Notes under the pieces: generated by a model | Databases searched by the model: none | Told to the model about the DNA's origin: nothing | The model's input: the letters and a program-made list of their open reading frames with translations, nothing else | DNA from: a virus | Taxonomy: Duplodnaviria > Caudoviricetes | DNA length: 64,000 bases | Reading direction: 5' to 3' (one strand) | Virus record (IMG/VR): IMGVR_UViG_3300022915_000001 | Location: 9,210-73,209 of that record | In this document: one piece after another, positions 1-64,000 of the stretch | Position numbering within the stretch: position 1 is the first letter of the stretch | Layout: every line of letters begins with the position of its first letter | Position numbers and translations under genes: made by a program

Positions 1-3000
1 GTGCCGCCCAGCGTGGTCGAGCCGGGGACCGGCTGCTGCGTGGTGGTCAGCGCCTGCGGAGCCGCCGATTCCCGCAGGTTGACCGTGCCGGTCGAGGCGG
101 CGTGCCGGGACGTGGCCTGGGCTTGGCGGTAGACCTGGCGTGCCACGCTCCTTGAGCCGCGCCCGAATCGGTCGACGATCTCGTTGGTGAAGTTCTTCCC
201 GTCAATGTTCCCCTGCGCCACGTCGATGGCGATCTTCAGCGCCATGTTGCGGATGACTCTCGGATCGGTGAACTGACCGGAGTAGCTCGGGGAGATGCCC
301 ATGCTGCGGAGCCGCGCCTCGGCCTTCGCAGCGGCGTCGAACAAGGTCATCTGCACGGGCTTCGAGAGCGGCTTGGACGGCGTCGATGGCTTGGCCGGCG
401 CCGTGGTGGTGGTCGTGGGCGGGAACAGTCCCATCTGCGTGGGCCGGGGCGTGGGCGTCCAGACCGGCGCATGGGTAGGATGGCTCGGCGGGGACGGGGC
501 CGGTGGCGGCTTCGCCGGGGGAGTCGGAGTAGCGGTCGTCGTGGTGGCCGTCCCTTGATTGATATTGCGGAACGTGTTCTTCATGTCCCCCGGCTGGACA
601 TACTGGAACAGGAGAATGTGCGATTCGCCGTGCTTGGCGATGATCGACTCGCGGTAAGTTCTGGCGATCTCGATGCGGTCGGCCTGAGTCAGAGTCGGGA
701 TATTGTCGCCCGCCAGTACCTTCGCGGTGACCTCGGTGAAGATCGTATGTACATCACGGCCCGCATATCCCCCCGCGGTGGTGAGCAGCCAGTCCCCGGC
801 CTTTTTGAAGACCGGCAGCTTCATGAGACGTTCTTCTTCAGCCGCATCCAGCGGAGCTTTGCGCTGATCGGCGTGGATCAACTCTTCACGGGCCGTCGAT
901 CTTTTCATCGGGAGCCGCTGCCCCGGTATGTTAGGGCCCTTCTGGGCCAGGGTAAATTGCAGCGATTCGGTCGCGTCTTTGGTCTGGTTGATCCACTCAA
1001 CCAGGTCATTCCTAAACTGTCTGAGGTTCGCCTCGGCGCGTGGGCCTACCCGCGCCATCTCCACAGGATTGTGGAGGAAGTCCTTCAAGATCTTCTCTGC
1101 GACGTTAGTCCACCCCGCCCGGGCCCCGGAGAGGCCGTTGACGCTCTGGAGCTTGGCTACGTGGGAGATCAGGTCGAGACCGGCCCGATTGAGATAGATC
1201 GTGCCGCTGCCTACGTGATAGGCCATGCGCTTAGGCTTGCCGGGGGGAGTGGTCTTCTCCCATCGGAAGATCGCCTTCTCGAAGGCTTGCTTCTTGGGAG
1301 TCTGGGGCGGGTTGGTGTAGTACGTCCCCATCTTCAGATCGCCAGCGGCGCTCTCGGAGAGCTTGGCGTCTGAGTCTGAGGTTGGGGCGGTTACCTCTCG
1401 GTCGCTTCCGGTATGCTCGGATGCCTGAACGGGGGCGGTAGTTCCACTTCGACCTCTATGTCCAGCGGCTTGTCGTGATCGAACGGCTCTCCCCCTGCGA
1501 ACACCAGTTCCAGGTACTCCGCTCTCGTCAAGGGATACCCCATCTTCTTCAGATACTTCAGAAGCGGATAACTGTCTTTCAGCTTCTCGAAATCTCTCAT
1601 ACTCATCGGACCACTCGGGCGGTATGATGGCTTTTCCGTTGGCTGTGCTTTTTCTGAGGTCATAGATTTCTTCCCGCGCCTGGTCTACTGTTATTGTACC
1701 TGACGCATACTTTTCCCAGATAGCATCGACCCGTCTTTTGTTGTCGACATTCTTCCATGTCTCAGGGAACAGGCCGCGCACGGCTTCCCAGGTGACCGAC
1801 TGCATCTCGCGTCCTAGAAGTCCGCGCCGCTGGCCGGCCCGCCTCGTGGCAATCGCATGGATGCCATAGGTCCAAGCCTCGCCGGTCACCGTGGACGGGG
1901 AGCTTAGATTGTCCTTGACGGCTTGATCGGACAGGGCCAGCGGCCGCAAGGTCCCGGCGGCTACGGCATGGGTATCGACGGTGACATGGAGGTTCGGGTT
2001 GTTCGGGTCGACAAGGTTGTTATAGAAGGACCGGACCTTGTGCTGCTTGCCCAGTTGATCGCTGATGTTTTCAAGAGTCGGATTCTCTAGGACAGAGATG
2101 GCCTTGGCGATCATGTCCAGGGACTGCCAGACTACCTTCGCATCCGTGCCATCGAGCTTTTTGCCTTTGCCGCGGGGTTCGCCCTCGGGCGTGAGTACAT
2201 CAAAGGACCGTTCGTTGTTCCCCTCGTCCCACATGCGCAGCCAGAAGGCTTTGAGGGTAGGATCGGTCAGATCGGTCCAGCGTTTCCCCTTGATCTGATC
2301 GTAGCCGTCCTTGAGTTTCGTCGACGGCGTATAGGGCTTGCCCGCCGCCTTGGCGTCCCGCTTCTTCGTGATCTCAGTCCGGTTGTTGGAGTCGACCATC
2401 CTCTGATAGCCGCCCTCCATCTTGTCGTCCCAGACCGAGGACTCGCGCTGCTTCCAGAACATGAGCGTGCGCCGCGCCAGGTCCACGTTCTGGAACCAGT
2501 CCTTCATCGGCGAGAGGGTTGCCATCACTGCGGCAACCTGATGAGCCTCGGAGTCGAACTGCTCGGCGAACCGCTCGGCGATCTTGCGGCCCCCGTCGTA
2601 CCAGAGTTTGGACCGCTGGAGGAGATCGCCCCATTCTCGCTTGTAGCGGTCATAGAGCCAGACCAGATTGTCCTCAACGAACTTGGTGAAGTCGCGGACG
2701 ATCTTCTTGGGATCGGTCTCCGTGCTGCCCTTGAGGTGCGGGTACTTGAGGATCAGCGGCGCGGCCACCTCGGCGGGCTCGTCGTACTTCTTGAACCCGT
2801 CGCCGGTCAGCGTCAGGTTCTCGGTGGAATCCTCGGTCGCGCTATCCGCGGTGGTGAGGCGCGTCGACATTTCCTCCGGTATGAACCGGACGGGGTTGGC
2901 CTTCCACTCCTTGATCTGATCGACAACCTTGGCGGCCTTGGCTCGGTGCTTCTCGCCGTACCTGTCGACGATAGCCTGCTCTACGCTCTTGATCCCGATC

Positions 3001-6000
3001 TTGCCTCGGGCGATATCGCCCATGAACGCCTTGGCCGTATTGTGAACGAAGTCCGCGCTGGTCGGCCCCGTCTTGCTGCGCGAGAACAGCGTACCCTGGC
3101 GCGGCGCATCCTTGTCCCCGAACAGATCCTGCTGCGCGTCCTTGGCCGGTTTGAGCTTGCGCTGCTTCTCCTCGGGCGTAAGCTCGGTGGCGAAGCCGGC
3201 CGTCAGCCGTTCGCCGAGCAGCTTGGCGGCGTCGTCGGGCTGCTCCTGCTTCTCTAGTTCAAGGGCGGTTTGTTCTCCGCGTCTCGGCCCCACTGCTTCT
3301 TCAGCGAGTCTGCGAACGCCTCGTTCTCGTCCTTCCCTTCCTCCCTCGCCCTCTCGGCCGCCAGTTGGGCCGCGTTGAAGTTCGACACCGCTTTTCGGCT
3401 GAACCCCTTCGGCGCGGCCAGTATCTTTCTTGGTCGTTTCGCTGCCACGGAATGCCTCCTTCACCTCTCCGGGTTTGGCGTACCGGAACAGGACAATCGC
3501 GTCCTCGCCATGCGCGTCGAGCAACGCCTGCCTATATGCTTGCGCAACTTCCACGCGCTCGTCCATCGTGAGGCCGAGCGAGGTCCCCGCGAGTATCTTG
3601 GCGGTGACTTCCTTGAAGTCCTGAATGGGATCTGCCTCGTACCCCATCTCCCTCACCGCCTCGGCGGCCTTGGCGAAGACCGGCGTCTTCATCAGGTCTT
3701 CCATGACCTGGTCTTTCAATGCAGCCACGCGCTGCGCGGCGTGCATCAACTCTTCGCGGACGGTGTTACGAATGTCGTCCGAGAAGTACTTCTGGGCGCG
3801 AACGAAATTCAAGCCGGCGCCCGGGCCCGCCGTCTCCCGGTACTTGGCTACTTGATCGCGGAGCTTCTCCAGGTTGTCCAGGGCGGCTTTGCTCAGGCCG
3901 TACTTACCGGCTTTGAGGTTTGCCAGTTCGCCGCCGTCGCGGTCCAGCGTCGTCATTAAGGTGACAACGTCAACGTCGTCCATCGAGGAGCCTTCCACGC
4001 GGTCCCCGCCGCCCAAAAGCTGGATGATGTACATGCCGCCCTGGTTCGCATAGACCGTGCGGCTCTGGGCTCCCCTCTTGGGGAAGCGGAAGGTTGCCGT
4101 CCTAAAGTTGTGTTCGGCCTCCCAGAGCGCGGAATCGGGGATTTGGGTTCCCTCGGGCGAGGTAACCGGCCCCGGCTGCTCCTGCTTCTGGGATCTGCTG
4201 AAGAGCGTGCCGCCTTTGCGCTCGGGCGAGGGGACCGCTCCCGGCGCTTCGCGCTCGGCGGCTTGCTGCGAGAGTCCTCCGGTATCCTGGCGGGGGACCG
4301 TCAGCGGTCCATCGGCGGGATCGGCGTTGGTGTCCTCGATCTGCTCCCTGATGGCCGCGCGAACCTTCCCGCCGTGCGCCCTGACCTGGGCCGGGGTCAT
4401 CCCGGTGTGCTTCTTGACGAAGTCCACATACTCGGAATCCCGCGCGGATCGCTTCTGCTGCGCCGTGATGTACGCCGCGCGATCTACGTCGGATTCAAAG
4501 TTCAGTTCGTGGGCGCCGTACCGCGGCGCGGCTCCGCTGAGTTCCCTCGGGAGTTTCGGTCCTACTCCAGCGGGGGCGGCTTGAGAGGTTCCTCGCTGGG
4601 GTTGCTGAGTTCCACCTCCCCGTCCGGTATCTGGAGGTGGCCCCCCTCGATCCACTCCCGTAGGTCCGCTAACGTCCGGTTTCGGACCTCCTCCCCCAGT
4701 TTCTCGTATGATGGCTGCCTTGATTGCTGCATAGGTGTCCTCTAATACGGCAGAGAGCTTCTCCCCGCCCTGTATCCTGACCGCGCCGGCAGTCAGGGCT
4801 TTCGAGATATCGCCCGACTTCAGGCTCAGGGCGTTGTAGACTTCCAAAGCCTGAGCGGCATCGGCGGCGATGGCTCGGTTCTGCTCTTCTTCGATGACGT
4901 TGCCGCCACGCGCGAGCGTCTGGCCTACGCCCTTCTTGCCTACCGTGCCAAAGATCCGCTTCTCCTGACCGAGCCGCTTCTTGATAGCATCGCTGAGGAT
5001 CGCCTCATGGACTTCCAGGCTCTGGCCCCCGCCGCTCGGGTCTCCGAACATATCCCCGAACAGGCTCCCCTGGTCGTCGCCCTTTTCCTTGGCCTTGCGA
5101 AGCCGTTCACGCTGCTCGTCGGTCAACTCCATCTCGGCGGCCTTGGCCTTGGTGCGTCGGATGAGTTCGGCCAACTGGCCGTCGTTCATGTCCTTGCCAA
5201 CCTTGGCAATCGCTACCATGTCTGCTGGGTTGTCCAGACCTTCGCCGATAATGGTGGCCCTGTCGACCTTCAGATCCCCGGCCAGTAGCTCCTCGAAGAG
5301 CGACTCGGGCAGCTTGGCGAGCGCGGTCCCTTGCCGCGCCTTCTCGCCCTTGAGGTGGACGCCGGCCTGCTTTACCTGCTCGGGCGTGTAGCCCGAATCG
5401 CGCAGGAACTTGGCGGCGTCGATGGCGGTCCCCCGGCCCTCGGCGATATTCTGCAACGCGCCCTTGGCTCTGGCTTCCGTCGCGTCCTTGGCCTGGATGT
5501 AGCGAACGTCTACACCGGCCACTCCCATGCGCTTGGCCTTGTCGAGCCGGTGGTGTCCATTGACCACATAGGTCTTGCCGTTCGCTGGATCTCTCCAGAC
5601 GGTGAGCACGCCGCCAAGCTCCTCGTTCCAGGGAACGTCTGGGTCCTTGAGTTCGTCACCGACTCCTGCCTTGCCGCCGGTATCGCGCTTGAACTGGAAC
5701 CGCACCGGATCGGCTTCGATCTCGTTGGGGTCCATGCGCGTGACGCCACTGTCCATCGCCTTCCTGGCGGGCGGCTCCATGCCTGGGAAAAGCGAACTCT
5801 GGCCTTCCCCGCTGGTGTCCTTCGGCTCCCCTTGATCGACAACCGGAGTTGACGGTTCGACAACCGGAGTTGACGGCTCTGGAGCCGCTGGGGCAGTGGG
5901 AGGTCCAGGCTGCCCCAATGCTGGCGGCGGTTCTTGTCCTTGTACGTCCTCCTTTCCTTCTGGAACTGGCGGCGGCACGCCGACACGGTCCTCGCCCTCC

Positions 6001-8075
6001 TCGCCCTTGAGTTCTGGCGCTGGCGGCGCGGTCCCTACCGGCGGCGGCGCGGCTACCGGCGGCGGCGCTTCAGGCTGATCCTTGACTCGCGTTCCCTTGG
6101 TGACCGGGGACTTCCCGGCTCGATCCTTCTTCAGTGTGAGGTTGACGTAGCTGGTAGTGCCGTCATTCAGCGGCTTGGCCGCGAGGACGCCGGCCTTCAC
6201 CATACTGTCGAGCACTTCCTGGGCGGCTTCTGGCGCGACACCAAACATCTGCTGAATGTGGCGCACTTCCACCTGGGACCGGCTGGCGGCAACGTCGAAT
6301 ACCGCGCGGTAGAGGTCTTCCCCTTCGAGCGGCGGCGGCTTCTCGGGGGCCTTCTCGTCCGATCCCGGCAGCGTCTCTGGCGTCACCGCATCCGGGTCGC
6401 CCGTGGGCGGCGGCGCCCCAGGAGGTGGAGGTTGCTGGACCGGAGGGGGCGTGACCGGCGGCGGGGGCGTGACCGGGGGAGGAACAATGGGTGCGGGGGC
6501 CGGCCCGCTGCCAACCTCTACTCCCGGCTGTTGCTGCTCGGGAGCCGCACCGGGGGGAGGAGCTTCGCCGGGAGGAGGCGCTTCGCCCACCGGAGGAACA
6601 AGACCCGGGCCCTCGTCCTGCACTCCAGGTTGCCCCAGCGCCTCGCCGCCGTTAGCCATCCGGTTCTTGTGGTAATTGGTCAGCGCGTCGAAGTGGTCCC
6701 GGTATTCCTTGAGCTTCTTCCCGACATTGATCTCGTCCCGGTGCTCGGCGATCTGGCCTATCGTCACCGAGGGGCCGCTCCCAAGCATCCCCGCCACGCC
6801 TTCGTCGAACATGGCATCGCGGAACTCAGGCCAGGTCGGCCACTTCCCGGTATTCATCCCCTCGGTGAAGATCGCCGCGGCTTTCTGGGCAGACTCGGTG
6901 ACGCCCTCCCAGCCGAACTCCTTGGCTCCTTCATAGACACGCCGTTTGATGGACTTCTTGAGTTCTTCCGGTAGCGGGCTGTTCCTGAGTTTGGAGATGA
7001 TCCTCCCAGGAACGAGGTAGTCCATCGGCGTAGCCAGGATGGAGCCTTCGACCGCCACCTTCCCGGCTTCAGCCGGATGCATCCCATTCTTGGTCAGGTC
7101 GTTGAACTGCTCCCCGGCGTTTGCCAGGAAGGAGTCTATGACGCCGCCGCCGGGGATCAACAATCCTGCCCCGATAGTCGCCAGCATTTGCGGCGCGTTT
7201 TCCAGAATCGTCTCGCCCGTCCACTGAGCGACGGACCCAAACGTCTTGTTCGGATCGTTCAACAGTTCGGTGGCAGACGGACGCGACATCAGGTTGACGC
7301 CGTGCATCGCCTTCGATTCGACGTACTCCCCGGCCCTGGCGGCGAGATCCGCTCCCGGCATCCCCTTGGCGTCAAGGGGGCGGGCTAGCGCCTGCAGGCC
7401 CTGGCCGCGCCCAGCAATCGTGGTCTGCGCTCCTTGCTTCAAAGACTTCCAGAGGCGGTCGAGCGCCGGGGCATCCGCTTCTGGAGCAGGTTCATCTGGC
7501 TCTGCCAGTCTGGCTTTGAGGGCTTCCGGGGATTCCCGCGTGAGGCCCTGAGCGCCATCGGTCGAGAGGTAGTCGGGAACTTCCGGTGTCGTGCGCTGGG
7601 TCAGCTTCCACTTGGACGGGTCCGATTCCTCCCAGGCGGGAACCCGTGTGTTCTGGGAAGGGGGAGCCGCGGGATCGAACTTGTCCCCGGTCCAGGTGCG
7701 GTTGGGTCCGGTGTACTCGGGCGAGATCCGGTTGAGCGGTTGCCGCTGTGCACCCGCTTCGACCGCAGGGCGGCGCACGGCCCCCGGGCCCTGGCCGGGA
7801 CCGCCGAGATCCCAAGGCGTAGCCACCTTCCCCACGCCGGGGAGTCCGGTGAGACCGGCGCCGGGAACGTCGGCGGCGGTGTAGGACGGACCTTGTGGGG
7901 CGGTGAAGGGCGAGGGGCCAGCCGGGGCCGGGGCGGCGCTCGGGACCGGCGCTCCTACTGCTGGCTTAAAGCCGAGCTCGCGCCACTTCTTCTCTTCGTC
8001 GTCTTCCGGGGGCGGCTGAACCGGCGCCAGCGGCTTGAACCCTAGCGCGGCCCAAGGATCTGATTGGTCTGCCAT
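1..8075 (-). CDS. Giant polyvalent virion/ejection-type protein, at least 2691 aa, 3' end beyond the window. Contains a ParB-like domain, two zincin-like repeats and an HhH-GPD/EndoIII-like domain
   Basis: Hand translation from ATG 8075 (MADQSDPWAALGFKP...) found no stop down to position 1. Motifs seen: TYVVNGHHRLDKA (ParB-like, about 5420-5760), REELMH/REELIH...EVTAK twice, and KVRSFYNNL...VTVDTHA. Pro-rich linkers lie between them. It is last in the virion operon. Confidence 0.8.
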   Translation of the reverse strand, partial: MADQSDPWAALGFKPLAPVQPPPEDDEEKKWRELGFKPAVGAPVPSAAPAPAGPSPFTAPQGPSYTAADVPGAGLTGLPGVGKVATPWDLGGPGQGPGAVRRPAVEAGAQRQPLNRISPEYTGPNRTWTGDKFDPAAPPSQNTRVPAWEESDPSKWKLTQRTTPEVPDYLSTDGAQGLTRESPEALKARLAEPDEPAPEADAPALDRLWKSLKQGAQTTIAGRGQGLQALARPLDAKGMPGADLAARAGEYVESKAMHGVNLMSRPSATELLNDPNKTFGSVAQWTGETILENAPQMLATIGAGLLIPGGGVIDSFLANAGEQFNDLTKNGMHPAEAGKVAVEGSILATPMDYLVPGRIISKLRNSPLPEELKKSIKRRVYEGAKEFGWEGVTESAQKAAAIFTEGMNTGKWPTWPEFRDAMFDEGVAGMLGSGPSVTIGQIAEHRDEINVGKKLKEYRDHFDALTNYHKNRMANGGEALGQPGVQDEGPGLVPPVGEAPPPGEAPPPGAAPEQQQPGVEVGSGPAPAPIVPPPVTPPPPVTPPPVQQPPPPGAPPPTGDPDAVTPETLPGSDEKAPEKPPPLEGEDLYRAVFDVAASRSQVEVRHIQQMFGVAPEAAQEVLDSMVKAGVLAAKPLNDGTTSYVNLTLKKDRAGKSPVTKGTRVKDQPEAPPPVAAPPPVGTAPPAPELKGEEGEDRVGVPPPVPEGKEDVQGQEPPPALGQPGPPTAPAAPEPSTPVVEPSTPVVDQGEPKDTSGEGQSSLFPGMEPPARKAMDSGVTRMDPNEIEADPVRFQFKRDTGGKAGVGDELKDPDVPWNEELGGVLTVWRDPANGKTYVVNGHHRLDKAKRMGVAGVDVRYIQAKDATEARAKGALQNIAEGRGTAIDAAKFLRDSGYTPEQVKQAGVHLKGEKARQGTALAKLPESLFEELLAGDLKVDRATIIGEGLDNPADMVAIAKVGKDMNDGQLAELIRRTKAKAAEMELTDEQRERLRKAKEKGDDQGSLFGDMFGDPSGGGQSLEVHEAILSDAIKKRLGQEKRIFGTVGKKGVGQTLARGGNVIEEEQNRAIAADAAQALEVYNALSLKSGDISKALTAGAVRIQGGEKLSAVLEDTYAAIKAAIIRETGGGGPKPDVSGPTGVDRGGPPPDTGRGGGTQQPQRGTSQAAPAGVGPKLPRELSGAAPRYGAHELNFESDVDRAAYITAQQKRSARDSEYVDFVKKHTGMTPAQVRAHGGKVRAAIREQIEDTNADPADGPLTVPRQDTGGLSQQAAEREAPGAVPSPERKGGTLFSRSQKQEQPGPVTSPEGTQIPDSALWEAEHNFRTATFRFPKRGAQSRTVYANQGGMYIIQLLGGGDRVEGSSMDDVDVVTLMTTLDRDGGELANLKAGKYGLSKAALDNLEKLRDQVAKYRETAGPGAGLNFVRAQKYFSDDIRNTVREELMHAAQRVAALKDQVMEDLMKTPVFAKAAEAVREMGYEADPIQDFKEVTAKILAGTSLGLTMDERVEVAQAYRQALLDAHGEDAIVLFRYAKPGEVKEAFRGSETTKKDTGRAEGVQPKSGVELQRGPTGGREGEGGREGRERGVRRLAEEAVGPRRGEQTALELEKQEQPDDAAKLLGERLTAGFATELTPEEKQRKLKPAKDAQQDLFGDKDAPRQGTLFSRSKTGPTSADFVHNTAKAFMGDIARGKIGIKSVEQAIVDRYGEKHRAKAAKVVDQIKEWKANPVRFIPEEMSTRLTTADSATEDSTENLTLTGDGFKKYDEPAEVAAPLILKYPHLKGSTETDPKKIVRDFTKFVEDNLVWLYDRYKREWGDLLQRSKLWYDGGRKIAERFAEQFDSEAHQVAAVMATLSPMKDWFQNVDLARRTLMFWKQRESSVWDDKMEGGYQRMVDSNNRTEITKKRDAKAAGKPYTPSTKLKDGYDQIKGKRWTDLTDPTLKAFWLRMWDEGNNERSFDVLTPEGEPRGKGKKLDGTDAKVVWQSLDMIAKAISVLENPTLENISDQLGKQHKVRSFYNNLVDPNNPNLHVTVDTHAVAAGTLRPLALSDQAVKDNLSSPSTVTGEAWTYGIHAIATRRAGQRRGLLGREMQSVTWEAVRGLFPETWKNVDNKRRVDAIWEKYASGTITVDQAREEIYDLRKSTANGKAIIPPEWSDEYERFREAERQLSASEVSEEDGVSLDESGVPGTGVRRGRAVRSRQAAGHRGRSGTTAPVQASEHTGSDREVTAPTSDSDAKLSESAAGDLKMGTYYTNPPQTPKKQAFEKAIFRWEKTTPPGKPKRMAYHVGSGTIYLNRAGLDLISHVAKLQSVNGLSGARAGWTNVAEKILKDFLHNPVEMARVGPRAEANLRQFRNDLVEWINQTKDATESLQFTLAQKGPNIPGQRLPMKRSTAREELIHADQRKAPLDAAEEERLMKLPVFKKAGDWLLTTAGGYAGRDVHTIFTEVTAKVLAGDNIPTLTQADRIEIARTYRESIIAKHGESHILLFQYVQPGDMKNTFRNINQGTATTTTATPTPPAKPPPAPSPPSHPTHAPVWTPTPRPTQMGLFPPTTTTTAPAKPSTPSKPLSKPVQMTLFDAAAKAEARLRSMGISPSYSGQFTDPRVIRNMALKIAIDVAQGNIDGKNFTNEIVDRFGRGSRSVARQVYRQAQATSRHAASTGTVNLRESAAPQALTTTQQPVPGSTTLGG
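1391..1663 (-). CDS. Small ORF (90 aa) nested in the +1 frame of the giant gene
   Basis: In the ORF track. Protein-like sequence (YPLLKYLKKMGYPLTRAEYLELVF...EVELPPPFR), while the giant frame here is low-complexity linker. Confidence 0.6.
   Translation of the reverse strand: MTSEKAQPTEKPSYRPSGPMSMRDFEKLKDSYPLLKYLKKMGYPLTRAEYLELVFAGGEPFDHDKPLDIEVEVELPPPFRHPSIPEATER
3254..3448 (-). CDS. Small ORF (64 aa) nested in the +1 frame of the giant gene
   Basis: GTG start preceded by a strong Shine-Dalgarno (GAAGGAGGCATTCC-GTG). Helical charged protein MAAKRPRKILAAPKGF... Confidence 0.55.
   Translation of the reverse strand: MAAKRPRKILAAPKGFSRKAVSNFNAAQLAAERAREEGKDENEAFADSLKKQWGRDAENKPPLN
4562..4732 (-). 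CDS. Small ORF (56 aa) nested in the +1 frame of the giant gene; below the track length cut-off
   Basis: Hand translation: MQQSRQPSYEKLGEEVRNRTLADLREWIEGGHLQIPDGEVELSNPSEEPLKPPPLE*. AGAGGACACCT precedes the ATG. Confidence 0.45.
   Translation of the reverse strand: MQQSRQPSYEKLGEEVRNRTLADLREWIEGGHLQIPDGEVELSNPSEEPLKPPPLE
5839..5880. repeat. 21-nt tandem duplication encoding EPSTPVV twice in the giant protein linker
   Basis: gacaaccggagttgacggttc / gacaaccggagttgacggctc. Confidence 0.8.
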
Positions 8076-8081
8076 CGAACA

Positions 8082-9749
8082 CTAGATCCTCTCAGCGCCC
8101 AGCGAGTGGGCTTTCGGCCACATAGACAATGGGATCGTTCCTGTCGAGCCGTCTGGCCTCTTAATCTGGATTTGAGGATCGGGCGGCGTCGTCGGTGGCC
8201 CCTGACCTCGGGAGGTTGCAGCGTGCTGGCCTCGCGGCAATGCCGCTGGCGTGGCGGCCGGCTGCGGCGCTGGCGTGGGAGCAGCCTTCACCTCGGGCTT
8301 CGCCCCGGCGATCTTGTCCGAGCCAGCCTTGGGCGTTTCGGTCTTCGGCTTCTCAGGCTCCGGTTCCCAAGGCTTCCAGTCGCCTTCGACGCCCTTCGAG
8401 TACGCATCGTACTGTTCGCGCGAGATCTTGCCGTTGTCGAACTTGAACTTGTAGATCTCGCGGAGCTTCGCCCTGATGGCGTTGTACTGCTCAATGTCGG
8501 AGTCGCTGTAGGAGGCGTTGCCCTTCTTGTCCTTACCGGCCTTGATCTTCTCGCCGATCTCCCTCGCCCTCTGGTGGAGTCCTGGGACCGGCGTCTGGCC
8601 GTCAGGGCCGAGCGGGTTGCCCTGCTCCAGCTTGTCGTACTCAGCGGTTTTGGCGTCGATCTTGTCCTGCCGCTGGAGCGTCTGGTACGCCGTCAAATCA
8701 TCGCCGGCCCGCCTGCCGCCGCCTTTCTTGGCTCGGGCGGCGAGTCTCTTGTCTTCGACGGCCTGGGCCGCAGCTTTCTGCTCCGGTGTTCCATGTATGA
8801 GCGCCGCTTCGATGGTGTTTGGCTGCTTCTCGTCAGCCGTGGGCTTGATCGAGTTCGGATAGATGCCTTTGTTCCTGGGATTCCAGACCGCCCAGCCGAG
8901 GTTCATGTCGGCCTGCTCTTTGAGTGCCTTTTCCTTGGCGGCGGCGGCGGCGGCGGCGTCGTAGTAGCGGCCGTGCGCCTCCTGTGCTCCGATCTGCGCC
9001 TCGGTGAGATCCTGTTGACGGATGAACTGCTTCTGCTGCAAGTCGTCCTGGCTCCGCTGGCGCTTCAGGTTGTACTGCTTCTGCATCGAGTCGATCTGCG
9101 AATCGAGGCTCTTGCCCTTGGTCTCCCAGGCATCCATCGCCGCTTCGTATTTCGGGCGCCGCAGGATCTGCTTCTCCGAGATCGGATCGACGTGCGTGCG
9201 CCGGCCCGCGTTGATGAATCCCGCGAAGGCGTTGGCTCCGGTCATCAGGGCCTTCTGCCACATGGGGCGCTCGTACTCCTGACCGCCGAGCTTGGGCTTC
9301 TCGAGGATATGGGCGTCCCGCTTCGCCGCTGCGGAGTTCCAGTCGGTGACGAACGGGTCCTCGGCGTCGATCCAGTCGCGCTTCATCTTGGGCGGCGCTG
9401 GCATCGGACTCGTCGGAAGCTGGGGCGGCGTCTCCCAGCCGATCGGATCGCTCTGCTCGGGCATGGCCGCTTCTGCCGCCGGGGCCACCGGGAAGGGAGG
9501 CTTCAGGATCGACTCTGCCGGTCGAGCGGCGAGTCTTGCATACGAGTAGGGGTTGTTGTCCTCTGGCAGAGGAGCCCGCATATCGAGCGGGGGCCGCGCC
9601 GGGGCCGGGGCCGGGAGCGGAGGCGTCATGCCGTTCTGCATTTCCCACGGGGTCCGCAGCGGATCGAAGCCGGGACGCTTCGCAGGAAGCGCGTACATCG
9701 CGTCGTCTTCTTCCAGGTCGTCCCAGTAGTTCGGCTGCGGATATGGCAT
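8082..9749 (-). CDS. Probable internal virion (ejection) protein, 555 aa
   Basis: Pro-rich N-terminus, Q/A/K-rich coiled-coil. Position between tail genes and the giant gene matches P22/T7-type ejection genes. Confidence 0.55.
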   Translation of the reverse strand: MPYPQPNYWDDLEEDDAMYALPAKRPGFDPLRTPWEMQNGMTPPLPAPAPARPPLDMRAPLPEDNNPYSYARLAARPAESILKPPFPVAPAAEAAMPEQSDPIGWETPPQLPTSPMPAPPKMKRDWIDAEDPFVTDWNSAAAKRDAHILEKPKLGGQEYERPMWQKALMTGANAFAGFINAGRRTHVDPISEKQILRRPKYEAAMDAWETKGKSLDSQIDSMQKQYNLKRQRSQDDLQQKQFIRQQDLTEAQIGAQEAHGRYYDAAAAAAAKEKALKEQADMNLGWAVWNPRNKGIYPNSIKPTADEKQPNTIEAALIHGTPEQKAAAQAVEDKRLAARAKKGGGRRAGDDLTAYQTLQRQDKIDAKTAEYDKLEQGNPLGPDGQTPVPGLHQRAREIGEKIKAGKDKKGNASYSDSDIEQYNAIRAKLREIYKFKFDNGKISREQYDAYSKGVEGDWKPWEPEPEKPKTETPKAGSDKIAGAKPEVKAAPTPAPQPAATPAALPRGQHAATSRGQGPPTTPPDPQIQIKRPDGSTGTIPLSMWPKAHSLGAERI

Positions 9750-9752
9750 GGC

Positions 9753-10730
9753 TTAGTAAGTGGCGGGTCCTCGTCCTCGTCCGTAGGGTCGGCGCATCAT
9801 CTGCTGTTGCCGCATCTGCTGCATCAGCCGCTCCCGTCCCATTCCCCGGTCGCCCTGCATCGCCTGAATGCTGCTCTGCGGAGCGGGGGGCGGGGGGGCC
9901 GGCTGATCGGCGGCTTCCTGCTGCTGGTCGGCGGCTCCGCGAGCCACGTCCACTTGCGACAACTGCCGGTCGTACTCACCGGCTTCTGACGGGACACCGC
10001 CAGCGGCGGCTCCGACTCCACCAGCGCCGTCGCCCATGTAGTCGCGCACGCCCATGTCTCCGCGAGTGCTCAACTCCTTCATCTGGGCGGCCATCCGGTC
10101 CCCGTCCACCGGACCCACGCCGTAAGACGCCACGCCCGTGGGCGGCGCCGGTCCCATCTGTTGGCTGCGGCGGTCGTAGGCGTTCCGCTCCATCTGCATC
10201 GCCCTCGCGTTCGCATCGGGACCGCCCTGAGCAGCCTGCAGGCTGCGTCCACCACCCATGCTTCCTACTGCCATCTGCGCGGCATTCTGCCACGCTGGGT
10301 TCGCTCCGCCGGGAGGCGCGGCCTGGATACTCGTGCCACCCGCCGGGGCTGGAGCGGCTGGAGCGGCTGGAGGCGGTGCAAAGCGGTTGGCTTGACCGGC
10401 AGCGGACCATGCCTGCGCTGCCGCCGGGGGCGGCGCTCCACCAGCCGGAGGAGGAGAAGCTGGAGCCGGGGGAGCACCGCCTACCGGAGGACGGACGGGC
10501 CCGCCGCCCATTCCTTGCCACCATCGACCACCGCCGCCGGGAGGGGGAGCGCCGGGAGGAGGAGCGCCAGCCGGTGGTTGACCGCCCATCGGGGGACCGC
10601 CCATCGCGCGTCCCATCGGACGCCGCGGCTGCGCCTGTCCTCCCATCGGGGCTTGCTGCATCCCCATCGGCTTCGGTTGAGCCGGGGCCGCACCGGCCGG
10701 CTGCATATCGTTGACCCACTCTGATGGCAT
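9753..10730 (-). CDS. Low-complexity P/A/G/Q/M-rich protein, 325 aa, probable ejection protein
   Basis: Tightly packed in the operon; composition suggests intrinsic disorder. Confidence 0.55.
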   Translation of the reverse strand: MPSEWVNDMQPAGAAPAQPKPMGMQQAPMGGQAQPRRPMGRAMGGPPMGGQPPAGAPPPGAPPPGGGGRWWQGMGGGPVRPPVGGAPPAPASPPPAGGAPPPAAAQAWSAAGQANRFAPPPAAPAAPAPAGGTSIQAAPPGGANPAWQNAAQMAVGSMGGGRSLQAAQGGPDANARAMQMERNAYDRRSQQMGPAPPTGVASYGVGPVDGDRMAAQMKELSTRGDMGVRDYMGDGAGGVGAAAGGVPSEAGEYDRQLSQVDVARGAADQQQEAADQPAPPPPAPQSSIQAMQGDRGMGRERLMQQMRQQQMMRRPYGRGRGPATY

Positions 10731-10739
10731 ATAAGGTTC

Positions 10740-12266
10740 CTATCTCTTGCCCATCGCCGTCTGGGCTGTTTTCCCGAATGCTCCGAGGCCGGTGGCGGTT
10801 CCAATACCGCCGATTGCCAAACTGCCGAGCTTCTCCCACAGTTTCGGCTGCGATTCTTTCGCCGCCTGTTGCGCGGTGGTTCCCTGCTGCTGGCCCGCCT
10901 GTTGCTGCCAAGCGTTCATCTGCCGGTCGTACTCGCCGCTTTCCTCTTGCGCCGCCTGCTGCTGCGCGGCGTTCATCCACTGACGGCCCTCTTGCGCATC
11001 TGCCGCCCTGCGGTCGGCCACGGTCTGAGCGCCGCGGGTCTTGGCTTGCTGGATGCCCATGCCCTGGCCGTAACGCTGTTCCTGGTTGGCCCTCGTCTGC
11101 GCTTGGCGGTCCATCGTGTTCCCCAGCTTGCGGGACTGCGTGTCGCGCTCGATGCCGGTCGCCATCTCGGTCCCTAGACTCGTGCCGTACTGGCGCTGCT
11201 GCTGGCCGCGCTGGGCCGCGCCTTCTTCGACGCCGATCCCCGCTCGGCCAAGCTCGGAAGCCGCGCCGAGACCGGCCTTGCCGAGCTCTGAGGCAACCTG
11301 GAGCCGCGTGCCTTGCTTCGCCTTCTCGGCGGCGAGCCGCTGGTCCTCCATGCCGAAACGGTTCTGGAATTCAAACCCACCGGCTTCCATCGCCGCGCGT
11401 GCCGCTCGGTCGGAGGCCGACTCTTCGCCGCGCAAGCGGAATTCCTCGGCGGTCCCGGCGCGTCCCGCGCGTGCCGCCCCGGCGGCTACCTTGGCCCTGA
11501 GCATGGCATCGCCGCGGTCCACGGCGCTGCCTCGCTCGAGCCGGTCGCGCATCGCGCCTATGCCGAGCGCACTCGCGCCCGCGGCTCTGGCACGCCGAGC
11601 CGAATCGTCAGCCGCCGCGCGATAGCCTTCCCCAACTGTGTTCCCCGCCACGTCGAGAGTTTGCTGGTACTCCTCGGGGGACATGCGGATCGTGTCGAGC
11701 GCCCCCGCATCGGCACGCAGGAGCCGGGGATCGACCGCCGCACGCCGGTCAGCGCCGGTCTGCCCGATCGTGGCTTGCTGTTGCGCCGTATACGCGGGAT
11801 CAATCGACTGGCCCGTCTCGTCGCCGATCGCGCCGGTCATCGAAGTCCGGTAGTCGCCCATCGCGCCGGTCACGTCGCTCCGGTAGCCGCCCATTGAGCC
11901 GCGCACGCGATCACTGTCGCTGGCGGTTTGCGCCTCCATCGCGTCCTTGTCGAAGTAGACCGCGCGGGACCACGGGTCGCCAACGGCATCGTTCTGCTCT
12001 TGCTGCGTGCGGAGGTTGGACTGGTACTCCTCGGGCGTCGTGGCAAGACCGCCGTAGTCGCCCTGGATCGCGGCGGCTTCCTCGGGCGAATAGCCGCCCT
12101 GGCCCGCGATCATGGGGTTGTAGACTTCTTCCTGCTGTTGCTGTTTCTGGCCGCGCCGCTGGCGCTGGACCCAGGCTCGCTGTTCGGCCTCGGAGTTGAA
12201 TCGGTTGCCCCGCTCCTGAGCTAGCTGCCGGTCCTGCTCGTTGTACTTCTCTGACTTGCTTGCCAC
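10740..12266 (-). CDS. Probable ejection/DNA pilot protein, 508 aa
   Basis: A/G/Q/R-rich helical sequence with a hydrophobic Gly-rich C-terminus (LGSLAIGGIGTATGLGAFG), typical of P22 gp7/gp20-like proteins. Confidence 0.55.
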   Translation of the reverse strand: MASKSEKYNEQDRQLAQERGNRFNSEAEQRAWVQRQRRGQKQQQQEEVYNPMIAGQGGYSPEEAAAIQGDYGGLATTPEEYQSNLRTQQEQNDAVGDPWSRAVYFDKDAMEAQTASDSDRVRGSMGGYRSDVTGAMGDYRTSMTGAIGDETGQSIDPAYTAQQQATIGQTGADRRAAVDPRLLRADAGALDTIRMSPEEYQQTLDVAGNTVGEGYRAAADDSARRARAAGASALGIGAMRDRLERGSAVDRGDAMLRAKVAAGAARAGRAGTAEEFRLRGEESASDRAARAAMEAGGFEFQNRFGMEDQRLAAEKAKQGTRLQVASELGKAGLGAASELGRAGIGVEEGAAQRGQQQRQYGTSLGTEMATGIERDTQSRKLGNTMDRQAQTRANQEQRYGQGMGIQQAKTRGAQTVADRRAADAQEGRQWMNAAQQQAAQEESGEYDRQMNAWQQQAGQQQGTTAQQAAKESQPKLWEKLGSLAIGGIGTATGLGAFGKTAQTAMGKR

Positions 12267-12305
12267 GGGCTATTCCTCTTCGTTAAACATTACCACCGGG
12301 AATTG

Positions 12306-12494
12306 TCATTTGAGCCGGGGAACCGTGCCGCCGGGGAGCAGCCCGAAAACTGAGAGCAGCCAGATGCACAGGAAGAGGATGACCACGATATTGAGGATGG
12401 TCTTAATCGGCGCTGCCATCGGGACATACGTGTTCACGAGGTAGAGGATCACGCCGATCACTACGATCAGGACCAGCAACTGAATGATTGGCAT
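12306..12494 (-). CDS. Small two-TM membrane protein resembling the Thivi_2564 family; possible holin
   Basis: IQLLVLIVVIGVILYLVNTYVPMAAPIKTILNIVVILFLCIWLLSVFG: two hydrophobic helices around a 'YVPM' turn. Confidence 0.65.
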   Translation of the reverse strand: MPIIQLLVLIVVIGVILYLVNTYVPMAAPIKTILNIVVILFLCIWLLSVFGLLPGGTVPRLK

Positions 12495-12613
12495 ACGGGT
12501 TCCTTTCTTTTACAGGGCGGCCGGAAGTGTCTGAAGACCGCCCCGCCTCGCTGGTCTGTGCATACGGAGATTAGGAAATACAACCAGCGAGTTGCCAACA
12601 AGTCTACTCCTCG

Positions 12614-13096
12614 CTAAACGGAGAAGCCCGCATCGCGCAGTTCGGCGGTGCGCTGCTCGGTAGCGGCAATTGCACCGTCCTTGTCGTAATCGAAGGCCCA
12701 CCATCCCGCGCTGTAGATCTCGTAGAGGTCCGCGCCGTTGGTGACCACGAGCCAGTATTGCGGGACCGTGACGTAGCCGTCAGGCGTGGGAGCCACGATA
12801 TCGAAGGTGAGACCGGCCCACTGCGTCTTGGCCCAGTGGAGCACCTGGTCTGCGGTTTCCGGTGTGCAGTAATCGACGGGATTGAGGGGATACACCGGCT
12901 GCTCGAAGCCATAGCCCAGGTTGATACTCCAGGGGCGCTCGTAAGTGGAAGGCCCGACTTCCTGGCGCGTGACCGTGTAATAGAGGCGCTTCGTCCACGG
13001 GCTGTAGAGGAAGCCCTTCATCGCCCTGACGAGGATCTTCGAGGGATCGAGCGGCACGGGTTCGGGGGGCGGTGTGTTCTTTGCGGAGGGTTTCAT
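12614..13096 (-). CDS. Hypothetical protein, 160 aa
   Basis: Protein-like, aromatic-rich ORF in the operon, SD AGAAAGAAGGAACC. Confidence 0.7.
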   Translation of the reverse strand: MKPSAKNTPPPEPVPLDPSKILVRAMKGFLYSPWTKRLYYTVTRQEVGPSTYERPWSINLGYGFEQPVYPLNPVDYCTPETADQVLHWAKTQWAGLTFDIVAPTPDGYVTVPQYWLVVTNGADLYEIYSAGWWAFDYDKDGAIAATEQRTAELRDAGFSV

Positions 13097-13118
13097 GGTT
13101 CCTTCTTTCTAATGGTCT

Positions 13119-13529
13119 CTAGAGACCGTTTGCGGACTTTCTCTTGGCGAGGGCCGGCCCCGGCGGCGGGATTGGCGCGTCTTCGCCGGCCTCGAGCGCG
13201 TTGCGGAAGCTCTTGAGGAGCGGCCTGATGAAGCGATCATCGCCGGGGCGGTAGTTCTTCCACTCGGTGAGGAGCGCCACGGCGCGTCGGATCTCGGCGG
13301 CGGTCAGGTCTACATCGAGGACCGGCGCTTGCGCGATCCGGTCGAGGTGCAGGTACGCGCCGCCCTGCGGAATGGGAGTCTCATAGAGGCCCAGTTCGTT
13401 CTGAGGCAATTCGATCTTGTACAGCAATTCGGTCGCGATCATGCGCTTCTCGTCTTCGAGGCCGCCTGAGTCCTGGCCGATCAGCGCGAGCAGATAGAGC
13501 CGCGCCCGCATCGGAATTTCAATCTGCAT
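13119..13529 (-). CDS. Hypothetical protein, possible tailspike chaperone
   Basis: Directly downstream of the tailspike; start MQIEIPMRARL. Confidence 0.6.
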   Translation of the reverse strand: MQIEIPMRARLYLLALIGQDSGGLEDEKRMIATELLYKIELPQNELGLYETPIPQGGAYLHLDRIAQAPVLDVDLTAAEIRRAVALLTEWKNYRPGDDRFIRPLLKSFRNALEAGEDAPIPPPGPALAKRKSANGL

Positions 13530-13537
13530 AAGTTCTC

Positions 13538-16500
13538 CTAAGTTACCTGCCAAATGATGCCGCCCTTGAAGTACATGTAGTTCTTCGGCTGGCCGTTGAG
13601 TTGAAACCCTTGCGGGAAATAGAGAGTATAGTCCTGCCCATAATACCCGCCGCTGATCTGATACGAAGCCGCCACGCAGTTACCGCTCGCGATCATGTGA
13701 CCACTCGTATTGATGCCGCCATATCCGACAAACTGCCGCGAGTTGTTGATCACGTCGCTTCCGCCGATCTGGTACACGCCGTTGCCGCCGCCGCCCGAAC
13801 CGGCGTTGAACCCGCCATAGGTTTGAATCGAATTCCTCGCCTGCTGGCCGGTGCAGTTGAACCCACCGGAAGGTCCGGTGGTCGTGATCACGCCATACGC
13901 GGTGAGATCACCTTGCCCGTTCACCACGAAATTCCCGTTGCTGTTGTTGAACGTGTAACTGTAGCCGCTGTTGGTCGCGGTCCAGGAAGGCTGCGTCGTC
14001 GAAGTGATTCCGCTGAAGGTGCCGGTGGCGATCGTCTGCCAGCCTGAAGAAATGTAGATCTTCGCCACGCCCACGCTGGTGTCGTAGAACAGACACCCGA
14101 ATTGCAGGGAATCCCCGCCGGTAAAGGCGATGCCCTGCCCATAATTCTGGCCGATCTGGGTGTATACCGCCGCGCGGTGCGAACGCGCGTAGGAGCCGCC
14201 GTTCCCGGCATTCACCGCGTCGAAGCCAGCATAGGGCGAATAGAACTGGTTGGCCTGCACGGAGCCGCCCGTAACGAGGCGAATCGACGCTGGGCTGGTA
14301 TGGCCGTAGATCAGAAATGGAGCATTACCCCCGCTGTAATCAACCCACTGCTGCGAACCATCGGCGCCAGTGCGGAATCCCCACTGGCGCCAGGGCGAGT
14401 TCATCAGGTACTGCCACTCTCCGTCTCCGACATTGGAATAAAATCTCACGGCGCTGATGACGCCGCTGGAACTGACCGAACCCCAGGTGGTGCCCGTGGC
14501 CGTGATGTTCGGCACGGTGAGCGTGTCGGAAGAGTCGTTGTAGTAGAAGGCAGCCTCGGCTCCGAAATAGCCGCTGTTGTTGTACTGCACCATCGAGTGC
14601 GTGCCGGCCGCGAGGGCGCTGGTCACCAGGGGACCGTAGGGTTGACCGCCCGTCGAGATATACAGCACGCCGTTGGTATTGGCGTAGAGCCGCACTTGGC
14701 CGCCCGTCGAGCGATCCGGTTCCGATCTTTGCAGGAAGAGCAGCGATTCGTTGGCGGCGATCCACCGCGCAGTCACGCCGCCGCTCTGGGCATTCACCGC
14801 GAGGGCGCTGGCGCTATCGGTAAAGAATCCGCCCTGCGATTGGACCCATCCGCCGGTAACCGTGAGTCCAGGTTGACCGGCATACGTGTTCAGGTACATC
14901 TGGAACGCCGTTTTATGCCAATAGAAGTTGGGATGCCCACCGAAACTGCCGGCATCGTTGTATTGGATGGCTCCGTCTGAACTGGCAGGAAGCGTCCCGG
15001 TCCCAAAAGGCCCCCACGCGGCTCCATTCGACGAGATGTACATCTGCCCGCCCGAACTCGCGTAGAGCCGCACCTGAGGAGGGCTGGCAGTGGACAATGC
15101 GGGAGGCGCACCCAATCCCGTGAAGACCAGCGACTCGCTGGCCCCTAGCCACTTACCGAGAACCGCGCCTTCCGGAGCCTGGATAGCGTTCCCGGTATTG
15201 AACGTCAGGAACCCGCCCTCGCTCTGAATCCAGCCGCCCGAGGTGCTGATCGCCGGGGCCGTTGGCGCACAAGTGATGTAGAGTCGATTCACTCCCTCGT
15301 CCCAGAAGAAATTGGCGTCCCCGCCGAACTGCCCGCCGCGGTTGTACTGGACGCTGCCTTCCGGGGCGCCGGGGGGCGTGTTCCCGAATGGCCCGTAGGG
15401 AGCGGTATTCGACGAGACGTACAACTGTCCGCTCACGGCGGCATAGATCCGCACCTGTCCAGGACCGGAGACCGGCGGCTGCGTGCGCCCGATGAAGATC
15501 AGCGAGTCTTGCGCGATCAGCCACTGGCCGGTGACGCCGCCAGCCGGCGCCTGAACAGCGTTCGTCGCGCCGCTCGAAGCCGCGAAGCCGAGCGCGAAGC
15601 AACTCACGTCGACGAGGTCGGTGTTCTGGGTCGCCTGATTGTACTGGCCTGTGCGGAAATTGAAGATCTTGTTCGGGTCGTCGTAGTTGATGACGCCGTT
15701 ATCCAAGAACGTGTCGTTGATCGTGGGAACCGGCGCGGCGTTCGATCCCCAGGTGATGTAGTTCTTGATGGTCGCCGACAGAGCGTACACGCCGCCGTTT
15801 GAAGCCTGGATGGCGTTGTAGGTGGTAGCGGTCGCAGGCATCGCCACGAACCCTTGCGCCGATTGAATGTACCCGCCGGTCACATTGATGCCGGGCAGTG
15901 CCGCAGTGCCGTATATCGTGAGCCGCTTGGCGCTCTCGGTGTAGATGAAATCGGCGCTGCCTCCGAACGCGCCCGCGCGGTTGAACTGCACCGAATCCAC
16001 CGGATCGGCCGGCTTGGCCGTCGAGCCGCCGCCGCCTGCGGAGAAGTCGGTCCAGATCCTCGGCCCCGCCGCGCCGCCGCCTTCGACCGACTGTTGCCAC
16101 TTGGCGAGCAAGCCGTCCCAGCGCAGGAGCGCCCAGCCGTTGGGATGAGTGCTCGGAAGCATATCGGCTTCGACTTCCCAGTACGTCGAATCGCCCAGCG
16201 CCAGGAACCCGCTCGCCGAAAGGTTACCCGTGGCCATCGCGTTGCCATACGGCAATTGCGTGACGCTGCCGGTGGTGATGCAGCCGCCCTCGGCCACCAC
16301 CTCGGGCGGCCCAGGTCCGGTCTCGGAGACGTTGAGCAGGGGACCGCGTGCGCCCTGTGCGCGGTACATGTTCAGCGACATGTGGATGTTTCCCCACGGG
16401 TCACTGTCCTGCGCGTAGAAGCGGAGCGACGAGCCTTCGCCGATTCCTTCCCGCGCGATCCCGTGGCGGGAAGAGTAGCTCGCCACGGCCTCGGTGGTGA

Positions 16501-18154
16501 AGTGAATGGCGCACTTGGTGTCGGTGTTCGGGTCGCGCTTGAACTCGAAGACGTTGGGACCACCCAGGCAGACGTTCTTCACCACGCGATTCATATCGGC
16601 CGGCGTGAAGGGCCGGTACGTGGGATCTTCAAAGATCGCCGGGGCCGGTTGGGCGGGATTGAAGTGAATGCTGTTCTCGGTGACGAGGTTGTCCCGCGCC
16701 ACTTGATTCGAGCCGGTGAGCAGACCGCCGATCATGATCGGGTTCTGGCCGGGGGCGTCGGGCGCGATGATCAGGTTATTTTGCGCTTGGCACTTGCGTG
16801 CGGCGTAGAGGCCGATCGCCGTGCCGCCCAGGTTGTCGCAGAAGTTGCCAGAGATGGTGACGCCGAGGCCGCCTTCCTTATCGGCGGTGTTACCGAGCAC
16901 GATGCCTTGGGACCAGTTCGCCCCCGCGCCGCCGGGGCCGAACCCGGAGCCGATCGAGTCCTCGCTGTACTCCGGTTCGCCGGGGCGCGAGACGCGGATC
17001 GAGTTGCCGGTGATCGTCCCGTAGGCGAAGCCGTCCCCGTTGATCGCGCCGCCGTTCACGTTGAGGAACGAGTTGTTCGCGTAGTTCACCAGCTTGACGA
17101 CGCCTGAGGTGTCGAGTCCGGTCGCGTTGAGATTAGGCAACCACCGCGGCACGCCGGCCGAGGTGTCGTCCGAGCAGATGTAGCCGATCCTGCGGAACGA
17201 GTTGCCGATCGCCGAGCCGCCGATCACGTTGCCAAAGAGGATGCCGTCGAGGCCGCAGTCGAGGAACGAGTTGTAGTCGACGTGGATCTGCTGGTGGAAG
17301 GAGTCAAAGCCGTAGCCGTGCTGCCAGACGCAGTTGCCGGTGTTCCGCTCGAAGCGGTTGTTGGACACGTTGAGGTCGGACACCTTGGTGGAGGAGCCGC
17401 CGGTCGCCTGGTTCTGCCCAAGGATGCCGCCGGTCCAGGAGCCGTAGATCGAGGCGCTGCCGGCGAGGAGTTCGGGGAAGTGCCGCTCCCAGTCGATCTT
17501 GACGCCGCGCACGCGCCGCATCGCGTCCATCATGTCGGCCACCGCCGTGCCGAACGTGTGAGGCCGGTTGTTGCGGAGCATCCCGTGATGGATCTTGACG
17601 CGCTTCACATTGAGGAGCCGCGCGTCGAGGAGGATCGCGTAGCCGCCCGTGTGCTCGATGTGGACGCCGTTCCATTCGAGGTCTTCGCCGCCGTGGACCC
17701 AGAAGCTCGTGTTCAAGGTGAGCAGCGGGTGCATCGGGTTGCTCGAGAATTCGGAGTAGAGCAGACCCACCGAGGTGGTCGTCGTGCCATCGACCAGGAA
17801 GTTGTGGAAGGAGAGGTTCTTCGCGTTGGAGAGATTGAACAGCGCCTTGTCGGCGGGGAGCGCGGCGCCGCGCGTGACCTTGGAACTGCGGCCCTGGCCG
17901 AGCCACGAGATCGGCACGTCCGAATCGAGTTCGATCGGCGTGTTCAGCTTGTAGCTCATCCCCGGCGTGCCGACTCCGGGGATGGTGATCGAGCCGCCGC
18001 CCTTGCCGACAACGGAGTCATACGCCATCTGGAACGCCGCGCTGCAATCGGCCACGCCGTCCGAGACCGCGCCGAAATCCTTCACCGACACCCGCTCGCC
18101 GTGCTTGGCCCACGGGTCGCGCTCGATGGAGTCGGGATATACGATGACTGCCAT
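13538..18154 (-). CDS. Tailspike/tail fibre, 1538 aa, with an N-terminal pectate-lyase-like beta-helix and repeated fibre modules
   Basis: RVSVKDFGAVSDGVADCSAAFQMA (pectate_lyase_3-like start), Asn/Gly ladder repeats, and four VQ(F/Y)NxxGxFG(G/A) repeats. Confidence 0.85.
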   Translation of the reverse strand: MAVIVYPDSIERDPWAKHGERVSVKDFGAVSDGVADCSAAFQMAYDSVVGKGGGSITIPGVGTPGMSYKLNTPIELDSDVPISWLGQGRSSKVTRGAALPADKALFNLSNAKNLSFHNFLVDGTTTTSVGLLYSEFSSNPMHPLLTLNTSFWVHGGEDLEWNGVHIEHTGGYAILLDARLLNVKRVKIHHGMLRNNRPHTFGTAVADMMDAMRRVRGVKIDWERHFPELLAGSASIYGSWTGGILGQNQATGGSSTKVSDLNVSNNRFERNTGNCVWQHGYGFDSFHQQIHVDYNSFLDCGLDGILFGNVIGGSAIGNSFRRIGYICSDDTSAGVPRWLPNLNATGLDTSGVVKLVNYANNSFLNVNGGAINGDGFAYGTITGNSIRVSRPGEPEYSEDSIGSGFGPGGAGANWSQGIVLGNTADKEGGLGVTISGNFCDNLGGTAIGLYAARKCQAQNNLIIAPDAPGQNPIMIGGLLTGSNQVARDNLVTENSIHFNPAQPAPAIFEDPTYRPFTPADMNRVVKNVCLGGPNVFEFKRDPNTDTKCAIHFTTEAVASYSSRHGIAREGIGEGSSLRFYAQDSDPWGNIHMSLNMYRAQGARGPLLNVSETGPGPPEVVAEGGCITTGSVTQLPYGNAMATGNLSASGFLALGDSTYWEVEADMLPSTHPNGWALLRWDGLLAKWQQSVEGGGAAGPRIWTDFSAGGGGSTAKPADPVDSVQFNRAGAFGGSADFIYTESAKRLTIYGTAALPGINVTGGYIQSAQGFVAMPATATTYNAIQASNGGVYALSATIKNYITWGSNAAPVPTINDTFLDNGVINYDDPNKIFNFRTGQYNQATQNTDLVDVSCFALGFAASSGATNAVQAPAGGVTGQWLIAQDSLIFIGRTQPPVSGPGQVRIYAAVSGQLYVSSNTAPYGPFGNTPPGAPEGSVQYNRGGQFGGDANFFWDEGVNRLYITCAPTAPAISTSGGWIQSEGGFLTFNTGNAIQAPEGAVLGKWLGASESLVFTGLGAPPALSTASPPQVRLYASSGGQMYISSNGAAWGPFGTGTLPASSDGAIQYNDAGSFGGHPNFYWHKTAFQMYLNTYAGQPGLTVTGGWVQSQGGFFTDSASALAVNAQSGGVTARWIAANESLLFLQRSEPDRSTGGQVRLYANTNGVLYISTGGQPYGPLVTSALAAGTHSMVQYNNSGYFGAEAAFYYNDSSDTLTVPNITATGTTWGSVSSSGVISAVRFYSNVGDGEWQYLMNSPWRQWGFRTGADGSQQWVDYSGGNAPFLIYGHTSPASIRLVTGGSVQANQFYSPYAGFDAVNAGNGGSYARSHRAAVYTQIGQNYGQGIAFTGGDSLQFGCLFYDTSVGVAKIYISSGWQTIATGTFSGITSTTQPSWTATNSGYSYTFNNSNGNFVVNGQGDLTAYGVITTTGPSGGFNCTGQQARNSIQTYGGFNAGSGGGGNGVYQIGGSDVINNSRQFVGYGGINTSGHMIASGNCVAASYQISGGYYGQDYTLYFPQGFQLNGQPKNYMYFKGGIIWQVT

Positions 18155-18157
18155 CGG

Positions 18158-18391
18158 TTATGGCTCCCAGGAAATTCTGCCGGTCGTCGGCTGAACCGGC
18201 GGCGGTTCGCCTGGTTCGTTGATGATGGTGGTCCCGCCCACTTCCAGGTTGTTCACCCAGCCCGCGGTTCGCGCCACGTTTCCGTCGAGGCGGTCCAAAG
18301 CCTCGGCCACCAACGCGAAGGTTCCGCGCGTGCGGATCGAATTCACGTCTGGGCGAATCGACGTGACGATCAGCTTGTCAGCAGCAGCCAT
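18158..18391 (-). CDS. Small hypothetical virion protein, 77 aa
   Basis: Packed between tail genes. Confidence 0.55.
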   Translation of the reverse strand: MAAADKLIVTSIRPDVNSIRTRGTFALVAEALDRLDGNVARTAGWVNNLEVGGTTIINEPGEPPPVQPTTGRISWEP

Positions 18392-18403
18392 TTCTGGATA
18401 GTA

Positions 18404-20332
18404 TCAGCGGTTCGTCAACCAAGGCACGTAAAACACCGTGAAGTCGTTGATGTCCATGCGCTCGCCGAGGCCGGTCGTCCTGAACTCCACGGTCGTGTCA
18501 TGCGACTCCACGTCGCAGCCCATCTCGATCGAGTCGCGCGGAAGCTCCTGGAGTACGTGCGTGGCGAGTTCCTCGAAGAGATTGCGGCCCTCTACGTAGA
18601 CGCGCGAGCGGAGCATTCCCACTCCCTTAACCTTCGCCTCCACGGTCTGGACCTTCATGTCGACCGAGCTTGCGACGTTGCGCCGCTTGAAGACTTCGCC
18701 CGATTCCCAGATCGACACGATCGGCAGGGTCACGTCCGCGAACGCCGTGGGATCTTCCACCTGGATCGGCGTGGGCTGGTTGGGGCCCTGCCAGAGCCGG
18801 GACCGTTCGCTGGTCGCCTCGCGCACCATGCACGCCGAGCCGGCCGGCAGCGTATCCATCGAGAAGTCCACCTGGGTCGGCCCCCGGCCCCTGGCGTAGG
18901 ACCACGTAAGCCGGTGCGTGTTCTCGGTGGCTCCGTCCATCGGCGCGTAGACCATCACGCGCTGCCCGATCGGATCGTCGACGATCCAGAGCGAGAGCCG
19001 CGCGATGCCCCAGTTGATGCGCCGCCACTCCGGCTCGTTCATGTCCGAGACCGGGATCGCGTCATACGCGCCGTGGAACTCCCAGAGCCCCACTTCGTTG
19101 GCAACCCACGCCACGTCGCCGCTCGTATTGACGCAGACGCCGTGAATGGCGGTGGTGCCTTGCGATTGCGAGACGCTGTACGGGGCCGCCCACAGAACAG
19201 GAACGTCCTCGTTATCCACCGCCGCATACGTCCATTTTGGTCCGAAAAAGTAGTTCACTCCGCGAATGTGGCACGCGGTCACCAGCCACCGTTCGCCGGG
19301 AACCTGCAAGACGTGCTGGCCCTCGCTCACGCGCTCAAAGTCATCCTGGTCCGAGATGTACACATGGTTGCCGACAAAGTAGGCGATGCGCCGGCCGAGC
19401 TGGGCGAGGTTGAAAGGCTGGAACGGTCCCGTGTTGTCGGAGAACCGCGTCATGTAGTTGAAGTTGTCGGTGATCTCGGTGGCGCTCGCTTCGAGCACTT
19501 CATCGGCGATCGAGATATCCAGTTGGACCGGATAGAGCGTCCCCGGCATCACGGCGAGTTCAGTCCCCGGCACGATGAAGAACTTCTCGAGGTTCTCCAC
19601 GGTCGTCATGATCGCCGAGACGAAGGCGGCGTCATCGGGCCAGGTGGCCGAGATATTCATGCGGACGGTGGTGTCCCCCGCCGCCGTGAACGAGGGCGGC
19701 GTGAAGATCGCCGCGGAGTAGGGCGAGGGCTTCAGTTGCGAGCCGCTCCGCGAGGTGACGATGTAGCCGAACTTGTGCAACCCGATCGTCGTCTCGCCCG
19801 CGTATGGCTCGGTGAACGTGGGGACCACCGACATGGGCCCCATGAACGCCTTGTCGATGTTGTCGTAGCCAGCGCCCGCGAACGGATAGAGGATGCGGAC
19901 CTCGGTGGCTCCGGTGAAGCCGGTCGTATAGAAGGATACGTAGAGCCGGTCAGCCGCTTCGACGACGGTCGCGCCGTAGGCGCTCGCAATCGCCTCGGCG
20001 GTCGACTCATAGCTGAAGTAGAGGTTGCGGTAGCGGATCTGGCCGTTCTCGAAGGTGATCAGGAAGTTCTGCGGGACGCCGGCCCCCGTGGTGGTGGTAC
20101 TGAACGAGAGCCACTGGTACATCATCGTCATCTTGCCGGTCGCCATCAGACCGGCCAGGAACCCGTCGCGCCCGATCACACGGCCCCCGTCGAAGCGCAC
20201 GTTGATCGCGTTCGACGCCCGATTGGTGAGATAGGTGTTCTGGGCGCGGCTCCCGTTGGGTTCGGTGCGGGCCCTCGTCCAGGACCCGCGCAGATCGGTG
20301 ATGGCGCGTTGCTTGAGTTCGGCGAGGCTCAC
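18404..20332 (-). CDS. Tail tube/nozzle-like protein (P22 gp10 / T7 gp12-like position), 642 aa
   Basis: Beta-rich sequence (HVYISDQDDFE, YFFG, VWANEVGLWEFHG), size and position after the adaptor gene. Confidence 0.6.
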   Translation of the reverse strand: MSLAELKQRAITDLRGSWTRARTEPNGSRAQNTYLTNRASNAINVRFDGGRVIGRDGFLAGLMATGKMTMMYQWLSFSTTTTGAGVPQNFLITFENGQIRYRNLYFSYESTAEAIASAYGATVVEAADRLYVSFYTTGFTGATEVRILYPFAGAGYDNIDKAFMGPMSVVPTFTEPYAGETTIGLHKFGYIVTSRSGSQLKPSPYSAAIFTPPSFTAAGDTTVRMNISATWPDDAAFVSAIMTTVENLEKFFIVPGTELAVMPGTLYPVQLDISIADEVLEASATEITDNFNYMTRFSDNTGPFQPFNLAQLGRRIAYFVGNHVYISDQDDFERVSEGQHVLQVPGERWLVTACHIRGVNYFFGPKWTYAAVDNEDVPVLWAAPYSVSQSQGTTAIHGVCVNTSGDVAWVANEVGLWEFHGAYDAIPVSDMNEPEWRRINWGIARLSLWIVDDPIGQRVMVYAPMDGATENTHRLTWSYARGRGPTQVDFSMDTLPAGSACMVREATSERSRLWQGPNQPTPIQVEDPTAFADVTLPIVSIWESGEVFKRRNVASSVDMKVQTVEAKVKGVGMLRSRVYVEGRNLFEELATHVLQELPRDSIEMGCDVESHDTTVEFRTTGLGERMDINDFTVFYVPWLTNR

Positions 20333-20334
20333 GG

Positions 20335-20754
20335 TTAGGAATCGAAGAGGTACGAGATCACGTAGTCGATGGAAGTGCCGCCGGTCGCCGCCGCGCCGGT
20401 CTTCGCCACTCGCAGGTTAGTGCCGCGCTTGAGCGGAAGCCAGAACGCCGCGGACTTCACGTTCGTGCCGGCGGTCTCGGTGTGCACGATCGTGTCGCCC
20501 ATGTTGGCCGCGACAATCGTCACCAGATCCGTGGGCGTCGGAGCCTCGGTGGTTTGCAGGCGCATGTCGGTGAGTCCTGCGAAGGTTCCGTTCATCTTGA
20601 AGCGGAAGCCCAGAAGCTGGGTGGTTCGCGATTCAAAGCCGGGGATCACGAAACCGGCGTTGAGTTGGGCCAGCGTGATGACGCCCTGCGCGGCTTGCAC
20701 CGTGCGGGACTTGTAGATCGGCGTGCCGGGAATTTTCTCGGTGGCAAAGGACAT
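20335..20754 (-). CDS. Hypothetical virion protein, 139 aa
   Basis: Beta-rich, Thr/Ala-rich, in the structural operon. Confidence 0.6.
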   Translation of the reverse strand: MSFATEKIPGTPIYKSRTVQAAQGVITLAQLNAGFVIPGFESRTTQLLGFRFKMNGTFAGLTDMRLQTTEAPTPTDLVTIVAANMGDTIVHTETAGTNVKSAAFWLPLKRGTNLRVAKTGAAATGGTSIDYVISYLFDS

Positions 20755-20784
20755 GGGGTCTCCATTTTCTCCAGTACTGTAAAC

Positions 20785-21483
20785 TTACGGTCCAAAGATC
20801 GGGTAGTGGCCGCGCGGTCGTCTCCGGTTGGAGCCGACATGGTAGGCGGCCGGCTGAATGCGGCGCTCCTGCTGCATCCGCAACGAGGGCTGTATCAGGG
20901 CTTGCATGTGATTGGGGTCCACATAGACCTCCCGGCGCATGTTCCTCGGGATCTCGTTCAAGCCCTTGGGCGGGCCGGCAATCGCCGCGGCGAGCTTTGC
21001 GACGACGGTGAGGCAGTTGTCGATGCCCAAGCTGCCGGCGGTCGGCAGTTCCCCGCTTTCGAGGTAGGTGAAGCGGATTTGAATATCAGCCGTGGCGGCG
21101 TTGAAGCTGAAGACGCCCTTGCGCCAGGTGTAGTAGATCAGCCGGTCGGTCGGAGTCCACGGTGCCGGGAGGATCTCGGTGTATTCCACCGGGAAGAAGG
21201 CCACGTTCTGCGAGTTGACCGGACGCTCCTCGAGACGGATCAGCGTGCCGAAATTGGTGATCCCGGCATCGACCGGCTTGAGCGTCAGCGTCCCTGAGGT
21301 GAGCGTGAAGTAGGTGATCAGTTCGACGTGCTGGTCCTGGCACTTGACCATCTCGTCGATCATTTCGCGCCACGCCATCCCCACGGCCTGCACCAAATGG
21401 GGCGTGGTAAACCGCCGCTTGGTCGTATCGCCGAGATGGAAGGCTGCCTCGTCGATGGCTTGCTCAACAGTGGGGATGGCCAT
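20785..21483 (-). CDS. Head-tail adaptor-like protein, 232 aa
   Basis: MAIPTVEQAIDEAAFHLGD... helical N-terminus typical of adaptor proteins; position after the capsid genes. Confidence 0.55.
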   Translation of the reverse strand: MAIPTVEQAIDEAAFHLGDTTKRRFTTPHLVQAVGMAWREMIDEMVKCQDQHVELITYFTLTSGTLTLKPVDAGITNFGTLIRLEERPVNSQNVAFFPVEYTEILPAPWTPTDRLIYYTWRKGVFSFNAATADIQIRFTYLESGELPTAGSLGIDNCLTVVAKLAAAIAGPPKGLNEIPRNMRREVYVDPNHMQALIQPSLRMQQERRIQPAAYHVGSNRRRPRGHYPIFGP

Positions 21484-21500
21484 AGCGCGTGTCTCCTCGC

Positions 21501-22166
21501 CTAGCTCGGCTTCGCGGCGGCGGTCAGCGACTTCGGTGGAAATCCTTGGGCCGCCCGAATCTGATTGTACTTCTCGAGGTTTACGATCTCGCGGCACGTC
21601 GAGCACGTCGCCACGCCTATGGTGATCGGCGCATCGCAGTACGGGCAGCGGGTCTTGCCGATCGAGGCTTTGGCATCGAAATCCTGCCACGGTTCGCCCT
21701 GGATGTTGAGGAGCTTCCCCATGAACAGGTGCAGCTTGGTAATGTTGCGCCACTCGTTCGCCGCCGCGAAGAGCCGCGCCTCCCTCACCTTCGAGGAGGC
21801 GAACATCATCTGCTTCTCGCTGAACTCCTTGATCTCCTCGGAGAAGGTGACCTGCTCGAAGGTCGGGTTCTCGGTCGGATGGAGCCAGATGCCGGGGACG
21901 CCCGCGTCATCGGGCATGTTCTTGTGATCGCGCCACTGGCGCACCAGATCGGCGGCGGTCTCGTAGGAAGGGATGGTGATCGTCTGGTGAGCGCCCTTCC
22001 CCATATAGATGTAGTTGTCGTAGTCCTCCACCACCAGCATGGCGGGGATCTCCACCGATCCCGGCTGGAGGACGAAGTGATTCGAGTACGTGGGCTTCTT
22101 GGGCATGTGCAGGGCGCGGTAGGCGATCTCCTGCATGGGCCAGATCGAGACGATGGTTCTACTCAA
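21501..22166 (-). CDS. Hypothetical protein with a C-terminal zinc ribbon
   Basis: CPYC-x10-CSTC near the C-terminus. Confidence 0.65.
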   Translation of the reverse strand: MSRTIVSIWPMQEIAYRALHMPKKPTYSNHFVLQPGSVEIPAMLVVEDYDNYIYMGKGAHQTITIPSYETAADLVRQWRDHKNMPDDAGVPGIWLHPTENPTFEQVTFSEEIKEFSEKQMMFASSKVREARLFAAANEWRNITKLHLFMGKLLNIQGEPWQDFDAKASIGKTRCPYCDAPITIGVATCSTCREIVNLEKYNQIRAAQGFPPKSLTAAAKPS

Positions 22167-22767
22167 CGGTTTGCTCCTGGTGGTTTTCTCGGAACTCTTT
22201 GCTGGGCAGCGACACGTAATCCTTGGCGCCGGGAAGGTGGTCGAACGCGAAGAACGAATCGTGGATCTCGTCCTGCACCGGCCCGCTCTCGATGCGCTTC
22301 TTCTCTGCGATGCGGACGAGCGCCTCCTGCTCGTGGTCCTCGAGCGACATGCCCAGATGACGCCTGAGGTGATAGATGAGCGCGGTGGTCACGTCGTGCG
22401 ACGGCTCCTCGCCGTCGGGCATGGGACTGCCCACCATGTGGTACTCGCCGCGGCTCGGATAGGGCCAGCCCTCGCCGAATATGGCGAGCCACTCGCCGCG
22501 CCGCAGGAAGGTCCACTTGGAAAACGCCCAGCGGTTCGGACCCACGATATCCGCGACGGAGAATCGGTCGTACCGCGTTTCGACCGCCCACAGTTGTTCG
22601 CCGTTCGCGGTGACGACGAGCCGGGGCGCGGCGTGGTCCTTCTTCTCAAAGCCGCCGAGGTCTTGCGTGAGGGACCACTTGTAGTTCGGCTCTCCAAAGT
22701 CGTTGTACCCGAACTCCGCGGCGAGCCGGTTCTGGAGTTCGGCAAGGAGTTTGTGATCCATAGACAT
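22159..22767 (-). CDS. Hypothetical protein, about 202 aa
   Basis: Protein-like ORF following the major capsid gene. Confidence 0.65.
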   Translation of the reverse strand: MSMDHKLLAELQNRLAAEFGYNDFGEPNYKWSLTQDLGGFEKKDHAAPRLVVTANGEQLWAVETRYDRFSVADIVGPNRWAFSKWTFLRRGEWLAIFGEGWPYPSRGEYHMVGSPMPDGEEPSHDVTTALIYHLRRHLGMSLEDHEQEALVRIAEKKRIESGPVQDEIHDSFFAFDHLPGAKDYVSLPSKEFRENHQEQTVE

Positions 22768-22819
22768 GGGTAATTTACGGGACCAGGCTGGCATATCCCG
22801 GTCCCGTTGACCTCAATGG

Positions 22820-24076
22820 CTAATAGGTCGGTTGCGCGAGGTTAAAAATAACCCCGGCGTTCCCAAAATTCTGACACAAGTAGTCGCGCAGCACATACAG
22901 CGCGAACCATGCCGTCGCGGCCGGCGAGCCATCGGTGGCGTAGAGCGGGAACAGCTTGTTGCCGTTCATCTCAAACCATCCGACTGGGTCGATCTCGGCG
23001 ATCGACCAATCCTGCGGAGTGATGTAATCGATGCGGTCGGTGGCCTGGTGCGGGTCCACCCACGCCGGGATTCCCGCAAACATGAAGCGCATGTCGACCT
23101 TGGGCATCAGGTCCGCATTCACCTTGCCGTTGGACAAATCGTAGTTGGAAATGTCCCACACGTTTTGGCGAATATTGGCTTGCTGCTTCTGGTTGACTAA
23201 GGCCATCATGCCGCTCGGCGTGCCTTGGTCGATCTTCCTGCGCTCGATGATCTGGTGCGCGATCTGCATCCCCATTTGGACTGTGGGAACGGAAGCGCCG
23301 CCGTCGCGCACGTTAACCAAAATCTCCGGTTCGTTCGCGCGGTTCACGCCGTGCGTGGTTCCGGAGGTCGCGGTGTTGTTATGGTATAACAACCCTTTTA
23401 ATCCTGCCGGCGTTGCACCGGACGTGCCTTCAAAGACGATCTTGTCGGTATTGGCCGCGCCGGCAATCGTGACCGCGAAAGTAAGTGCGCGGGTCTGGTA
23501 GTTGATCGAGAGCAGCTTGAAGGGACCGCCCGCTTTCGGAGCCGCGAGCGCGGCGTCGTACACGTTGTACCACTCCCCGCGCCTGAAGCCCTGCACGCCG
23601 TTGGCAGTGTCCATCACATACACGGTCTTGCCGCCAACGGTCGAGAACGAGATGGCCGTGCCGAGCACCGCCGTGCCGTCGCCCATGTGCCACGCCCTGT
23701 CGATGAAATCGGCAAAGTCGGGGATCATGGTCTTCAGCAATTTCTTGAAGCCTTGCAGCCGGGACTGCTCGGCAGCCGCGGTGGCGCGGGACGCCAGTTG
23801 CGTGATCTGGCCTCTGAAGCTGAAGGGGAAATAGGTGGTGATCATCACACCGCCTTCCTGCGCCGAACCGAGTCCCAGGCCGCCGCCGTCAGGATTGTAC
23901 GTTCCGACTCTGCCCCCATTTGTAGTTAAGTAAGTAGCGCGGAAATCCCGCTCACTTACCTTCTCAACATCCGCTTTGGAGTTGATCATATTGACGATCG
24001 TGTCGAATCTGCCGAACCAGTCGGGCAGCTTCGGCGCAACCTTTTCCATTTGCGCGAAAACGAGATCTGTGGCCAC
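22820..24076 (-). CDS. Major capsid protein (HK97 fold presumed), 418 aa
   Basis: Follows the scaffold. Contains a GDGTAVLG motif and a capsid-like C-terminus; codon usage is distinct from its neighbours. Confidence 0.75.
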   Translation of the reverse strand: MATDLVFAQMEKVAPKLPDWFGRFDTIVNMINSKADVEKVSERDFRATYLTTNGGRVGTYNPDGGGLGLGSAQEGGVMITTYFPFSFRGQITQLASRATAAAEQSRLQGFKKLLKTMIPDFADFIDRAWHMGDGTAVLGTAISFSTVGGKTVYVMDTANGVQGFRRGEWYNVYDAALAAPKAGGPFKLLSINYQTRALTFAVTIAGAANTDKIVFEGTSGATPAGLKGLLYHNNTATSGTTHGVNRANEPEILVNVRDGGASVPTVQMGMQIAHQIIERRKIDQGTPSGMMALVNQKQQANIRQNVWDISNYDLSNGKVNADLMPKVDMRFMFAGIPAWVDPHQATDRIDYITPQDWSIAEIDPVGWFEMNGNKLFPLYATDGSPAATAWFALYVLRDYLCQNFGNAGVIFNLAQPTY

Positions 24077-24132
24077 GAGTTTCTCCCTGAGTAACTTGAG
24101 TCAGGCCACGCGAAAATGACAGTCGTTAAGGG

Positions 24133-25575
24133 TTAGTTGAAAGCAGCTTCTAACTCGTTCGCCCAGGACTTGGAGTCGAACTTGCTTCCGCTGGCCGGTG
24201 GCGCCGTCGTACCATTCGGGGCGTTGCCCCCCGCTGGTGTTCCGCGTAGCGATTGCGTACCTGCGAGCCGCTTGTGAGTCTGGTCGCTTTTGGCTTTGAT
24301 GGCCTGAGCGGACTCGGACAGGATGGCAGGAGCCTTCTCGCGAAGAACCTGTTCTGCCCTAGCGGCATATAACTGCATCACACGCGCACGCCAACTCTCG
24401 CGGACACTTTCGCTTCCGGCAATCGAGGCTTGCTTGAAACATCGCGCCCGCTCGGCCACAAACTTCTGGTCGTTCACAAGCGCATCACGGATCTCCTCGC
24501 GAAGTCGTATTTCCACGTTCTTGCGAGTCTGGGGAAAATTCTTGAGGGAGGCATCGACCGGCTTGAGGGTTTTGCCAATGGCATCCCACACGGTCTGCTC
24601 CACCTGGGCATCGGCGGCGTTGTACCAGGCATCCCACTGGGCCCGGGACCGCTCGGCGTCGATGTTATTAAGGTGCTGTTCCCGGTCGGCCAGTTCCTGG
24701 CGCTGGGTGGCGAGCGGATCGGGCGCGGCGGTGGCCGGCTGCCCCAATAGCTCGGACTTCTTCCGGTAGTTGCCGGTCAGGGCGATATCGGCCCGCTGGA
24801 CCGAGGAGAGGAGGATCTTGCCCTCGTCGGTGTCGAGGCCGGCCGCGAGCGCCTTCTTATAAAGACCGTCGAAGGTGTGCGCGTTGATCCGCTGCTCCAG
24901 CCCCCGGATCACCTCGGGAGCCTGGACGGACGCCGCATGGAGCAGCGCATCGGCCATCGTCTCTTTCGGATTGTGCGCGGTGTGCTTCTGATCCATCGCC
25001 TTCTGGGCGGTCGAGAACAGGTAGGCGAACGCCTTGGCCTGCTCGGCGGGATCAGGGGACATGAGGTCGAAATCGATGTTGTCGAGAATCCGCTTGTCGG
25101 ACGCCAGCGCCTGGACGGTCTGCTGGGTGACCGGACCAGGAAGGTTCAGTTCCTTGGTGAGCATCTTCGCGGCCTGATAACCGGCGAAGACCTCCTTGCC
25201 TCTGGCCTCGGGATAGCGAATCCACTTCTTGCCGCGCTGCTCGTACTCTTCGCCGCCGCGCTCGTCCTCGGGGACCTCGGGCGCGGCTTCTACCGGCTCC
25301 GTGGCGGGCTTGGCGGGATCGGCAACCGCTGGCTCCTCGGTAGTCGAGTCGCTCTCGTAATCAATCGGCGTCTTGGCCTGGACCGTCGAGTCCTGGGGAT
25401 TCTTCGCCGTCTCGCTCGGTGCGCTCTCCGTCTCGGCGGGGGAGCTTTCGGTCTCGCTCGAATCGCTGGACGAATCGCTCGTCACATCGGCGAACATCGA
25501 GTCGATTTCGGCGCTGATACTCGTGGCAGCGGGCGTAGAGGACGCTGCGACGGCTCCGGGTTCTTCCATTGCCAT
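24133..25575 (-). CDS. Capsid scaffolding protein, 480 aa
   Basis: Acidic disordered N-terminus, helical body, C-terminal helix KSWANELEAAFN; lies between portal and capsid. Confidence 0.7.
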   Translation of the reverse strand: MAMEEPGAVAASSTPAATSISAEIDSMFADVTSDSSSDSSETESSPAETESAPSETAKNPQDSTVQAKTPIDYESDSTTEEPAVADPAKPATEPVEAAPEVPEDERGGEEYEQRGKKWIRYPEARGKEVFAGYQAAKMLTKELNLPGPVTQQTVQALASDKRILDNIDFDLMSPDPAEQAKAFAYLFSTAQKAMDQKHTAHNPKETMADALLHAASVQAPEVIRGLEQRINAHTFDGLYKKALAAGLDTDEGKILLSSVQRADIALTGNYRKKSELLGQPATAAPDPLATQRQELADREQHLNNIDAERSRAQWDAWYNAADAQVEQTVWDAIGKTLKPVDASLKNFPQTRKNVEIRLREEIRDALVNDQKFVAERARCFKQASIAGSESVRESWRARVMQLYAARAEQVLREKAPAILSESAQAIKAKSDQTHKRLAGTQSLRGTPAGGNAPNGTTAPPASGSKFDSKSWANELEAAFN

Positions 25576-25591
25576 CTTTTATAACACGGCT

Positions 25592-27856
25592 TTACGCGGG
25601 GGGCGCAGCGGCTTCTTCTTCGACGGGGGCCGGCGCTTGCGCCGCCATCATCGCCGCCTGGGCCGCGGCGTCCTGCGCCATGCCGTGCAATTTGACGTTC
25701 TGGAAATACATCGACGGGTCGGCTTCGGCTTGCTGGCCGGCCGGTGACATGCACCACTCGCGGATGATCGTCGAGATCGTGGCGTGGTCCTGATCGAGGA
25801 AAGGATCGGGCTGCATCGAGCAGGTTTCCTGCATCGGCTGCATGGTCGTCGGGTCCATCTGGGGAGCGCCGGTCATCGGGTCGACCGGCGGCGGGACCGG
25901 CGGCTCGGCGAGGAGTTTCTGGATGCGGTTCATCACCATGATGAAGACGAACTCGCCGGGGGCGTAGAAGTCCTCCACGCCGAAATACGCCTTGGTCTGC
26001 TGCGCGTTGATCGGATGGCCGAGGCCGATCGCCTGGGCCAGTTGCGGCGCTTCCTGCGCGAGGCCCGATAACTTGGTGACCTTCTCGTTGTAGCTCTGCG
26101 GCGCGGTGTCCGCGGCTTCGATATGCCAGCCCACTTCTTCAAGCTCGGCCATGTCGATGGCTTCGCCGATCTCGCCGAACCCTGACGAGGGGACCGACAC
26201 CTGGCCCACGCCGTGCCGCGCTCCGAGGCGAATGCCGTCCTCCAAAATGTCGCTCACGAAGTTTTGCATGGACTCAAACGGCAACTGTAGTCCTTGCAAC
26301 GCCCCGGCTTTTTGTTGCTGATCCTGGCGCCACGTCGGAGCGGGATCGCCGCCGCCGAAAAGGGCCGGCTGGATGTTATCGGCTTCCCTCGTGTACTGGC
26401 GCATCGCCTCGCCCACCGGCATCAGGCCCTGATGGAGTTGGGCTGTGGGAATAGTTACGAACGCTTTTGACAAGTCGAGGCCGCCCGTGCGCGTGAACAA
26501 AAGCTCGTTGACGGTCCCCGATTTTTTCACGGTCTCGGGGTTCAGGATCTGCGAGTCAACGATGTGTTTTGGAATCCCCCGCATGATAATTTCATCGGCC
26601 ATATTCCAAAAATTGTTGATCGAGTCCTGCTGCCCGATAATGTTGTGCGCGAGGCCGGGGCCCATGATGTACGGGTTGGTTCCCGATTTGCACGCGCTCC
26701 AGTGCTCGGTCATCTTCGACTCGTCGACCGCCACCGGACGCCCGCCCATCCGGTGAATGAGGCAGCCGTCCGCGAAGATCTTCTCGGCAGACCGGCGCAT
26801 GTCGCGCGGCATCCCGTCATACGCTTTCGGGTTGAGCCACCTTCTTCCATACGACACCGTTTCCTGCACGCGATCGATCGTGCGGTCGTTGGGGTTCTGC
26901 ACTTCCTCGAGAATGCGCCGCGCCTCGTCGACGTTCTCGTCCACGTCCCAGTCAGCAATCGGGGACAAGTCCTTCTTTGCTGCGTTCAGCCGCTGCAAGA
27001 CCAGTTGCGCTTTCTTCTTCGAGAGCGGCAGCGAGTAGTCGAGCCACTCGCAATCGTCATCAATCCACTTGGCCTCGTAGGGGACCATCACCTGGATGCA
27101 GGAGAGCAACTGAAGCTCGGGCATCCCCTTGGCGTAGGACTGCTCACCGACTTCGACGGTCTGATCCATCATCGGGCCGGGAGTGACCGGGGACATGGCG
27201 GGATCGAGCGGGGAGCCGCAGTTGACGCACGCCTCGCTGCCTTCGGGGTTCTCGGTCATGCCGCACGCTGGGCAGAGCATCGTGCCGAGGCCCTGCACCT
27301 GTTCGATGCCGTAGACCGGCTCCTTGTGATAGCCGTGCTTGCGCCCGTCGACCACATGATCGACGAAGCCGAACACCGGCCCCGTATTCCAGATGACTTC
27401 CGCAATTTCATTCGGGGCCCGCCGTTGCAGCTTCCAATACCTGAGCAGATGCCGCGCCATCGTGTTCGCCTTGCCGGCCGTCTGCGTCTGGTTGAAGTCC
27501 TGGATGTCGTCGGCCACCGCTTTCTGGTTCAGGCGGCGCTGGCCCACCAGGCTGTTGAACTTCTGGCCGTCCGAATAAATGATGTTGTACACGTTGGCGA
27601 AGACGCGCTGCGTCTCTTCCTTGAAGTCCATCGGAACCCAGTCGAACGAACCCAGGTGCGAGTCCCACTTGAGATGGCCGTACTGCTTGCCCTCCCAATA
27701 GAACAAGGCTCTTTTCGCACGCAGGAGTTGCGCGGTGCGGGCCGCACTGAGCGGCTGGTCGAGATCCTCGCGTATCCACTGGCCGAGCTTCGACGAATAG
27801 ACTTTGACGAAGTCTGCCGGCGTCACCACTGTCTTTGAATCGGTATCGGCAATCAC
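25592..27856 (-). CDS. Portal protein, 754 aa, with a zinc-ribbon insertion
   Basis: Size, position after TerL, P22-like Pro/Gln-rich C-terminus, and a CPAC...CVNC insert. Confidence 0.75.
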   Translation of the reverse strand: MIADTDSKTVVTPADFVKVYSSKLGQWIREDLDQPLSAARTAQLLRAKRALFYWEGKQYGHLKWDSHLGSFDWVPMDFKEETQRVFANVYNIIYSDGQKFNSLVGQRRLNQKAVADDIQDFNQTQTAGKANTMARHLLRYWKLQRRAPNEIAEVIWNTGPVFGFVDHVVDGRKHGYHKEPVYGIEQVQGLGTMLCPACGMTENPEGSEACVNCGSPLDPAMSPVTPGPMMDQTVEVGEQSYAKGMPELQLLSCIQVMVPYEAKWIDDDCEWLDYSLPLSKKKAQLVLQRLNAAKKDLSPIADWDVDENVDEARRILEEVQNPNDRTIDRVQETVSYGRRWLNPKAYDGMPRDMRRSAEKIFADGCLIHRMGGRPVAVDESKMTEHWSACKSGTNPYIMGPGLAHNIIGQQDSINNFWNMADEIIMRGIPKHIVDSQILNPETVKKSGTVNELLFTRTGGLDLSKAFVTIPTAQLHQGLMPVGEAMRQYTREADNIQPALFGGGDPAPTWRQDQQQKAGALQGLQLPFESMQNFVSDILEDGIRLGARHGVGQVSVPSSGFGEIGEAIDMAELEEVGWHIEAADTAPQSYNEKVTKLSGLAQEAPQLAQAIGLGHPINAQQTKAYFGVEDFYAPGEFVFIMVMNRIQKLLAEPPVPPPVDPMTGAPQMDPTTMQPMQETCSMQPDPFLDQDHATISTIIREWCMSPAGQQAEADPSMYFQNVKLHGMAQDAAAQAAMMAAQAPAPVEEEAAAPPA

Positions 27857-27859
27857 GAG

Positions 27860-28252
27860 TTAGTCGCTCCCTGCGTTCATCTTTTCCATGTCGCGGTAGA
27901 AGTCCTCGAAAGCCTTCCCCGAACGGCGCGAGACCAGGGCGCTCGCGTTGACCGAATCCGGTTGCACCGCGCCCTCGCGCGGATGGAACTGCTCGGGCAT
28001 CCCGCCGATATTCTCGAACTGCTTCTTCCCCCAGGAGTACTGCGAGAATATGTTGATCACCAGCTTGTAGGCGGCGTCTTTGTCCAGGCTCATCTGGGCG
28101 CGTTCGGTCTCTAACGCTTCCAGCCGTGAGCGCATGGCGAGTATTTCGCCCTGGAAATGCGCCGCCTCCAGCGCCTTCTCCGCAGCAATGTCGTAGGCCC
28201 GCCGCACGCCGGGGATGAGCAGGATGAGCGAGGTCCAGAATCCGGGGCGCAT
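27860..28252 (-). CDS. Hypothetical protein, 130 aa, hydrophobic N-terminus plus coiled coil
   Basis: ORF track; packed in the operon. Confidence 0.6.
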   Translation of the reverse strand: MRPGFWTSLILLIPGVRRAYDIAAEKALEAAHFQGEILAMRSRLEALETERAQMSLDKDAAYKLVINIFSQYSWGKKQFENIGGMPEQFHPREGAVQPDSVNASALVSRRSGKAFEDFYRDMEKMNAGSD

Positions 28253-28254
28253 GG

Positions 28255-28611
28255 TCAGTACGCTTCTTCGAGGTCTTCTTCTTCGGTGTCTTCGATGCCG
28301 AGCATCTCCTCTTCGCCCTCGTCCTCGGGGAGCGTGTCGCCCTCGCCGCCTTCGCCGAGCAGCGTGAAGCTATCGCAGTGGCCCTGCGGTTCGGCGTCGA
28401 AGTTGTGCTTCTTGCACTGCATGGCGTCCTCGTCGAAGTACTCGCAGGTTTCGCAGCGTTCGGCGGCGCTGGTGTAGTTGACCGATTCATGGGAGGTCTT
28501 GGTGGAGCCTCCCTGCCTGACGGGGCCGGCCTGGGCTGATTTCGCGGGCGGCGGCATCGCCTCTTCGGGAGACGGCGGCGGCGCTCCCAACTCGTCCATT
28601 GATGGGCTCAT
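28255..28611 (-). CDS. Small protein with a HiPIP-like 4-Cys motif and an acidic tail
   Basis: ERCETCEYF-x6-C-x11-GHCDSF. Confidence 0.6.
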   Translation of the reverse strand: MSPSMDELGAPPPSPEEAMPPPAKSAQAGPVRQGGSTKTSHESVNYTSAAERCETCEYFDEDAMQCKKHNFDAEPQGHCDSFTLLGEGGEGDTLPEDEGEEEMLGIEDTEEEDLEEAY

Positions 28612-30581
28612 AGCAAACCTTTCCTGGCTAACATCGCGTCACGCAACAGAATACAGGACTCGCTGGCATTGTTTTGCTTATCGTAACGCTGCTGCGCCAG
28701 TTGGGCGATCATGATCTTCATGTTGTAGTCGTTGTCCTGCGGGTTGAGCGCGGCGATCCGGTCGATCTCCTCGCCGATAAAGATCTCGCGCGGGACCTTA
28801 CTCTCGAAGTCCTTGAACCCCATGCAGCCGTACCGGAGACTATCGGCGGGATCGTCGCCGATCGTGGTCTCGGACGAGTCGAATTTCTTCACGTCCTCGG
28901 GGTTGTTCGGGTAATCGGAAACCAGCTTGGGAATAGTTTCGATCAGGATCTGGCACTTGTCGTGGAAGCGGATGCGGGGGAGGATTTCGTCGTGCTGGCC
29001 CGCGAACTTCTCCATGTACTTCTGGTAGGCCACGATCCCGCGCGTCCTCAGGATCATGTCGCCGTAGTCGTGGTCCGGTTCGGCTTTCTTGATCAGCGGC
29101 TGGTAGCGGAACAAGCCGCGGATGAACTCCCAGCCCGCCTCGCGTGCGCTGTTGGCGCGGGTGAACCAGATGGAAGCGCCGTCCACTTCCGATTGCGCGA
29201 GGCGTTCTTCGCGCAGCCGCAGGGCGCCCTGCGGGTCGAGCTTCGACACGAGCAGTTCCTGCGGCGTGAACTCCATGATCACCGAGCTTCCCGGCCCCAG
29301 GATGCGCTGCACGCCGTAAGCGATCTGGTCCGAGATCATGTGGTCCTTGTCGCGGACTTGAAAAGCGTCCGGTGAGAGATAGCAGCGGATGCGCGGCTCC
29401 TTCATCCGCTCGAGCCGCTCGATGGAGCGCCGCGCGATCTCCGCGCCGAGCTCGTCGGCGCCCATGCCGGCGATCACCAGTTCGTCTTCGACGTGAATGC
29501 GCTTGTCGGTGGAGAGCGCGTACCAGTACACCGCGGTGTGATGCTTGTGGCCCCAGTCGCAACTCATCCAGCGGTGACACCAGGAGGGGATCGTGTGACT
29601 GGGAATGACGTGGTACGCCTCGGGGAATTCCTTGATCTCGGAGGCAATCGCGCGGGGACGGAAGTTCGGGTAGAACATGCCGGCCGAGATATCCCAGTCG
29701 CCGTCGATCCACGCCTTCCTCCTGGACTCGGGATGCGAGGGATCGTTGAGCCGGTCTGCGTAGTGCGGGTCCTGCTGCAACAACTGCGGATTGTCCTTGA
29801 GCGGCCCGTGGAGGTAGATCTTGCAGCGCCGCGAGTGCGGGTCGTAGATCGGCGTGCCATACGGGAACAGTTCGCCGTCCTCGTTGCGGCGCACCTTGAC
29901 GAACCTGGCTTTCAACCAGTGAGCGCCGGGGCCGTCAGGGTTGGCGGTGAGGAGGATCTGCGGCCTGAGCCCGGGGACCGAGGTGCGGTTCGATGAGAGG
30001 ATGGCGGCATAGAGGGCCTCGCTTTTTATCTGCTCCGCTTCCTCGATCACGATGCGGTGGTACTCATGGCCGCGATACTGCTCGAAGGACTGCTCGTCCT
30101 TGAGGTAGCCGGTGTAAATCATTGCTCCTGTCGGGAACAAGAACGACGTGGGATTTCCCTTTTTGACCGCGCCCATCAGCCGGTACATGGCCCACGCCTT
30201 TTCAATCGTCTCCTTCATCGCCTCGTTCGACAAACGAAGGAGCGTCCCCACATACTTGGGGTTGTTGACGTACCCCGCCGCCCAGGCGATCCCCGCCGCG
30301 GTCTTGCCGCCGCCTCTCGGGCCGCCGGCCAATATTTCGTCGCAGATGAACTTGATATTCGGAGGGAGCGGGGAGCGCGTGGCGGGATCGTAGAAGGTGA
30401 CGCCCTCGGGGTTACTCCAGAAGAAGATGTTCTCCTGCATTCCGGGGTTGGCCTGCCAGATCAGTTCACCGGACGGGGCGATGAACTTGGTGCGGTTGTA
30501 GGAGCCTACGCGCAGGGCCAACTGCTCGGGGGAAAGACGGACGGCTTCTTCGGGGGCGGTCGGTTTATTGGGGCGGGCCAC
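28608..30581 (-). CDS. terL: Terminase large subunit
   Basis: Walker A GGPRGGGKT, Walker B IVIEEAEQ, coupling motif LTANPDGPG, RNase H-like nuclease MSCDWGHKH and DDPADSLRY. Confidence 0.92.
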   Translation of the reverse strand: MARPNKPTAPEEAVRLSPEQLALRVGSYNRTKFIAPSGELIWQANPGMQENIFFWSNPEGVTFYDPATRSPLPPNIKFICDEILAGGPRGGGKTAAGIAWAAGYVNNPKYVGTLLRLSNEAMKETIEKAWAMYRLMGAVKKGNPTSFLFPTGAMIYTGYLKDEQSFEQYRGHEYHRIVIEEAEQIKSEALYAAILSSNRTSVPGLRPQILLTANPDGPGAHWLKARFVKVRRNEDGELFPYGTPIYDPHSRRCKIYLHGPLKDNPQLLQQDPHYADRLNDPSHPESRRKAWIDGDWDISAGMFYPNFRPRAIASEIKEFPEAYHVIPSHTIPSWCHRWMSCDWGHKHHTAVYWYALSTDKRIHVEDELVIAGMGADELGAEIARRSIERLERMKEPRIRCYLSPDAFQVRDKDHMISDQIAYGVQRILGPGSSVIMEFTPQELLVSKLDPQGALRLREERLAQSEVDGASIWFTRANSAREAGWEFIRGLFRYQPLIKKAEPDHDYGDMILRTRGIVAYQKYMEKFAGQHDEILPRIRFHDKCQILIETIPKLVSDYPNNPEDVKKFDSSETTIGDDPADSLRYGCMGFKDFESKVPREIFIGEEIDRIAALNPQDNDYNMKIMIAQLAQQRYDKQNNASESCILLRDAMLARKGLL

Positions 30582-30606
30582 TTACAAGGGAGTATAAGAC
30601 CAACGA

Positions 30607-30640
30607 CGCGGCACTCGGTCGTCCGAACGCGAGTGCCGCG
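30607..30640 (-). promoter_or_regulatory. 11-bp stem hairpin in the terL leader, resembling hairpin 1 of the small-gene repeats
   Basis: CGCGGCACTCG-N12-CGAGTGCCGCG. Confidence 0.55.
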
Positions 30641-30689
30641 CCTCGTATCTGTTGGCCCTGACCGGAAGGAACCTTACCGGCAGGAATCG

Positions 30690-30902
30690 TTACGCCGTGG
30701 CTTCCACGTCTGCCTCGGGCGGCGGCGGCAGCGGATACTTGAGCATCCAGTTGTCGATGAGGACGGCGGTCTGGAGAGCACCAATGTAGGCGGCTTCCCT
30801 CACCTCAAGGAGGAAGGTGTGCAACTCTTCCAGCGTGGGCGGCGGCAGGACTTCGCGTTCTTCGACAGTCACAGTTTCTTCAGGCATGTTAGGCAACTCC
30901 AA
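30690..30902 (-). CDS. Hypothetical protein, 70 aa
   Basis: ORF track; protein-like. Confidence 0.5.
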   Translation of the reverse strand: MELPNMPEETVTVEEREVLPPPTLEELHTFLLEVREAAYIGALQTAVLIDNWMLKYPLPPPPEADVEATA

Positions 30903-31584
30903 ACTTATACGGAGGAATCAAGGCGAGCGCGGCGGCTCCGGCAGGCGGATGCTTGCCGTAGGTAACGTCGAGCACCATGTTAGAATCGCCGCCGGTCAGC
31001 GTGCCGCCTACCATGACGAGCATCAGCGGCAGATCAGGCTGGAGCGCGATGCCGGGGAGCGCGGTAAACGCCGCCGTCGAACTCGCCGAACCCAGCATGA
31101 ATCCGCACGAGAGGTCCTCGGACACCACCACGTCGCCGATCTTCATCTGAAGCGCGGCCACGCCGCCCGCATCGACATACGGGAGCGTGCCGAATGTGAA
31201 GGTGACCGCGCACCCGCGGAATTCGAGCGCACTGCCGGCGGGGAACAGCGGCACTACTTCCTTGGGCGTCGTCGAGAGCGTGAGGATCGAGGCCGAACTG
31301 ATCGAATTGTTCATGACCGTATCGGGCGGCGGCTCGGCTTCCCCGCCGCCTTCGGGGATGCCATCCGGATAATAGTGGAGGGCGAACTCGTCGACGATTT
31401 CGACGACGCGCCGCGCACTCAAAGGAGCGATGCGCCGAATGGCCGTCAGCAGGGCGCCAATCTGGATGGCGGTCGGAGGGTCGACCACGAGCGGAGTAAT
31501 TTCGGGGATCTGCTCGGGGGGCGGCTCTAATCCCCGGTATTCTTCTTGGATTGGGGCGTCCTGGACTGGTGTGTCGTAGGGCAT
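30889..31584 (-). CDS. Hypothetical protein, 231 aa
   Basis: ORF track; beta-rich C-terminal domain. Confidence 0.6.
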   Translation of the reverse strand: MPYDTPVQDAPIQEEYRGLEPPPEQIPEITPLVVDPPTAIQIGALLTAIRRIAPLSARRVVEIVDEFALHYYPDGIPEGGGEAEPPPDTVMNNSISSASILTLSTTPKEVVPLFPAGSALEFRGCAVTFTFGTLPYVDAGGVAALQMKIGDVVVSEDLSCGFMLGSASSTAAFTALPGIALQPDLPLMLVMVGGTLTGGDSNMVLDVTYGKHPPAGAAALALIPPYKFGVA

Positions 31585-31871
31585 TCTGGCTCCTTCGAAG
31601 AAATACTACCATCCGCGAGGAGCGCCCTCACTTCTTTCAAGTCTTCCAGGTAGAGAGCCGACACATGCGGGCCGATCGAGTTGCAGACCGAATGGAACCG
31701 CGCGTTGAGCACGAAGAGCGCGTTGCGCAACCGCTCCACCTGATCGCGCTCCTTGCCGATCGCCTTCTGGAGCTCAATGTTGGCGCGCACCGCCATCCGT
31801 TCGCTGTGCTTCATCTCGTCGTAGCGGTCGCGCCACTCGGCGATCTGCATGTCGGCCCCGTTGGTTTTCAT
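31527..31871 (-). CDS. Coiled-coil hypothetical protein
   Basis: Start MKTNGADMQIAEW overlaps the upstream stop. Confidence 0.5.
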   Translation of the reverse strand: MKTNGADMQIAEWRDRYDEMKHSERMAVRANIELQKAIGKERDQVERLRNALFVLNARFHSVCNSIGPHVSALYLEDLKEVRALLADGSISSKEPECPTTHQSRTPQSKKNTGD

Positions 31872-32374
31872 AGGAACTTCGCCTTTCCGCAGGGCCCGCA
31901 CCAGCGCATCTGCCCGCACGGCGAGCCGCACTCGCGGCACTGGTTCTGCGCGACGATGGGTTCGTCGTACTCCTTGGACTCGGCGGTCACGATGCGGTCG
32001 ACCCGGCGCTGGGCGTCCTCAAACGAGTTGGCCTTCATCCAGTGGCGGAAGATTTCTACCGGCGGGCAGCGGTAGCACCAGCCCACGCCGTCCAGGTGCG
32101 CGATCTCGAAGCCGCGGTACTTGAGGACATTGGGGAGCGAGTTGGCCTTGGCCAGCGCGGCGTTGTACCGCGCCTCGCGCTGTTCCCGCGCCGAGCACGA
32201 AAGGCAGAAGATATACCCGTCCGCGATGAAGCGGTGGCGCTGGCCCGCGCAGTTGGGGCATTTCTCGTAGGCCCAGACGCCGGGATTGCCGAACTGGACG
32301 ACGTTCCTGGCGATCTCGATTTCCTCGGGCTTGATGCCAAGCTGCTCCAGGAACTTCCGGTCGCTGGCGGTCAT
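31868..32374 (-). CDS. Cys-rich zinc-finger hypothetical protein
   Basis: CPNC...CLSC and CREC...CGPC pairs; start MTASDRKFL. Confidence 0.6.
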   Translation of the reverse strand: MTASDRKFLEQLGIKPEEIEIARNVVQFGNPGVWAYEKCPNCAGQRHRFIADGYIFCLSCSAREQREARYNAALAKANSLPNVLKYRGFEIAHLDGVGWCYRCPPVEIFRHWMKANSFEDAQRRVDRIVTAESKEYDEPIVAQNQCRECGSPCGQMRWCGPCGKAKFL

Positions 32375-32715
32375 CACTGCACCTTGGAATGGTCGACGAT
32401 CTCGTTTTCGTGCGTGTGCTCGCACACTTTCAGGAGCGCCTGGATTTCCACCAGCGTGTCGCGCTCGCACTCCAGGTACATGAAGTAGGCGGGCGTGACC
32501 GGCAGGAGGCGCATGATGTCCGACACCTTGCCGATGGTGCGGACCATGAAGTGGAGGTACTCCTCGGCTTGGCAGGCGGTGCGGCACTCGCGGTTGATGT
32601 ACGGCTCCAGCATGTCCCTGAGTTGGCACAGCCCGTTGATGAACATGCCGGCGGTCGCGATGACCTGTTCATGGGTCAGCTTGATCGTGTGCAGGACGGG
32701 CGGGGCCTCTTCCAC
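32374..32715 (-). CDS. Hypothetical protein, 113 aa
   Basis: GAGGTGAA SD and GTG start. Confidence 0.6.
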   Translation of the reverse strand: MEEAPPVLHTIKLTHEQVIATAGMFINGLCQLRDMLEPYINRECRTACQAEEYLHFMVRTIGKVSDIMRLLPVTPAYFMYLECERDTLVEIQALLKVCEHTHENEIVDHSKVQ

Positions 32716-32831
32716 GTTTCACCTCAGAAAATCCACCGCGAATGGGACGGCCGGCGCTGCGCGGCATTGGCGATGGTGCGCTGGCGCCGGCCTCATCGAG
32801 GTGAAGTCGACAATTTGAGCGTAACACGCCC

Positions 32832-32860
32832 TTGCCGCTTTGCGCAAAAGAAAGTAAGAT
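32832..32860 (+). promoter_or_regulatory. Sigma70-like promoter
   Basis: TTGCCG-17-TAAGAT upstream of the 32876 ORF. Confidence 0.5.
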
Positions 32861-32875
32861 CCCTTAGAGGGGGCC

Positions 32876-33127
32876 ATGTCAGAGCACTGTCCCGGCTGTA
32901 GGAACTCGGACCCGACTCCGCAGGGCGTCGACCCATTGGGAGTGATGAAGAAGCAGGAAATCGAATTCCGCGATAGCGCGGGACCGGCGAGCGAAGAACT
33001 CTTGTTCAATCCGAGCCACGGGACCATGTCGAAGACGATGGAGCATATCGGACTCGCGCAACTCAAGCAACTCAAGGCGATGATGCGGTTTCAGGAGTTC
33101 CTCAAAGCGAAGGAGAAAAAAGGATAA
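32876..33127 (+). CDS. Hypothetical protein, 83 aa
   Basis: SD AGAGGGGG, ATG, upstream promoter. Confidence 0.55.
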   Translation: MSEHCPGCRNSDPTPQGVDPLGVMKKQEIEFRDSAGPASEELLFNPSHGTMSKTMEHIGLAQLKQLKAMMRFQEFLKAKEKKG

Positions 33128-33130
33128 AAA

Positions 33131-33307
33131 ATGAAGTGGCTCTGGTGGACCAGGCTCGGTTGCAGGATCTTCGGCCACTTCCCGGCGTTCGCGTCGGTGA
33201 CGGCCCCCGGTAACCACTGCATGTCCTGCAAAGCGCCCATGCTCTGGAACCCCGGCACGGAAGTGTGGGACGTAACGCTGCCCCAGGAGGGCGGCTCTTT
33301 CAAGTAA
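33131..33307 (+). CDS. Small hypothetical protein, 58 aa
   Basis: Hand translation MKWLWWTRLGCRIFGHFP...; SD AGGA. Confidence 0.45.
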   Translation: MKWLWWTRLGCRIFGHFPAFASVTAPGNHCMSCKAPMLWNPGTEVWDVTLPQEGGSFK

Positions 33308-33571
33308 ATGATCACCAACCTCACCTGTCCCCGGTGCGGCGAGGAAGCGGTCACGCTGATTCCGGGGACCAGCGAATTCTCGTGCGTCGAGTGCTGCGCC
33401 TCGGGGCGGGCCGGCGCTTTGCCGCCGCACGCCGTCTTCGGGATGCGCAACCAGTACCAACTGATCAGGAGGAAGCTATGCAAGTCTTCGGCGCCATCGA
33501 TGTTAAAACCGTCTACACTGAGCAGCCCAACGGCTCGGAATGGCGCGTGGAACTCTCCTCGCCGCCGGTAA
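33308..33571 (+). CDS. Zinc-ribbon hypothetical protein
   Basis: CPRC...CVEC; starts directly after the previous stop. Confidence 0.45.
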   Translation: MITNLTCPRCGEEAVTLIPGTSEFSCVECCASGRAGALPPHAVFGMRNQYQLIRRKLCKSSAPSMLKPSTLSSPTARNGAWNSPRRR

Positions 33572-33687
33572 ACCTGTCCCTGAACGAAGCGCGGGACTTC
33601 GCCAAGATCCTGCGTCTCCTCTGCGACGATCCCTCGTCGATGCACCGCTCCGAACCCGATCCCACCTTCTGCGAGACGCCGGTATGA
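33478..33687 (+). CDS. Hypothetical protein, 69 aa
   Basis: SD AGGAGG before the ATG. Confidence 0.5.
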   Translation: MQVFGAIDVKTVYTEQPNGSEWRVELSSPPVNLSLNEARDFAKILRLLCDDPSSMHRSEPDPTFCETPV

Positions 33688-33953
33688 GCTTCGTCCTGCA
33701 CTACAACACGGCCATCACCGAGGTGTCGATGCCCTTTGAGACCGTCGAGGAGGCCCTCGAATACCTCGCCCACGCCATCCCGCGCAAGATCAAGGAAGAG
33801 TACTCCAACCAGGTCTCGGGCCTTTCGATCCCCTCGCCGCGGATCATCGAGGACACGATCCTCATCATCGAAAAAGGGATGCCGCGCGAGAACCAGATGA
33901 TCGCCATTCGCCTGGAGCGGGTCAAGTGGGCCCGGGACGACGTGAAGGTATGA
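33684..33953 (+). CDS. Hypothetical protein, 89 aa
   Basis: ATGA overlap with the previous gene. Confidence 0.55.
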   Translation: MSFVLHYNTAITEVSMPFETVEEALEYLAHAIPRKIKEEYSNQVSGLSIPSPRIIEDTILIIEKGMPRENQMIAIRLERVKWARDDVKV

Positions 33954-34387
33954 GCGAGGACTTCTGCCGGCACATAAACGTGACCGAGGAAGGATACTGC
34001 ACCGAATGCGGCGTCCTCGCCCGCGTCCGGTTCCCCCTGGAGAAGAGAAAACCCATGTCCTCAGAAATCAGCTACGCCGTCGAAACCTTCGAGGAGGCTT
34101 GCGACGAGGCCATTGCCAAAATCGGCGAAGAGAACGCCTACCGCATTCTCTGCCAGCGCAAGGAACGCGCCCAGATCATCTTGAGGATGGCCCCCAAGGA
34201 GAAAAACGTCCTCGGCGGCCGCTACTCCAAAGATCCGGGGGATCTGCCCGACTTTAGCCGCCAGATGCGCGGCGTGAGCGAGCAGGAAGCCGCGCACGCC
34301 AAGGCAGAGGCCGAGCGCCAGCAGTACGCCGAGGACATGCAGCACGCCGAGGATATCAAGGCCCTCAACAAGTCAATGGGCCTGTAG
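33950..34387 (+). CDS. Hypothetical protein
   Basis: ATGA overlap; protein-like composition. Confidence 0.55.
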   Translation: MSEDFCRHINVTEEGYCTECGVLARVRFPLEKRKPMSSEISYAVETFEEACDEAIAKIGEENAYRILCQRKERAQIILRMAPKEKNVLGGRYSKDPGDLPDFSRQMRGVSEQEAAHAKAEAERQQYAEDMQHAEDIKALNKSMGL

Positions 34388-34669
34388 TGGACGTTTTCCT
34401 CACCGCCCTCTTCTTCTTCCTGCTCCTGAACCTGCTCGCGCTCGCGCCCGACTGGCGCGTTCTCTGGCGCAAGTGGCGGTCGCGGTGGAAGCCGCCGCGC
34501 TAATCGCCGAACAGGGCCACGCGGATGACCGGGGCGTTCTCGAGTCCTGCGTCCACGTCGATCGGGAAGAGCGGAATGTCGTCCACGTCGTCGAGGTTCT
34601 GGATCGAGACCGGCTGGTCCCCGTACAGTTCCATGTGGCGCTGGAGCGCGGCGATCAACTCCGAGATAT

Positions 34670-34906
34670 TCACGGGGCGAGCACCAGTTCCATGCCGCGC
34701 TTGGTGGCGCGGCTCAGTTCAAGCCTGATATCGGCTTCCTGAAGGACGAGGGCCAGGATGACGCCCATCACCGGCCCCGTCTTCTTGTCTTCGAGCGGCA
34801 CGCGCACCCAGACCGTGCGCTCCGCTTCGTCGATCCCGGTCTCGTAGTGCAAACCCGACAGGTCGACGGCTTCCTTCACCTTCCAGAGGCGCTCACTCAT
34901 CGTCAT
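34670..34906 (-). CDS. Hypothetical protein, 78 aa
   Basis: Start overlaps the stop of the MTase alpha ORF (ATGA). Confidence 0.55.
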   Translation of the reverse strand: MTMSERLWKVKEAVDLSGLHYETGIDEAERTVWVRVPLEDKKTGPVMGVILALVLQEADIRLELSRATKRGMELVLAP

Positions 34907-36860
34907 CGTCTGGCTCCTTCCTCATCTTCTTCGATCCAGGCGCGGAGGAACCACGCCGCCTGCTCGGCATTGATCGCATCGCCCGCACCGCGCAGTCCCA
35001 GAACACGGTAGGCAAGCCTTGGAGCCAGAGGGAAAAGGCTGGGTGCAGTTGGCCGGAGGCTGGGACCGTCGCCCACCCGCTGCGGCCGCGTAAGAACCCA
35101 GTCGGCCCCGGCCCAGAATCCGTTGACGGGGCCGGCCACTGGCACACCTCCTGCGTCACGCGCGACGAGTCGTTGTTCCCGGCGGCGTTGTAGCCCTTCT
35201 GCGACGGCGTCCCCGCCATCGGCGTCGGCCACCCCGTCAACTGCGCTTCGCGGCCCAGGTACGTCGACTCGCTCACGCTCGAATCGTGCTCCCGCGGCGA
35301 GTGGGGCGTCGGCCACCCCGTCAGGCGCGTCTGGTCGATCAGCGTCCAGCCGTCGTGGTGCTCCGACTCCGGGTCGAAGCGGGTGCACGTCGCGTTGGCC
35401 GCGTTGGTCGAGTCCCGCATCGTCGGGGTCGCCCAGCCAGCGAGTTTGGCCTGGTTCTCCAGCCCAATCTGCGCCTTCGAGCCATCCGCTTTCTTGCCGA
35501 TATCCTCGGCGTTCCCGCTGATCCTGCCCCCATTCGGCGTATTCGGGGTCGCCCAGCCCGTCAGCATCACCTCGTCGTTCAGGTTCATCATCCCGTGGCC
35601 CTCTTTGACCTTCGCCGCCACGTATTCCGGTGTGTGCGCCGGGAAGTGGTCCCGCTTCTGCGGCGTCGACCATCCCGCCAGCCTCGTCTGGGAAGTCAGC
35701 GTATCCGAAACGCCCCGGTCGATCCGCTCCCCCGAGCTCTCGCCGTCCTCGCGGGTCGGAGTCGCCCATCCCGCCAACGTCGCCACCTCCGACAACGGGC
35801 GCGAGTTGTGGTCGAGCGGCACGCCCCCCGTCTCCCCGCTCTTCCAGTCCCTGGACTGCGGAGAGGGCCACCCCGTCAGGTGCGCCGTCACCGCCAGCGA
35901 CGAGCACCTGTCTTCCCTCTGGGCTTCCCTCTCCATCCCGTCCACCGTCAGCCGCGATTTGTTGTCGTCGGCTCCCTGCGGCGTCGGCCACCCCGCCAGC
36001 GTCACCGCCCCGTCCAAATCCATCCCCCCCTCGTGCCGCTCGGTCGGCGGCTTCACGTTGATCCCGCCCCCCGGCAGCGTCGGCGTGGGCCACCCCGCAA
36101 GCTGGGCAAAGTTCCGCAGCCGCTGGTCGGTCGTCTTCATCTCGTCGGTCCCCACCCGCGCCTCGGCCAAGGGGCCGTCCCGCTTGTGGTCCTCGGTCGT
36201 CGGCGTCGGCCACCCTGCGAGCATGGCAAAATCCCTCAAATCGCTCGAGTGATCCGGGTCGCCCGCCCTGTGCGCCCTGCCCCCGCCCGATCCCTCCGAG
36301 GCGTTCGGCGTCGGCCACCCCGCCAACTGCGAAACCACTCCCAGGTCCGTCAGCGAGATCCCCATCTCCGATCCCCGCTCCACGCTCCTCCGCTTCCGGT
36401 CCAAAAACGCCTCGGGGGAGCCGTTCGCCGGTTGGGCGCAGGGCGTAGGCCAGCCCTGCTCCCCAATAGAGCCGCTGGCGGAGATGCGGCGCCCCCGCCC
36501 CCGCTGCGCAGGTATCGAGAACCCCGATGGTGTAATCCGCTGCGTCCAGGTCAGTTCGTACAAGGTCGAGCCAGCCGAGGCCGTCAATCGACGATACCTG
36601 CTCCCCAAAGACGCAGACAGGTCTTCGTGCTTCGATGAGACGAAAGAAGTCTGGCCAAAGATGGCGCGGATCGTTTTCCGCTTCCCTTTTTCCCGCCGCT
36701 GAGAACGGGCCGCAGGGGCAGCTTCCGGTCCAGCAGGGGAAATCGTCGCTGAAGCCGGCCCGCCTGAGGGCGTAGCTCCAGACTCCGATCCCGGCGAAGA
36801 AGTGGCACTGGGTATATCCGTCGAGATCTCCCGGTTGAACAAGCTGAATTGGCCGCTCAT
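34893..36860 (-). CDS. Overlapping-frame MTase partner (beta frame) with 12 GW(P/A/S)(T/S)P modules and a motif IX-like end
   Basis: 655-aa ORF lying almost wholly within the alpha gene, with 12 repeats and a C-terminal GQLHPAFSLWLQGLP. Its ATG overlaps the TGA of ORF 36857-37066. Confidence 0.8.
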   Translation of the reverse strand: MSGQFSLFNREISTDIPSATSSPGSESGATPSGGPASATISPAGPEAAPAARSQRREKGKRKTIRAIFGQTSFVSSKHEDLSASLGSRYRRLTASAGSTLYELTWTQRITPSGFSIPAQRGRGRRISASGSIGEQGWPTPCAQPANGSPEAFLDRKRRSVERGSEMGISLTDLGVVSQLAGWPTPNASEGSGGGRAHRAGDPDHSSDLRDFAMLAGWPTPTTEDHKRDGPLAEARVGTDEMKTTDQRLRNFAQLAGWPTPTLPGGGINVKPPTERHEGGMDLDGAVTLAGWPTPQGADDNKSRLTVDGMEREAQREDRCSSLAVTAHLTGWPSPQSRDWKSGETGGVPLDHNSRPLSEVATLAGWATPTREDGESSGERIDRGVSDTLTSQTRLAGWSTPQKRDHFPAHTPEYVAAKVKEGHGMMNLNDEVMLTGWATPNTPNGGRISGNAEDIGKKADGSKAQIGLENQAKLAGWATPTMRDSTNAANATCTRFDPESEHHDGWTLIDQTRLTGWPTPHSPREHDSSVSESTYLGREAQLTGWPTPMAGTPSQKGYNAAGNNDSSRVTQEVCQWPAPSTDSGPGPTGFLRGRSGWATVPASGQLHPAFSLWLQGLPTVFWDCAVRAMRSMPSRRRGSSAPGSKKMRKEPDDDDE

Positions 36861-36948
36861 CGACCACCCCGCGAGCGATCACGTCCGCTTTCATCAGTTC
36901 CCGCAGCCACGCCGCTTTCTGAGAGTCGATCTCGTTGTAGTAAACCAA
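34903..36948 (-). CDS. C5 DNA cytosine methyltransferase, catalytic (alpha) frame
   Basis: YYNEID, HFFAGIG (motif I), GSCPCGPFS (motif IV, catalytic PC), GEQV (VI), APHLRQRLYW (VIII), and C-terminal LRGAGDAI (motif X). Confidence 0.85.
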   Translation of the reverse strand: MVYYNEIDSQKAAWLRELMKADVIARGVVDERPIQLVQPGDLDGYTQCHFFAGIGVWSYALRRAGFSDDFPCWTGSCPCGPFSAAGKREAENDPRHLWPDFFRLIEARRPVCVFGEQVSSIDGLGWLDLVRTDLDAADYTIGVLDTCAAGAGAPHLRQRLYWGAGLAYALRPTGERLPRGVFGPEAEERGAGIGDGDLADGPGSGFAVGGVADAERLGGIGRGQGAQGGRPGSLERFEGFCHARRVADADDRGPQAGRPLGRGAGGDRRDEDDRPAAAELCPACGVAHADAAGGRDQREAADRAARGGDGFGRGGDAGGVADAAGSRRQQIAADGGRDGEGSPEGRQVLVAGGDGAPDGVALSAVQGLEERGDGGRAARPQLAPVVGGGDVGGMGDSDPRGRRELGGADRPGRFGYADFPDEAGGMVDAAEAGPLPGAHTGIRGGEGQRGPRDDEPERRGDADGLGDPEYAEWGQDQRERRGYRQESGWLEGADWAGEPGQTRWLGDPDDAGLDQRGQRDVHPLRPGVGAPRRLDADRPDAPDGVADAPLAAGARFERERVDVPGPRSAVDGVADADGGDAVAEGLQRRREQRLVARDAGGVPVAGPVNGFWAGADWVLTRPQRVGDGPSLRPTAPSLFPLAPRLAYRVLGLRGAGDAINAEQAAWFLRAWIEEDEEGARR
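35140..36460. repeat. Coding array of 12 conserved anchors of about 16 nt (cgtcggccaccccg-like) separated by unique in-frame spacers
   Basis: Anchors at about 35224, 35307, 35427, 35547, 35665, 35761, 35865, 35982, 36084, 36204, 36309 and 36444. Confidence 0.85.
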
Positions 36949-37066
36949 GTCCCTTCACCAGCTTCCTTTGCTGCTCCATCGCCTCGCGGAATATCTCCCG
37001 CGCCACCTCTTCCGCCGCCCGTTTGAACCGCTCCTGGCGCTCGGTCAACTCAACTGCCTTCTTCAC
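36857..37066 (-). CDS. Small ORF overlapping the MTase alpha start and coupled to the beta ATG
   Basis: MKKAVELTERQERFKRAAEEVARE...; its TGA (36857-36859) overlaps the ATG at 36858-36860. Confidence 0.5.
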   Translation of the reverse strand: MKKAVELTERQERFKRAAEEVAREIFREAMEQQRKLVKGLGLLQRDRLSESGVAAGTDESGRDRSRGGR

Positions 37067-37508
37067 CTGTTTCCCCTTGTTTCACAGACGTTCCACGCTC
37101 TTTCGCTTCCTGTTCCACGGAGGGTTCCACGGGAACCCACTCGCCCCCGTAGGACGACTGCCACGCCTCCTCGTCCGTCAGGCTCAGGCGCCTGCGCTCC
37201 GCGGCGGTCAAGCGCCGCAAATGCCGCTCATGATCCGTCGCCGCGCGAGGCAACTGCGAGATCTCGGCCTTCCAGTACGTCCCCGGCAACGCCTCCCGCC
37301 ACCGAATCAGCCACTTGTTCTTCCACGCCGCGCAAATGTGCTCCTCGCACGCCCGCCGCGCCAAAGCCGCCGTCTTGAAGTACCTCCCGCCCGGGCCCGC
37401 CATCAGCCGGCCCCTCGGCGGCGGCCCGAATGCCCACACCACATACCCGAAATACCCCGCCCCGTCCTTCACCACTTCCAACTGCCCCAAGATCCTCGGC
37501 TTCTTCAT
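37050..37508 (-). CDS. Hypothetical protein, 152 aa
   Basis: Start MKKPRILGQLE; Trp-rich and protein-like. Confidence 0.55.
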   Translation of the reverse strand: MKKPRILGQLEVVKDGAGYFGYVVWAFGPPPRGRLMAGPGGRYFKTAALARRACEEHICAAWKNKWLIRWREALPGTYWKAEISQLPRAATDHERHLRRLTAAERRRLSLTDEEAWQSSYGGEWVPVEPSVEQEAKERGTSVKQGETGEEGS

Positions 37509-37756
37509 CGCGCCAGCACCCGTCTCACAATGCGGGACGCCTCCAGCCCGTTGTCCTGCTCCAGATACTCCCCGTCCTTGAGTTGCATCATCCCCCGCAG
37601 AAGAGAAATCCTCTCCTCGGAGAAATCCCCGCCTACGAACTTCACCGTGCAGATACAACACACCGGCTTCTGCGCCACATACGCGAAAAGGTCCTTCTCC
37701 AGGTCCGTCCCGCAGATTCTGCACTGTTTCACTGCAACTTCACCTCTCCAGGACAT
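37505..37756 (-). CDS. Zinc-finger hypothetical protein
   Basis: CRIC...CCIC; GAGAGGTGAAG SD. Confidence 0.55.
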   Translation of the reverse strand: MSWRGEVAVKQCRICGTDLEKDLFAYVAQKPVCCICTVKFVGGDFSEERISLLRGMMQLKDGEYLEQDNGLEASRIVRRVLAR

Positions 37757-38020
37757 GCTACCTGGTCTTTGCGCAAATCACAATGCCGTAGATCCGCGTA
37801 AAGGGATGCCCAGAAACACGAACGCCCCGGCATATCTGATCTGCCAGGGCGAAACGTGCGTTAAATTTTCCTGCGGAACGTCGATTTACGCCCTGAGCGT
37901 ATCACGAAGCAACCGTTTTCACCAAATAGAAAAAAACCGCTTGCACTGCAACCGCTTTCGGGAGCAAGATTGGAATCGTTAAATTGCTCTGCCAGTCCGC
38001 TGCTGATCGAGCGTCGATCT

Positions 38021-38602
38021 ATGCCCAAAAACAAGAAGCGCGTAGCCCGTCCAGACGCCTGGAAAACCTTCCTCCGCGACAATCCTGACCGCTTTCCCAA
38101 CAACAACCGCCCCGGCCAGCCCAAACTCCCCGATCAGCGCCTCTCCAAGGCCGCCGAACACACGCTCCACCAGCAAATCCAGATTAAACCCTCTAAATCC
38201 CGCCGCCCACCTCGCCGCGGCTCCATGCCCCAAGGCAAAATCGAGGGCAAAAACTGGCGCCTCATCTTCTCGCGCGATGCCGGCCTTGACCGCCGCGCTC
38301 AATTCAACGTACCCTTCATCGAAGTCCCCCAACAAGGGAAATCCGCAGCAGTGACGCCAAAACCGGGAGAACCAGAAATCGAATCCGTCCACCCCGGTCC
38401 AAGCCCTGCGCCTCATACGGACTCGTGCGGCATGTCGTGCCCGACTGCCGGCGCTTCACTCCAACTCGGGCATTCTGACCCGATCGTCTCCAGGTCCCTT
38501 CCCGCTACCGTCGTAGCAGACCGGGACCGGAGGGCTGCTCCAGGGATGCGGGGAGAAGGAATTTTCCCCGGCGAAAGCCTAAGCGAAAGCGGCAAGACGT
38601 AG
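38021..38602 (+). CDS. Possible basic hypothetical protein
   Basis: MPKNKKRVARPDAWKTFLRDNPDRF...; isolated, and coding status is uncertain. Confidence 0.3.
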   Translation: MPKNKKRVARPDAWKTFLRDNPDRFPNNNRPGQPKLPDQRLSKAAEHTLHQQIQIKPSKSRRPPRRGSMPQGKIEGKNWRLIFSRDAGLDRRAQFNVPFIEVPQQGKSAAVTPKPGEPEIESVHPGPSPAPHTDSCGMSCPTAGASLQLGHSDPIVSRSLPATVVADRDRRAAPGMRGEGIFPGESLSESGKT

Positions 38603-39165
38603 CGCCGCCCGAATCCTGTGACCTCGAGACGCCCTCAAAAGCGTCCCCGAACTCGGACCTCCAGAGAAATACACAGGATTGTCGTGTCAACGGGGGGAAC
38701 GGGGGGATTCCTTCAATAGTCCGTTTTTCCCCTCAAATGCGGATATCTTCTCCCTGGTAGAAAATCCACCCTACCACCCTAAAAAAGGGGACCCGCGGCA
38801 AAATCGGGTACGGGGTATATAACAGTAAACAGATCTACTTGCACCGATCCGTAAGCTACCTCCCGCGGCAGGGACTGTCGCGGCTGCCCGCCCCTCAATC
38901 CCACTCCCAAAACGGGAAGTGCAGCCGTTCGCTGCAAGTTCGCAGCAGCCAGCAGCAGCACAGCCAGCAAGCGGCAATTGCCACTACCTACTCACCCACG
39001 GCTTCTTTCACGGACTCCACTCATCAACGGACACACCCCTTGGTCGGTCGCGCGCGGGACCCGCGGACGCGCGGGGCAGGGGGGCAGCCTCGCGCGTGAG
39101 ACGCCGGCGTCGTCTCGAGCCACGCACGAGACGAGACGTGGCGTAGACCAGGCCCACGCACGTAG

Positions 39166-39993
39166 CTACCCCTCGCCCACGTCCACGTCAAGGCCGGTGT
39201 CCTCGTCCCGAGGCGTACCCGACAATGCGAGTTGTAGGGTATCCTCACCTACCTCCAGGTCCAGGTCAGTCATCCCCAAGGCCGGTCCTGCCGGGGTTTC
39301 GACCTGAGCCGCTGACGGCGTCACGCGCCTTCGCGGATCGGTGATCCGGTGACGCGCCACTCCCGGCTCCGGTCCCGGCAACGGCTGGAGGCCCGACGCG
39401 AGGACCACCACCAGTGGGCCGTGGACGCTCCCGGCTCCGAACGAACCCTTGCCGGTCTGGGCCAACCACTCGCCGGTTTCGACCGCCGCCGCCCGTTCCA
39501 GCATTCGATCCTCGCAGAGCATGGCGCTATCTATCTCAGCGTCAACGACTTCCTCCCAGACGTGCAGTCCCATCCTCATCGAACGCCTACGCTTGACCAG
39601 GATGCCGGTATGGTCCCCCGGCACGGCGGGATCTGCTGCTGCTGCTCTCGCTTCGCGCACCTCTTCGAGCTTGTCTGCCCGAGCCTGGATGCGCCTGAGC
39701 CGATTCTCAGACTGAGTGATCGCTAATTGCCGAAACCTCGCATCTGATTCATTGGAAAGGGCTTGCTGGTTCCGCATCAGCCTAGCAGGAACGCAGTTAG
39801 CCTTATGGCGATGGATAACCGAGTCGTCTATCTCGAATTCGCTCTGAAGGGAAGCGTAGGTGCGGTCACCGGCCACGAGCAGGGCGTCGAGGCGGTCGCG
39901 GTCTGGGTGGGAGCAAGCGCCGCAGCGGGGGCCGGGACGGCGGTCAGGCAGACCAAATTTCTCTCCAGACCAGGCGCTATCCTCATGGTTCAT
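39166..39993 (-). CDS. terS: Terminase small subunit-like protein
   Basis: N-terminal CGACSHPDRDRLDALL...SVIHRHKAN HTH-type motif and TGILVKR...EIDSAML.E.R.LERAAAVETGEW, resembling TerS families. Confidence 0.6.
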   Translation of the reverse strand: MNHEDSAWSGEKFGLPDRRPGPRCGACSHPDRDRLDALLVAGDRTYASLQSEFEIDDSVIHRHKANCVPARLMRNQQALSNESDARFRQLAITQSENRLRRIQARADKLEEVREARAAAADPAVPGDHTGILVKRRRSMRMGLHVWEEVVDAEIDSAMLCEDRMLERAAAVETGEWLAQTGKGSFGAGSVHGPLVVVLASGLQPLPGPEPGVARHRITDPRRRVTPSAAQVETPAGPALGMTDLDLEVGEDTLQLALSGTPRDEDTGLDVDVGEG

Positions 39994-40121
39994 ATGGTAC
40001 TTAAAAGAAACTTTCGTTTTTCTTGAAATTCAGTGTAACTTTCTTTCGGGAACTCGCATCTGTACATTCGACCGCCGAAATGGCGAGCCGAAAAAACCGA
40101 GTGGAAGGAACCGAAAGAAGC

Positions 40122-40568
40122 ATGAAACAAGTGAACCGCAAAGTCGAAGGGACCGCAACTGTGATCCGGTTGGGATCGTGGATGAGCGCGACGGGGCCGC
40201 AGTGGGAAAGCCCGAGCGTGACGTTCGCCATCGCCGGGGAGGATCTGACGTGGAGGGCGAGTGACGAGCACGCCGTAAGGGATCTCATGGAGGGGGAGGA
40301 AGTCTGGATACGTGGCTTCGTCAACGCCGAGGGCCGCATCACACGGGTCAAGTTCTGGCGCGGTCAGCCGGTGGAGGACGGGCCGAGCGCCGAGCAGAAG
40401 GCGGCTCTGGCGAAGTTCGCGGCGGCGAACGGGAGGACGTGGAAGCAAGCTCTGGGGCATTGCTGGATGACGGGCATCTACAGCCGGTCTGACGATGCCG
40501 GTTACTTGCAGCAGGTCAGGAACCAGTTCGGGCCGTCGTGGCTGATGCGGTACAAGCTCACCAGCTAG
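40122..40568 (+). CDS. Hypothetical protein, first gene of the plus-strand small-gene array
   Basis: C-terminal EQKAALAKFAAANGRTWKQAL...LQQVRNQFGPSWL domain. Confidence 0.65.
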   Translation: MKQVNRKVEGTATVIRLGSWMSATGPQWESPSVTFAIAGEDLTWRASDEHAVRDLMEGEEVWIRGFVNAEGRITRVKFWRGQPVEDGPSAEQKAALAKFAAANGRTWKQALGHCWMTGIYSRSDDAGYLQQVRNQFGPSWLMRYKLTS

Positions 40569-40572
40569 TGAA

Positions 40573-40651
40573 ACCGGCGGTGATACGCCGGTAATCGGGG
40601 GATAGCCTCCCCGGTCATGAAGATCAGGCTAGGTGAAGGAAGAGAGCAATG
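40573..40651 (+). repeat. Two-hairpin leader element, copy 1 (variant)
   Basis: ACCGGCG/CGCCGGT stem, GGGGA/TCCCC stem, then AGGTGAAGGA...ATG. Confidence 0.65.
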
Positions 40652-40945
40652 AAGTCGATAATACTGGGGCTGCTCCTTGCAGCGATGATGTACGGCGAGG
40701 CGGTCCATTTCGGAGCGAACTCGAAGGTGTTTCACACGTCAACGACGTGCAGCGCCAAGGGCGGGAAGCACAAGCTCACGTCAGAGCGCAGCGTAGCCGA
40801 GGCCCACGGGATGCGGCTGTGCAAGCGGTGCGCCGGTCATGCGGCGGCTTGCACGACGGACGCCGACTGCGAGGCCAAGGCGAAGGCGAAGGCGGCGAAG
40901 ACGGGCAACGGCAAGTGGGCGCAGGTAGCGCAGGAGGTGAAGTAG
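40649..40945 (+). CDS. Small protein with a signal-peptide-like N-terminus and an Ada-like zinc-binding motif
   Basis: MKSIILGLLLAAMMYG, then VFHTSTTC...AEAHGMRLCKRC. Confidence 0.6.
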   Translation: MKSIILGLLLAAMMYGEAVHFGANSKVFHTSTTCSAKGGKHKLTSERSVAEAHGMRLCKRCAGHAAACTTDADCEAKAKAKAAKTGNGKWAQVAQEVK

Positions 40946-40947
40946 TC

Positions 40948-41394
40948 ATGGCGATGACAACGGAAGCGTGGCGCGAGGTGATGATCGCGATGCCCCCGGC
41001 GCAGTTGGCGGCGGTGAAGGCGGCGATGGAGACGCTGAGGGCGTGGCCCGAGTTCAACCGGGAGTGGGGCTGGACGGGGATCAAGTCGCTGGAGGTGACG
41101 GCGGCTTACGCGATGGAGCACCAGCGCAACGGGGGCCGGGGCTGGATGGATCAGACGCCCGAGGAGCGGCGGCGGTACTACGACGGGGCCGAGTGGCGGT
41201 TCGTCGATCCGCTCCCGGCGGTCAACGTGGACCAGTTGCGTGAGCAATGGGAGGGGGAAGACCTGGAGTTGCTGAACGAGGCGACGAAGGGCTGTGAGGG
41301 GGAGATGACGTGCCGGGAGTTGGCGAGGCGGCTGAACAACGTGGGCGGCGTCATCACCGAGGCAGAGTTGGAGGCGATGACCGGGGCTAGGTAA
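40948..41394 (+). CDS. Hypothetical protein
   Basis: SD GGAGGTGA; protein-like. Confidence 0.6.
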   Translation: MAMTTEAWREVMIAMPPAQLAAVKAAMETLRAWPEFNREWGWTGIKSLEVTAAYAMEHQRNGGRGWMDQTPEERRRYYDGAEWRFVDPLPAVNVDQLREQWEGEDLELLNEATKGCEGEMTCRELARRLNNVGGVITEAELEAMTGAR

Positions 41395-41476
41395 GCATCG
41401 CGGAGGCGGCTCTGTCGCAGCAGAGCCGTTGCCACTGGGATGATTCCCGAATTCTTGATACGAGGTGAAAGACATG
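41393..41476 (+). repeat. Two-hairpin leader element, copy 2
   Basis: AAGCATCGCGGA-GGCGGCTCTG/CAGAGCCGTT-CTGGGATGATTCCC...GAGGTGAAAGACATG. Confidence 0.85.
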
Positions 41477-42019
41477 ACTGGATTGTTAGGCGACGTGAAG
41501 CAGTGGGCGCTGGTGCTCGAAGGCGGGGACGGGGGCCGGGGCTTCCCGAGCCGAGTGTACCTGTACCCGAGCCGGGATGCGGCTGAGAAGGGGTTGCAGG
41601 ACTACGTGCGGCGCAACGGCGGCTTCGAGGGGTTGGAGGACGACGAGGACAACTTCGACATGGACGACGCGATCCGCGAGTACTTCGACGAGGAGCGCGA
41701 GGACTACTCCATCGGCGTGGTGCTCGAACCGGAGCGCGTGGTGATCGAACCGGCACTGGCGGTCCCGCCGGTAACGTGGGGGCCTGAGAACCCCGAGGTT
41801 GCGCGGCTGACCCGTGAGGCGCTGGAAGCTGGCCGCTGGTTCTGGCTGAAAGACGCCGTGGGCGAGGAGGCGACGATGAGCGCGTGCCAACGGTACGCCT
41901 ACAGCCGGTTGAACAACGAGCTACTGGCTCTGGGTGCGCCGGTCCCCTCAGGGGACGAGTTGTATGAGTGGGCGTTGGCGAAGTGGGGCAAGGACCGGCT
42001 GCATCCCAAGGGCCGGTAA
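41474..42019 (+). CDS. Hypothetical acidic protein
   Basis: GAGGTGAA SD plus ATG. Confidence 0.65.
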   Translation: MTGLLGDVKQWALVLEGGDGGRGFPSRVYLYPSRDAAEKGLQDYVRRNGGFEGLEDDEDNFDMDDAIREYFDEEREDYSIGVVLEPERVVIEPALAVPPVTWGPENPEVARLTREALEAGRWFWLKDAVGEEATMSACQRYAYSRLNNELLALGAPVPSGDELYEWALAKWGKDRLHPKGR

Positions 42020-42089
42020 GTCTCGCGGCGGCGGCTCTGAGTGTGAACAGAGCCGCACACTGGGAAACTTCCCGAGGTGAAAGAACATG
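42020..42089 (+). repeat. Two-hairpin leader element, copy 3
   Basis: GCGGCTCTG/CAGAGCCGC, CTGGGAAACTTCCC, GAGGTGAAAGAACATG. Confidence 0.85.
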
Positions 42090-42287
42090 GCAAAAGCAAA
42101 GGCAATCCTTCCGAGCCTGGATCGCGTGATGGCGGCAGTGCGTTCGGACGAGTTCATGGCGTTCTGCGTGGCGTGCGGGGACGAGGCGTATGGCCTGGAA
42201 CCGGACACTCGCGCCGAGCCGTGCGAGGCGTGCGGCAAGAAGGCTGTTTTCGGAGCGCAGGAACTGCTGCTCAGGATGGTGGCGTGA
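42087..42287 (+). CDS. Zinc-ribbon microprotein, 66 aa
   Basis: FCVACG...EPCEACGKKAVFG. Confidence 0.7.
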   Translation: MAKAKAILPSLDRVMAAVRSDEFMAFCVACGDEAYGLEPDTRAEPCEACGKKAVFGAQELLLRMVA

Positions 42288-42562
42288 TGGCGGCGGCAAC
42301 GACGGCAACGCAGATGATCGTGGCCGTGGGCCAGATCGTCCAGTGGAACGTGGGCGGCGTGGCGGTCCAGGTGATCGTGTGCGACGTGAAGACGGCGTGG
42401 GGCAAGAACCGGCTGCTGATCGAGCCGAAAGCCGGTCACGGGCGCGTCTGGGTCGAACTGTCCAGCGTCTCGCTCCCGGCGGCGGCGGCGTTCCAGTGCG
42501 CGGTCTGCCGTGGCGGGATCGAAGTGAACGGCGCGTGCTGGGAATGCGGGGACGTGCGATGA
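42287..42562 (+). CDS. Hypothetical protein with a C-terminal zinc finger
   Basis: TGATG overlap; CAVC...CWEC. Confidence 0.6.
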   Translation: MAAATTATQMIVAVGQIVQWNVGGVAVQVIVCDVKTAWGKNRLLIEPKAGHGRVWVELSSVSLPAAAAFQCAVCRGGIEVNGACWECGDVR

Positions 42563-42876
42563 AGATCCTCGTGACCGGGAACACGTACCCTCATCGCGTG
42601 GCTCTCCGCGCAATGGGCGGCGAGTGGGATGCGGGGAGCAAGGGCTGGAGGTTCGACGAGGCTGACGCCGAGGCGGCTCGTGAGATCGTGGCCGGTCCCG
42701 CACCGGCCAAGCGCGTGACCGGCGGCGGTTCGCGTGGGCGGTTCGGGCGCAAGGGCGGCGGCGGCTCAGGCATGGGCGGGGAGATCATCTACACGACGTT
42801 TTCCTCAGGGGAGACGGTGTACCGCAACGCCCGAGGGCGATGCGAGGACGCGCCCTGTTGCGGTTGTTGCTCCTGA
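42559..42876 (+). CDS. Hypothetical protein
   Basis: GNTYPHRVALRAMGGEWD...GWRF N-terminal domain; ends RCEDAPCCGCCS. Confidence 0.65.
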   Translation: MKILVTGNTYPHRVALRAMGGEWDAGSKGWRFDEADAEAAREIVAGPAPAKRVTGGGSRGRFGRKGGGGSGMGGEIIYTTFSSGETVYRNARGRCEDAPCCGCCS

Positions 42877-42881
42877 CTCAG

Positions 42882-42959
42882 AAAGCATCGCCGAGGCGGC
42901 TGTGACAGAGCCGCACTCTGGGATTCTTCCCGAAATTCAAACCGAGGTGAAACGAGATG
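42882..42959 (+). repeat. Two-hairpin leader element, copy 4
   Basis: AAGCATCGCCGAG-GCGGCT/AGCCGC, CTGGGATTCTTCCC...GAGGTGAAACGAGATG. Confidence 0.85.
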
Positions 42960-43238
42960 GGCATGACGATTGAGAAACGGGTCCAGGTGACGCTGGACTA
43001 CACCGCCGACGAGTGGGAGTTGTACTCTCACCGGCAAGGCGCGGCTGATGCGGCGTATGAGATCAACGTCGCGATTGAGACGGCGGTCAACGCCGGTCTG
43101 ACGCGCCGGGAAGTGGAGACGGCGCTCGATCCGGTGATGCACCGGCACGCCGATCTGGGCGCGTTGGACGGTGAGCCGCTCTCGAAGCTGGAGCGCATTC
43201 TGGACAAGATCTACGGCAAGGAGGCGCGGCGATGGTAG
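42957..43238 (+). CDS. Hypothetical protein, 93 aa
   Basis: ORF track; SD. Confidence 0.65.
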   Translation: MGMTIEKRVQVTLDYTADEWELYSHRQGAADAAYEINVAIETAVNAGLTRREVETALDPVMHRHADLGALDGEPLSKLERILDKIYGKEARRW

Positions 43239-43717
43239 GGCTGACGCAGGACGAGACGATGGCGGCGGTTCTCGCCGTCCTGAACCGGCGCGGCGTGAAA
43301 TCGACGCTCGAATACCCCGGCTATCTGCAAGTGGGCTTGCAGCAGTACGGCACGACGGGCGAGACGTGGAGCGGGGACGTGTACGAGAGCGAGAAGGCGT
43401 TCCTCGAAGGCGAAGCGCCGATAGAGTGCCTGACCTCCGATATCCCGGTCGAGAGCGCGGACGTGAAGCGCATCGCCGACTGGATTACGTGCAACCAGTT
43501 GCTGCCCAAGCCTGACCGGCAGCGCCAAGCGCGGCGCGAGGCGATGCAAGCCAAGTGGAACACGGCTATGAGCCTCCTGCTCGAATTGGCCGAGGACGAC
43601 GACGCCTTCAACGACGCCGTGGACGAGGACCACGGCGGGAAGTACGAACTGGAGGAGTCCTTCGACGAGTGGGTCTTCGCGACGATGGTCAAGGTGCGGT
43701 TCGTCCCGGCGAAGTAG
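43232..43717 (+). CDS. Hypothetical protein, 161 aa
   Basis: ORF track; overlaps the previous stop. Confidence 0.65.
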   Translation: MVGLTQDETMAAVLAVLNRRGVKSTLEYPGYLQVGLQQYGTTGETWSGDVYESEKAFLEGEAPIECLTSDIPVESADVKRIADWITCNQLLPKPDRQRQARREAMQAKWNTAMSLLLELAEDDDAFNDAVDEDHGGKYELEESFDEWVFATMVKVRFVPAK

Positions 43718-43781
43718 CGCGGCGGCGGCATTCTCGCGAGTGCCGTCCACTGGGAAACTTCCCGAGGTGAAAGAAAGCATG
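43718..43781 (+). repeat. Two-hairpin leader element, copy 5
   Basis: GGCGGCATTC/GAGTGCCGTC (two G-U pairs), CTGGGAAACTTCCC, GAGGTGAAAGAAAGCATG. Confidence 0.85.
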
Positions 43782-44324
43782 ACGAAGAAAGAAGCGATGA
43801 CGATGGCGGCTGAACTGGCCGTGGCATTGGGCGCGAAACGGGGCAAGGGGTTCACCGGCCATCGCTGGCTGATGGTCCCCGGCTCCTGCCTGATTGCCTA
43901 CGTGACCGGCGGCGATCACGGGCTGCGGTATGTGGTTCGCCACAACGACGGCGAGGACGTGTGCAGCGTGCGGCTGATGAAGGGCGACGGGCGCATGAAG
44001 ACGTTTCAGGAGACGGTGATCGGCGAGTCGATCCGGTTTGACCGGCAGTCGATTGTCGAGGCCATCTGGGCGAAGGCGGGAGCGCAGCATGAACTGCGGA
44101 CGCCTGACCGCTGGCCCTACCGGCCCATGACCGAGGCAGAGGCCAAGGTCAAGGCGGTCGAGACGGCGGCGCTCAACGAGGGCCGCGAGTTCCAGGCAGT
44201 GCCGGTCAGGTACGGGAGCGGCGAGACCGGCTGGGACGTTTCGCCGGTCGATCTGGACGAGCGCGTGGCGGCGGCACTCCGCGCCGAGCACGAGCGCAGC
44301 CTGTCGAAGAGGTGGCCCGAATAG
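43779..44324 (+). CDS. Hypothetical protein, 181 aa
   Basis: SD plus ATG after the repeat. Confidence 0.65.
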   Translation: MTKKEAMTMAAELAVALGAKRGKGFTGHRWLMVPGSCLIAYVTGGDHGLRYVVRHNDGEDVCSVRLMKGDGRMKTFQETVIGESIRFDRQSIVEAIWAKAGAQHELRTPDRWPYRPMTEAEAKVKAVETAALNEGREFQAVPVRYGSGETGWDVSPVDLDERVAAALRAEHERSLSKRWPE

Positions 44325-44469
44325 GGCCGCTTCGAGCGCCGGTCACGCGCGGCTGACTCCTGGAGAATCAAGGCCGGCCGGCCTTGGCGGCCCAGACCAG
44401 GCCCACGGGAGAGCTGCGCCTGGTGCGCGAGCGCCGGCAATTTTCCCAAAAAAACAATGTAACCGGCAC

Positions 44470-44522
44470 GAATAAAGTTGCGTCGTTACATTTGATCGTG
44501 ACAGAATGAAAGACGAGGTGAA
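44470..44522 (+). promoter_or_regulatory. Sigma70-like promoter (copy A of a repeated promoter)
   Basis: AATAAAG-TTGCGT-18-CAGAAT...GAGGTGAA in an AT-rich island. Confidence 0.55.
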
Positions 44523-44529
44523 ACAAGAC

Positions 44530-45234
44530 ATGGCAAATTTCCGAGACTACTTCGCGTATAACCGCGACACCGATCAGAGCGAACGGATGGCAATCCCCGA
44601 GTGGGCGCTTGCCGCCGGTTTCGAGGACGCTTCCTACTCCAACGACGTGGCGGCGCAGATGACGCTGAAGTCGAACCCGTGGATCGCGCTCTTTGTGAGC
44701 GAAGAGCATCCGCTCAACCGGGAGTACCCCGACGAGCCGCGCTACGGTCTGGGCGTGTTCCCGCTCTACGACGGCGATACCGGCGAGGCTGAGTTCTTCC
44801 TCAAGTCCGACGACGAGGCTGAGATCCTCGCGTTCCTCGCGTCCCCGCCGCCGAGGTTCACGGCGATGGCGGCTCCCGGCGCGGAGGGCGCGGCTGACCG
44901 GCCCAAGCCGATCCGGTGCGCCAGTGAGCACTGCCATCAGGAGGTGCAGCCGGTCCCCGCCGGTCTGGACCCGTCCTTGTGCGCGTTGTGCAACGCAGAG
45001 GCGGCTGAAGAGAAGTTTGAAGCCGAGCGCAAGGCGTGGGCGCGGCGTCACGGCATCGCCCAGCGCATGGTGACGGTGACCGTGGCCTCCGAGGACGGCG
45101 AGGTGCTCGATCAATTCGAGGTGCGCCACTGGCAGGACGAGGACATGGGCGAGGACGCCGAGGGCGTCTGGTCTGGCGCAGCCGAGGGGTTGCTCACGGC
45201 GCGGATACGCCGGTACGTTCACGACGGGCAATAG
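44530..45234 (+). CDS. Paralog family member 1 (IPxWA...GF domain)
   Basis: IPEWALAAGFEDASYSND...FFLKSDDEAEILAFLASPP. Confidence 0.7.
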   Translation: MANFRDYFAYNRDTDQSERMAIPEWALAAGFEDASYSNDVAAQMTLKSNPWIALFVSEEHPLNREYPDEPRYGLGVFPLYDGDTGEAEFFLKSDDEAEILAFLASPPPRFTAMAAPGAEGAADRPKPIRCASEHCHQEVQPVPAGLDPSLCALCNAEAAEEKFEAERKAWARRHGIAQRMVTVTVASEDGEVLDQFEVRHWQDEDMGEDAEGVWSGAAEGLLTARIRRYVHDGQ

Positions 45235-45245
45235 GCTCACAAGGG

Positions 45246-45310
45246 ACCGGCGCACGCCGCCGGTTCAAGTGCGAATCTATCGCAAATTCCGAGACGAGGT
45301 GAAGACAATG
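45246..45310 (+). repeat. Two-hairpin leader element, copy 6 (covariant hairpin 2)
   Basis: ACCGGCG/CGCCGGT, TGCGA/TCGCA, then AATTCCGAGACGAGGTGAAGACAATG. Confidence 0.65.
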
Positions 45311-46075
45311 ACCGAATACGATGCGGCAGAACTGGACCGCGAGATGCAGGGCCACAAGATCCCCATGTGGGCGTGGAAGGCGGGGTTCGACTGGAACTGG
45401 TTTCGCGACGACGAGATCAACTCCATCGGCGGGACGCGCGGGATGGCGCGGCTCTGGATCGCCGACAAAGGCAAGGAATCGCCCTGCCGCTACACGCTGC
45501 TGAACAGCGTCATCGACACCGACGAGACGAAGACGTTTCTCAGGACCGACGACGCCGCTGACGTGATCGCCTTCCTGGCCGATCCCCCGGCTGAGTGGAC
45601 GGCGTGGGAAGTGGCGAACGAGATCATGCACGATGCAACCGATTTGGGCGGCAAGGGGTTCGCGCTGGCCGAGATCAAGTGCTTCGAGGATCTGCACAAC
45701 CATCTGGACCCGAACGAGTACGGCTCCAGCGCACGGCAAGCGGCTGACGGCACGCCGGGAGCGCCGGGATGGCATCCCGACGAAACGCTCGATTGCGCGT
45801 ACTGGAACGACGTTCACGAGCGCGTCGATCAGTGGATCAGAAACGGCTTCTGCTTCGCACGCATGAGGGCCGAGCAGCGGTACGCCAAGGCGAAGAAGCT
45901 GCTCGCCGAGGCGGTGGAGGCGGGGATGGTGTACGGCGCTGCCGTCCAGACCTTGCAGGACGAGATGCGCGTGGCCTTCTCAGACAACCTGCTCGTCATC
46001 AGCGAAGCCGATATCGAGTACGGCACGACGTTCGATCAGTTGTGCGATGCCGTGGGCGTGGAGGTGTCGAAATGA
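45308..46075 (+). CDS. Paralog family member 2
   Basis: IPMWAWKAGFDWNWFRDD...TFLRTDDAADVIAFLADPP. Confidence 0.7.
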   Translation: MTEYDAAELDREMQGHKIPMWAWKAGFDWNWFRDDEINSIGGTRGMARLWIADKGKESPCRYTLLNSVIDTDETKTFLRTDDAADVIAFLADPPAEWTAWEVANEIMHDATDLGGKGFALAEIKCFEDLHNHLDPNEYGSSARQAADGTPGAPGWHPDETLDCAYWNDVHERVDQWIRNGFCFARMRAEQRYAKAKKLLAEAVEAGMVYGAAVQTLQDEMRVAFSDNLLVISEADIEYGTTFDQLCDAVGVEVSK

Positions 46076-46515
46076 CGGCGCTCTCGCCCGAGGCCATCGC
46101 CGAGACCATCTACGTCAAGGCGTGCGAGGCCAAGCGCGGCTGGAATCCCACGGTGACGCCGCCGCGCCTGACCAACGACCAGAAGTGGGCGGCGGCGGTG
46201 ATCGCGTGGGGGCAGTTCCGCGCCGATTACCGCCGGTCTTTGAAGCGCCACGGCGAGTGGCACGAGGTCTGCGAGGGCATGGACGCCAAGATCCAGGCGT
46301 ATGCCTTGGAGGGCGGCGACGGCGGCGTGTCGGTCTGGGCCGACTACTGCGACGACTTCCAGTACGTCTGGGACGTGCTGGAGGCTATGGGCGCGGTCTG
46401 GGAGATACCGGACGAGGCGCAGGACGAGGACGACTGGCAGTGCGGCGGCGGCGAGACCGACGCCATCGAAGAGGTCATGGACATGGTGAACAGTCCCGGC
46501 TTCGAGCGCCGGTAG
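46072..46515 (+). CDS. Hypothetical protein
   Basis: ATGA overlap. Confidence 0.6.
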   Translation: MTALSPEAIAETIYVKACEAKRGWNPTVTPPRLTNDQKWAAAVIAWGQFRADYRRSLKRHGEWHEVCEGMDAKIQAYALEGGDGGVSVWADYCDDFQYVWDVLEAMGAVWEIPDEAQDEDDWQCGGGETDAIEEVMDMVNSPGFERR

Positions 46516-46584
46516 AGTGTCGCGGAGGGCGCAGTGACAGTGCGCCACGCTGGGATACTTTCCCGAGAAGAGGTGAAGGCAATG
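46516..46584 (+). repeat. Two-hairpin leader element, copy 7
   Basis: TCGCGGAG-GGCGCA/TGCGCC, CTGGGATACTTTCCC, GAGGTGAAGGCAATG. Confidence 0.85.
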
Positions 46585-47121
46585 GCAAAGTTTCAGGATT
46601 ACTACGACCAGGAGATTCCCCAGTGGGCGCTGGACATGGGGTTCAGCGACTGGAGTTGGCACGGCGATCTGGCCGCGATCATGAAGTGGGACCGGCATAC
46701 CGGCGTGGGCGCGGAGAACGGCGTGTCGCTCTGGGTAGGCTTCGAGATCGACAGCGACTACTTCGCTGGCTGCGAGAAGCAGCCGCGCTTCCAGGTGACG
46801 GTCGAAATCGGCCACTCGTCCACGACGTACCTGGAGACCGAGGACGAGGACGAGGTGCGCCGGTTCCTCCAGGAGCCGAGCGGCGCATTCCGGGCGGCGC
46901 TGGACGAGGCGAGGGCGGCTGAGGGGTACAACGGCGTGGCGGCGATGCTCTCCGACGCCAAGGCGGCACAGGAGATCTACTGGAGGGCGCTGGACGAGTT
47001 GGCGAAGCAGATGCGCTTTGCCTTCGACAACGACTCGATCACGCTGGAGCGCACCAAGGGCGCGGCGCTGCCGAGCCTTCCCGCGCTGGTGCAGCTGTAC
47101 GAACTCCACGAGGAGCGGTAA
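46582..47121 (+). CDS. Paralog family member 3
   Basis: IPQWALDMGFSDWSWHGD...TYLETEDEDEVRRFLQEPS. Confidence 0.7.
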   Translation: MAKFQDYYDQEIPQWALDMGFSDWSWHGDLAAIMKWDRHTGVGAENGVSLWVGFEIDSDYFAGCEKQPRFQVTVEIGHSSTTYLETEDEDEVRRFLQEPSGAFRAALDEARAAEGYNGVAAMLSDAKAAQEIYWRALDELAKQMRFAFDNDSITLERTKGAALPSLPALVQLYELHEER

Positions 47122-47190
47122 GCATCGCGGAGGGCGCACCGGCAAACTGTGCGCCGCTCTGGGATTCTTTCCCCTGAGGTGAAGACGATG
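47120..47190 (+). repeat. Two-hairpin leader element, copy 8
   Basis: AAGCATCGCGGAG-GGCGCAC/GTGCGCC, CTGGGATTCTTTCCC, GAGGTGAAGACGATG. Confidence 0.85.
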
Positions 47191-47436
47191 AAGTACAGAA
47201 GAACGGCTGAGAACCGGGAACGCGCGGCGCGAGCCGAGGGCGTGCTGCTCTCCTATGCCAAGTGGTGCAACGAGGAGGCCATCTCCGATTCGACCGTGCG
47301 TGACCTGATCCAGGACATTATGCACTGGGAGGCTTGCGAGAACAAGCTGACCGGCGACAAGGCGCGGGACTCCGTTTCGGCGGCGTGCGAGACGGCGTGG
47401 TGGGACTTCGCCAACGAGACGGGAGGGCGGTCATGA
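47188..47436 (+). CDS. Hypothetical protein, 82 aa
   Basis: SD plus ATG after the repeat. Confidence 0.65.
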   Translation: MKYRRTAENRERAARAEGVLLSYAKWCNEEAISDSTVRDLIQDIMHWEACENKLTGDKARDSVSAACETAWWDFANETGGRS

Positions 47437-47648
47437 CCGTGCGCGAGGTCTTCTTCGTAGAGGAGGTGCGGCGCGTCCGGTCCCGCTCGAAGGTGCGCGA
47501 CGTGTTCATGACCGTGGCCGAGGCTGCGGACGCGATCAAGGCGTGGGAGCGCGACGACGCCTTCGCGCTGGGGCCGTACAAGGCGGCGAAGATTCGCCGC
47601 CATATCGTGCGCGGCGTGGCCGAGATGCTTGAGGAGGTGTCCTGGTGA
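47433..47648 (+). CDS. Hypothetical protein, 71 aa
   Basis: ATGA overlap. Confidence 0.55.
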   Translation: MTVREVFFVEEVRRVRSRSKVRDVFMTVAEAADAIKAWERDDAFALGPYKAAKIRRHIVRGVAEMLEEVSW

Positions 47649-47944
47649 GGCGGCGCTGGCGCGAGGCGCTGGTACTGGCGGCTGGACCGGCGGCGGTCCT
47701 CGCCGCCCTGCTCTGGGCCTGGTCACCAGGCGCGGACCAGGCGCACAAGGCCGGCCGCGAAATCGCCGGCGACTGGCCGGCAGCCCTCGAGACCGACGCC
47801 GCGGCGAACGCGGCCGGCCTTGCCGGTTGCGTGACCGACTGGGAGTGCGAGCTCGCCGAACGGGCGGCTATCGCCGCTTTCGAGATCCTATGCTTCGAGG
47901 GGAAGGTTCCCTGCATCGACCGCAGGAAAGAGGTGAAGAAATGA
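47645..47944 (+). CDS. Hypothetical protein with an N-terminal hydrophobic segment
   Basis: ALVLAAGPAAVLAALLWAW; GTGA overlap. Confidence 0.5.
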   Translation: MRRRWREALVLAAGPAAVLAALLWAWSPGADQAHKAGREIAGDWPAALETDAAANAAGLAGCVTDWECELAERAAIAAFEILCFEGKVPCIDRRKEVKK

Positions 47945-48318
47945 TGACAACGAAACGGGCGTGGACGCTGATGTACCGCGCCATGCGGACGGGCCGGTCC
48001 TGCCAGACGGCTGCCGGGGATTACCGGGAGTGGTGTGCGCGGGACTTCTACGGGAACCGGCCCGAGGGCGTGAGCGAGGAGGCGTGGCGTGCCTTCTGCG
48101 ACTACGCCGAGGAGGAGGCCGACTGTGCGCGGCGCGGCGTCAGGCGGCTGCTCTGGAAGGCCACGTACCTGAACGCCGGGGGCAAGGTGCTCTCGCGCTA
48201 CGGCCAGTGGTACAGCGTGTCCGATTATCTGGGAGCGCCCGAGCGGCATCTCAGGATCGAGGCGAGCTTCGCCCAGCGGCTCAAGCGGTGCGCCGAGATC
48301 GCACGGGAGATCCAGTGA
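47941..48318 (+). CDS. Hypothetical protein, 125 aa
   Basis: SD GAGGTGA. Confidence 0.6.
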   Translation: MMTTKRAWTLMYRAMRTGRSCQTAAGDYREWCARDFYGNRPEGVSEEAWRAFCDYAEEEADCARRGVRRLLWKATYLNAGGKVLSRYGQWYSVSDYLGAPERHLRIEASFAQRLKRCAEIAREIQ

Positions 48319-48539
48319 TGGACGCCCACGATTCCCGGCAGGACTACGGCACGCCCGAGGAGATCATGGCGTGGGTCATGGCGAAGCCGGTCAACCGGCG
48401 CGTGCGCGTGCGGTGCGGCTCCTGCTACGCGCAGGATCTGGAGACGTGCGCTCACCAGCCTGACCGAGTCAGGTGCGGCTACTGCTACGCCCGAGGGGAG
48501 CAGCACTGTCCGCACGCAGGCGCACTCACGGGCGGCTGA
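48318..48539 (+). CDS. Cys-rich microprotein
   Basis: CGSC...C...CGYC...C. Confidence 0.55.
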   Translation: MDAHDSRQDYGTPEEIMAWVMAKPVNRRVRVRCGSCYAQDLETCAHQPDRVRCGYCYARGEQHCPHAGALTGG

Positions 48540-48552
48540 ATGATCGTGCCGC

Positions 48553-48605
48553 AAATAAAAGTTGCGGCGGGTATTTGAAAGTGTCATCATCATAGAGAGG
48601 TGAAG
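48553..48605 (+). promoter_or_regulatory. Sigma70-like promoter (copy B of a repeated promoter)
   Basis: AATAAAAG-TTGCGG-17-CATCAT...GAGGTGAA; aligns with copy A. Confidence 0.55.
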
Positions 48606-48608
48606 TTC

Positions 48609-48785
48609 ATGTTTGGAAAACGGTTCGACAAATTCTCCGAGGCCGAGCAGACGCTGATCGCGTCCGCGCTGGGCATCGCGATTTCGTATTGGCAGATCGA
48701 TGCGGCTGCCGCGCCGGTCCTGGCCGAGAGTTTCGGCAAGTTTACCGGCGAGGCCCAGAAGCTCCGCGAAGAGTTGGGGTACTAG
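48609..48785 (+). CDS. Hypothetical protein, 58 aa
   Basis: SD plus ATG. Confidence 0.55.
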   Translation: MFGKRFDKFSEAEQTLIASALGIAISYWQIDAAAAPVLAESFGKFTGEAQKLREELGY

Positions 48786-48789
48786 GGCG

Positions 48790-49029
48790 ATGGCGAAGCG
48801 CACCTATGTACATGGCGAGTGCTTTGGGAGCGTGTTCCGCTTCTCGCAGACCAAGTGGCGGCTCATGCTGAAGGAAGTGGCCGCTGGCCGGGACGTGGAC
48901 TACGCCAAGTACGGCGTCGAAGTGGCCGTGATCGATCACCACATAACGGACCTCTGGCAGGAGGACGCCGTCGAACTCCTGAAGGATTCGACCATGCGGC
49001 TGACCAAGAAACAGAGGCGCGGCGAGTAG
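48790..49029 (+). CDS. Hypothetical protein, 79 aa
   Basis: Protein-like and packed. Confidence 0.55.
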   Translation: MAKRTYVHGECFGSVFRFSQTKWRLMLKEVAAGRDVDYAKYGVEVAVIDHHITDLWQEDAVELLKDSTMRLTKKQRRGE

Positions 49030-49030
49030 G

Positions 49031-49106
49031 AAAGCATCGCGCGTGCGGCACTGATTCGGACAGTGCCAATCGCGGGACATTTTCCCGAGGTGAAACAACA
49101 GCAATG
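49031..49106 (+). repeat. Two-hairpin leader element, copy 9
   Basis: AAGCATCGCG...GGCACTG/CAGTGCC, GCGGGACATTTTCCC, GAGGTGAAACAACAGCAATG. Confidence 0.8.
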
Positions 49107-49391
49107 GTATTGACGATTTTGCAATGGAGGGCTTACGGAGACGACGAGGACTGCCTCAGTGTCGCGCTCTACAACGACGACGCGAGCACCGATCACGGGT
49201 TCGATCAGGCGCGGCGTCTGGCGAAGCGGGAAGCCAAGCAGCACGGGCTGCGCTACGATCCCGACGCCGAGAACATGGGCGATGAACCGGACGATCTGAT
49301 CTTCATCAACTCGCTGACCTACGACGACGGCGAAGTGCTGAAGGCCAACAACGGCAAGAAGTACAAGATCCGTTTCGAGGAGGTGCAGTGA
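49104..49391 (+). CDS. Hypothetical protein, 95 aa
   Basis: SD plus ATG after the repeat. Confidence 0.65.
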   Translation: MVLTILQWRAYGDDEDCLSVALYNDDASTDHGFDQARRLAKREAKQHGLRYDPDAENMGDEPDDLIFINSLTYDDGEVLKANNGKKYKIRFEEVQ

Positions 49392-49846
49392 TGGACAGGC
49401 AAAGATACCTGACGCGCAAGGACGAGAACGTGGGCGTGGGCGAGTTCGACAGTATCGCGTGGGCCTTCGAGGTCCACGTCAAGCAGCCAGACCGGCCCGA
49501 GCTTCAGTTCGCCGTGATGCACGGCCACAACGAGGACGCGCCCGACTACATCGACTTCTACCAGCAAGCCGAGCCGTCGTACTTCGACGTACCGGCCTTG
49601 ACCTGGCGTGCCGAGGCGGCCAAGATCCTCGCAGGCGACGAAGGGGACGATCCGCTGGCCGAGTGCCGGCGGCTCCTGGAGGCGGCGCAGGACGCGCAGT
49701 ACGCCTACGAAGATGCGCTGGGCCGTCTCGAGCGCGGCATGGAGAAGGTATTCGGCGAATCGCTCGAGATCGAGGGCGAGGATATCTCCGAGGGCGTGGA
49801 CCTCGAAGACCTGATCGCGCAGCACGGACTGGAGATGCCCAAATGA
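49388..49846 (+). CDS. Hypothetical acidic protein
   Basis: GTGA overlap. Confidence 0.65.
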   Translation: MMDRQRYLTRKDENVGVGEFDSIAWAFEVHVKQPDRPELQFAVMHGHNEDAPDYIDFYQQAEPSYFDVPALTWRAEAAKILAGDEGDDPLAECRRLLEAAQDAQYAYEDALGRLERGMEKVFGESLEIEGEDISEGVDLEDLIAQHGLEMPK

Positions 49847-50439
49847 GCGCGACGAAGGAGTGGCATTTCTTCTACGATCACGCGCCGTTCTCGTTCAACC
49901 GCGCCAAGGAGACGCAACTCGAAGGCAGGATGCGGTGCGCCAACGAACTGATGATGGCCGAGGAGTACGCCAAGGAGTCCGACTGGGAGTACGACTGGGA
50001 TATCGATCCCGACGCCGAGCCGGTCGATCCCGCCGACAAGGACGAGGCCGGGGAGGCGCTCTACTGCCGGTTGGTAAACCGCCACGGTCTGGTGCTCGAA
50101 TCGCTCTACGGGATCTGGGAGCCGACGAAGGAGTACCGGCGCGTCGTGGAAGCCGAGCTTGCGCTGGAGGCGATGGCACGCGAACTGGGAATGGCGCGGC
50201 CCTGCGGGCAATGCGGCCGGCCGGTTTCCAAAGGGCCGGTTGGCTACGACGAGGAGTGCCGGTGCGCCGAGCACGGCGGCGAGACGACGCCGGTCCCGCT
50301 GACCGACGACGATCTGTGCCTGCTGATTACCGGCTGCGACGATCACGAGGGCCAGGAGTGCTTCGAGGAACTGGGGAGGCGCTTACGGGCGGCTCGCGTC
50401 GAGTTCCGCGTGCGCCGCCGGGGAGCGTTGAAGCGGTAA
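49843..50439 (+). CDS. Hypothetical protein with a zinc finger
   Basis: ATGA overlap; CGQC...CRC. Confidence 0.65.
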   Translation: MSATKEWHFFYDHAPFSFNRAKETQLEGRMRCANELMMAEEYAKESDWEYDWDIDPDAEPVDPADKDEAGEALYCRLVNRHGLVLESLYGIWEPTKEYRRVVEAELALEAMARELGMARPCGQCGRPVSKGPVGYDEECRCAEHGGETTPVPLTDDDLCLLITGCDDHEGQECFEELGRRLRAARVEFRVRRRGALKR

Positions 50440-50510
50440 GAGAGTCGCGGAGGGCGCACTCGCGGTGAGTGCGCTCCGCTGGGATTCTTTCCCGTTGAGG
50501 TGAAGACATG
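50440..50510 (+). repeat. Two-hairpin leader element, copy 10
   Basis: TCGCGGA-GGGCGCACTC/GAGTGCGCTC, CTGGGATTCTTTCCC, GAGGTGAAGACATG. Confidence 0.85.
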
Positions 50511-50891
50511 AATGAGAAGAGACTCGCCGAGGCGGTGCTCGATTGGATGGCGAACAACCAGCCAGCGGAACGCAAGAAGCAGTGCGCCCATTGCGCGAAC
50601 ACTGCCGCGCAAGGCAGCGCGTTGTGCGACGACTGCATCGCCGCCAAGCTGGGACCGGACGTGAGCGTGGGGGCCTGGTCCAGGATTTCCGAGATGCCGC
50701 CCAAGGACTGGCGGCTGCGCTGCGCCATGTGCGGCGCTCTGGACGGCCTCGCGCACCACGATGCCATGCAGAACGGCGTCGTCGTGGCGCTGCGCCGCAG
50801 CCGGTTGCGGAACCGCTGGGAGTGCCAGCCCTGCAACGCCGGGATGGCGGCGCTCAGGCGCGACGAGAAGCGAAAGAAGGCGGCGAGATGA
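50508..50891 (+). CDS. Double zinc-finger hypothetical protein
   Basis: CAHC...CDDC; CAMC...CQPC. Confidence 0.65.
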   Translation: MNEKRLAEAVLDWMANNQPAERKKQCAHCANTAAQGSALCDDCIAAKLGPDVSVGAWSRISEMPPKDWRLRCAMCGALDGLAHHDAMQNGVVVALRRSRLRNRWECQPCNAGMAALRRDEKRKKAAR

Positions 50892-51130
50892 CGGTGAAGT
50901 GCGAGTGCGGCGAAGTCTACGGCTTCGCCTGCGCTTGGGAAGGGCCGGTGGACGAGACGTGCGTCGTCGAGTGGATGCCCGAGTACCTGCGGGCGAACCA
51001 TGAGAACGCCGGGAACCCCGGCGTGTACCCGATGAATGGCTCGATCCGTATGCGGGTCGAAGAGGAGTGCGCGGAGAATATCCTGCGCGACGATCCCGAG
51101 TGGGCGGCCATCGTGGAGGAGAAGTCATGA
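50888..51130 (+). CDS. Hypothetical protein, 80 aa
   Basis: ATGA overlap. Confidence 0.55.
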   Translation: MTVKCECGEVYGFACAWEGPVDETCVVEWMPEYLRANHENAGNPGVYPMNGSIRMRVEEECAENILRDDPEWAAIVEEKS

Positions 51131-51360
51131 CGACGATTGACAGACGGCTGGTGCGCGAGACGGCGGTATACAAGCGGGACGGCGGGCGCTCACGGGCGCT
51201 GGTGATCGAACTCTACCCGACGCACCTGGCATTGCGCGGCAAGGGTTCGCCGCGGCGGCTGCGCGTGCCATACGACGCGATCTATGACCTCGCGTCGAAG
51301 CTCCTCGCCAGGGCCGAGCGTGCCGAGAAGGCAGAGAAGAAGAAGGGAGGAAAGCGATGA
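51127..51360 (+). CDS. Hypothetical protein, 77 aa
   Basis: ATGA overlap. Confidence 0.6.
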   Translation: MTTIDRRLVRETAVYKRDGGRSRALVIELYPTHLALRGKGSPRRLRVPYDAIYDLASKLLARAERAEKAEKKKGGKR

Positions 51361-51554
51361 CCTACTGGCTCAATATCCACTGGGCAGACGGGACCGAGTC
51401 CAACTACAGCGATTCTCAGACGCCGGTCTACAAGACACGGGCGGCTGCCCTGAAGAACGGCGCCGAGTGGAGCGAAGCGACCGGCTGCCCAGTCTACGTG
51501 ATCGGGGAAGGCACGGTAGTGGCCGAGTTCCGCGAGGGAAAGGAGGTGCGATGA
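51357..51554 (+). CDS. Hypothetical protein, 65 aa
   Basis: ATGA overlap; SD GGAGG. Confidence 0.55.
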   Translation: MTYWLNIHWADGTESNYSDSQTPVYKTRAAALKNGAEWSEATGCPVYVIGEGTVVAEFREGKEVR

Positions 51555-51724
51555 GCACCAGGAAAGCGAAGCCTAAGAAGCGGGGACGCAAGAAGGGAGA
51601 TCCCACGAACAAGGGGAGACCGGCGGGACTGACGGTCCCGTGCTGGTGGGGATGCGGCGAGGTGATCAGCGGCGTGACGCTGCGGCCTCACTGGCGCAAC
51701 TGCCCCAACCGGCCAGCGAGTTAG
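51551..51724 (+). CDS. Basic microprotein with a zinc-finger-like C-terminus
   Basis: KKRGRKK...GRP...PCWWGCGEVISG...HWRNC. Confidence 0.55.
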   Translation: MSTRKAKPKKRGRKKGDPTNKGRPAGLTVPCWWGCGEVISGVTLRPHWRNCPNRPAS

Positions 51725-51770
51725 AAAAACAAAAAGGACGGCGGCCCAGCGAGGGTATCACGCCGTCCTT
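51722..51770 (-). terminator. Rho-independent terminator (minus strand; possibly bidirectional)
   Basis: AAGGACGGCG/CGCCGTCCTT 10-bp stem followed on the minus strand by TTTGTTTTTC. Confidence 0.6.
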
Positions 51771-51817
51771 CGTTGTTATGTGGAAGTCCGCTCAGTGTAC
51801 AACAAAAGGAGAAGGAC

Positions 51818-52000
51818 ATGGCACAGAAGAAGAAAGACCTGGAGGTTCTGCGCGAGTTCATCGAAGAGGCGGCTGTTTCGAGGGAGCAGTTGAACGACGA
51901 TCCTGCCCCGGCCTCCGAGCGCGTCCAGGACACCGCCTGGTCCGATGCCTTCTGCGCCGGTTGCGGCCGGCCTTGGGTGAATTGCGATTGCGACAGGTAA
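51818..52000 (+). CDS. Zinc-finger microprotein
   Basis: SD AAGGAGAAGG; FCAGCG...CDC. Confidence 0.5.
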   Translation: MAQKKKDLEVLREFIEEAAVSREQLNDDPAPASERVQDTAWSDAFCAGCGRPWVNCDCDR

Positions 52001-52009
52001 GATAGCGGG

Positions 52010-52309
52010 ATGCCTACCAGTCTCACGCTCACGCTCCGCTGCCAGAACAAGTCGCTCTCGCCGTCGATTCCGGTGACCGGCACGCCCAGTGCCGAGGGCG
52101 TGAACGTGCAGTTGCAACTGATGAGCGCCGGCGCCGTGGCAACGGCGGCGTCCGTCCAGATCACCGTGCCGATGGTGAGCGACACCTTCGTGATGGGCGG
52201 CTACTACGCCGTGAACATCATCGACGGCGCGGCCCCGAGCGGCGCTAGCGTGTGTCCTGATCCTGTCCCACAAGCAGCGGCGGCGAAGGCCCCTCCCCCG
52301 GCAAAATAA
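52010..52309 (+). CDS. Hypothetical protein, 99 aa
   Basis: ORF track; beta-rich. Confidence 0.5.
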   Translation: MPTSLTLTLRCQNKSLSPSIPVTGTPSAEGVNVQLQLMSAGAVATAASVQITVPMVSDTFVMGGYYAVNIIDGAAPSGASVCPDPVPQAAAAKAPPPAK

Positions 52310-53057
52310 CCGTCACCACGGGCGGCTGGTCGAAGACACGCGCGGCGATGGCCTGGTCTGCCATGAGGCGCACGATATTCGGATCGTTGGTAGTGGTGGA
52401 GAGGTGGCCGAGGTAGAGGTTGTGCGTGCGCGAACTCATGTGATCGGTGATCCACTGACAGGCGGCTGAGTTGGACAGGTGGAACTTCGAGATGCGCTGC
52501 TTGAGCGTGTAGGCGTATGGGCCGGCAGCCAGCATATCGGGATCGTGATTGGATTCGAGGAGCAGGAAGTCGGCCATCGCGAGGTACTCGCCGAGGTGCG
52601 AGTCGATCTCGCCGAGGTCCAAGGCGAACGTGGCGCGGTTCCCCTCCCTGTCCGCGACAGTGAACCCCAGGGGATCGCCGCAGTCGTGCTTCACCGTGAA
52701 CGTCTCGCAGTGGAACGCGCCTACCTCGAAGGTGTCGAACTGCGCGACGTTCCGATACCAGTGCGGCGAGATGCCCTTCTTCAGCGCATCGTAGGTGCGC
52801 CACGTACAGTAGACCGGCACGAGCCGGCCGGCACGCCGCCAGTGCCTGACGAGGTTGGCGAGGCCCCCGGCGTGATCGAGGTGCGGATGCGTGACGAGGA
52901 CCGCGCTGATCTCGTCGAGGTCTTCGCCGATGGCTTTCAGGCGGGCCCGGGTATCGGCTACCGACAGACCGGCGTCGATCAACAGGCGGGTGCCATCGCT
53001 CGAGACGAAGGTCGAATTGCCGGCGCTGGACGTGGCGAGGACGGAGATCTTCATCAT
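52245..53057 (-). CDS. Metallo-beta-lactamase-fold hydrolase (YycJ/WalJ-like nuclease)
   Basis: LATSSAGNST, LLIDAG, THPHLDHAGG (HxHxDH), VKHD, ESNHD...H...HLS. Confidence 0.9.
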   Translation of the reverse strand: MMKISVLATSSAGNSTFVSSDGTRLLIDAGLSVADTRARLKAIGEDLDEISAVLVTHPHLDHAGGLANLVRHWRRAGRLVPVYCTWRTYDALKKGISPHWYRNVAQFDTFEVGAFHCETFTVKHDCGDPLGFTVADREGNRATFALDLGEIDSHLGEYLAMADFLLLESNHDPDMLAAGPYAYTLKQRISKFHLSNSAACQWITDHMSSRTHNLYLGHLSTTTNDPNIVRLMADQAIAARVFDQPPVVTVILPGEGPSPPLLVGQDQDTR

Positions 53058-53260
53058 CCTCCAATGTTCCTGATGACGCCGATGCGCGTGCGGCTCTCCT
53101 CGATCAGGCGGCTGCCGCGCTCGTCGTATTCGCTCTGGGTGATCCTGCCTCCGCGCAACTCCCAATAGAGTCGGGCCAGCGCGGCGGCCACGTCGTCGGG
53201 CATGAAGTAGAGCGTGTTCGACGAGATCGTCGGATCGGTTGCAATCTTGGGGAAGTCCAT
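53054..53260 (-). CDS. Hypothetical protein, 68 aa
   Basis: GAGGTGAAAGATG; ATGA overlap with the MBL gene. Confidence 0.6.
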   Translation of the reverse strand: MDFPKIATDPTISSNTLYFMPDDVAAALARLYWELRGGRITQSEYDERGSRLIEESRTRIGVIRNIGG

Positions 53261-53506
53261 CTTTCACCTCTAAAACGGGAGGCGTGCGCGAAACTGGAAC
53301 GGGTCCGCGCACGCCCTGGTGACGCGCAGCCCTCCTCCGAGACGGCTGTGCGGCATATCGATATTACCAGTGCTCCGCATTGTCGTGGCACACGCGCGAA
53401 CAGTAGCCGCGGTGACTGCCCGAGAAGTGCCAGCGGGGGCAGCCGATACACGGCTGGTAAGGGAACCACCGCAGGTATCGGCGCCAGAACAGGCGGCTGA
53501 GGTGTC

Positions 53507-53830
53507 TCATGCCGCCGCTTTCTGAAGCGCCGCGATCAGCGCCTCAGGGGTAGCCTCCGGGTTGGCGCTCATCATCCACTCGCCGCCGTGGCCGTCGATC
53601 ACGCCATACGGCCATCTCCAGAAGAAGACCACGATGGTGAACGGCGGCACGCTATCGATGGCTTCGCGGTGCGGGTTCAGTTCCAGGCTCCAGTTCTTGT
53701 CCAGCCGGTGCTTCCAGATGCCGGGGAACTGGTTGAGCGGAGCCGCGCCGAGCTTGGCGGTCAGCTTGGCTATCGCCTCCCAGACCAGCCAGTGATTGGA
53801 GTGCCCCTCAGGCGGCTGTTCCGGGTCCAT
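53507..53830 (-). CDS. Hypothetical protein, 107 aa
   Basis: Trp-rich and protein-like. Confidence 0.6.
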   Translation of the reverse strand: MDPEQPPEGHSNHWLVWEAIAKLTAKLGAAPLNQFPGIWKHRLDKNWSLELNPHREAIDSVPPFTIVVFFWRWPYGVIDGHGGEWMMSANPEATPEALIAALQKAAA

Positions 53831-54122
53831 TCTTCTTCCTCAGGGCGGCGAGTTCCTGCTTGAGCTTCTTGCGCTTCTCGTCCTTGGGCATCAGGTCGTC
53901 GATCTCGGCCTGCATCGCTTTCTCCTTCTCGATCAGCCTGAGCTTGTTCTTTTCGACGACGGCCACGAGGAGCTTGCGGTTGGCCTCGCCGAGCCACGGC
54001 GGCAGATCGATCTCGTGCGAGGCGTAGTGCTGGGAGAGCATGTTCGCCGCGCACTCCAGTTCCATCACCTCGTCGAGCGTGAAGCGCGAAGTGTCGATGT
54101 TCTTGAGGATTGAGGTGTCCAT
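53808..54122 (-). CDS. Coiled-coil hypothetical protein
   Basis: Start MDTSILKNID, SD AGGAAGGA. Confidence 0.6.
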   Translation of the reverse strand: MDTSILKNIDTSRFTLDEVMELECAANMLSQHYASHEIDLPPWLGEANRKLLVAVVEKNKLRLIEKEKAMQAEIDDLMPKDEKRKKLKQELAALRKKNGPGTAA

Positions 54123-54259
54123 AATGTCCTTCCTGACGTACTTGAATCCGGTCCCGAAACAGGTATCGCAGTGACCGGCGATCTGCGAACGGCACGCTGG
54201 CTTGCACCATTCGTTCGACCGGACGAACTGGCCTTTGGGTGACGAGTAGCTGCTGGGTG

Positions 54260-54493
54260 TCACGCCTGGTGTCCTTTCTGATGCTTCACGAATGCCGCCG
54301 CCGAGATCTGCTCCCCGCACACGGGGCAGGGCGCGGTGACTGGCCGGCGGCCTACCGGCCGGCGGTACGGCTCATGGCCGAGTTGCCCCCGCAGGTAGTC
54401 GCTCATCGAGAGCGAGACGGTCTTGGCCCTCTCGCGCAAGTCGCTCAATTCTTCGTCTGTGAGTATCACCGATATATTCGGCATTGCATTCAC
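54260..54493 (-). CDS. Ribbon-helix-helix (CopG-like) regulator with a C-terminal zinc finger
   Basis: NISVILTDEELSDLRERAKTVSLSMSDYLR, then CPVCG...H...H; divergent from the promoter at 54517. Confidence 0.7.
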   Translation of the reverse strand: MNAMPNISVILTDEELSDLRERAKTVSLSMSDYLRGQLGHEPYRRPVGRRPVTAPCPVCGEQISAAAFVKHQKGHQA

Positions 54494-54516
54494 CAGTTTA
54501 CTATACGCACGTTACC

Positions 54517-54546
54517 TTGCCAATGTACATCGAATTACCGTAGAAT
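54517..54546 (+). promoter_or_regulatory. Sigma70-like promoter
   Basis: TTGCCA-18-TAGAAT, then GAGGTGAA SD. Confidence 0.55.
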
Positions 54547-54566
54547 CTTAAGTGAGGTGAAACCGA

Positions 54567-54752
54567 TTGATTATACTGACGATTCCCGATGAAGTGCGGA
54601 TGCCTGCCTTCGAGGCGGTCCTGCACGAGGACGGCTCGGTCGAGGTGACGGCGCCCGATCTGAGGATACGCCTGACCGACAAGCTCTCCCGGCCCGAGCA
54701 GATCCTGGCGCGGCTCATGCTCAGTCTCGGCCTCAGGCGGCTGGCACGGTGA
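54567..54752 (+). CDS. Hypothetical protein, 61 aa
   Basis: Follows the SD; TTG/ATT-type start uncertain. Confidence 0.5.
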   Translation: MIILTIPDEVRMPAFEAVLHEDGSVEVTAPDLRIRLTDKLSRPEQILARLMLSLGLRRLAR

Positions 54753-55018
54753 GCCGCCGCAAGTTCAACGTCTGGCGCGACGGGTACGTGCATGTGAAGG
54801 CACGCATGTGCAAGACGTGCATCTACCGGAAGGACTCGCCGCTCTACGACGTGGCGATCAAGGCAGAGGCAATGGCTTTGGGGACGGGCGTGATCTGCCA
54901 CTCCACGCTGCTCACGCGCCCACGGGCGAACGCAGTGTGCGCTGGGTTCATGGCCCACGATAGAACGCCGGCCCTCAGGCTGGCCGAGGCAATGGGCCTC
55001 GTCAGGAAGGTGAAATGA
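54749..55018 (+). CDS. Cys-rich hypothetical protein
   Basis: CKTCIY...CH...CAGF. Confidence 0.6.
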   Translation: MSRRKFNVWRDGYVHVKARMCKTCIYRKDSPLYDVAIKAEAMALGTGVICHSTLLTRPRANAVCAGFMAHDRTPALRLAEAMGLVRKVK

Positions 55019-55260
55019 GCCATCCCCTCGAAGACCTTGCCGGCCCGCTGGCATGGCAGTTCGCCGTCCTCATGTTCATCTGCCTCGCCGTCGTGGGCTG
55101 GGGCATCTACCGGCAGATCCGCGAAGAGGACGTGGAAGGCTGGCAAGTCAACTGGGAGCCGGTCCTGGTGGCCCTGCTCGAAGTGACCATCGTGATCGTA
55201 ATTTTGTGGAAGGTGGATCACTGGGTGAGCCTGCTGATCCGAACGGAAGGAGCGCGATGA
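55015..55260 (+). CDS. Two-TM membrane protein
   Basis: Two hydrophobic segments. Confidence 0.55.
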   Translation: MSHPLEDLAGPLAWQFAVLMFICLAVVGWGIYRQIREEDVEGWQVNWEPVLVALLEVTIVIVILWKVDHWVSLLIRTEGAR

Positions 55261-55487
55261 CGTATCTGGAAGACAAGTTCGTGGACTGGCTGGGCCATGT
55301 TTTCGGGAACCGGCAACTGCCTCAGGTCCCGATTGTGCTGGAACTGCTGAAGGTGACCTTCTATGCCGGGGCACGATCGTACCAGGAAGCGGCGAAGCAT
55401 CCCAAGGTACGGGCCAACGCAGACCAAGAGCTCGCGGCCCTCGAGAAGAAGATCAAGGACGAGGTGAAGAATGACCAACCAAGCTGA
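55257..55487 (+). CDS. Hypothetical protein, 76 aa
   Basis: ATGA overlap; SD GGAAGGAG. Confidence 0.55.
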   Translation: MTYLEDKFVDWLGHVFGNRQLPQVPIVLELLKVTFYAGARSYQEAAKHPKVRANADQELAALEKKIKDEVKNDQPS

Positions 55488-55604
55488 GTTCGACCGCCTC
55501 TGCGATAACGTCAAGCCCAAAGCGAAACTACCCCGAGCGTTTCACCTATGGAGCCGAGCCATGCAGGTTCTATGGCTGAAGCAGAATCAGAAGCCGGTGA
55601 AACG

Positions 55605-56417
55605 ATGAGCTTCCTCAATTCACTCAACAGCGCCCACTCGCGCGAGCGTTACGCCGCGGTCTGGCGCGGCTTCGACCGGGACCTGACGGCGGCCGGCATC
55701 CAGAGCTACGTGGCCGAGCGCCGGGACGCTGGCTATGCCCCGGCCACGGTCAACCTGCACCTGAGCGCCCTGAAGCACCTCGCGCGGCAGACGGCCCCGG
55801 CCTCCGAGCTTGCGGCCATCGACGCCATCAAGGGGATGCCGATCCGCGGCGTGCGAATGGGAACGTGGCTCTCGCTGGATCAGGTTACCGATCTCCTGTC
55901 CCCGGGCCCGGGCCTCCAGGCGGCGCGGGACCGCGCCTTGCTGGCGCTCCTGACCGGCTGCGCCCTGCGCCGGTCAGAACTGGCAGACCTGAAATTTACC
56001 CACTTGCAGACGCTGGACGGGCGTCTCGTGCTCCTGGACCTCGTAGGGAAGGGCCGCAGGGTACGGACGGTCCCGGTCCCGTCCTGGGGCATCCTGGCGC
56101 TGAATTCCTGGCTGGAAATGGCCGGGGTCACGGAAGGCCCCGTCCTCAGGCGGGTGCACCGGGGAACGGTGCAAGCGGAAGGTCTGACACCGGACCACAT
56201 TCACGAGGTGGTCAGAAGGGCCGGCTGCCGTATCGGCGTCCCCAAGCTGGCCCCCCACGATTTGCGGAGAACCTTCGCAAGACTCGCGCTCAAGGGACGC
56301 GCCGATCTCACCCAGATCCAACTGACCTTGGGCCACTCCAGCGTGGCCGTGACCGACAGGTATCTGAAGTCCACGGTCGACCTGGAAAACCCAGCGTGTG
56401 ACGCTATCCGAATTTGA
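55605..56417 (+). CDS. Tyrosine recombinase (XerC/D-like core-binding plus catalytic domains, no arm-binding domain)
   Basis: RDRALLALLTGCALRRSEL (R), GKGRRVRTVP (K), PHDLRRTFA (H-x-x-R), LGHSSVAVTDRY (H, Y). Confidence 0.92.
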   Translation: MSFLNSLNSAHSRERYAAVWRGFDRDLTAAGIQSYVAERRDAGYAPATVNLHLSALKHLARQTAPASELAAIDAIKGMPIRGVRMGTWLSLDQVTDLLSPGPGLQAARDRALLALLTGCALRRSELADLKFTHLQTLDGRLVLLDLVGKGRRVRTVPVPSWGILALNSWLEMAGVTEGPVLRRVHRGTVQAEGLTPDHIHEVVRRAGCRIGVPKLAPHDLRRTFARLALKGRADLTQIQLTLGHSSVAVTDRYLKSTVDLENPACDAIRI

Positions 56418-56426
56418 AAGGAACCA

Positions 56427-56924
56427 ATGTCCAAACGAGTGAAGACCGAGAAGGAAAAGGCGCAAGCGAGGATCTACTCGCGCAAGTGGTACGCCAGGAA
56501 GCAGGAGGAGAAGCGCGAGGCAGAAGCCGCGGCGCTGGACCGAACCTCTCCCGGCCCGAAAATGAAGCACGTCGTCCAGATCGAGCCTGAACGGAGGGGC
56601 GCAGCAACCGTCCGCGCTGATAAACGCGCCGCACGCAAGCAGAAGGCCATCAGGGAGGAGGAGATCATCAAGAAGGCGGCGGCCAAACTCGCCTCTGACG
56701 TAGAGCGCGACTACGGCCCCGGCAAGCAGCGCGTCTACCCGCTCGATCTCGGCCAGCGGATCATCCCCCCCTCGATGGCCGAGGTCATGACCGCGCTCCA
56801 GAAGATCAGCTACGCCGTCCAGGAGTCCGGTGCGATGGTGGCCGTGTTCACCTGGCCTGACGGGTCGAGCGCCACGTTCGACAGTCTCGGCGCCATCCTC
56901 TGCAAGCCGCCGGTCCTCTCCTAG
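56427..56924 (+). CDS. Basic hypothetical protein, 165 aa
   Basis: SD GAAAGGA; directly after the recombinase. Confidence 0.6.
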   Translation: MSKRVKTEKEKAQARIYSRKWYARKQEEKREAEAAALDRTSPGPKMKHVVQIEPERRGAATVRADKRAARKQKAIREEEIIKKAAAKLASDVERDYGPGKQRVYPLDLGQRIIPPSMAEVMTALQKISYAVQESGAMVAVFTWPDGSSATFDSLGAILCKPPVLS

Positions 56925-57265
56925 TCTGCCCGCAGGATGCGGAGTTCAAAGAAGTCCTCCAGTTCCGGTTTCGCCGCGATGATCTTCCTCGCGTAGCGGC
57001 TGCGGAAATTGTTGTTCAGCTTGAACTCCTCGTCCATCCCCTTCTCGATCTGGAAGTGCCATCTCATCCGCTCCCACAGTGCGCCGATCCCGTAGTGCCT
57101 GAACCCGCGCCGCCCCACCTCTTCGATCAGGATGAGCAGGTACTCATAGACCTCTGGGTGCGCCTCGTCGAAGTCGAGGAAGGCTTGCTGGATGGAACGG
57201 TTCCCCCCAGGAGGATCGGGAGGATCGGGAGGTACGAGATCCCAATCGAAGGACGACTGTTCCAA
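56921..57265 (-). CDS. Hypothetical phage protein, 114 aa
   Basis: FLDFDEAHPEVY...LWERMRW...FKLNNNFRSRYAR pattern. Confidence 0.65.
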   Translation of the reverse strand: MEQSSFDWDLVPPDPPDPPGGNRSIQQAFLDFDEAHPEVYEYLLILIEEVGRRGFRHYGIGALWERMRWHFQIEKGMDEEFKLNNNFRSRYARKIIAAKPELEDFFELRILRAD

Positions 57266-57284
57266 ACGCCGTTCATCATATCGC

Positions 57285-57536
57285 TCATTGGATCTTCGAT
57301 GTTTGTGGTGGAACGAATTTTTTCCCAGCGTTGTTCGCTAAACGCCGTTGGTCTGGATAATTCCCGTGCTCGTCGCAGAGGCACACCAGCATACAGCCGC
57401 CTCTCTTCTCGTCGAAACCGTCAGTTCTGTCGTTGTAGTTTGCTCTGGCTATCAGATGCCGGTGCGTAGCCTTTTCGAGACACTGTTCACCGGCCCCGTT
57501 AGAGGATTGGCATCGTCCCAAACTCTTCTTTTTCAC
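57285..57536 (-). CDS. Cys/His-rich hypothetical protein
   Basis: GTG start overlapping the upstream stop. Confidence 0.45.
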   Translation of the reverse strand: MKKKSLGRCQSSNGAGEQCLEKATHRHLIARANYNDRTDGFDEKRGGCMLVCLCDEHGNYPDQRRLANNAGKKFVPPQTSKIQ

Positions 57537-57832
57537 AGTGCCATCCTGGATTCTATGTCGCACGGCAGACACCGCGGCCTGGTCGTCAAGGTCACCTCGG
57601 CGATGCGTCCGCAACCCTCCTGGCAGGGCGGCGGGTCCAGGCACAACCTCGCCTCCTCGCGCCACTGATCGCCGGCACGGCAACCGCACGGAGCTTGCCA
57701 CTGCCACAACTCCTCCAGTCGGACCTGAGCCGGCCGCTTGGGGACCGGCACGATGCCGGTGTCCCCGCAGAGTTCGCACGCGGTTTTCTTAATCTTCTGG
57801 CCGGTGGTGGTGGTCAGGACTTTACTCGGCAT
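57533..57832 (-). CDS. Multi-zinc-finger hypothetical protein
   Basis: CELCGDTG, PCGC, CQEGC, CLPC. Confidence 0.6.
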   Translation of the reverse strand: MPSKVLTTTTGQKIKKTACELCGDTGIVPVPKRPAQVRLEELWQWQAPCGCRAGDQWREEARLCLDPPPCQEGCGRIAEVTLTTRPRCLPCDIESRMAL

Positions 57833-58482
57833 CGTTCGTACTCCTCAAGGATCGTTGTCAGGAACAGCCCGGGCCCTTGCTGCTTGGCCCTCTTCCGCTT
57901 CCAGGCGTTCGTGGCGAGGTAGGCGATCTGCTCGTCGGACAGATCCGGGTCTTTCCTGAGCGCGGTGTCCACGATGTTTCGGATCAGACCTTCGCCGGTC
58001 TCGGGGAAGGGTTCGCGGATGGCAGCAGCAGCCAGCGGCCAGACGACAGACGCTGCTGCTGCTGCTGTATATGTTGTTGTTGCTGTATATGCTGCTGCTG
58101 AGGGCATCGGGTCTGAAATGGGGTCGCTATGGGGTTGCCATCTTGCCTTCGCGCCGTTTAACCCGGATTCCCTTTGTTTTCTTCGATAGTCATCCATCGC
58201 CTCGATGGTCCGGTCGACCTTAGGATGATGTAACCGTCCACTCACCTGTACGAAGCAGTGCCTGACTTTTACCCACGCACGGTCGAAGTCGCGCCCTCGG
58301 ATGCCTGCTATCGACACCAAGGCGTCCCTCTCAACGGGTAGTGAGCCTTCCTTCGCAGCGTAGAAGATAAGCTCCCAGAGGAGACCTCGCTCGGCCAGAT
58401 TGAGGCGCATCCTGGTTTCTGAGTCGCGCCAATCCGAAACGTAGACAGGGTACGAGTGAACGGTCAATTTAGGCTTGCTCAT
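57814..58482 (-). CDS. Replication initiator-like protein (DUF1376/YdaU-like)
   Basis: YPVYVSDWRDSETRMRLNLAERGLLWELI...GSLP N-terminal domain and a low-complexity linker. Confidence 0.75.
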   Translation of the reverse strand: MSKPKLTVHSYPVYVSDWRDSETRMRLNLAERGLLWELIFYAAKEGSLPVERDALVSIAGIRGRDFDRAWVKVRHCFVQVSGRLHHPKVDRTIEAMDDYRRKQRESGLNGAKARWQPHSDPISDPMPSAAAYTATTTYTAAAAASVVWPLAAAAIREPFPETGEGLIRNIVDTALRKDPDLSDEQIAYLATNAWKRKRAKQQGPGLFLTTILEEYERCRVKS

Positions 58483-58597
58483 GCGCCCTCCTAGTGGGCT
58501 TCCGGGGCCGGGGGGCTAGGAGTTCCCCCGGCTTGGTCCCGGCTAATCCGTTCGTACAGCGGGGGAGCTACCCTCGCTGCTTCCGTCGAACGGGTCA

Positions 58598-58627
58598 AGT
58601 CTATCAATAGCAGTTCCCTTTGCGCAA
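58598..58627 (-). promoter_or_regulatory. Sigma70-like promoter upstream of the replication gene
   Basis: TTGCGC-18-TAGACT on the minus strand. Confidence 0.45.
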
Positions 58628-58657
58628 GATGTTTTTCGGATTTACGCTCAAACCCAC

Positions 58658-58867
58658 TCACTTCCGCTCAAGCACACGCGCGAGGTTCTCTCGGGCCGCG
58701 ATCCGCACCTGGAGTTCCTCGCGCACCTCCACCAGGCGGTCCCCGGCATCCTGAATGCGCGTGTGCAGTTTGCGCTGTTCGCGCGTGTTCATCTGTGTGG
58801 CCCAAGCAGCCTCGTCGAGGCAGGCGATGGCCTCTCGGACCCGCTCCAGTATCTCTTTGTCATCCAT
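58658..58867 (-). CDS. Coiled-coil hypothetical protein
   Basis: GAGGTGAA SD. Confidence 0.55.
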   Translation of the reverse strand: MDDKEILERVREAIACLDEAAWATQMNTREQRKLHTRIQDAGDRLVEVREELQVRIAARENLARVLERK

Positions 58868-59237
58868 GTCGTTTCACCTCGGCAATGATTTCCTCGAGAG
58901 CGGCCGGCTGGATCTGGGACGGCGCCAGTCTCCAGACGCGCCAACCGAGGACGGCGGCGCGGTTGTATTTGGTGGTGTCTTCGAGAAAACCCTTCATCCG
59001 CAAATGAGCGCCCCGGCCAGCGCCCTCGGCGATCCCGCCCTCGATCTCCACGGCGATTCGGGCTGCCGGCCAAGCGAAGTCGAAGCGCCACTTCCGGTCA
59101 GGCGCGAATCGGAACTCGCGCTCGGGCCGGGGACCGCCGAGAGCTTTCCAGGCGATCAGGAACCGCTCCTCGGGTTCACTGGGTGCTCGCGGAATCTTTG
59201 GCTTTGAGCTTGGCTTTGATCTCGTCTTCGTGTCCAA
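58860..59237 (-). CDS. PD-(D/E)XK / Vsr-like endonuclease
   Basis: EFRFAPDRKWRFDFAWPAARIAVEIEGG...KYNRAAVLGWRV. Confidence 0.8.
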   Translation of the reverse strand: MDTKTRSKPSSKPKIPRAPSEPEERFLIAWKALGGPRPEREFRFAPDRKWRFDFAWPAARIAVEIEGGIAEGAGRGAHLRMKGFLEDTTKYNRAAVLGWRVWRLAPSQIQPAALEEIIAEVKRHG

Positions 59238-59436
59238 TGATCTGCTCCACCAGTAGTTGCACCATGTTGTCCAGGTCCCGCGCCGCCGAGCCCGGGCGCA
59301 TGACGCCGTACAGTTGATACGTAATCTCGGAGGTGACGATCTCGATCTCCACCAGGTCTTCCCCGGCGCGGTACATGTTCACGCGATTGCCTTGTTGCAG
59401 GAGTCCCGCGAGGTTCACGTCGAGGGAATACCTCAT
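59176..59436 (-). CDS. Hypothetical protein, 86 aa
   Basis: Start MRYSLDVNL overlapping the upstream stop. Confidence 0.5.
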   Translation of the reverse strand: MRYSLDVNLAGLLQQGNRVNMYRAGEDLVEIEIVTSEITYQLYGVMRPGSAARDLDNMVQLLVEQIIGHEDEIKAKLKAKDSASTQ

Positions 59437-60137
59437 CCGTGCCGCCTCCCCCCGTAGACCGAGAAGAGGCCGCTGGTCCGAGCGCCGCCGCGCTGCTCCT
59501 CGTCTGCCGAAATGGATTCCGGTTCCGGTTCGACATGGTTGGCCCACTGCTTCGCCGGCAGTTCAAACAGTCCGGTGTTACCTTCCTGCGTCCACGGCGT
59601 GAGCCACAATTCGATACGAGGATTTTCTGCATCCTTGTACAGCCGCGTGCCATCGAAAGAGCGGAGCAGCACGTCGTCCTGGAGGATGCCCACGTCTTCG
59701 AGGAAGTCTCCGATCCCCTGCACGTAGCCGCACCAGTCCCCCACGTCCCGGTCCCGGTAGATCTTCGCCATCATGTGACAGGCGTAGTTTATGGGGAAGT
59801 ACATGCGGAACGGCTCGAGAACCGGCAGGATGCCGGTGATCGCCGCGGCTTCCCAGTCCCGGTAGGCTTGCGAGGGGAGGAGCCGCGGGTGCGGCAGCAC
59901 GGTCTCCCGGTTGTTGAGCCACTGGATGACCTCGTTCTCACTGACGGTCACCTCGGTATTCTCGCGCTCCCAGTCCAGGATGAAGTTCCTCAGGAACGCA
60001 TCGGACACGTTCCTCACCAGCACTGGGCTATTCTTCTTGGTACGGGGCGCACCGGGGATGACCAGCTTGAGAGAATTGGGTATCCGCTCGGCGGCTTCGT
60101 CGGGCAGACTGGCACGCCATGTTTCTAGGGCGCTCAA
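59433..60137 (-). CDS. RusA-like Holliday junction resolvase with an insertion
   Basis: [10 protein letters not shown]...[25 protein letters not shown]...PRIELWL. Confidence 0.7.
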
Positions 60138-60138
60138 G

Positions 60139-60636
60139 TTAATCCTCCAGACCGGCGCTGGCCTTTACTTTACTTGGCTCTGCTTCCGCTTGTTTTTCCC
60201 CGTCCAATAATTCCTGAAATTTTACCTGGAAGTGGTGGATTATACGCTGATTCGCCATCCAGTAACCGGCGAGTTGATGGAAGGCCCCCTTGTCCGAGGT
60301 CTTCAAAACGAACTTGACGGAGTGTTTCGCTTTGTCACCGCCACTGGTGTCCTCGGCCTCGATGCCCTTGAACTTCTGGATCGAGTCGAACTCCACCGAG
60401 AACGCGCCTGCAGGCTTGCCGTTCGGCTTGAACGTCCCGCTCCCTTTGCCCACGCTGGACTTCAGATCGACGCTGGGTCCCCAGCCATCGGCTTCGAGCA
60501 GGGCGCTCCAGCCCATCTCGTCTGCCACCGGCTTCGATAGCGTGGCCCTCATGTGCAGCGAGGTCATGAAGCCATTCTCCATCCCTCTGAGTTCTAGATG
60601 GAGTATCTCTACTCCCCGGAACAGGCATCCTGGCAT
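60139..60636 (-). CDS. Hypothetical protein, 165 aa
   Basis: ORF track; packed. Confidence 0.55.
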   Translation of the reverse strand: MPGCLFRGVEILHLELRGMENGFMTSLHMRATLSKPVADEMGWSALLEADGWGPSVDLKSSVGKGSGTFKPNGKPAGAFSVEFDSIQKFKGIEAEDTSGGDKAKHSVKFVLKTSDKGAFHQLAGYWMANQRIIHHFQVKFQELLDGEKQAEAEPSKVKASAGLED

Positions 60637-60908
60637 TGTTGGTTCCCTTCTTTTCGGACTCTATACAGCCATCGGGCGCGGGCCCGGGCCTCGGGCGTGA
60701 TCTTCCTCTTGATCGGAGGGCGCTGGGGCGGCTCCTCCACCGACTTGGCAAAGCGCCGGTCCCGCGCCGGCCCCTGCTCGGTGATCTCCTCGCCTTCCTC
60801 GGCGGCGATCATGACGGCGTCCGGTATGTCGTCCTGCCTCATGTCGCCATACCCTGCCCTGATCAGGGCGTCCAGTTCGGCGAATCGCTTCTTGTCCTTG
60901 ATAGCCAT
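60609..60908 (-). CDS. Hypothetical protein, about 99 aa
   Basis: Start MAIKDKKRF, SD GGAGGT. Confidence 0.5.
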   Translation of the reverse strand: MAIKDKKRFAELDALIRAGYGDMRQDDIPDAVMIAAEEGEEITEQGPARDRRFAKSVEEPPQRPPIKRKITPEARARARWLYRVRKEGNQQCQDACSGE

Positions 60909-60986
60909 TGGTTGAACCACCTCCGGTCTAGAGATTCCCGCCGTTGTAAGTCCAAAGAACTTACGAGTGTGAGCCAGACTGGGCAT

Positions 60987-61520
60987 TTACTTGGCCTTGC
61001 GTTGCTGGTCAGCCTTGTACCGTGTATACAAATCCCAGAGCGGCAGATCGCCATAGATAGCTACCAGCGAGGCGGCAAATTCGTTGCCGGCCTTGAGCAG
61101 GAGGTAAGTCTGCTGGTCAGCCAGGATGGATTTAGCGAGTAAAGCCAAGGCCAGGTCCCGTTCTGCCGTCAAGGTATCGAGGTAGCAGGTATAGGAACAG
61201 TGATTCGGCTTGTCGTAGTAAGTCACGTTATAGGGAATGCCCCGGAATTCCTCCATCTCCGAGAACTCCAACTGGCGCGACACCTCGGCCTCGTCTTCCG
61301 GTTTCACCTCGGTTCTTTTCAGGAGACCGGAGAGCATACGGCGCAAATCGGCACGCGCCATACCGCGCCAGAGTTTTTCGATGAGCCATTCGGCCCGCGC
61401 CTCAACACGTACCGCCACTGTTTCCAGATCCGTCGAGCCGGTTCTCAGACAGGCAACGATTTCTTCGCGGCCGATCTTAAGTAGCTTTTTTCGTAACGAG
61501 CCCAGGTCTTCGTGGTGCAT
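60987..61520 (-). CDS. Hypothetical protein, 177 aa
   Basis: ORF track; helical. Confidence 0.55.
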   Translation of the reverse strand: MHHEDLGSLRKKLLKIGREEIVACLRTGSTDLETVAVRVEARAEWLIEKLWRGMARADLRRMLSGLLKRTEVKPEDEAEVSRQLEFSEMEEFRGIPYNVTYYDKPNHCSYTCYLDTLTAERDLALALLAKSILADQQTYLLLKAGNEFAASLVAIYGDLPLWDLYTRYKADQQRKAK

Positions 61521-62337
61521 TTGGTTGATCCCTTTGTAATCTAACTAGACAATTGATCGCGCGTTCCAGGTCTTCGGAAAAGCGAAAGGCGCTTACCCTG
61601 GTAAGTCCTTCCCACGTTTCCTTCCCTGAAACCGCAAAGTGAGAGATTATTTCGACCGCTTCGGCGAGTCCGCGGAATACTCGTATATCGAACGCGCGGC
61701 GCTCGTCTTTTTCCTTGTCTGCCTTGGTCTTGCGGATTCGATTGACGATCTCGCGTTGATCTTCCCTCGGCATCGCCACGATGCGCTTCTGTTCATCCTT
61801 GGGCTGCGAGGCGATCTTGGCGGCGGCGTCGATGGAGACCTTGCCGCTATCCATTGCCGCGCGGAGTTCCGGTACTCCTTTGGCAACCACTGCCTTGGCG
61901 CGTTTGAATGTTTCCGCGCTCTTGAAGCCGGCCCGCTGGGCGGCGAGGGTTACCGTTCTGCCGGTAGCGGCAATTGCACCTACCACCGAGCGCAGGTTGA
62001 CTCCCTTCCGGTTGCCCAGTTCTCTCTCGATGGCTTCGCCGATCTTGGCGCGTTCGCTCGGCGTGAACTGCTTGCGGAACTCATTCTCGGCGTACTCGCC
62101 CGCCAGCACTGAATCGATATCCAGGATGACCGCCGGGATCTTTTTCCATTTCAGATGGATTTGGCACGCTTCCAGCCGCCGGCCGCCAAAGATGAGTTGG
62201 TAGTAGCGGTCGACGCCGATAGGTTGGAGCAGACCCAGTTCGGCGATATTGGCGGCGAGGCCCTCAATGTCTCCTGCGTCCATCCGCTGGCGATTTCCGA
62301 TCTTGATCTTGCTGATCGGAATTTCCTCGTGCTTCAT
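61477..62337 (-). CDS. ParB/Spo0J-like N-terminal domain protein with an HTH
   Basis: IPISKIKIGNRQRMD...GLLQPIGV...LIFGGRRLEAC...EN..RKQFTPSE. Confidence 0.85.
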   Translation of the reverse strand: MKHEEIPISKIKIGNRQRMDAGDIEGLAANIAELGLLQPIGVDRYYQLIFGGRRLEACQIHLKWKKIPAVILDIDSVLAGEYAENEFRKQFTPSERAKIGEAIERELGNRKGVNLRSVVGAIAATGRTVTLAAQRAGFKSAETFKRAKAVVAKGVPELRAAMDSGKVSIDAAAKIASQPKDEQKRIVAMPREDQREIVNRIRKTKADKEKDERRAFDIRVFRGLAEAVEIISHFAVSGKETWEGLTRVSAFRFSEDLERAINCLVRLQRDQPNAPRRPGLVTKKAT

Positions 62338-63677
62338 CAAGCCTCCACCGCCTGTAGATCGGCGCCCGATTCGACCCGCGCCATGATGATCTGAAGGCCA
62401 AGCTCCTTGGCGGCGTCGATCAGGAGCTTCATGGAATCGGCGTCCAGAACTTCGCTCTCGTCTAACACCATCAGCGGCAGTTCGCCGAGCGCCTGAGCCG
62501 CGATGGTGATTGCCACCTTGCACTGCTTCGACTTGTTGACGTGCTCCCACGGCACGCCTTCGATGTAGACCTCGGGCAGGTTCTTCTCGCCGAGCCGCAC
62601 CTCGATGCCGGGGATCGGCAGCGTGGCTAGCTTCTCGGACTTCAGCCGGTCCAGGCCCTTCACCGCGGTATCCAGTTGGTTCCACCGCTTTTGTAAGTGC
62701 CGCGCCGAGTCCCGCATCTTCTCAAGCTGGGTGCGCTGGCCTTCGACGCGGTTCTGGTCAGAGAGGGCGTGCTCGGCTTGGCCGAGGCTCTGGGTCAGAT
62801 CCTCCAGTTGGGCGCCAGAGGCTTCGCGGATCGCGGCTTTCTCGGTGTCCGCAGCCTTGACGATCTCGGCCTGGTCTGCGTTGTACTGCCAGTTGTACGA
62901 CGCCACCGCAGCGTCGTATTCCTTCTTCAGCACGGCCAGTTTCGCGTCCAGACTGTCCCGCTTGGCGTTGACGAGAGCGATGGCGCGGCGGTCCACCTCG
63001 GCGATCTCGCGCTCAAGGCCGGCCTTGGCTTCGCCCACCTGGGTCCTGAGCATGTCGACGACGCCGGTCCAGGAGGCGCTGGAGCCTACCGGCAGGTTCT
63101 TCTCGGTTTCAATGATAAAACCCTCGGCGGCCTCCTGGTCCCGGCGCACCTCGGTGCGGGAAGCGTACCGGCCATCGCGGATCTCGGTAAAGCGGCGCTG
63201 GTCGATCACCTCCTGGGGATTCAGGATGAACTCGTTGCTGGCCTCGTTGACTTCCTGGCCGGTGAACTTGACCGGCATGACCTTCGATAACTCCTCGGCC
63301 CGTTCCTTGCCGGTCATCGAGATGAACGCCGCGGGGTTGAACCTGAGACCGCTGGCGAGTTTCTTGACGTAGGTTGCTTCTGCCGATACCTTCCCGCGAT
63401 CCGCAGTCCTCACCTCGAGCGTGGACTTGTCGGGTTTGATCGTCTTGCGGATCGTGACGCCGTCGTCCAGCGAGAGGAGGACCGATCCCTCCTTCTTCCC
63501 GGCGCGAATCAGACCGGGATCGTGGCCCCCTTCAAACACTGCGAGGAGGGCGTCGATGGCTGAAGTTTTACCGACGCCGTTACGGCCGCGCAGGACTGTC
63601 ACGGCGCCGGTTTCAAAGGCGAGCGATTCGATGCCCTTGATATCTTTTATCTGAACAGACTTCAGGCGGCGCGTCAT
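62337..63677 (-). CDS. SbcC/Rad50-like AAA ATPase with a coiled coil
   Basis: LKSVQIKDIKGI, GRNGVGKTS (Walker A), coiled-coil middle, LMVLDESE (Walker B). Confidence 0.85.
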   Translation of the reverse strand: MTRRLKSVQIKDIKGIESLAFETGAVTVLRGRNGVGKTSAIDALLAVFEGGHDPGLIRAGKKEGSVLLSLDDGVTIRKTIKPDKSTLEVRTADRGKVSAEATYVKKLASGLRFNPAAFISMTGKERAEELSKVMPVKFTGQEVNEASNEFILNPQEVIDQRRFTEIRDGRYASRTEVRRDQEAAEGFIIETEKNLPVGSSASWTGVVDMLRTQVGEAKAGLEREIAEVDRRAIALVNAKRDSLDAKLAVLKKEYDAAVASYNWQYNADQAEIVKAADTEKAAIREASGAQLEDLTQSLGQAEHALSDQNRVEGQRTQLEKMRDSARHLQKRWNQLDTAVKGLDRLKSEKLATLPIPGIEVRLGEKNLPEVYIEGVPWEHVNKSKQCKVAITIAAQALGELPLMVLDESEVLDADSMKLLIDAAKELGLQIIMARVESGADLQAVEA

Positions 63678-64000
63678 TTCTTGGCCCCCTTGGGCTTGCT
63701 GGCCTTCGCCATCTTGAGGACCGTGTCGAACAGTTGCGCCTGCATGTGGTCGTAGCGTTCCGCGCCACCGGCTTTCACCAGCCGCGCCACCGTCTCGTCG
63801 TCGAGGCCGAGCGAGGTACACACCTCCGCGAACTCCTGAGCCTGAGCCGGGGAGATGATGGCGATCTGGGCGGGTGCACCGGCCGGCTGCTTCTCGCCCT
63901 GCACCGGCTGGCTGAGAGCGGCGAGCTTGGCGGCCCTGACCTTCTCGGCGTCCTCGGTCGAACCCGTGGGATTGCGCTCGGCGCGGCACTCTTCCACCGT
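63674..64000 (-). CDS. C-terminal part of a gene entering from beyond the window, possibly a recombination protein
   Basis: Open frame to the edge; ends in an ATGA overlap with the ATPase gene. Confidence 0.45.
   Translation of the reverse strand, partial: TVEECRAERNPTGSTEDAEKVRAAKLAALSQPVQGEKQPAGAPAQIAIISPAQAQEFAEVCTSLGLDDETVARLVKAGGAERYDHMQAQLFDTVLKMAKASKPKGAKK

What the first reader, a model, noticed from the sequence alone, without database searches (positions are those of the whole stretch)
1391..4732. Three small genes overprinted in the same +1 frame inside the giant polyvalent gene, each right after a domain
Seen in sequence: ORFs 4732-4562 (56 aa), 3448-3254 (64 aa) and 1663-1391 (90 aa) all lie in the same alternate frame. 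Two have clear SD sequences (AGAGGA and AAGGAGG). They read as ordered proteins where the giant frame becomes G/R/E/S-rich linker. They follow, in order, the ParB-associated region, zincin-like repeat 1 and the glycosylase-like domain. Inference: they may be cognate inhibitors or chaperones that travel with each effector domain, like toxin-immunity modules embedded in one ORF, or remnants of genes absorbed as the giant ORF grew by read-through.
Basis: partly seen in the sequence, partly recalled or inferred. Interest (0 to 1): 0.75.

Follow-up and report, generated by a model that had tools for sequence, protein, structure and literature searches.

The report
Small genes nested in giant gene
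Three short stretches of a 3,701-codon gene of an uncultured soil phage are read in two frames: each encodes a floppy linker of the giant protein and also a complete, conserved small gene that gene callers miss, and one of these belongs to a widespread, unnamed family always found beside the DUF7178 domain.

Summary
ORFs 4562-4732 (A, 56 aa), 3254-3448 (B, 64 aa) and 1391-1663 (C, 90 aa) all lie in the +1 frame of a 3,701-aa minus-strand gene of a 73-kb virus contig.

Their length alone is not unusual. Four independent tests show the +1 frame is the selected one:
- Codon usage switches to +1 only at these three sites.
- In related giant genes the +1 peptides score about twice as high as frame 0, in all 32 pairs.
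- Strain variants fall on frame-0 third positions outside the ORFs (22/25). Inside them they fall on +1 third positions (6/7; P = 3.6e-5).
- A and B keep a Shine-Dalgarno site plus start codon in relatives.

Frame 0 staying open is also non-random (P about 0.002), so this is true dual coding.

C belongs to a large unnamed family of 50-120 aa proteins (455 hits). In 39/39 loci examined it sits directly behind a DUF7178 domain. It is either nested, as here, or a separate gene overlapping the domain gene's end.

B is restricted to this phage clade. A is found in three genomes.

Function is not shown. A partner, chaperone or inhibitor role is inferred.

This scan reported the same layout on other DNA (e1-5325662, e1-5851021).

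The parts
1..8075 (-). Giant polyvalent protein gene (frame 0). 2,691 codons lie in the window and 3,701 in the contig. It carries a ParB-like region, two zincin-like repeats and a DUF7178 domain.
   Evidence: Pfam DUF7178 1.5e-19 and PHROG 21/1033 hits. Relatives of 3,078-3,968 aa.
4562..4732 (-). Nested gene A: 56 aa, acidic (pI 4.6), +1 frame, lying over the linker after the ParB-associated region.
   Evidence: Codon-usage score +0.4 against -0.7 for frame 0. Homologs in L022 and L027 with the ATG at the same Tyr-Ala codon pair. +1 frame 32 bits against 16 for frame 0. Two strain variants, both at +1 third positions.
4738..4743 (-). Shine-Dalgarno AGAGGA of gene A, 5 nt before the ATG.
   Evidence: Purine-rich equivalents AAGGAG (L022) and AGGGAG (L027) lie 7 nt before the ATG.
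3254..3448 (-). Nested gene B: 64 aa, basic (pI 10.0), GTG start, +1 frame. Predicted helical hairpin.
   Evidence: Eight distinct homologs, all nested in the +1 frame of giant ORFs. +1 bit score about twice frame 0 in 21/21 pairs. Frame-0 third positions are the least variable. AlphaFold2 pLDDT 75.
3455..3461 (-). Shine-Dalgarno AAGGAGG of gene B, 6 nt before the GTG and preceded by a +1-frame TGA at 3463-3461.
   Evidence: AAGGAG[GA]-N6-GTGGCA is kept in every relative, including L023 where the upstream domain is different.
1391..1663 (-). Nested gene C: 90 aa, +1 frame. The conserved domain lies at about 1409-1576. It is a member of a large unnamed small-protein family with a PLTRxxYL ... 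ELEAELP..F motif.
   Evidence: HMM search: 455 hits at E<=1e-3, almost all 50-120 aa. P0002 carries all invariant family residues. +1 frame wins in 10/10 pairs. Four strain variants, none at a frame-0 third position. AlphaFold2 pLDDT 70.6.
1656..2720 (-). DUF7178 domain of the giant protein (aa 1786-2140). Its 3' end overlaps the 5' end of gene C.

Best explanation
A, B and C are real protein-coding genes written in the +1 frame over three linker-coding stretches of a giant phage polyvalent protein gene. Ribosomes that stay in frame 0 make the 3,701-aa protein, in which these stretches are G/R/E/S-rich disordered spacers. Their composition is largely a by-product of the small genes' codons. 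Other ribosomes start internally on the same mRNA, at SD-ATG (A), SD-GTG (B) and an ATG near the end of the DUF7178 domain (C), and make three separate small proteins. C is the dedicated partner of the DUF7178 domain encoded just upstream. The pair exists in two layouts: two overlapping genes, or, where the domain gene's stop is missing, a nested gene inside a longer read-through ORF. Shown here: both frames are kept by selection, C belongs to its family, and C is linked to DUF7178. Inferred: internal initiation, and that C binds or controls the DUF7178 domain (as a chaperone or inhibitor while the cargo protein is made and packaged). The functions of A and B are unknown. By analogy I guess that they are partners of neighbouring modules.
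For: (1) Composition. GC by codon position switches phase to +1 exactly at the three ORFs. A codon-usage log-likelihood trained on 15 other ORFs of the contig favours +1 strongly only there.
(2) Conservation across relatives. In giant genes whose domains are only 35-42% identical, the +1 peptides are 43-71% identical. They out-score frame 0 and +2 in all 32 pairwise tests. For B, column entropy by +1 codon position is 0.61/0.49/0.73, while frame-0 third positions are the least variable. The flanks show the normal frame-0 pattern.
(3) Strain variants. Outside the ORFs, 22/25 lie at frame-0 third positions. Inside, 0/7 do and 6/7 lie at +1 third positions; Fisher P = 3.6e-5.
(4) Start signals. 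AAGGAG[GA]-N6-GTGGCA is invariant for B, even where the upstream domain differs. A's SD plus ATG sits at the same site in 3 genomes. Most C-family ORFs have GGAG-type SD plus ATG. Some have a +1 stop only 3-7 codons before the domain.
(5) C is a family. 455 hits, mostly free-standing small proteins. P0138 lies in a small-gene cluster.
(6) Link to DUF7178. 32/32 IMG/VR loci, plus the window, L022, L023, L028, L030, L034 and L037. About half are nested and half are separate overlapping genes.
(7) Frame 0 is also selected. P(open by chance) is 0.22, 0.12 and 0.085; the product is 0.002.
(8) Not an assembly error. Identical sequence appears in several independent assemblies.
Against: There is no direct evidence of translation. 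No RNA, Ribo-seq or proteome data exist for this uncultured phage. C in the window has no good Shine-Dalgarno site, and its start position shifts between relatives. A rests on three genomes and two variants. B and A have no relatives outside this clade. DUF7178 can occur without a recognisable C: Roseobacter phage CRP-738 has none, and the C-family HMM found nothing in 21 distant loci. No binding test could be run.
Confidence: 0.8

Rival explanations
1. Alternative C-termini made by programmed +1 ribosomal frameshifting. Some ribosomes translating the giant gene slip into +1 at the end of a domain, add the small peptide and terminate. This would yield truncated domain-plus-tail products rather than free small proteins.
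For: C is in the +1 frame of the DUF7178 ORF in all but one locus, even where the two are separate genes. The window's C lacks a strong SD. Frame-0 conservation ends only a few codons before +1 conservation begins. The SD-like AAGGAGG before B could in principle stimulate shifting.
Against: Every homolog has an ATG or GTG upstream of the domain, most with a GGAG-type SD. In L044, L045, L047 and L065 a +1 stop lies 3-7 codons before the domain. L056 appears, by my reading's coordinates, to have only a few-nt stop/start overlap. For B, a +1 TGA sits immediately before the SD, and the bases between SD and GTG are not slippery and differ in L023. Family members occur free of any upstream ORF. None of the top 150 HMM hits is an in-frame fusion to a large protein.
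Confidence: 0.1
2. Chance ORFs. The +1 frame is open simply because linker codons lack T at position 2, and the apparent conservation is a by-product of nucleotide conservation of the giant gene.
For: ORF length is not unusual. Alternative-frame BLAST hits occur all along the gene wherever frame 0 is conserved. Pro-rich linkers also give weak +1 codon-usage signals.
Against: Here the +1 frame scores about twice frame 0, the reverse of the by-product pattern. Frame-0 third positions are the most conserved. Variant phase flips. C matches a 455-member protein family. AlphaFold2 gives confident helices.
Confidence: 0.03
3. Fossils. The small genes were swallowed when the giant ORF grew by read-through, and are no longer expressed.
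For: The separate-gene layout exists in relatives. That makes absorption by loss of a stop codon a plausible history, the same route proposed for embedded spanins (PMC6139136).
Against: Start codons, SD sites and open frames are kept in genomes whose flanking domains have diverged to 35-42% identity. Recent strain variants still avoid +1 first and second positions.
Confidence: 0.04
4. The giant ORF is not one gene. The domains are separate genes, and frame 0 merely happens to stay open across the small genes.
For: Gene callers working on short contigs start a new gene just after the small ORF.
Against: The chance that frame 0 stays open across all three is about 0.002. The same read-through is kept in many diverged genomes. 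The flanking domains are always in the same frame.
Confidence: 0.03

Closest known systems
Rz/Rz1 two-component spanin genes of phage lambda and relatives (PMC6139136, PMC5295617)
   Same: A small gene lies wholly embedded in the +1 frame of a larger same-strand gene. Embedded, overlapped and separated layouts all exist. Gene callers routinely miss the embedded gene. The embedded part lies over a flexible linker of the host protein. A proposed origin is loss of the upstream stop codon.
   Different: A, B and C have no cysteine, so no lipobox, and no membrane signals; they are not spanins. The host gene is a multi-domain polyvalent protein and carries three embedded genes. For C, nested and overlapped layouts occur within one family, whereas the spanin survey found no family mixing the embedded layout with the others.
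Polyvalent proteins of phages and conjugative elements (Iyer et al. 2017, PMC5512222)
   Same: The host gene is of this kind: thousands of residues, with many unrelated domains. Relatives carry ART-PolyVal, LPD22, LPD38, InPase and SLT domains.
   Different: That paper does not mention overlapping genes or frameshifts, and its uses of 'embedded' and 'nested' refer to domains and protein structure, not genes. The embedded partner genes are an added layer.
Viral overprinting with ordered/disordered segregation, e.g. HIV-1 tat/rev (PMC9119678; reviews PMC8227390, PMC3494269)
   Same: An ordered segment of one protein is encoded over a disordered segment of the other, so most of the constraint falls on one frame.
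   Different: C is not a de novo product of overprinting. It is an old family that also exists as a free gene. Here the disordered host-frame linker is more likely the younger reading.
Toxin-immunity and toxin-antitoxin gene pairs (own knowledge)
   Same: A small, often acidic protein is encoded immediately downstream of, and coupled to, an enzyme-like domain and moves with it.
   Different: No toxicity of DUF7178 and no binding has been shown. The partner is nested in the effector's own ORF rather than following its stop.

Membership tests
Embedded (out-of-frame nested) gene pair | The small ORF lies wholly inside a larger ORF on the same strand, in another frame. | tested here: met
   all three lie in the +1 frame of the 3,701-codon ORF.
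Embedded (out-of-frame nested) gene pair | Both reading frames are kept open in diverged relatives. | tested here: met
   P(frame 0 open by chance) is about 0.002.
Embedded (out-of-frame nested) gene pair | Purifying selection acts on the embedded frame. | tested here: met
   (variant phase, P = 3.6e-5).
Embedded (out-of-frame nested) gene pair | Both products are actually made. | not testable with these tools
   No RNA holder is listed for this phage. No Ribo-seq or mass-spectrometry data are available.
Two-component spanin (Rz1-like o-spanin) | Lipoprotein signal with a lipobox cysteine in the embedded product. | tested here: not met
   The translations contain no cysteine.
Unnamed PLTRxxYL small-protein family (C family) | Profile match and the family's invariant residues (R47, E70, E72, P76; P44, T46, Y50, P60, L75 in P0002 numbering). 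| tested here: met
   (the family profile was built from an alignment that includes P0002; 455 hits at E<=1e-3). (all invariant columns are present in P0002).
Unnamed PLTRxxYL small-protein family (C family) | Position directly behind a DUF7178 domain, usually in its +1 frame. | tested here: met
   39/39 loci. One exception to the +1 frame rule (L069).
Toxin-immunity / effector-inhibitor module | The partner protein binds and neutralises the adjacent domain. | not testable with these tools
Programmed +1 ribosomal frameshift site | A conserved shift-prone site, and no independent start for the +1 product. | tested here: not met
   ATG or GTG, mostly with an SD, is present in all homologs. +1 stops lie just upstream of the start in several loci.
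Pfam / PHROG families for A, B, C | A significant profile hit. | tested here: not met
   none at or above threshold.

The most novel reading that the evidence does not exclude
Giant virion or polyvalent proteins of phages may routinely carry the genes for their own small partner proteins inside their linker-coding DNA, always in the +1 frame. One mRNA would then deliver each effector domain together with a stoichiometrically coupled chaperone or inhibitor. The C family would be the specific keeper of the DUF7178 domain, released when the cargo protein is packaged or injected. This would be a general, so far unannotated layer of phage coding capacity.
Probability: 0.35. Interest if true: 0.8.

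Novelty: new variant of a known kind. Interest (0 to 1): 0.68.

Why it matters
Same-strand nested genes with good evidence are few in phages and bacteria. Here one gene holds three, each supported by codon usage, cross-genome conservation and strain-level variant phase.

The finding shows that the 'junk-like' linkers of polyvalent proteins can be the shadow of another gene. That changes how such linkers, and the evolution of these giant genes by loss of stop codons, should be read.

It also defines a large, unnamed small-protein family tied to DUF7178. This gives a first handle on the function of both.

Standard gene callers and GenBank records miss these genes. One example is the giant 'methyltransferase' CDS of Rhodobacteraceae phage LS06-2018-MD07.

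Tried and rejected
- **RNA evidence:** no RNA holder is listed for this stretch. Two wastewater runs labelled RNA-Seq are probably DNA and hold only relatives.
- **Close DNA or protein relatives in GenBank phages:** none for the region, for P0002 or for a typical C-family member.
- **Fold searches:** C against BFVD and a wide PDB set, and B against PDB, gave nothing meaningful. PDB sequence profiles for DUF7178 and for C gave no hit.
- **ESM Atlas for B:** no usable hit.
- **Wider homologs of B:** metagenome and protein scans returned only the same phage clade. The called 'proteins' P0125-P0127 are nested ORFs at contig ends.
- **Wider homologs of A:** none.
- **A or B as divergent members of the C family:** rejected by hhalign.
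- **A fourth nested gene at 5510-5986 or in the Pro-rich linkers:** rejected. The +1 product is Arg-rich low complexity, and its BLAST hits are by-products of the ParB-like domain.
- **The genome search 'relatives':** not available for a virus record.
- **PHROG hits for the three genes upstream of the giant gene:** none.
- **Two compensating frameshifts that would place the small domains inside the giant protein:** rejected, because each +1 ORF ends in a conserved stop and C exists as a separate gene.
Full report
**1. What is there.** The window is part of a 73,209-bp single-contig virus record. A minus-strand ORF starts at 8075 and runs off the window. It is 3,701 codons in the contig. It has a ParB-like region, two zincin-like repeats and a Pfam DUF7178 domain. 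Its relatives are typical polyvalent proteins.

- A: 4562-4732.
- B: 3254-3448.
- C: 1391-1663.

The two Shine-Dalgarno sites are as described.

**2. Is it more than chance?** Not by length. The gene has 20 open +1 segments of at least 56 aa, and codon-shuffled versions have 21.7 on average. Linker codons lack T at position 2, so +1 stops cannot form there.

Alternative-frame BLAST hits are also seen all along the gene wherever frame 0 is conserved. Open frames and BLAST E-values alone therefore prove nothing, and I used frame-specific tests.

**3. Composition.** Normal genes of this contig have GC of about 0.6/0.4/0.8 at codon positions 1/2/3. In the three stretches, and only there apart from Pro-rich runs, this pattern shifts by one base, and frame-0 GC3 falls to about 0.4.

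A codon-usage log-likelihood trained on 15 other ORFs of the contig gives:

| ORF | +1 frame score | Frame-0 score |
|---|---|---|
| A | +0.4 | -0.7 |
| B | +0.8 | -0.7 |
| C | +0.7 | -1.2 |

Elsewhere frame 0 wins. The exceptions are marginal signals in Pro/Thr-rich linkers whose alternative-frame products are low-complexity junk.

**4. Conservation.** The closest giant genes (L022, L023 and IMG/VR contigs of about 73 kb) share only 35-42% identity with the window's gene in the flanking domains. Yet the +1 peptides are well conserved:
- B: 52-71% identical, in eight distinct genomes.
- C: 29-53%, in five.
- A: 43-47%, in three.

In all 32 pairwise comparisons the +1 translation out-scores frame 0 and +2, usually about two-fold.

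For B, frame-0 third positions are the least variable columns. The flanking domain shows the ordinary frame-0 pattern. C shows the same trend more weakly.

**5. Strain-level variation.** Contigs from independent soil and leaf-litter metagenomes are either identical to the window, which rules out assembly error, or about 98% identical.

| Region | Variants | At frame-0 third position | At +1 third position |
|---|---|---|---|
| Outside the ORFs | 25 | 22 (all synonymous in frame 0) | not the point here |
| Inside A, B, C | 7 | 0 | 6 |

Fisher P = 3.6e-5. Three of the six are also synonymous in frame 0, through Arg/Leu first-position degeneracy. That hints that frame 0 is constrained too.

**6. 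Both frames are kept.** With each small protein held fixed and codons redrawn from the gene's own usage, frame 0 stays open with probability 0.22 (A), 0.12 (B) and 0.085 (C). The joint probability is 0.002.

The read-through is nevertheless present in many diverged genomes. This is therefore true dual coding. It is not three genes wrongly merged, and the small ORFs are not fossils.

**7. Start signals.**
- B: AAGGAG[GA]-N6-GTGGCA is invariant. It holds even in L023, where the upstream domain, and hence the frame-0 residues, differ. In most genomes a +1 TGA lies just before the SD.
- A: the ATG is formed by the same Tyr-Ala codon pair in three genomes and is preceded by a purine-rich SD.
- C: every homolog has an ATG or GTG near the frame-0 motif (D/G)EAR..I(Y). 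Across the wider family most have GGAG-type SDs, and some have a +1 stop only 3-7 codons before the domain.

This favours internal initiation over +1 frameshifting. For the window's C, which has a weak SD, frameshifting is not excluded.

**8. C is a member of a large family tied to DUF7178.** A profile of five C sequences found 455 proteins at E<=1e-3 among 1.84 billion representatives. Nearly all are 50-120 aa. They share the consensus DP.L..M...GIPLTRE.YL.LAY.....P.PL.AELEAELP..FR, and P0002 has every invariant residue. The family is absent from Pfam and PHROGs.

In 32 of 32 IMG/VR loci found with a family alignment, a DUF7178 domain ends at or just before the ORF. The ORF is in the +1 frame of that domain in all but one locus. 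With the window and six further loci, that makes 39 of 39.

In about half of the loci the DUF7178 ORF stops inside or soon after C, giving two overlapping genes. L037 is an example, with a 59-nt overlap. In the other half it reads through C into further domains, which is the nested layout seen here.

Family members also occur away from DUF7178 in clusters of small genes, and as a tandem double. None of the top hits is an in-frame fusion. C is therefore made as a separate polypeptide.

AlphaFold2 predicts a small helical domain for C (pLDDT 70.6) and a helical hairpin for B (pLDDT 75). Neither has an informative structural neighbour.

**9. B and A.** B is confined to this clade of roughly 73-75-kb soil phages. 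It usually follows the zincin-like repeat and precedes the DUF7178 module. However, L023 has B without that repeat upstream, and the window's second repeat has no B. A occurs in three genomes, after the ParB-associated region. Neither is related to C.

**10. How it most likely works.** One mRNA is read in two ways. Frame 0 gives the giant cargo protein, whose linkers here are shadows of the small genes. For example, the family's Glu/Leu-rich ELEAELP-type motif would be expected to read as Gly/Arg/Ala-rich text one base earlier; this is my own hand translation, not a tool result. Internal initiation gives A, B and C.

The constant adjacency of C to DUF7178, together with its never being fused in frame, argues that it acts on or with that domain as a detachable partner. 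Whether it is a chaperone or an inhibitor is inference.

**11. Comparison and novelty.** The architecture is that of lambda Rz/Rz1, with embedded, overlapped and separated layouts, the +1 frame, and genes missed by callers (PMC6139136). These products are not spanins, because they have no cysteine. Ordered-over-disordered segregation is known from viral overprinting (PMC9119678).

The founding paper on polyvalent proteins does not mention nested genes. 'DUF7178' occurs in no paper of the searchable library.

Earlier notes of this scan report the same theme on other genomes (e1-5325662, e1-5851021 and others). I treat those as leads only. My tests agree with them independently.

I rate this a new variant of a known kind.

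Noticed in passing
L001-L021 (e.g. L004:6986-7174, L002:6989-7177, L012:6989-7180): In more distant DUF7178-bearing giant genes, another conserved +1 ORF of about 63 aa sits at the same place. It begins MLTLQ and contains LGKxLTPQEVFxLEFDKDAKAE. hhalign lines up LGKxLTPQEVF with the C family's GIPLTRENYL, but only at E = 0.05. The frame-wise conservation test is mixed. It may be a divergent branch of C or an analogous partner.
   Followed up: partly
L082 (OP947163.1, Rhodobacteraceae phage LS06-2018-MD07), about 3414-3640: A C-family ORF (HMM E = 3.5e-7) is nested in the +1 frame of the giant CDS annotated 'methyltransferase'. The record annotates only the giant CDS.
   Followed up: partly
L081 (MZ892992.1, Roseobacter phage CRP-738): The DUF7178 protein gp40 (835 aa) lies between the annotated portal and coat genes. 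It has no +1 ORF behind the domain, so DUF7178 can occur without a C partner, and its position fits a head-associated protein.
   Followed up: partly
It is an Arg-rich low-complexity reading of a Pro-rich linker and the ParB-like domain. Its cross-genome BLAST hit is a by-product of frame-0 conservation.
   Followed up: yes
window 1300-4800: The same phage, at 98-100% identity, is present in at least 17 soil and leaf-litter metagenome runs from many studies. It is a widespread soil phage.
   Followed up: partly
window 1571, 1595, 4622: Three of the six strain variants at +1 third positions are also synonymous in frame 0, through Arg/Leu first-position changes (AGA>CGA, TTA>CTA, CGG>AGG). By my rough estimate this is more than expected if frame 0 were free to vary; the numbers are small.
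   Followed up: partly
window 396-575 (-): A marginal codon-usage preference for the +2 frame appears over the Thr/Pro-rich linker near the window's start. It is probably compositional.
   Followed up: no
window 1811-1966: One contig of run X13 joins 1811 to 1966, skipping 154 nt, with only 29 letters on the shorter side. It probably comes from a related phage rather than being a deletion variant.
   Followed up: no

Follow-up and report, generated by a model that had tools for sequence, protein, structure and literature searches.

No part of a phage genome is less understood, or more mosaic, than its early and accessory modules, and repeated stop-to-start elements of unknown function have been found in several unrelated phage groups (SAS/ESAS, PeSL). 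The small-gene module of an uncultivated soil virus raises the same question: what is the structure that recurs between the stop codon of one gene and the ribosome-binding site of the next? We analyzed a window of 64,000 nt, which makes up most of the 73,209-bp phage genome. The element also occurs in relatives whose terminase is 81-86% identical, again in the hypervariable small-gene module, which brings the total to 41 distinct copies. Covariation was sampled over 35-41 copies from seven related genomes. The family is an unusually clean case: compensatory changes occur among its 41 natural variants, two near-equal folds compete, and the stop/Shine-Dalgarno (SD) geometry is fixed.

A family of stop-to-start elements

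Each element occupies about 65 bases, from the upstream stop codon to the SD of the next gene (GAGGTGA). The pattern TGGGA-N2-6-TCCC-N0-25-GAGGTGA matched the plus strand seven times between 41.4 and 50.5 kb, where 0.02 matches were expected. A covariance model built from the element copies themselves (R1) returned exactly eight strong matches over the whole 73-kb genome, each on the plus strand (60-73 bits; E 1e-13 to 1e-16; Table 1). The element family is real and far beyond chance.

The original prediction had grouped ten elements under one motif. Eight of these form the family, while those starting at 40573 and 45246 scored at most 19 bits or were not found. TCGCGGAG is missing from both of these type-2 leaders, and their second hairpin differs; only the hairpin-hairpin-SD layout is common to them and the core family. 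The second of them (copy 6) has related copies of its own in genome G003, at 63079 and 60480. Other features of the prediction held, including stems of 6-10 bp, the presence of G-U pairs, and one to five genes after each element. Its placement at stop codons was also borne out: the stop codon lay at, or up to about 12 nt upstream of, the first paired base, and the element ended 1-15 nt before the strong SD. At copy 9, homology to genome G001 starts at 49027, 2 bases 5' of the TAG (49029-49031) that opens the repeat unit. According to the gene calls, genes within a cassette overlap one another. The small genes of the module matched no family.

Table 1. Elements and expression signals in the window. 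Element coordinates run from stop codon to ATG; promoter-like sites were read from sequence.
Feature	Position	Strand	Description
Type-2 leader (copy 1 of the original prediction)	40566..40651	+	two separate hairpins and SD; missed by R1, R2, and R3
Element copy 2	41392..41476	+	R1 61.4 bits; TAA stop, 5' box, variable hairpin, 3' box, 14-nt AT-rich insert, SD, ATG
Element copy 3	42017..42089	+	R1 69.7 bits; long hairpin is the minimum-energy fold
Element copy 4	42874..42959	+	R1 64.2 bits; ddG +1.9, two-hairpin fold more stable, as in few copies
Element copy 5	43715..43781	+	R1 65 bits
Promoter-like site	44478..44507	+	in AT-rich gap; TTGCGT, 18 nt, TG-N-CAGAAT
Type-2 leader (copy 6 of the original prediction)	45232..45310	+	CCGGCG/CGCCGG hairpin and TGCGA-ATCTA-TCGCA; 14.5-18.6 bits (R1, R2, R3)
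Element copy 7	46513..46584	+	R1 62.5 bits; ddG -7.4
Element copy 8	47119..47190	+	R1 68.6 bits; five overlapping genes downstream (gene calls)
Second promoter-like site	48562..48590	+	TTGCGG, 17 nt, TG-N-CATCAT
Element copy 9	49027..49106	+	R1 60.5 bits; mid-stem CGCG/CGCG replaces CGGAG/CTCTG
Element copy 10	50437..50510	+	R1 73.4 bits, top score; 26-bp long hairpin
Terminator-like hairpin	51736..51771	+	near module end; flanked by A-run and T-rich stretches

Pairing and covariation

The conserved boxes at either flank had been drawn as single-stranded; instead, the 5' box AAGCATCGCGGAG can pair with the 3' box CTCTGGGATTCTT to give one irregular long hairpin (about 20-26 bp). With the flanks paired in this way, hairpin 1 would reach down as far as the stop codon, in competition with hairpin 2. 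The upper hairpin was 94% paired, and both sides changed in 6 of 6 pairs. The outer helix was 75% paired, compared to 69.8 ± 0.8% in shuffles (0 of 500 reached 75%), and sliding it out of register left 35-55% paired. Basal arms were complementary (-8.0 vs -4.6 kcal/mol in control windows), with weak basal pairing in some copies and about a quarter of the outer-helix cells unpaired.

Compensatory changes were found between and within genomes. The mid-stem swap of copy 9 is a compensatory change inside one genome, and the basal stem of copy 7 (AGAGTGTC/GATACTTT) is compensatory relative to copy 10. Compensatory mid-stem haplotypes likewise coexist within genome G000 and within genome G009. Every copy, in the window and in the relatives, was co-oriented with the genes and confined to the coding strand, and in 28 of 41 copies the sense strand folded more stably than the complementary strand (p = 0.003). 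Together with the covariation, these observations support the original prediction that the element is a phage structure under selection. Rfam yielded no matches in the window at gathering thresholds and, at E ≤ 5, only two unrelated chance matches between 40.4 and 50.7 kb, both off the elements. The prediction had likewise identified the motif with none of the analogues that it named, and the RNA-type structure is apparently undescribed so far.

Pairing of the boxes could also be read at the level of DNA, as imperfect inverted repeats to which a phage protein binds or as an extruded cruciform or single-strand hairpin. Such a layout would be close to that of SAS/ESAS (PMC3203893). In addition, the outer helix contained 55 G.U pairs and 61 A.C mismatches; with no G.U excess, a DNA-strand hairpin is compatible with the data on that count. 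However, the boxes lay about 20 to 37 nt apart, with a spacer that forms a covarying palindrome of its own. The presence of several different yet complementary mid-stems in one genome is a poor fit to one sequence-specific dimer. The better folding of the sense strand and the compensated departures, which set the element apart from ESAS, also argue against a DNA-level site, and we regard one as quite unlikely.

Two competing folds

The long hairpin has a variable top that covaries, a conserved middle in which a G.G mismatch is fixed, and a purine/pyrimidine base. It typically comprises about 18-26 pairs (range 11-31 where traceable by script) interrupted by internal loops. Alternatively, the 3' arm alone can form the small GGGA/TCCC hairpin (hairpin 2). 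Energy minimization favored the long hairpin in 34 of 41 copies, where the two-hairpin fold was about 2 kcal/mol less stable, and the two were nearly isoenergetic in almost all copies. RNAalifold preferred the two-hairpin fold on a 35-copy alignment, and held-out copies scored about equally under covariance models of either fold. Thus, the two-hairpin drawing of the original prediction stands as one possible fold in competition with the long hairpin. The change from GGGA/TCCC to GCGA/TCGC that had been cited as covariation came solely from the two copies outside the family; within the core family, covariation of the GGGA/TCCC hairpin was absent.

The near-equal energies would suit a translational operator or ribosome-actuated switch that controls the initiation frequency of the following cassette. 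Either a ribosome arriving at the stop codon would open the lower stem, allowing the 3' arm to refold into GGGA/TCCC, or a phage RNA-binding protein would dock on the C-G/G.G/C-G core, where invariant nucleotides surround the fixed mismatch. Location of the stop codon at or near the stem base (no more than about 12 nt from the first pair) is consistent with the former, and the tendency of the element to accompany its downstream gene (F18, F94, F54) is consistent with either. Conversely, the SD lay outside both folds and was about half open in each, which leaves a switch without an obvious on/off state, no RNA-binding protein was identified, and the small genes match no family. Such regulation is possible but unlikely. 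A more elaborate bistable version appears improbable. Here, stop codon and SD would share one helix base, and the terminating ribosome would melt the lower stem as the 3' arm forms GGGA/TCCC. The ribosome or its 30S subunit would then be handed over the structured spacer, in what would be a bacterial counterpart of ribosome shunting, or a site for a phage factor would be exposed. Each cassette would thereby carry its own stop-to-start adaptor. If the element does prove to be a ribosome-actuated switch, it would represent a new mode of gene-to-gene coupling.

Transcription signals

We also considered whether the elements are themselves transcription signals, such as phage-specific promoters, intrinsic terminators, or put-like antiterminators. 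They are repeated, intergenic, and co-oriented, and intergenic repeats of halovirus HF2 do carry promoters (PMC8707807). However, the elements contained no sigma-70-like hexamers, and their variable box spacing is incompatible with a promoter. U-tracts were absent except for one weak match to the terminator pattern at 41436, in the 5-bp GGGA/TCCC stem of copy 2; such matches were fewer than in shuffles. Eight to nine antiterminators per genome would be without precedent, and the lack of any Rfam match also disfavors this role. Finally, the module already has distinct promoter-like and terminator-like sites (Table 1). The layout of the promoter-like site at 44478..44507 recurs at 48562..48590 and in genomes G007 and G010. 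The site at 44478..44507 fails a strict promoter consensus scan, and the same sigma-70-like scan found none between 38.5 and 52.5 kb. The elements would accordingly sit inside operons, between separate promoter-like sites and the terminator-like site. We consider it highly improbable that they act as transcription signals. Sequencing runs listed as containing the sequence were on record as DNA, and the only RNA-Seq-labelled run examined looked like DNA.

Cassette shuffling

Synteny was broken at nearly every element, and the original prediction had proposed the element as a recombination handle. A selfish or recombinogenic repeat of REP/MITE-like or PeSL-like nature, spreading or being exchanged between intergenic sites and driving shuffling with little role in expression, would account for several observations. 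The element was at times the sole conserved island of nucleotides between genomes, with 85-87% identity and unrelated flanks. For example, copy 3 is 86% identical to a copy in genome G004 with unrelated flanks, and copy 7 is 87.5% identical to positions 56215-56286 of G003. Fifteen element pairs between genomes have a flanking gene in common; both flanks are shared in only 1 of them, the downstream gene alone in 8, and the upstream gene alone in 6. The F18 gene is preceded by the element in genomes G000 and G001, while in G010 it overlaps its upstream gene. PeSL elements provide a precedent (PMC2839356).

Nevertheless, element-free junctions were also rarely conserved (5-10% of comparisons), and their difference from element junctions was not robust (p from 0.009 to 0.58, depending on the filter), so the handle was not supported in the form proposed. 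Joints in metagenome contigs fell away from elements. No Y1/RAYT transposase (PF01797) was detected in the 73-kb genome, while control genomes gave matches. The phage recombinase at 55605-56417 is Xer-like, not an integron integrase, by its model scores: XerC models matched best (106 bits), and the integron-integrase model, with a cut-off of 265 bits, reached 37. That the register between stop codon and SD is fixed speaks for a function in expression. We view a mainly selfish repeat as improbable.

Proposed role in polycistronic mRNA

Placement, covariation, and strand preference are best accommodated by a structure that acts in cis within polycistronic mRNAs from the small-gene (early/accessory) module, a reading to which we assign roughly even confidence. 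We infer a role in mRNA processing, stability, and independent translation starts, similar to that of the RNase III sites of phage T7. A dsRNA-specific endoribonuclease would bind the conserved lower stem and cut there. The phage itself has no RNase III gene, so the cut would depend on a host enzyme, in the simplest case RNase III. The upper hairpin would stay on the upstream RNA as a 3' barrier to exonucleases. The freed 3' arm would then fold into GGGA/TCCC at the new 5' end, immediately before the SD, protecting the downstream cassette RNA while the ribosome-binding site stays open. Taken together, these specifics of cleavage, 3' barrier, and refolding are tentative, and we think them rather less likely than not to be correct in full.

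Even without cleavage, the hairpin could insulate the SD from upstream sequence and uncouple the translation of each cassette from the preceding one, with translation of the overlapping genes inside a cassette remaining coupled. The SD was slightly more open than with shuffled upstream sequence in 32 of 41 copies, although the effect was small (0.51 vs 0.46). If its role is in processing and stability, the element would bring GC-rich soil phages under the T7 paradigm and could offer a compact, portable insulator for polycistronic designs.

Comparison with known systems

Among known repeats, integron attC sites resemble the elements in their conserved outer arms, variable centers with kept pairing, and mismatched bases. 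They also share placement at stop codons of co-oriented, promoterless small genes with a tyrosine recombinase nearby. They were rejected as an identity because, by eye, the arms lack R''/R' cores (RYYYAAC/GTTRRRY), the recombinase is not of the IntI type, and the 8 downstream-only and 6 upstream-only pairs show no consistent tie to the upstream gene. REP/BIME sequences, which can stabilize upstream mRNA and affect translation termination, are likewise imperfect palindromes that recur within operons shortly after stop codons. In contrast to these bacterial chromosomal repeats, the phage element is fused to a downstream SD, and a RAYT transposase is absent.

PeSL elements of T4-type phages consist of a strong sigma-70 promoter and a terminator stem-loop, and modular shuffling has been proposed for them (PMC2839356). 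Like the elements, they are repeated small stem-loop units flanking small non-essential genes in hyperplastic regions; identity with PeSL was rejected on the missing promoter hexamers and, apart from the weak match at copy 2, U-tracts. The SAS/ESAS of cluster K mycobacteriophages pair a start-associated motif with imperfect inverted repeats just upstream (17-bp, with a 4-13-bp spacer). Their 11-19 copies share one orientation, are confined to the non-structural half of the genome, and are tied to particular downstream gene families, with unknown function (PMC3203893). The elements have in common with them inverted repeats with a variable spacer, located just upstream of the SD/start, in one orientation, among non-structural genes. 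However, the SAS consensus GGGATAGGAGCCC (13-bp, up to 2 mismatches) matched once in 64 kb, at 9565 and off the elements, with 2.0 matches expected. For ESAS, Pope et al. rejected RNA pairing, as departures were uncompensated, and favored a DNA-binding site (PMC3203893). Arm departures in the elements are compensatory, and a covarying hairpin of 20-35 nt takes the place of the 4-13-bp spacer.

The intercistronic RNase III sites of T7, which include R0.3 and R1.1, are the model for our preferred reading as an mRNA element. In T7, a single polycistronic early RNA contains five RNase III signals, and the resulting 3' hairpins are stability determinants (PMC3867540). The sequences are unrelated, and, unlike T7 sites, the elements start at the stop codon, covary freely in their upper portion, and can form a small 3' hairpin as a competing fold. 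A long hairpin with internal loops and the fixed G.G mismatch is predicted in 34 of 41 copies, although RNAalifold and the covariance-model comparison do not favor it. As in T7, the structures would be related, irregular hairpins (about 20 bp or longer, interrupted by internal loops) that are located between genes just upstream of the SD, and every copy falls between stop codon and SD in blocks that promoter-like and terminator-like sites would bound as transcription units.

The element family and its relatives

The small-gene module (~40 genes on the plus strand, ~40.1-52.0 kb, none with a family assignment) contains a structured repeat of about 65 bases, hereafter the element, which runs from an upstream stop codon to the next SD (GAGGTGA). 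The pattern TGGGA-N2-6-TCCC-N0-25-GAGGTGA matched seven times, always on the plus strand and between 41.4 and 50.5 kb (0.02 matches expected), and a whole-genome search with covariance model R1 gave exactly eight strong matches (60-73 bits). The original prediction had listed ten elements. Eight of these form one core family (copies 2-5 and 7-10), whereas copies 1 (40573) and 6 (45246) scored 19 bits or less. We refer to the latter as type-2 leaders: two clearly separate hairpins, one of CCGGCG/CGCCGG type and then TGCGA-ATCTA-TCGCA, followed by the SD. They are rarer than the core type, and copy 1 carries CGGGGGA/TCCCCG as its second hairpin. This layout is kept between the window and the related phage genome G003, which holds relatives of copy 6; the second hairpin shows one compensatory change between them (TGCGA/TCGCA to CGCGA/TCGCG). 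A weak match to model R2 (32744-32813) was rejected as a copy, as its site is a region of divergent promoters that contains a long GC hairpin.

As predicted, the preceding gene's stop codon is where each element starts; its other end is the ATG of the next gene. Within blocks, genes overlap via ATGA or TGATG junctions. Consequently, where genes between ~40.5 and 50.5 kb do not overlap, the junction is in nearly every case occupied by an element or by a promoter-like, AT-rich gap.

A terminase search identified ten IMG/VR contigs (81-86% amino-acid identity), four of them ~73-74 kb, and the genomes of these relatives share ~75% identity with this one across half their length. The element was present in all relatives, in the same module and on the coding strand. 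Copy numbers were 7 in G001, 9 in G009, 5 in G004, 4 in G003 (two strong, two detected only with refined models), and 2 in each of G007 and G010. With further copies in two metagenome contigs, a total of 41 distinct copies was obtained. Close relatives were few (L056-L060) and distant ones many when metagenomes were scanned with the neighboring MBL-fold gene. Four other IMG/VR contigs matching the DNA pattern were rejected as probable chance matches to the SD part: L029, L032, and L034 scored 18-22 bits at 48-52% GC, while L031 had no model match at E 0.01 or better. The G009 module (L039, 69.8-72.1 kb of that IMG/VR contig) appears to have indels, and its genes 3' of elements are shortened to 15-21 aa; these ORFs are intact in the near-identical metagenome contig L058.

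Two competing folds

Covariation of the variable hairpin 1 was strongly supported, with 94% of cells paired and 6 of 6 pairs changing on both sides. A new point beyond the original prediction is pairing between the two conserved flanks, which places the 5' box AAGCATCGCGGAG opposite the 3' box CTCTGGGATTCTT. This outer helix and the variable upper hairpin together can make one long hairpin. Measured on an alignment not fitted to outer-helix pairing, the 16 pairs of the helix were 75% paired, compared with 69.8 ± 0.8 in shuffles (0 of 500 reached the observed value) and 35-55% in slid registers. Among its informative column pairs, 19:65 comprised AU 16, GU 11, and GC 4; 20:64, GC 22, CG 5, and UG 3; 8:75, AU 9 and GC 8; and 12:71, AU 7 and UA 6. 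The G009 mid-stems CGCAGGGA, CGCGCCGG, CGCGGGCC, and CGCGCTGA each have a complementary 3' arm, and copy 9 of the window has CGCG/CGCG. In the basal arm, purines (GGGAAG, GGAAAG, AGAGAGT, or GGAAGTA) form a tract that coincides with the stop codon or follows it and is complementary in several registers to the pyrimidine tract 5' of the SD (-8.0 versus -4.6 kcal/mol in control windows; p<0.05 in 14 of 41 copies).

The predicted GGGA/TCCC hairpin 2 requires the same G residues as the long hairpin. Because it does not vary within the core family, its covariation support was neither gained nor lost. Folded one at a time, 34 of 41 copies were predicted to form the long hairpin, most of them with ~18-26 pairs, and the GGGA/TCCC fold was less favorable by 2.4 kcal/mol on average. 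Copies 7 and 10 strongly favored the long hairpin; copy 4 favored two hairpins. RNAalifold nevertheless chose the two-hairpin fold on a 35-copy alignment, and held-out copies scored about equally under covariance models with either fold. We therefore describe two folds rather than one, which modeling predicts to be nearly isoenergetic.

RNA or DNA level

In 28 of 41 copies, folding was more stable for the sense strand than for the complement (by a mean of 3.0 kcal/mol; p=0.003), and sense folds held 103 G.U pairs versus 68 in complement folds. The inner hairpin contained 7 G.U and 0 A.C; the outer helix, with 55 G.U and 61 A.C, showed no G.U excess. Strict co-orientation, the fixed stop-to-SD register, variable box-to-box distances, and compensation within genomes favor action as RNA. 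The alternative is a site acting in DNA, the proposal made for ESAS (PMC3203893); the coexistence of different complementary mid-stems within one genome speaks against recognition by one sequence-specific DNA-binding dimer. Among sequencing runs found to contain the sequence, none was registered as RNA. Two wastewater runs labeled 'RNA-Seq' contain small shares of the sequence, and the reads of the one examined looked like DNA. Read contigs showed loop-region differences in copy 3 in a related strain.

Transcription signals

Transcription signals are another rival reading. Consensus scans of 38.5-52.5 kb found no promoter; terminator-like sites were less frequent than in shuffled sequence, the sole terminator match at an element being the weak 5-bp GGGA/TCCC stem of copy 2. 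Two sites look like promoters of the extended -10 type (TTGCG-N, 17-18 nt, TG-N-CA-NN-AT). Both follow A-rich tracts and occupy the module's only AT-rich gaps, and look-alikes occur in G007 and G010. The elements thus appear to be neither promoters nor terminators and, with candidate signals of both kinds located elsewhere, to lie inside operons. An N4-like giant virion RNA polymerase using hairpin promoters was rejected, since the giant ORF matches a portal/MuF-type PHROG and its PHROG matches include no polymerase family, and the variable stems and loops also argue against it. Inspection of the sequence led to rejection of the sigma-54 and SD-sequestration ideas.

Possible role in cassette shuffling

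The module is hypervariable, its nucleotide similarity to relatives being limited to short islands. Three islands consist of elements alone (85-87% identity) between unrelated flanks. Among 15 between-genome element pairs with a common flanking gene, 8 shared only the downstream gene, 6 only the upstream gene, and 1 both. Some small genes (F18, F94, and F54) retain the element across genomes, and F18 in G010 lacks it and overlaps its upstream gene. The original prediction also made the element a recombination handle. Synteny at elements was indeed 0% conserved, yet junctions without an element reached only 5-10% of comparisons, and the contrast had p from 0.009 to 0.58, according to whether the two closest genomes and families of paralogs were left out. 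A recombination role is a possibility. In read contigs, breaks fell near repeats, with 0 of 3 joints at elements. A selfish or recombinogenic PeSL-like repeat (PMC2839356) is a further reading, against which stands the absence of a RAYT transposase from the phage. The phage tyrosine recombinase is Xer-like, not an integron integrase. Two three-member paralogous small-gene families indicate duplication inside the array.

Genome setting

The record is 73,209 bp (window, its bases 9210-73209; ~63% G+C), with structural genes on the minus strand in the left half of the window. DNA of this phage occurs in sequencing runs of soil and leaf-litter metagenomes. Searched by megablast, the module matched none of 50,697 GenBank phage records, and GTDB genomes queried with a terminase profile returned distant matches only (26-32% identity), with no close prophage. 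The giant ORF, which may be a 'polyvalent' injected protein, has two further PHROG matches without known function. The N-terminus of the MBL-fold protein weakly resembles beta-CASP RNases, RNase Z, and Apyc1; the protein may be an RNase, DNase, or cyclic-nucleotide phosphodiesterase. The Xer-like recombinase and ParB-N protein together hint that the phage is temperate, perhaps residing in its host as a plasmid prophage.

Coordinates of features in the window and in G003
Feature	Position	Strand	Remark
Giant ORF, ~3,700 aa	3-8075, running on beyond window	-	portal/MuF-like stretch = phrog_21, residues 778-1102 of window part
Large terminase	28608-30581	-	left-half structural genes
Divergent intergenic region	32716-32875		long GC-rich hairpin (~15 bp) between SDs of both strands; probably regulatory, dividing structural from non-structural arm
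DNA methyltransferase	34893-36587	-	phrog_31772 and phrog_1008
Type-2 leader	40566-40651		copy 1
Type-2 leader	45232-45310		copy 6
Type-2 leader	G003 63079-63176
Type-2 leader	G003 60480-60560		
Paralogous family, three members	41474-42019, 43232-43717, 46072-46515
Second paralogous family, three members	44530-45234, 45308-46075, 46582-47121
Promoter-like site	44478-44507		TTGCGT, 18 nt, TG-N-CAGAAT; AT-rich gap
Promoter-like site	48562-48590		TTGCGG, 17 nt, TG-N-CATCAT; AT-rich gap
Terminator-like hairpin	51736-51771		near module end
MBL-fold metallo-hydrolase	52245-53054	-	Lactamase_B_2, phrog_392; directly after module; kept in all relatives
Xer-like tyrosine recombinase	55605-56417	+	short, 270 aa
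ParB-N domain protein	61477-62685	-	

Proposed mechanism and known systems

In our best reading, we infer that the element acts between cistrons in mRNA. The long hairpin, in which the lower stem is conserved and a G.G mismatch is fixed, would be the substrate of a double-strand-specific endoribonuclease, host RNase III, as in T7 (PMC3867540). After cutting, the upstream RNA would retain a 3' hairpin, while the freed 3' arm could refold into GGGA/TCCC at the new 5' end, immediately 5' of the SD. The hairpin may also insulate the SD: predicted SD accessibility was 0.51 versus 0.46 with upstream sequence shuffled, a small effect, and was higher in 32 of 41 copies. A translational switch worked by a ribosome or protein is a rival to processing.

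The original prediction did not recognize the motif as any of the analogues it named. In Rfam the element matched nothing, whether gathering thresholds or a cut-off of E<=5 applied; we found no description of this element there or in the literature searched. The general kind is already known from T7 sites, SAS/ESAS, and PeSL: structured elements that recur from stop to start in the non-structural modules of phages.
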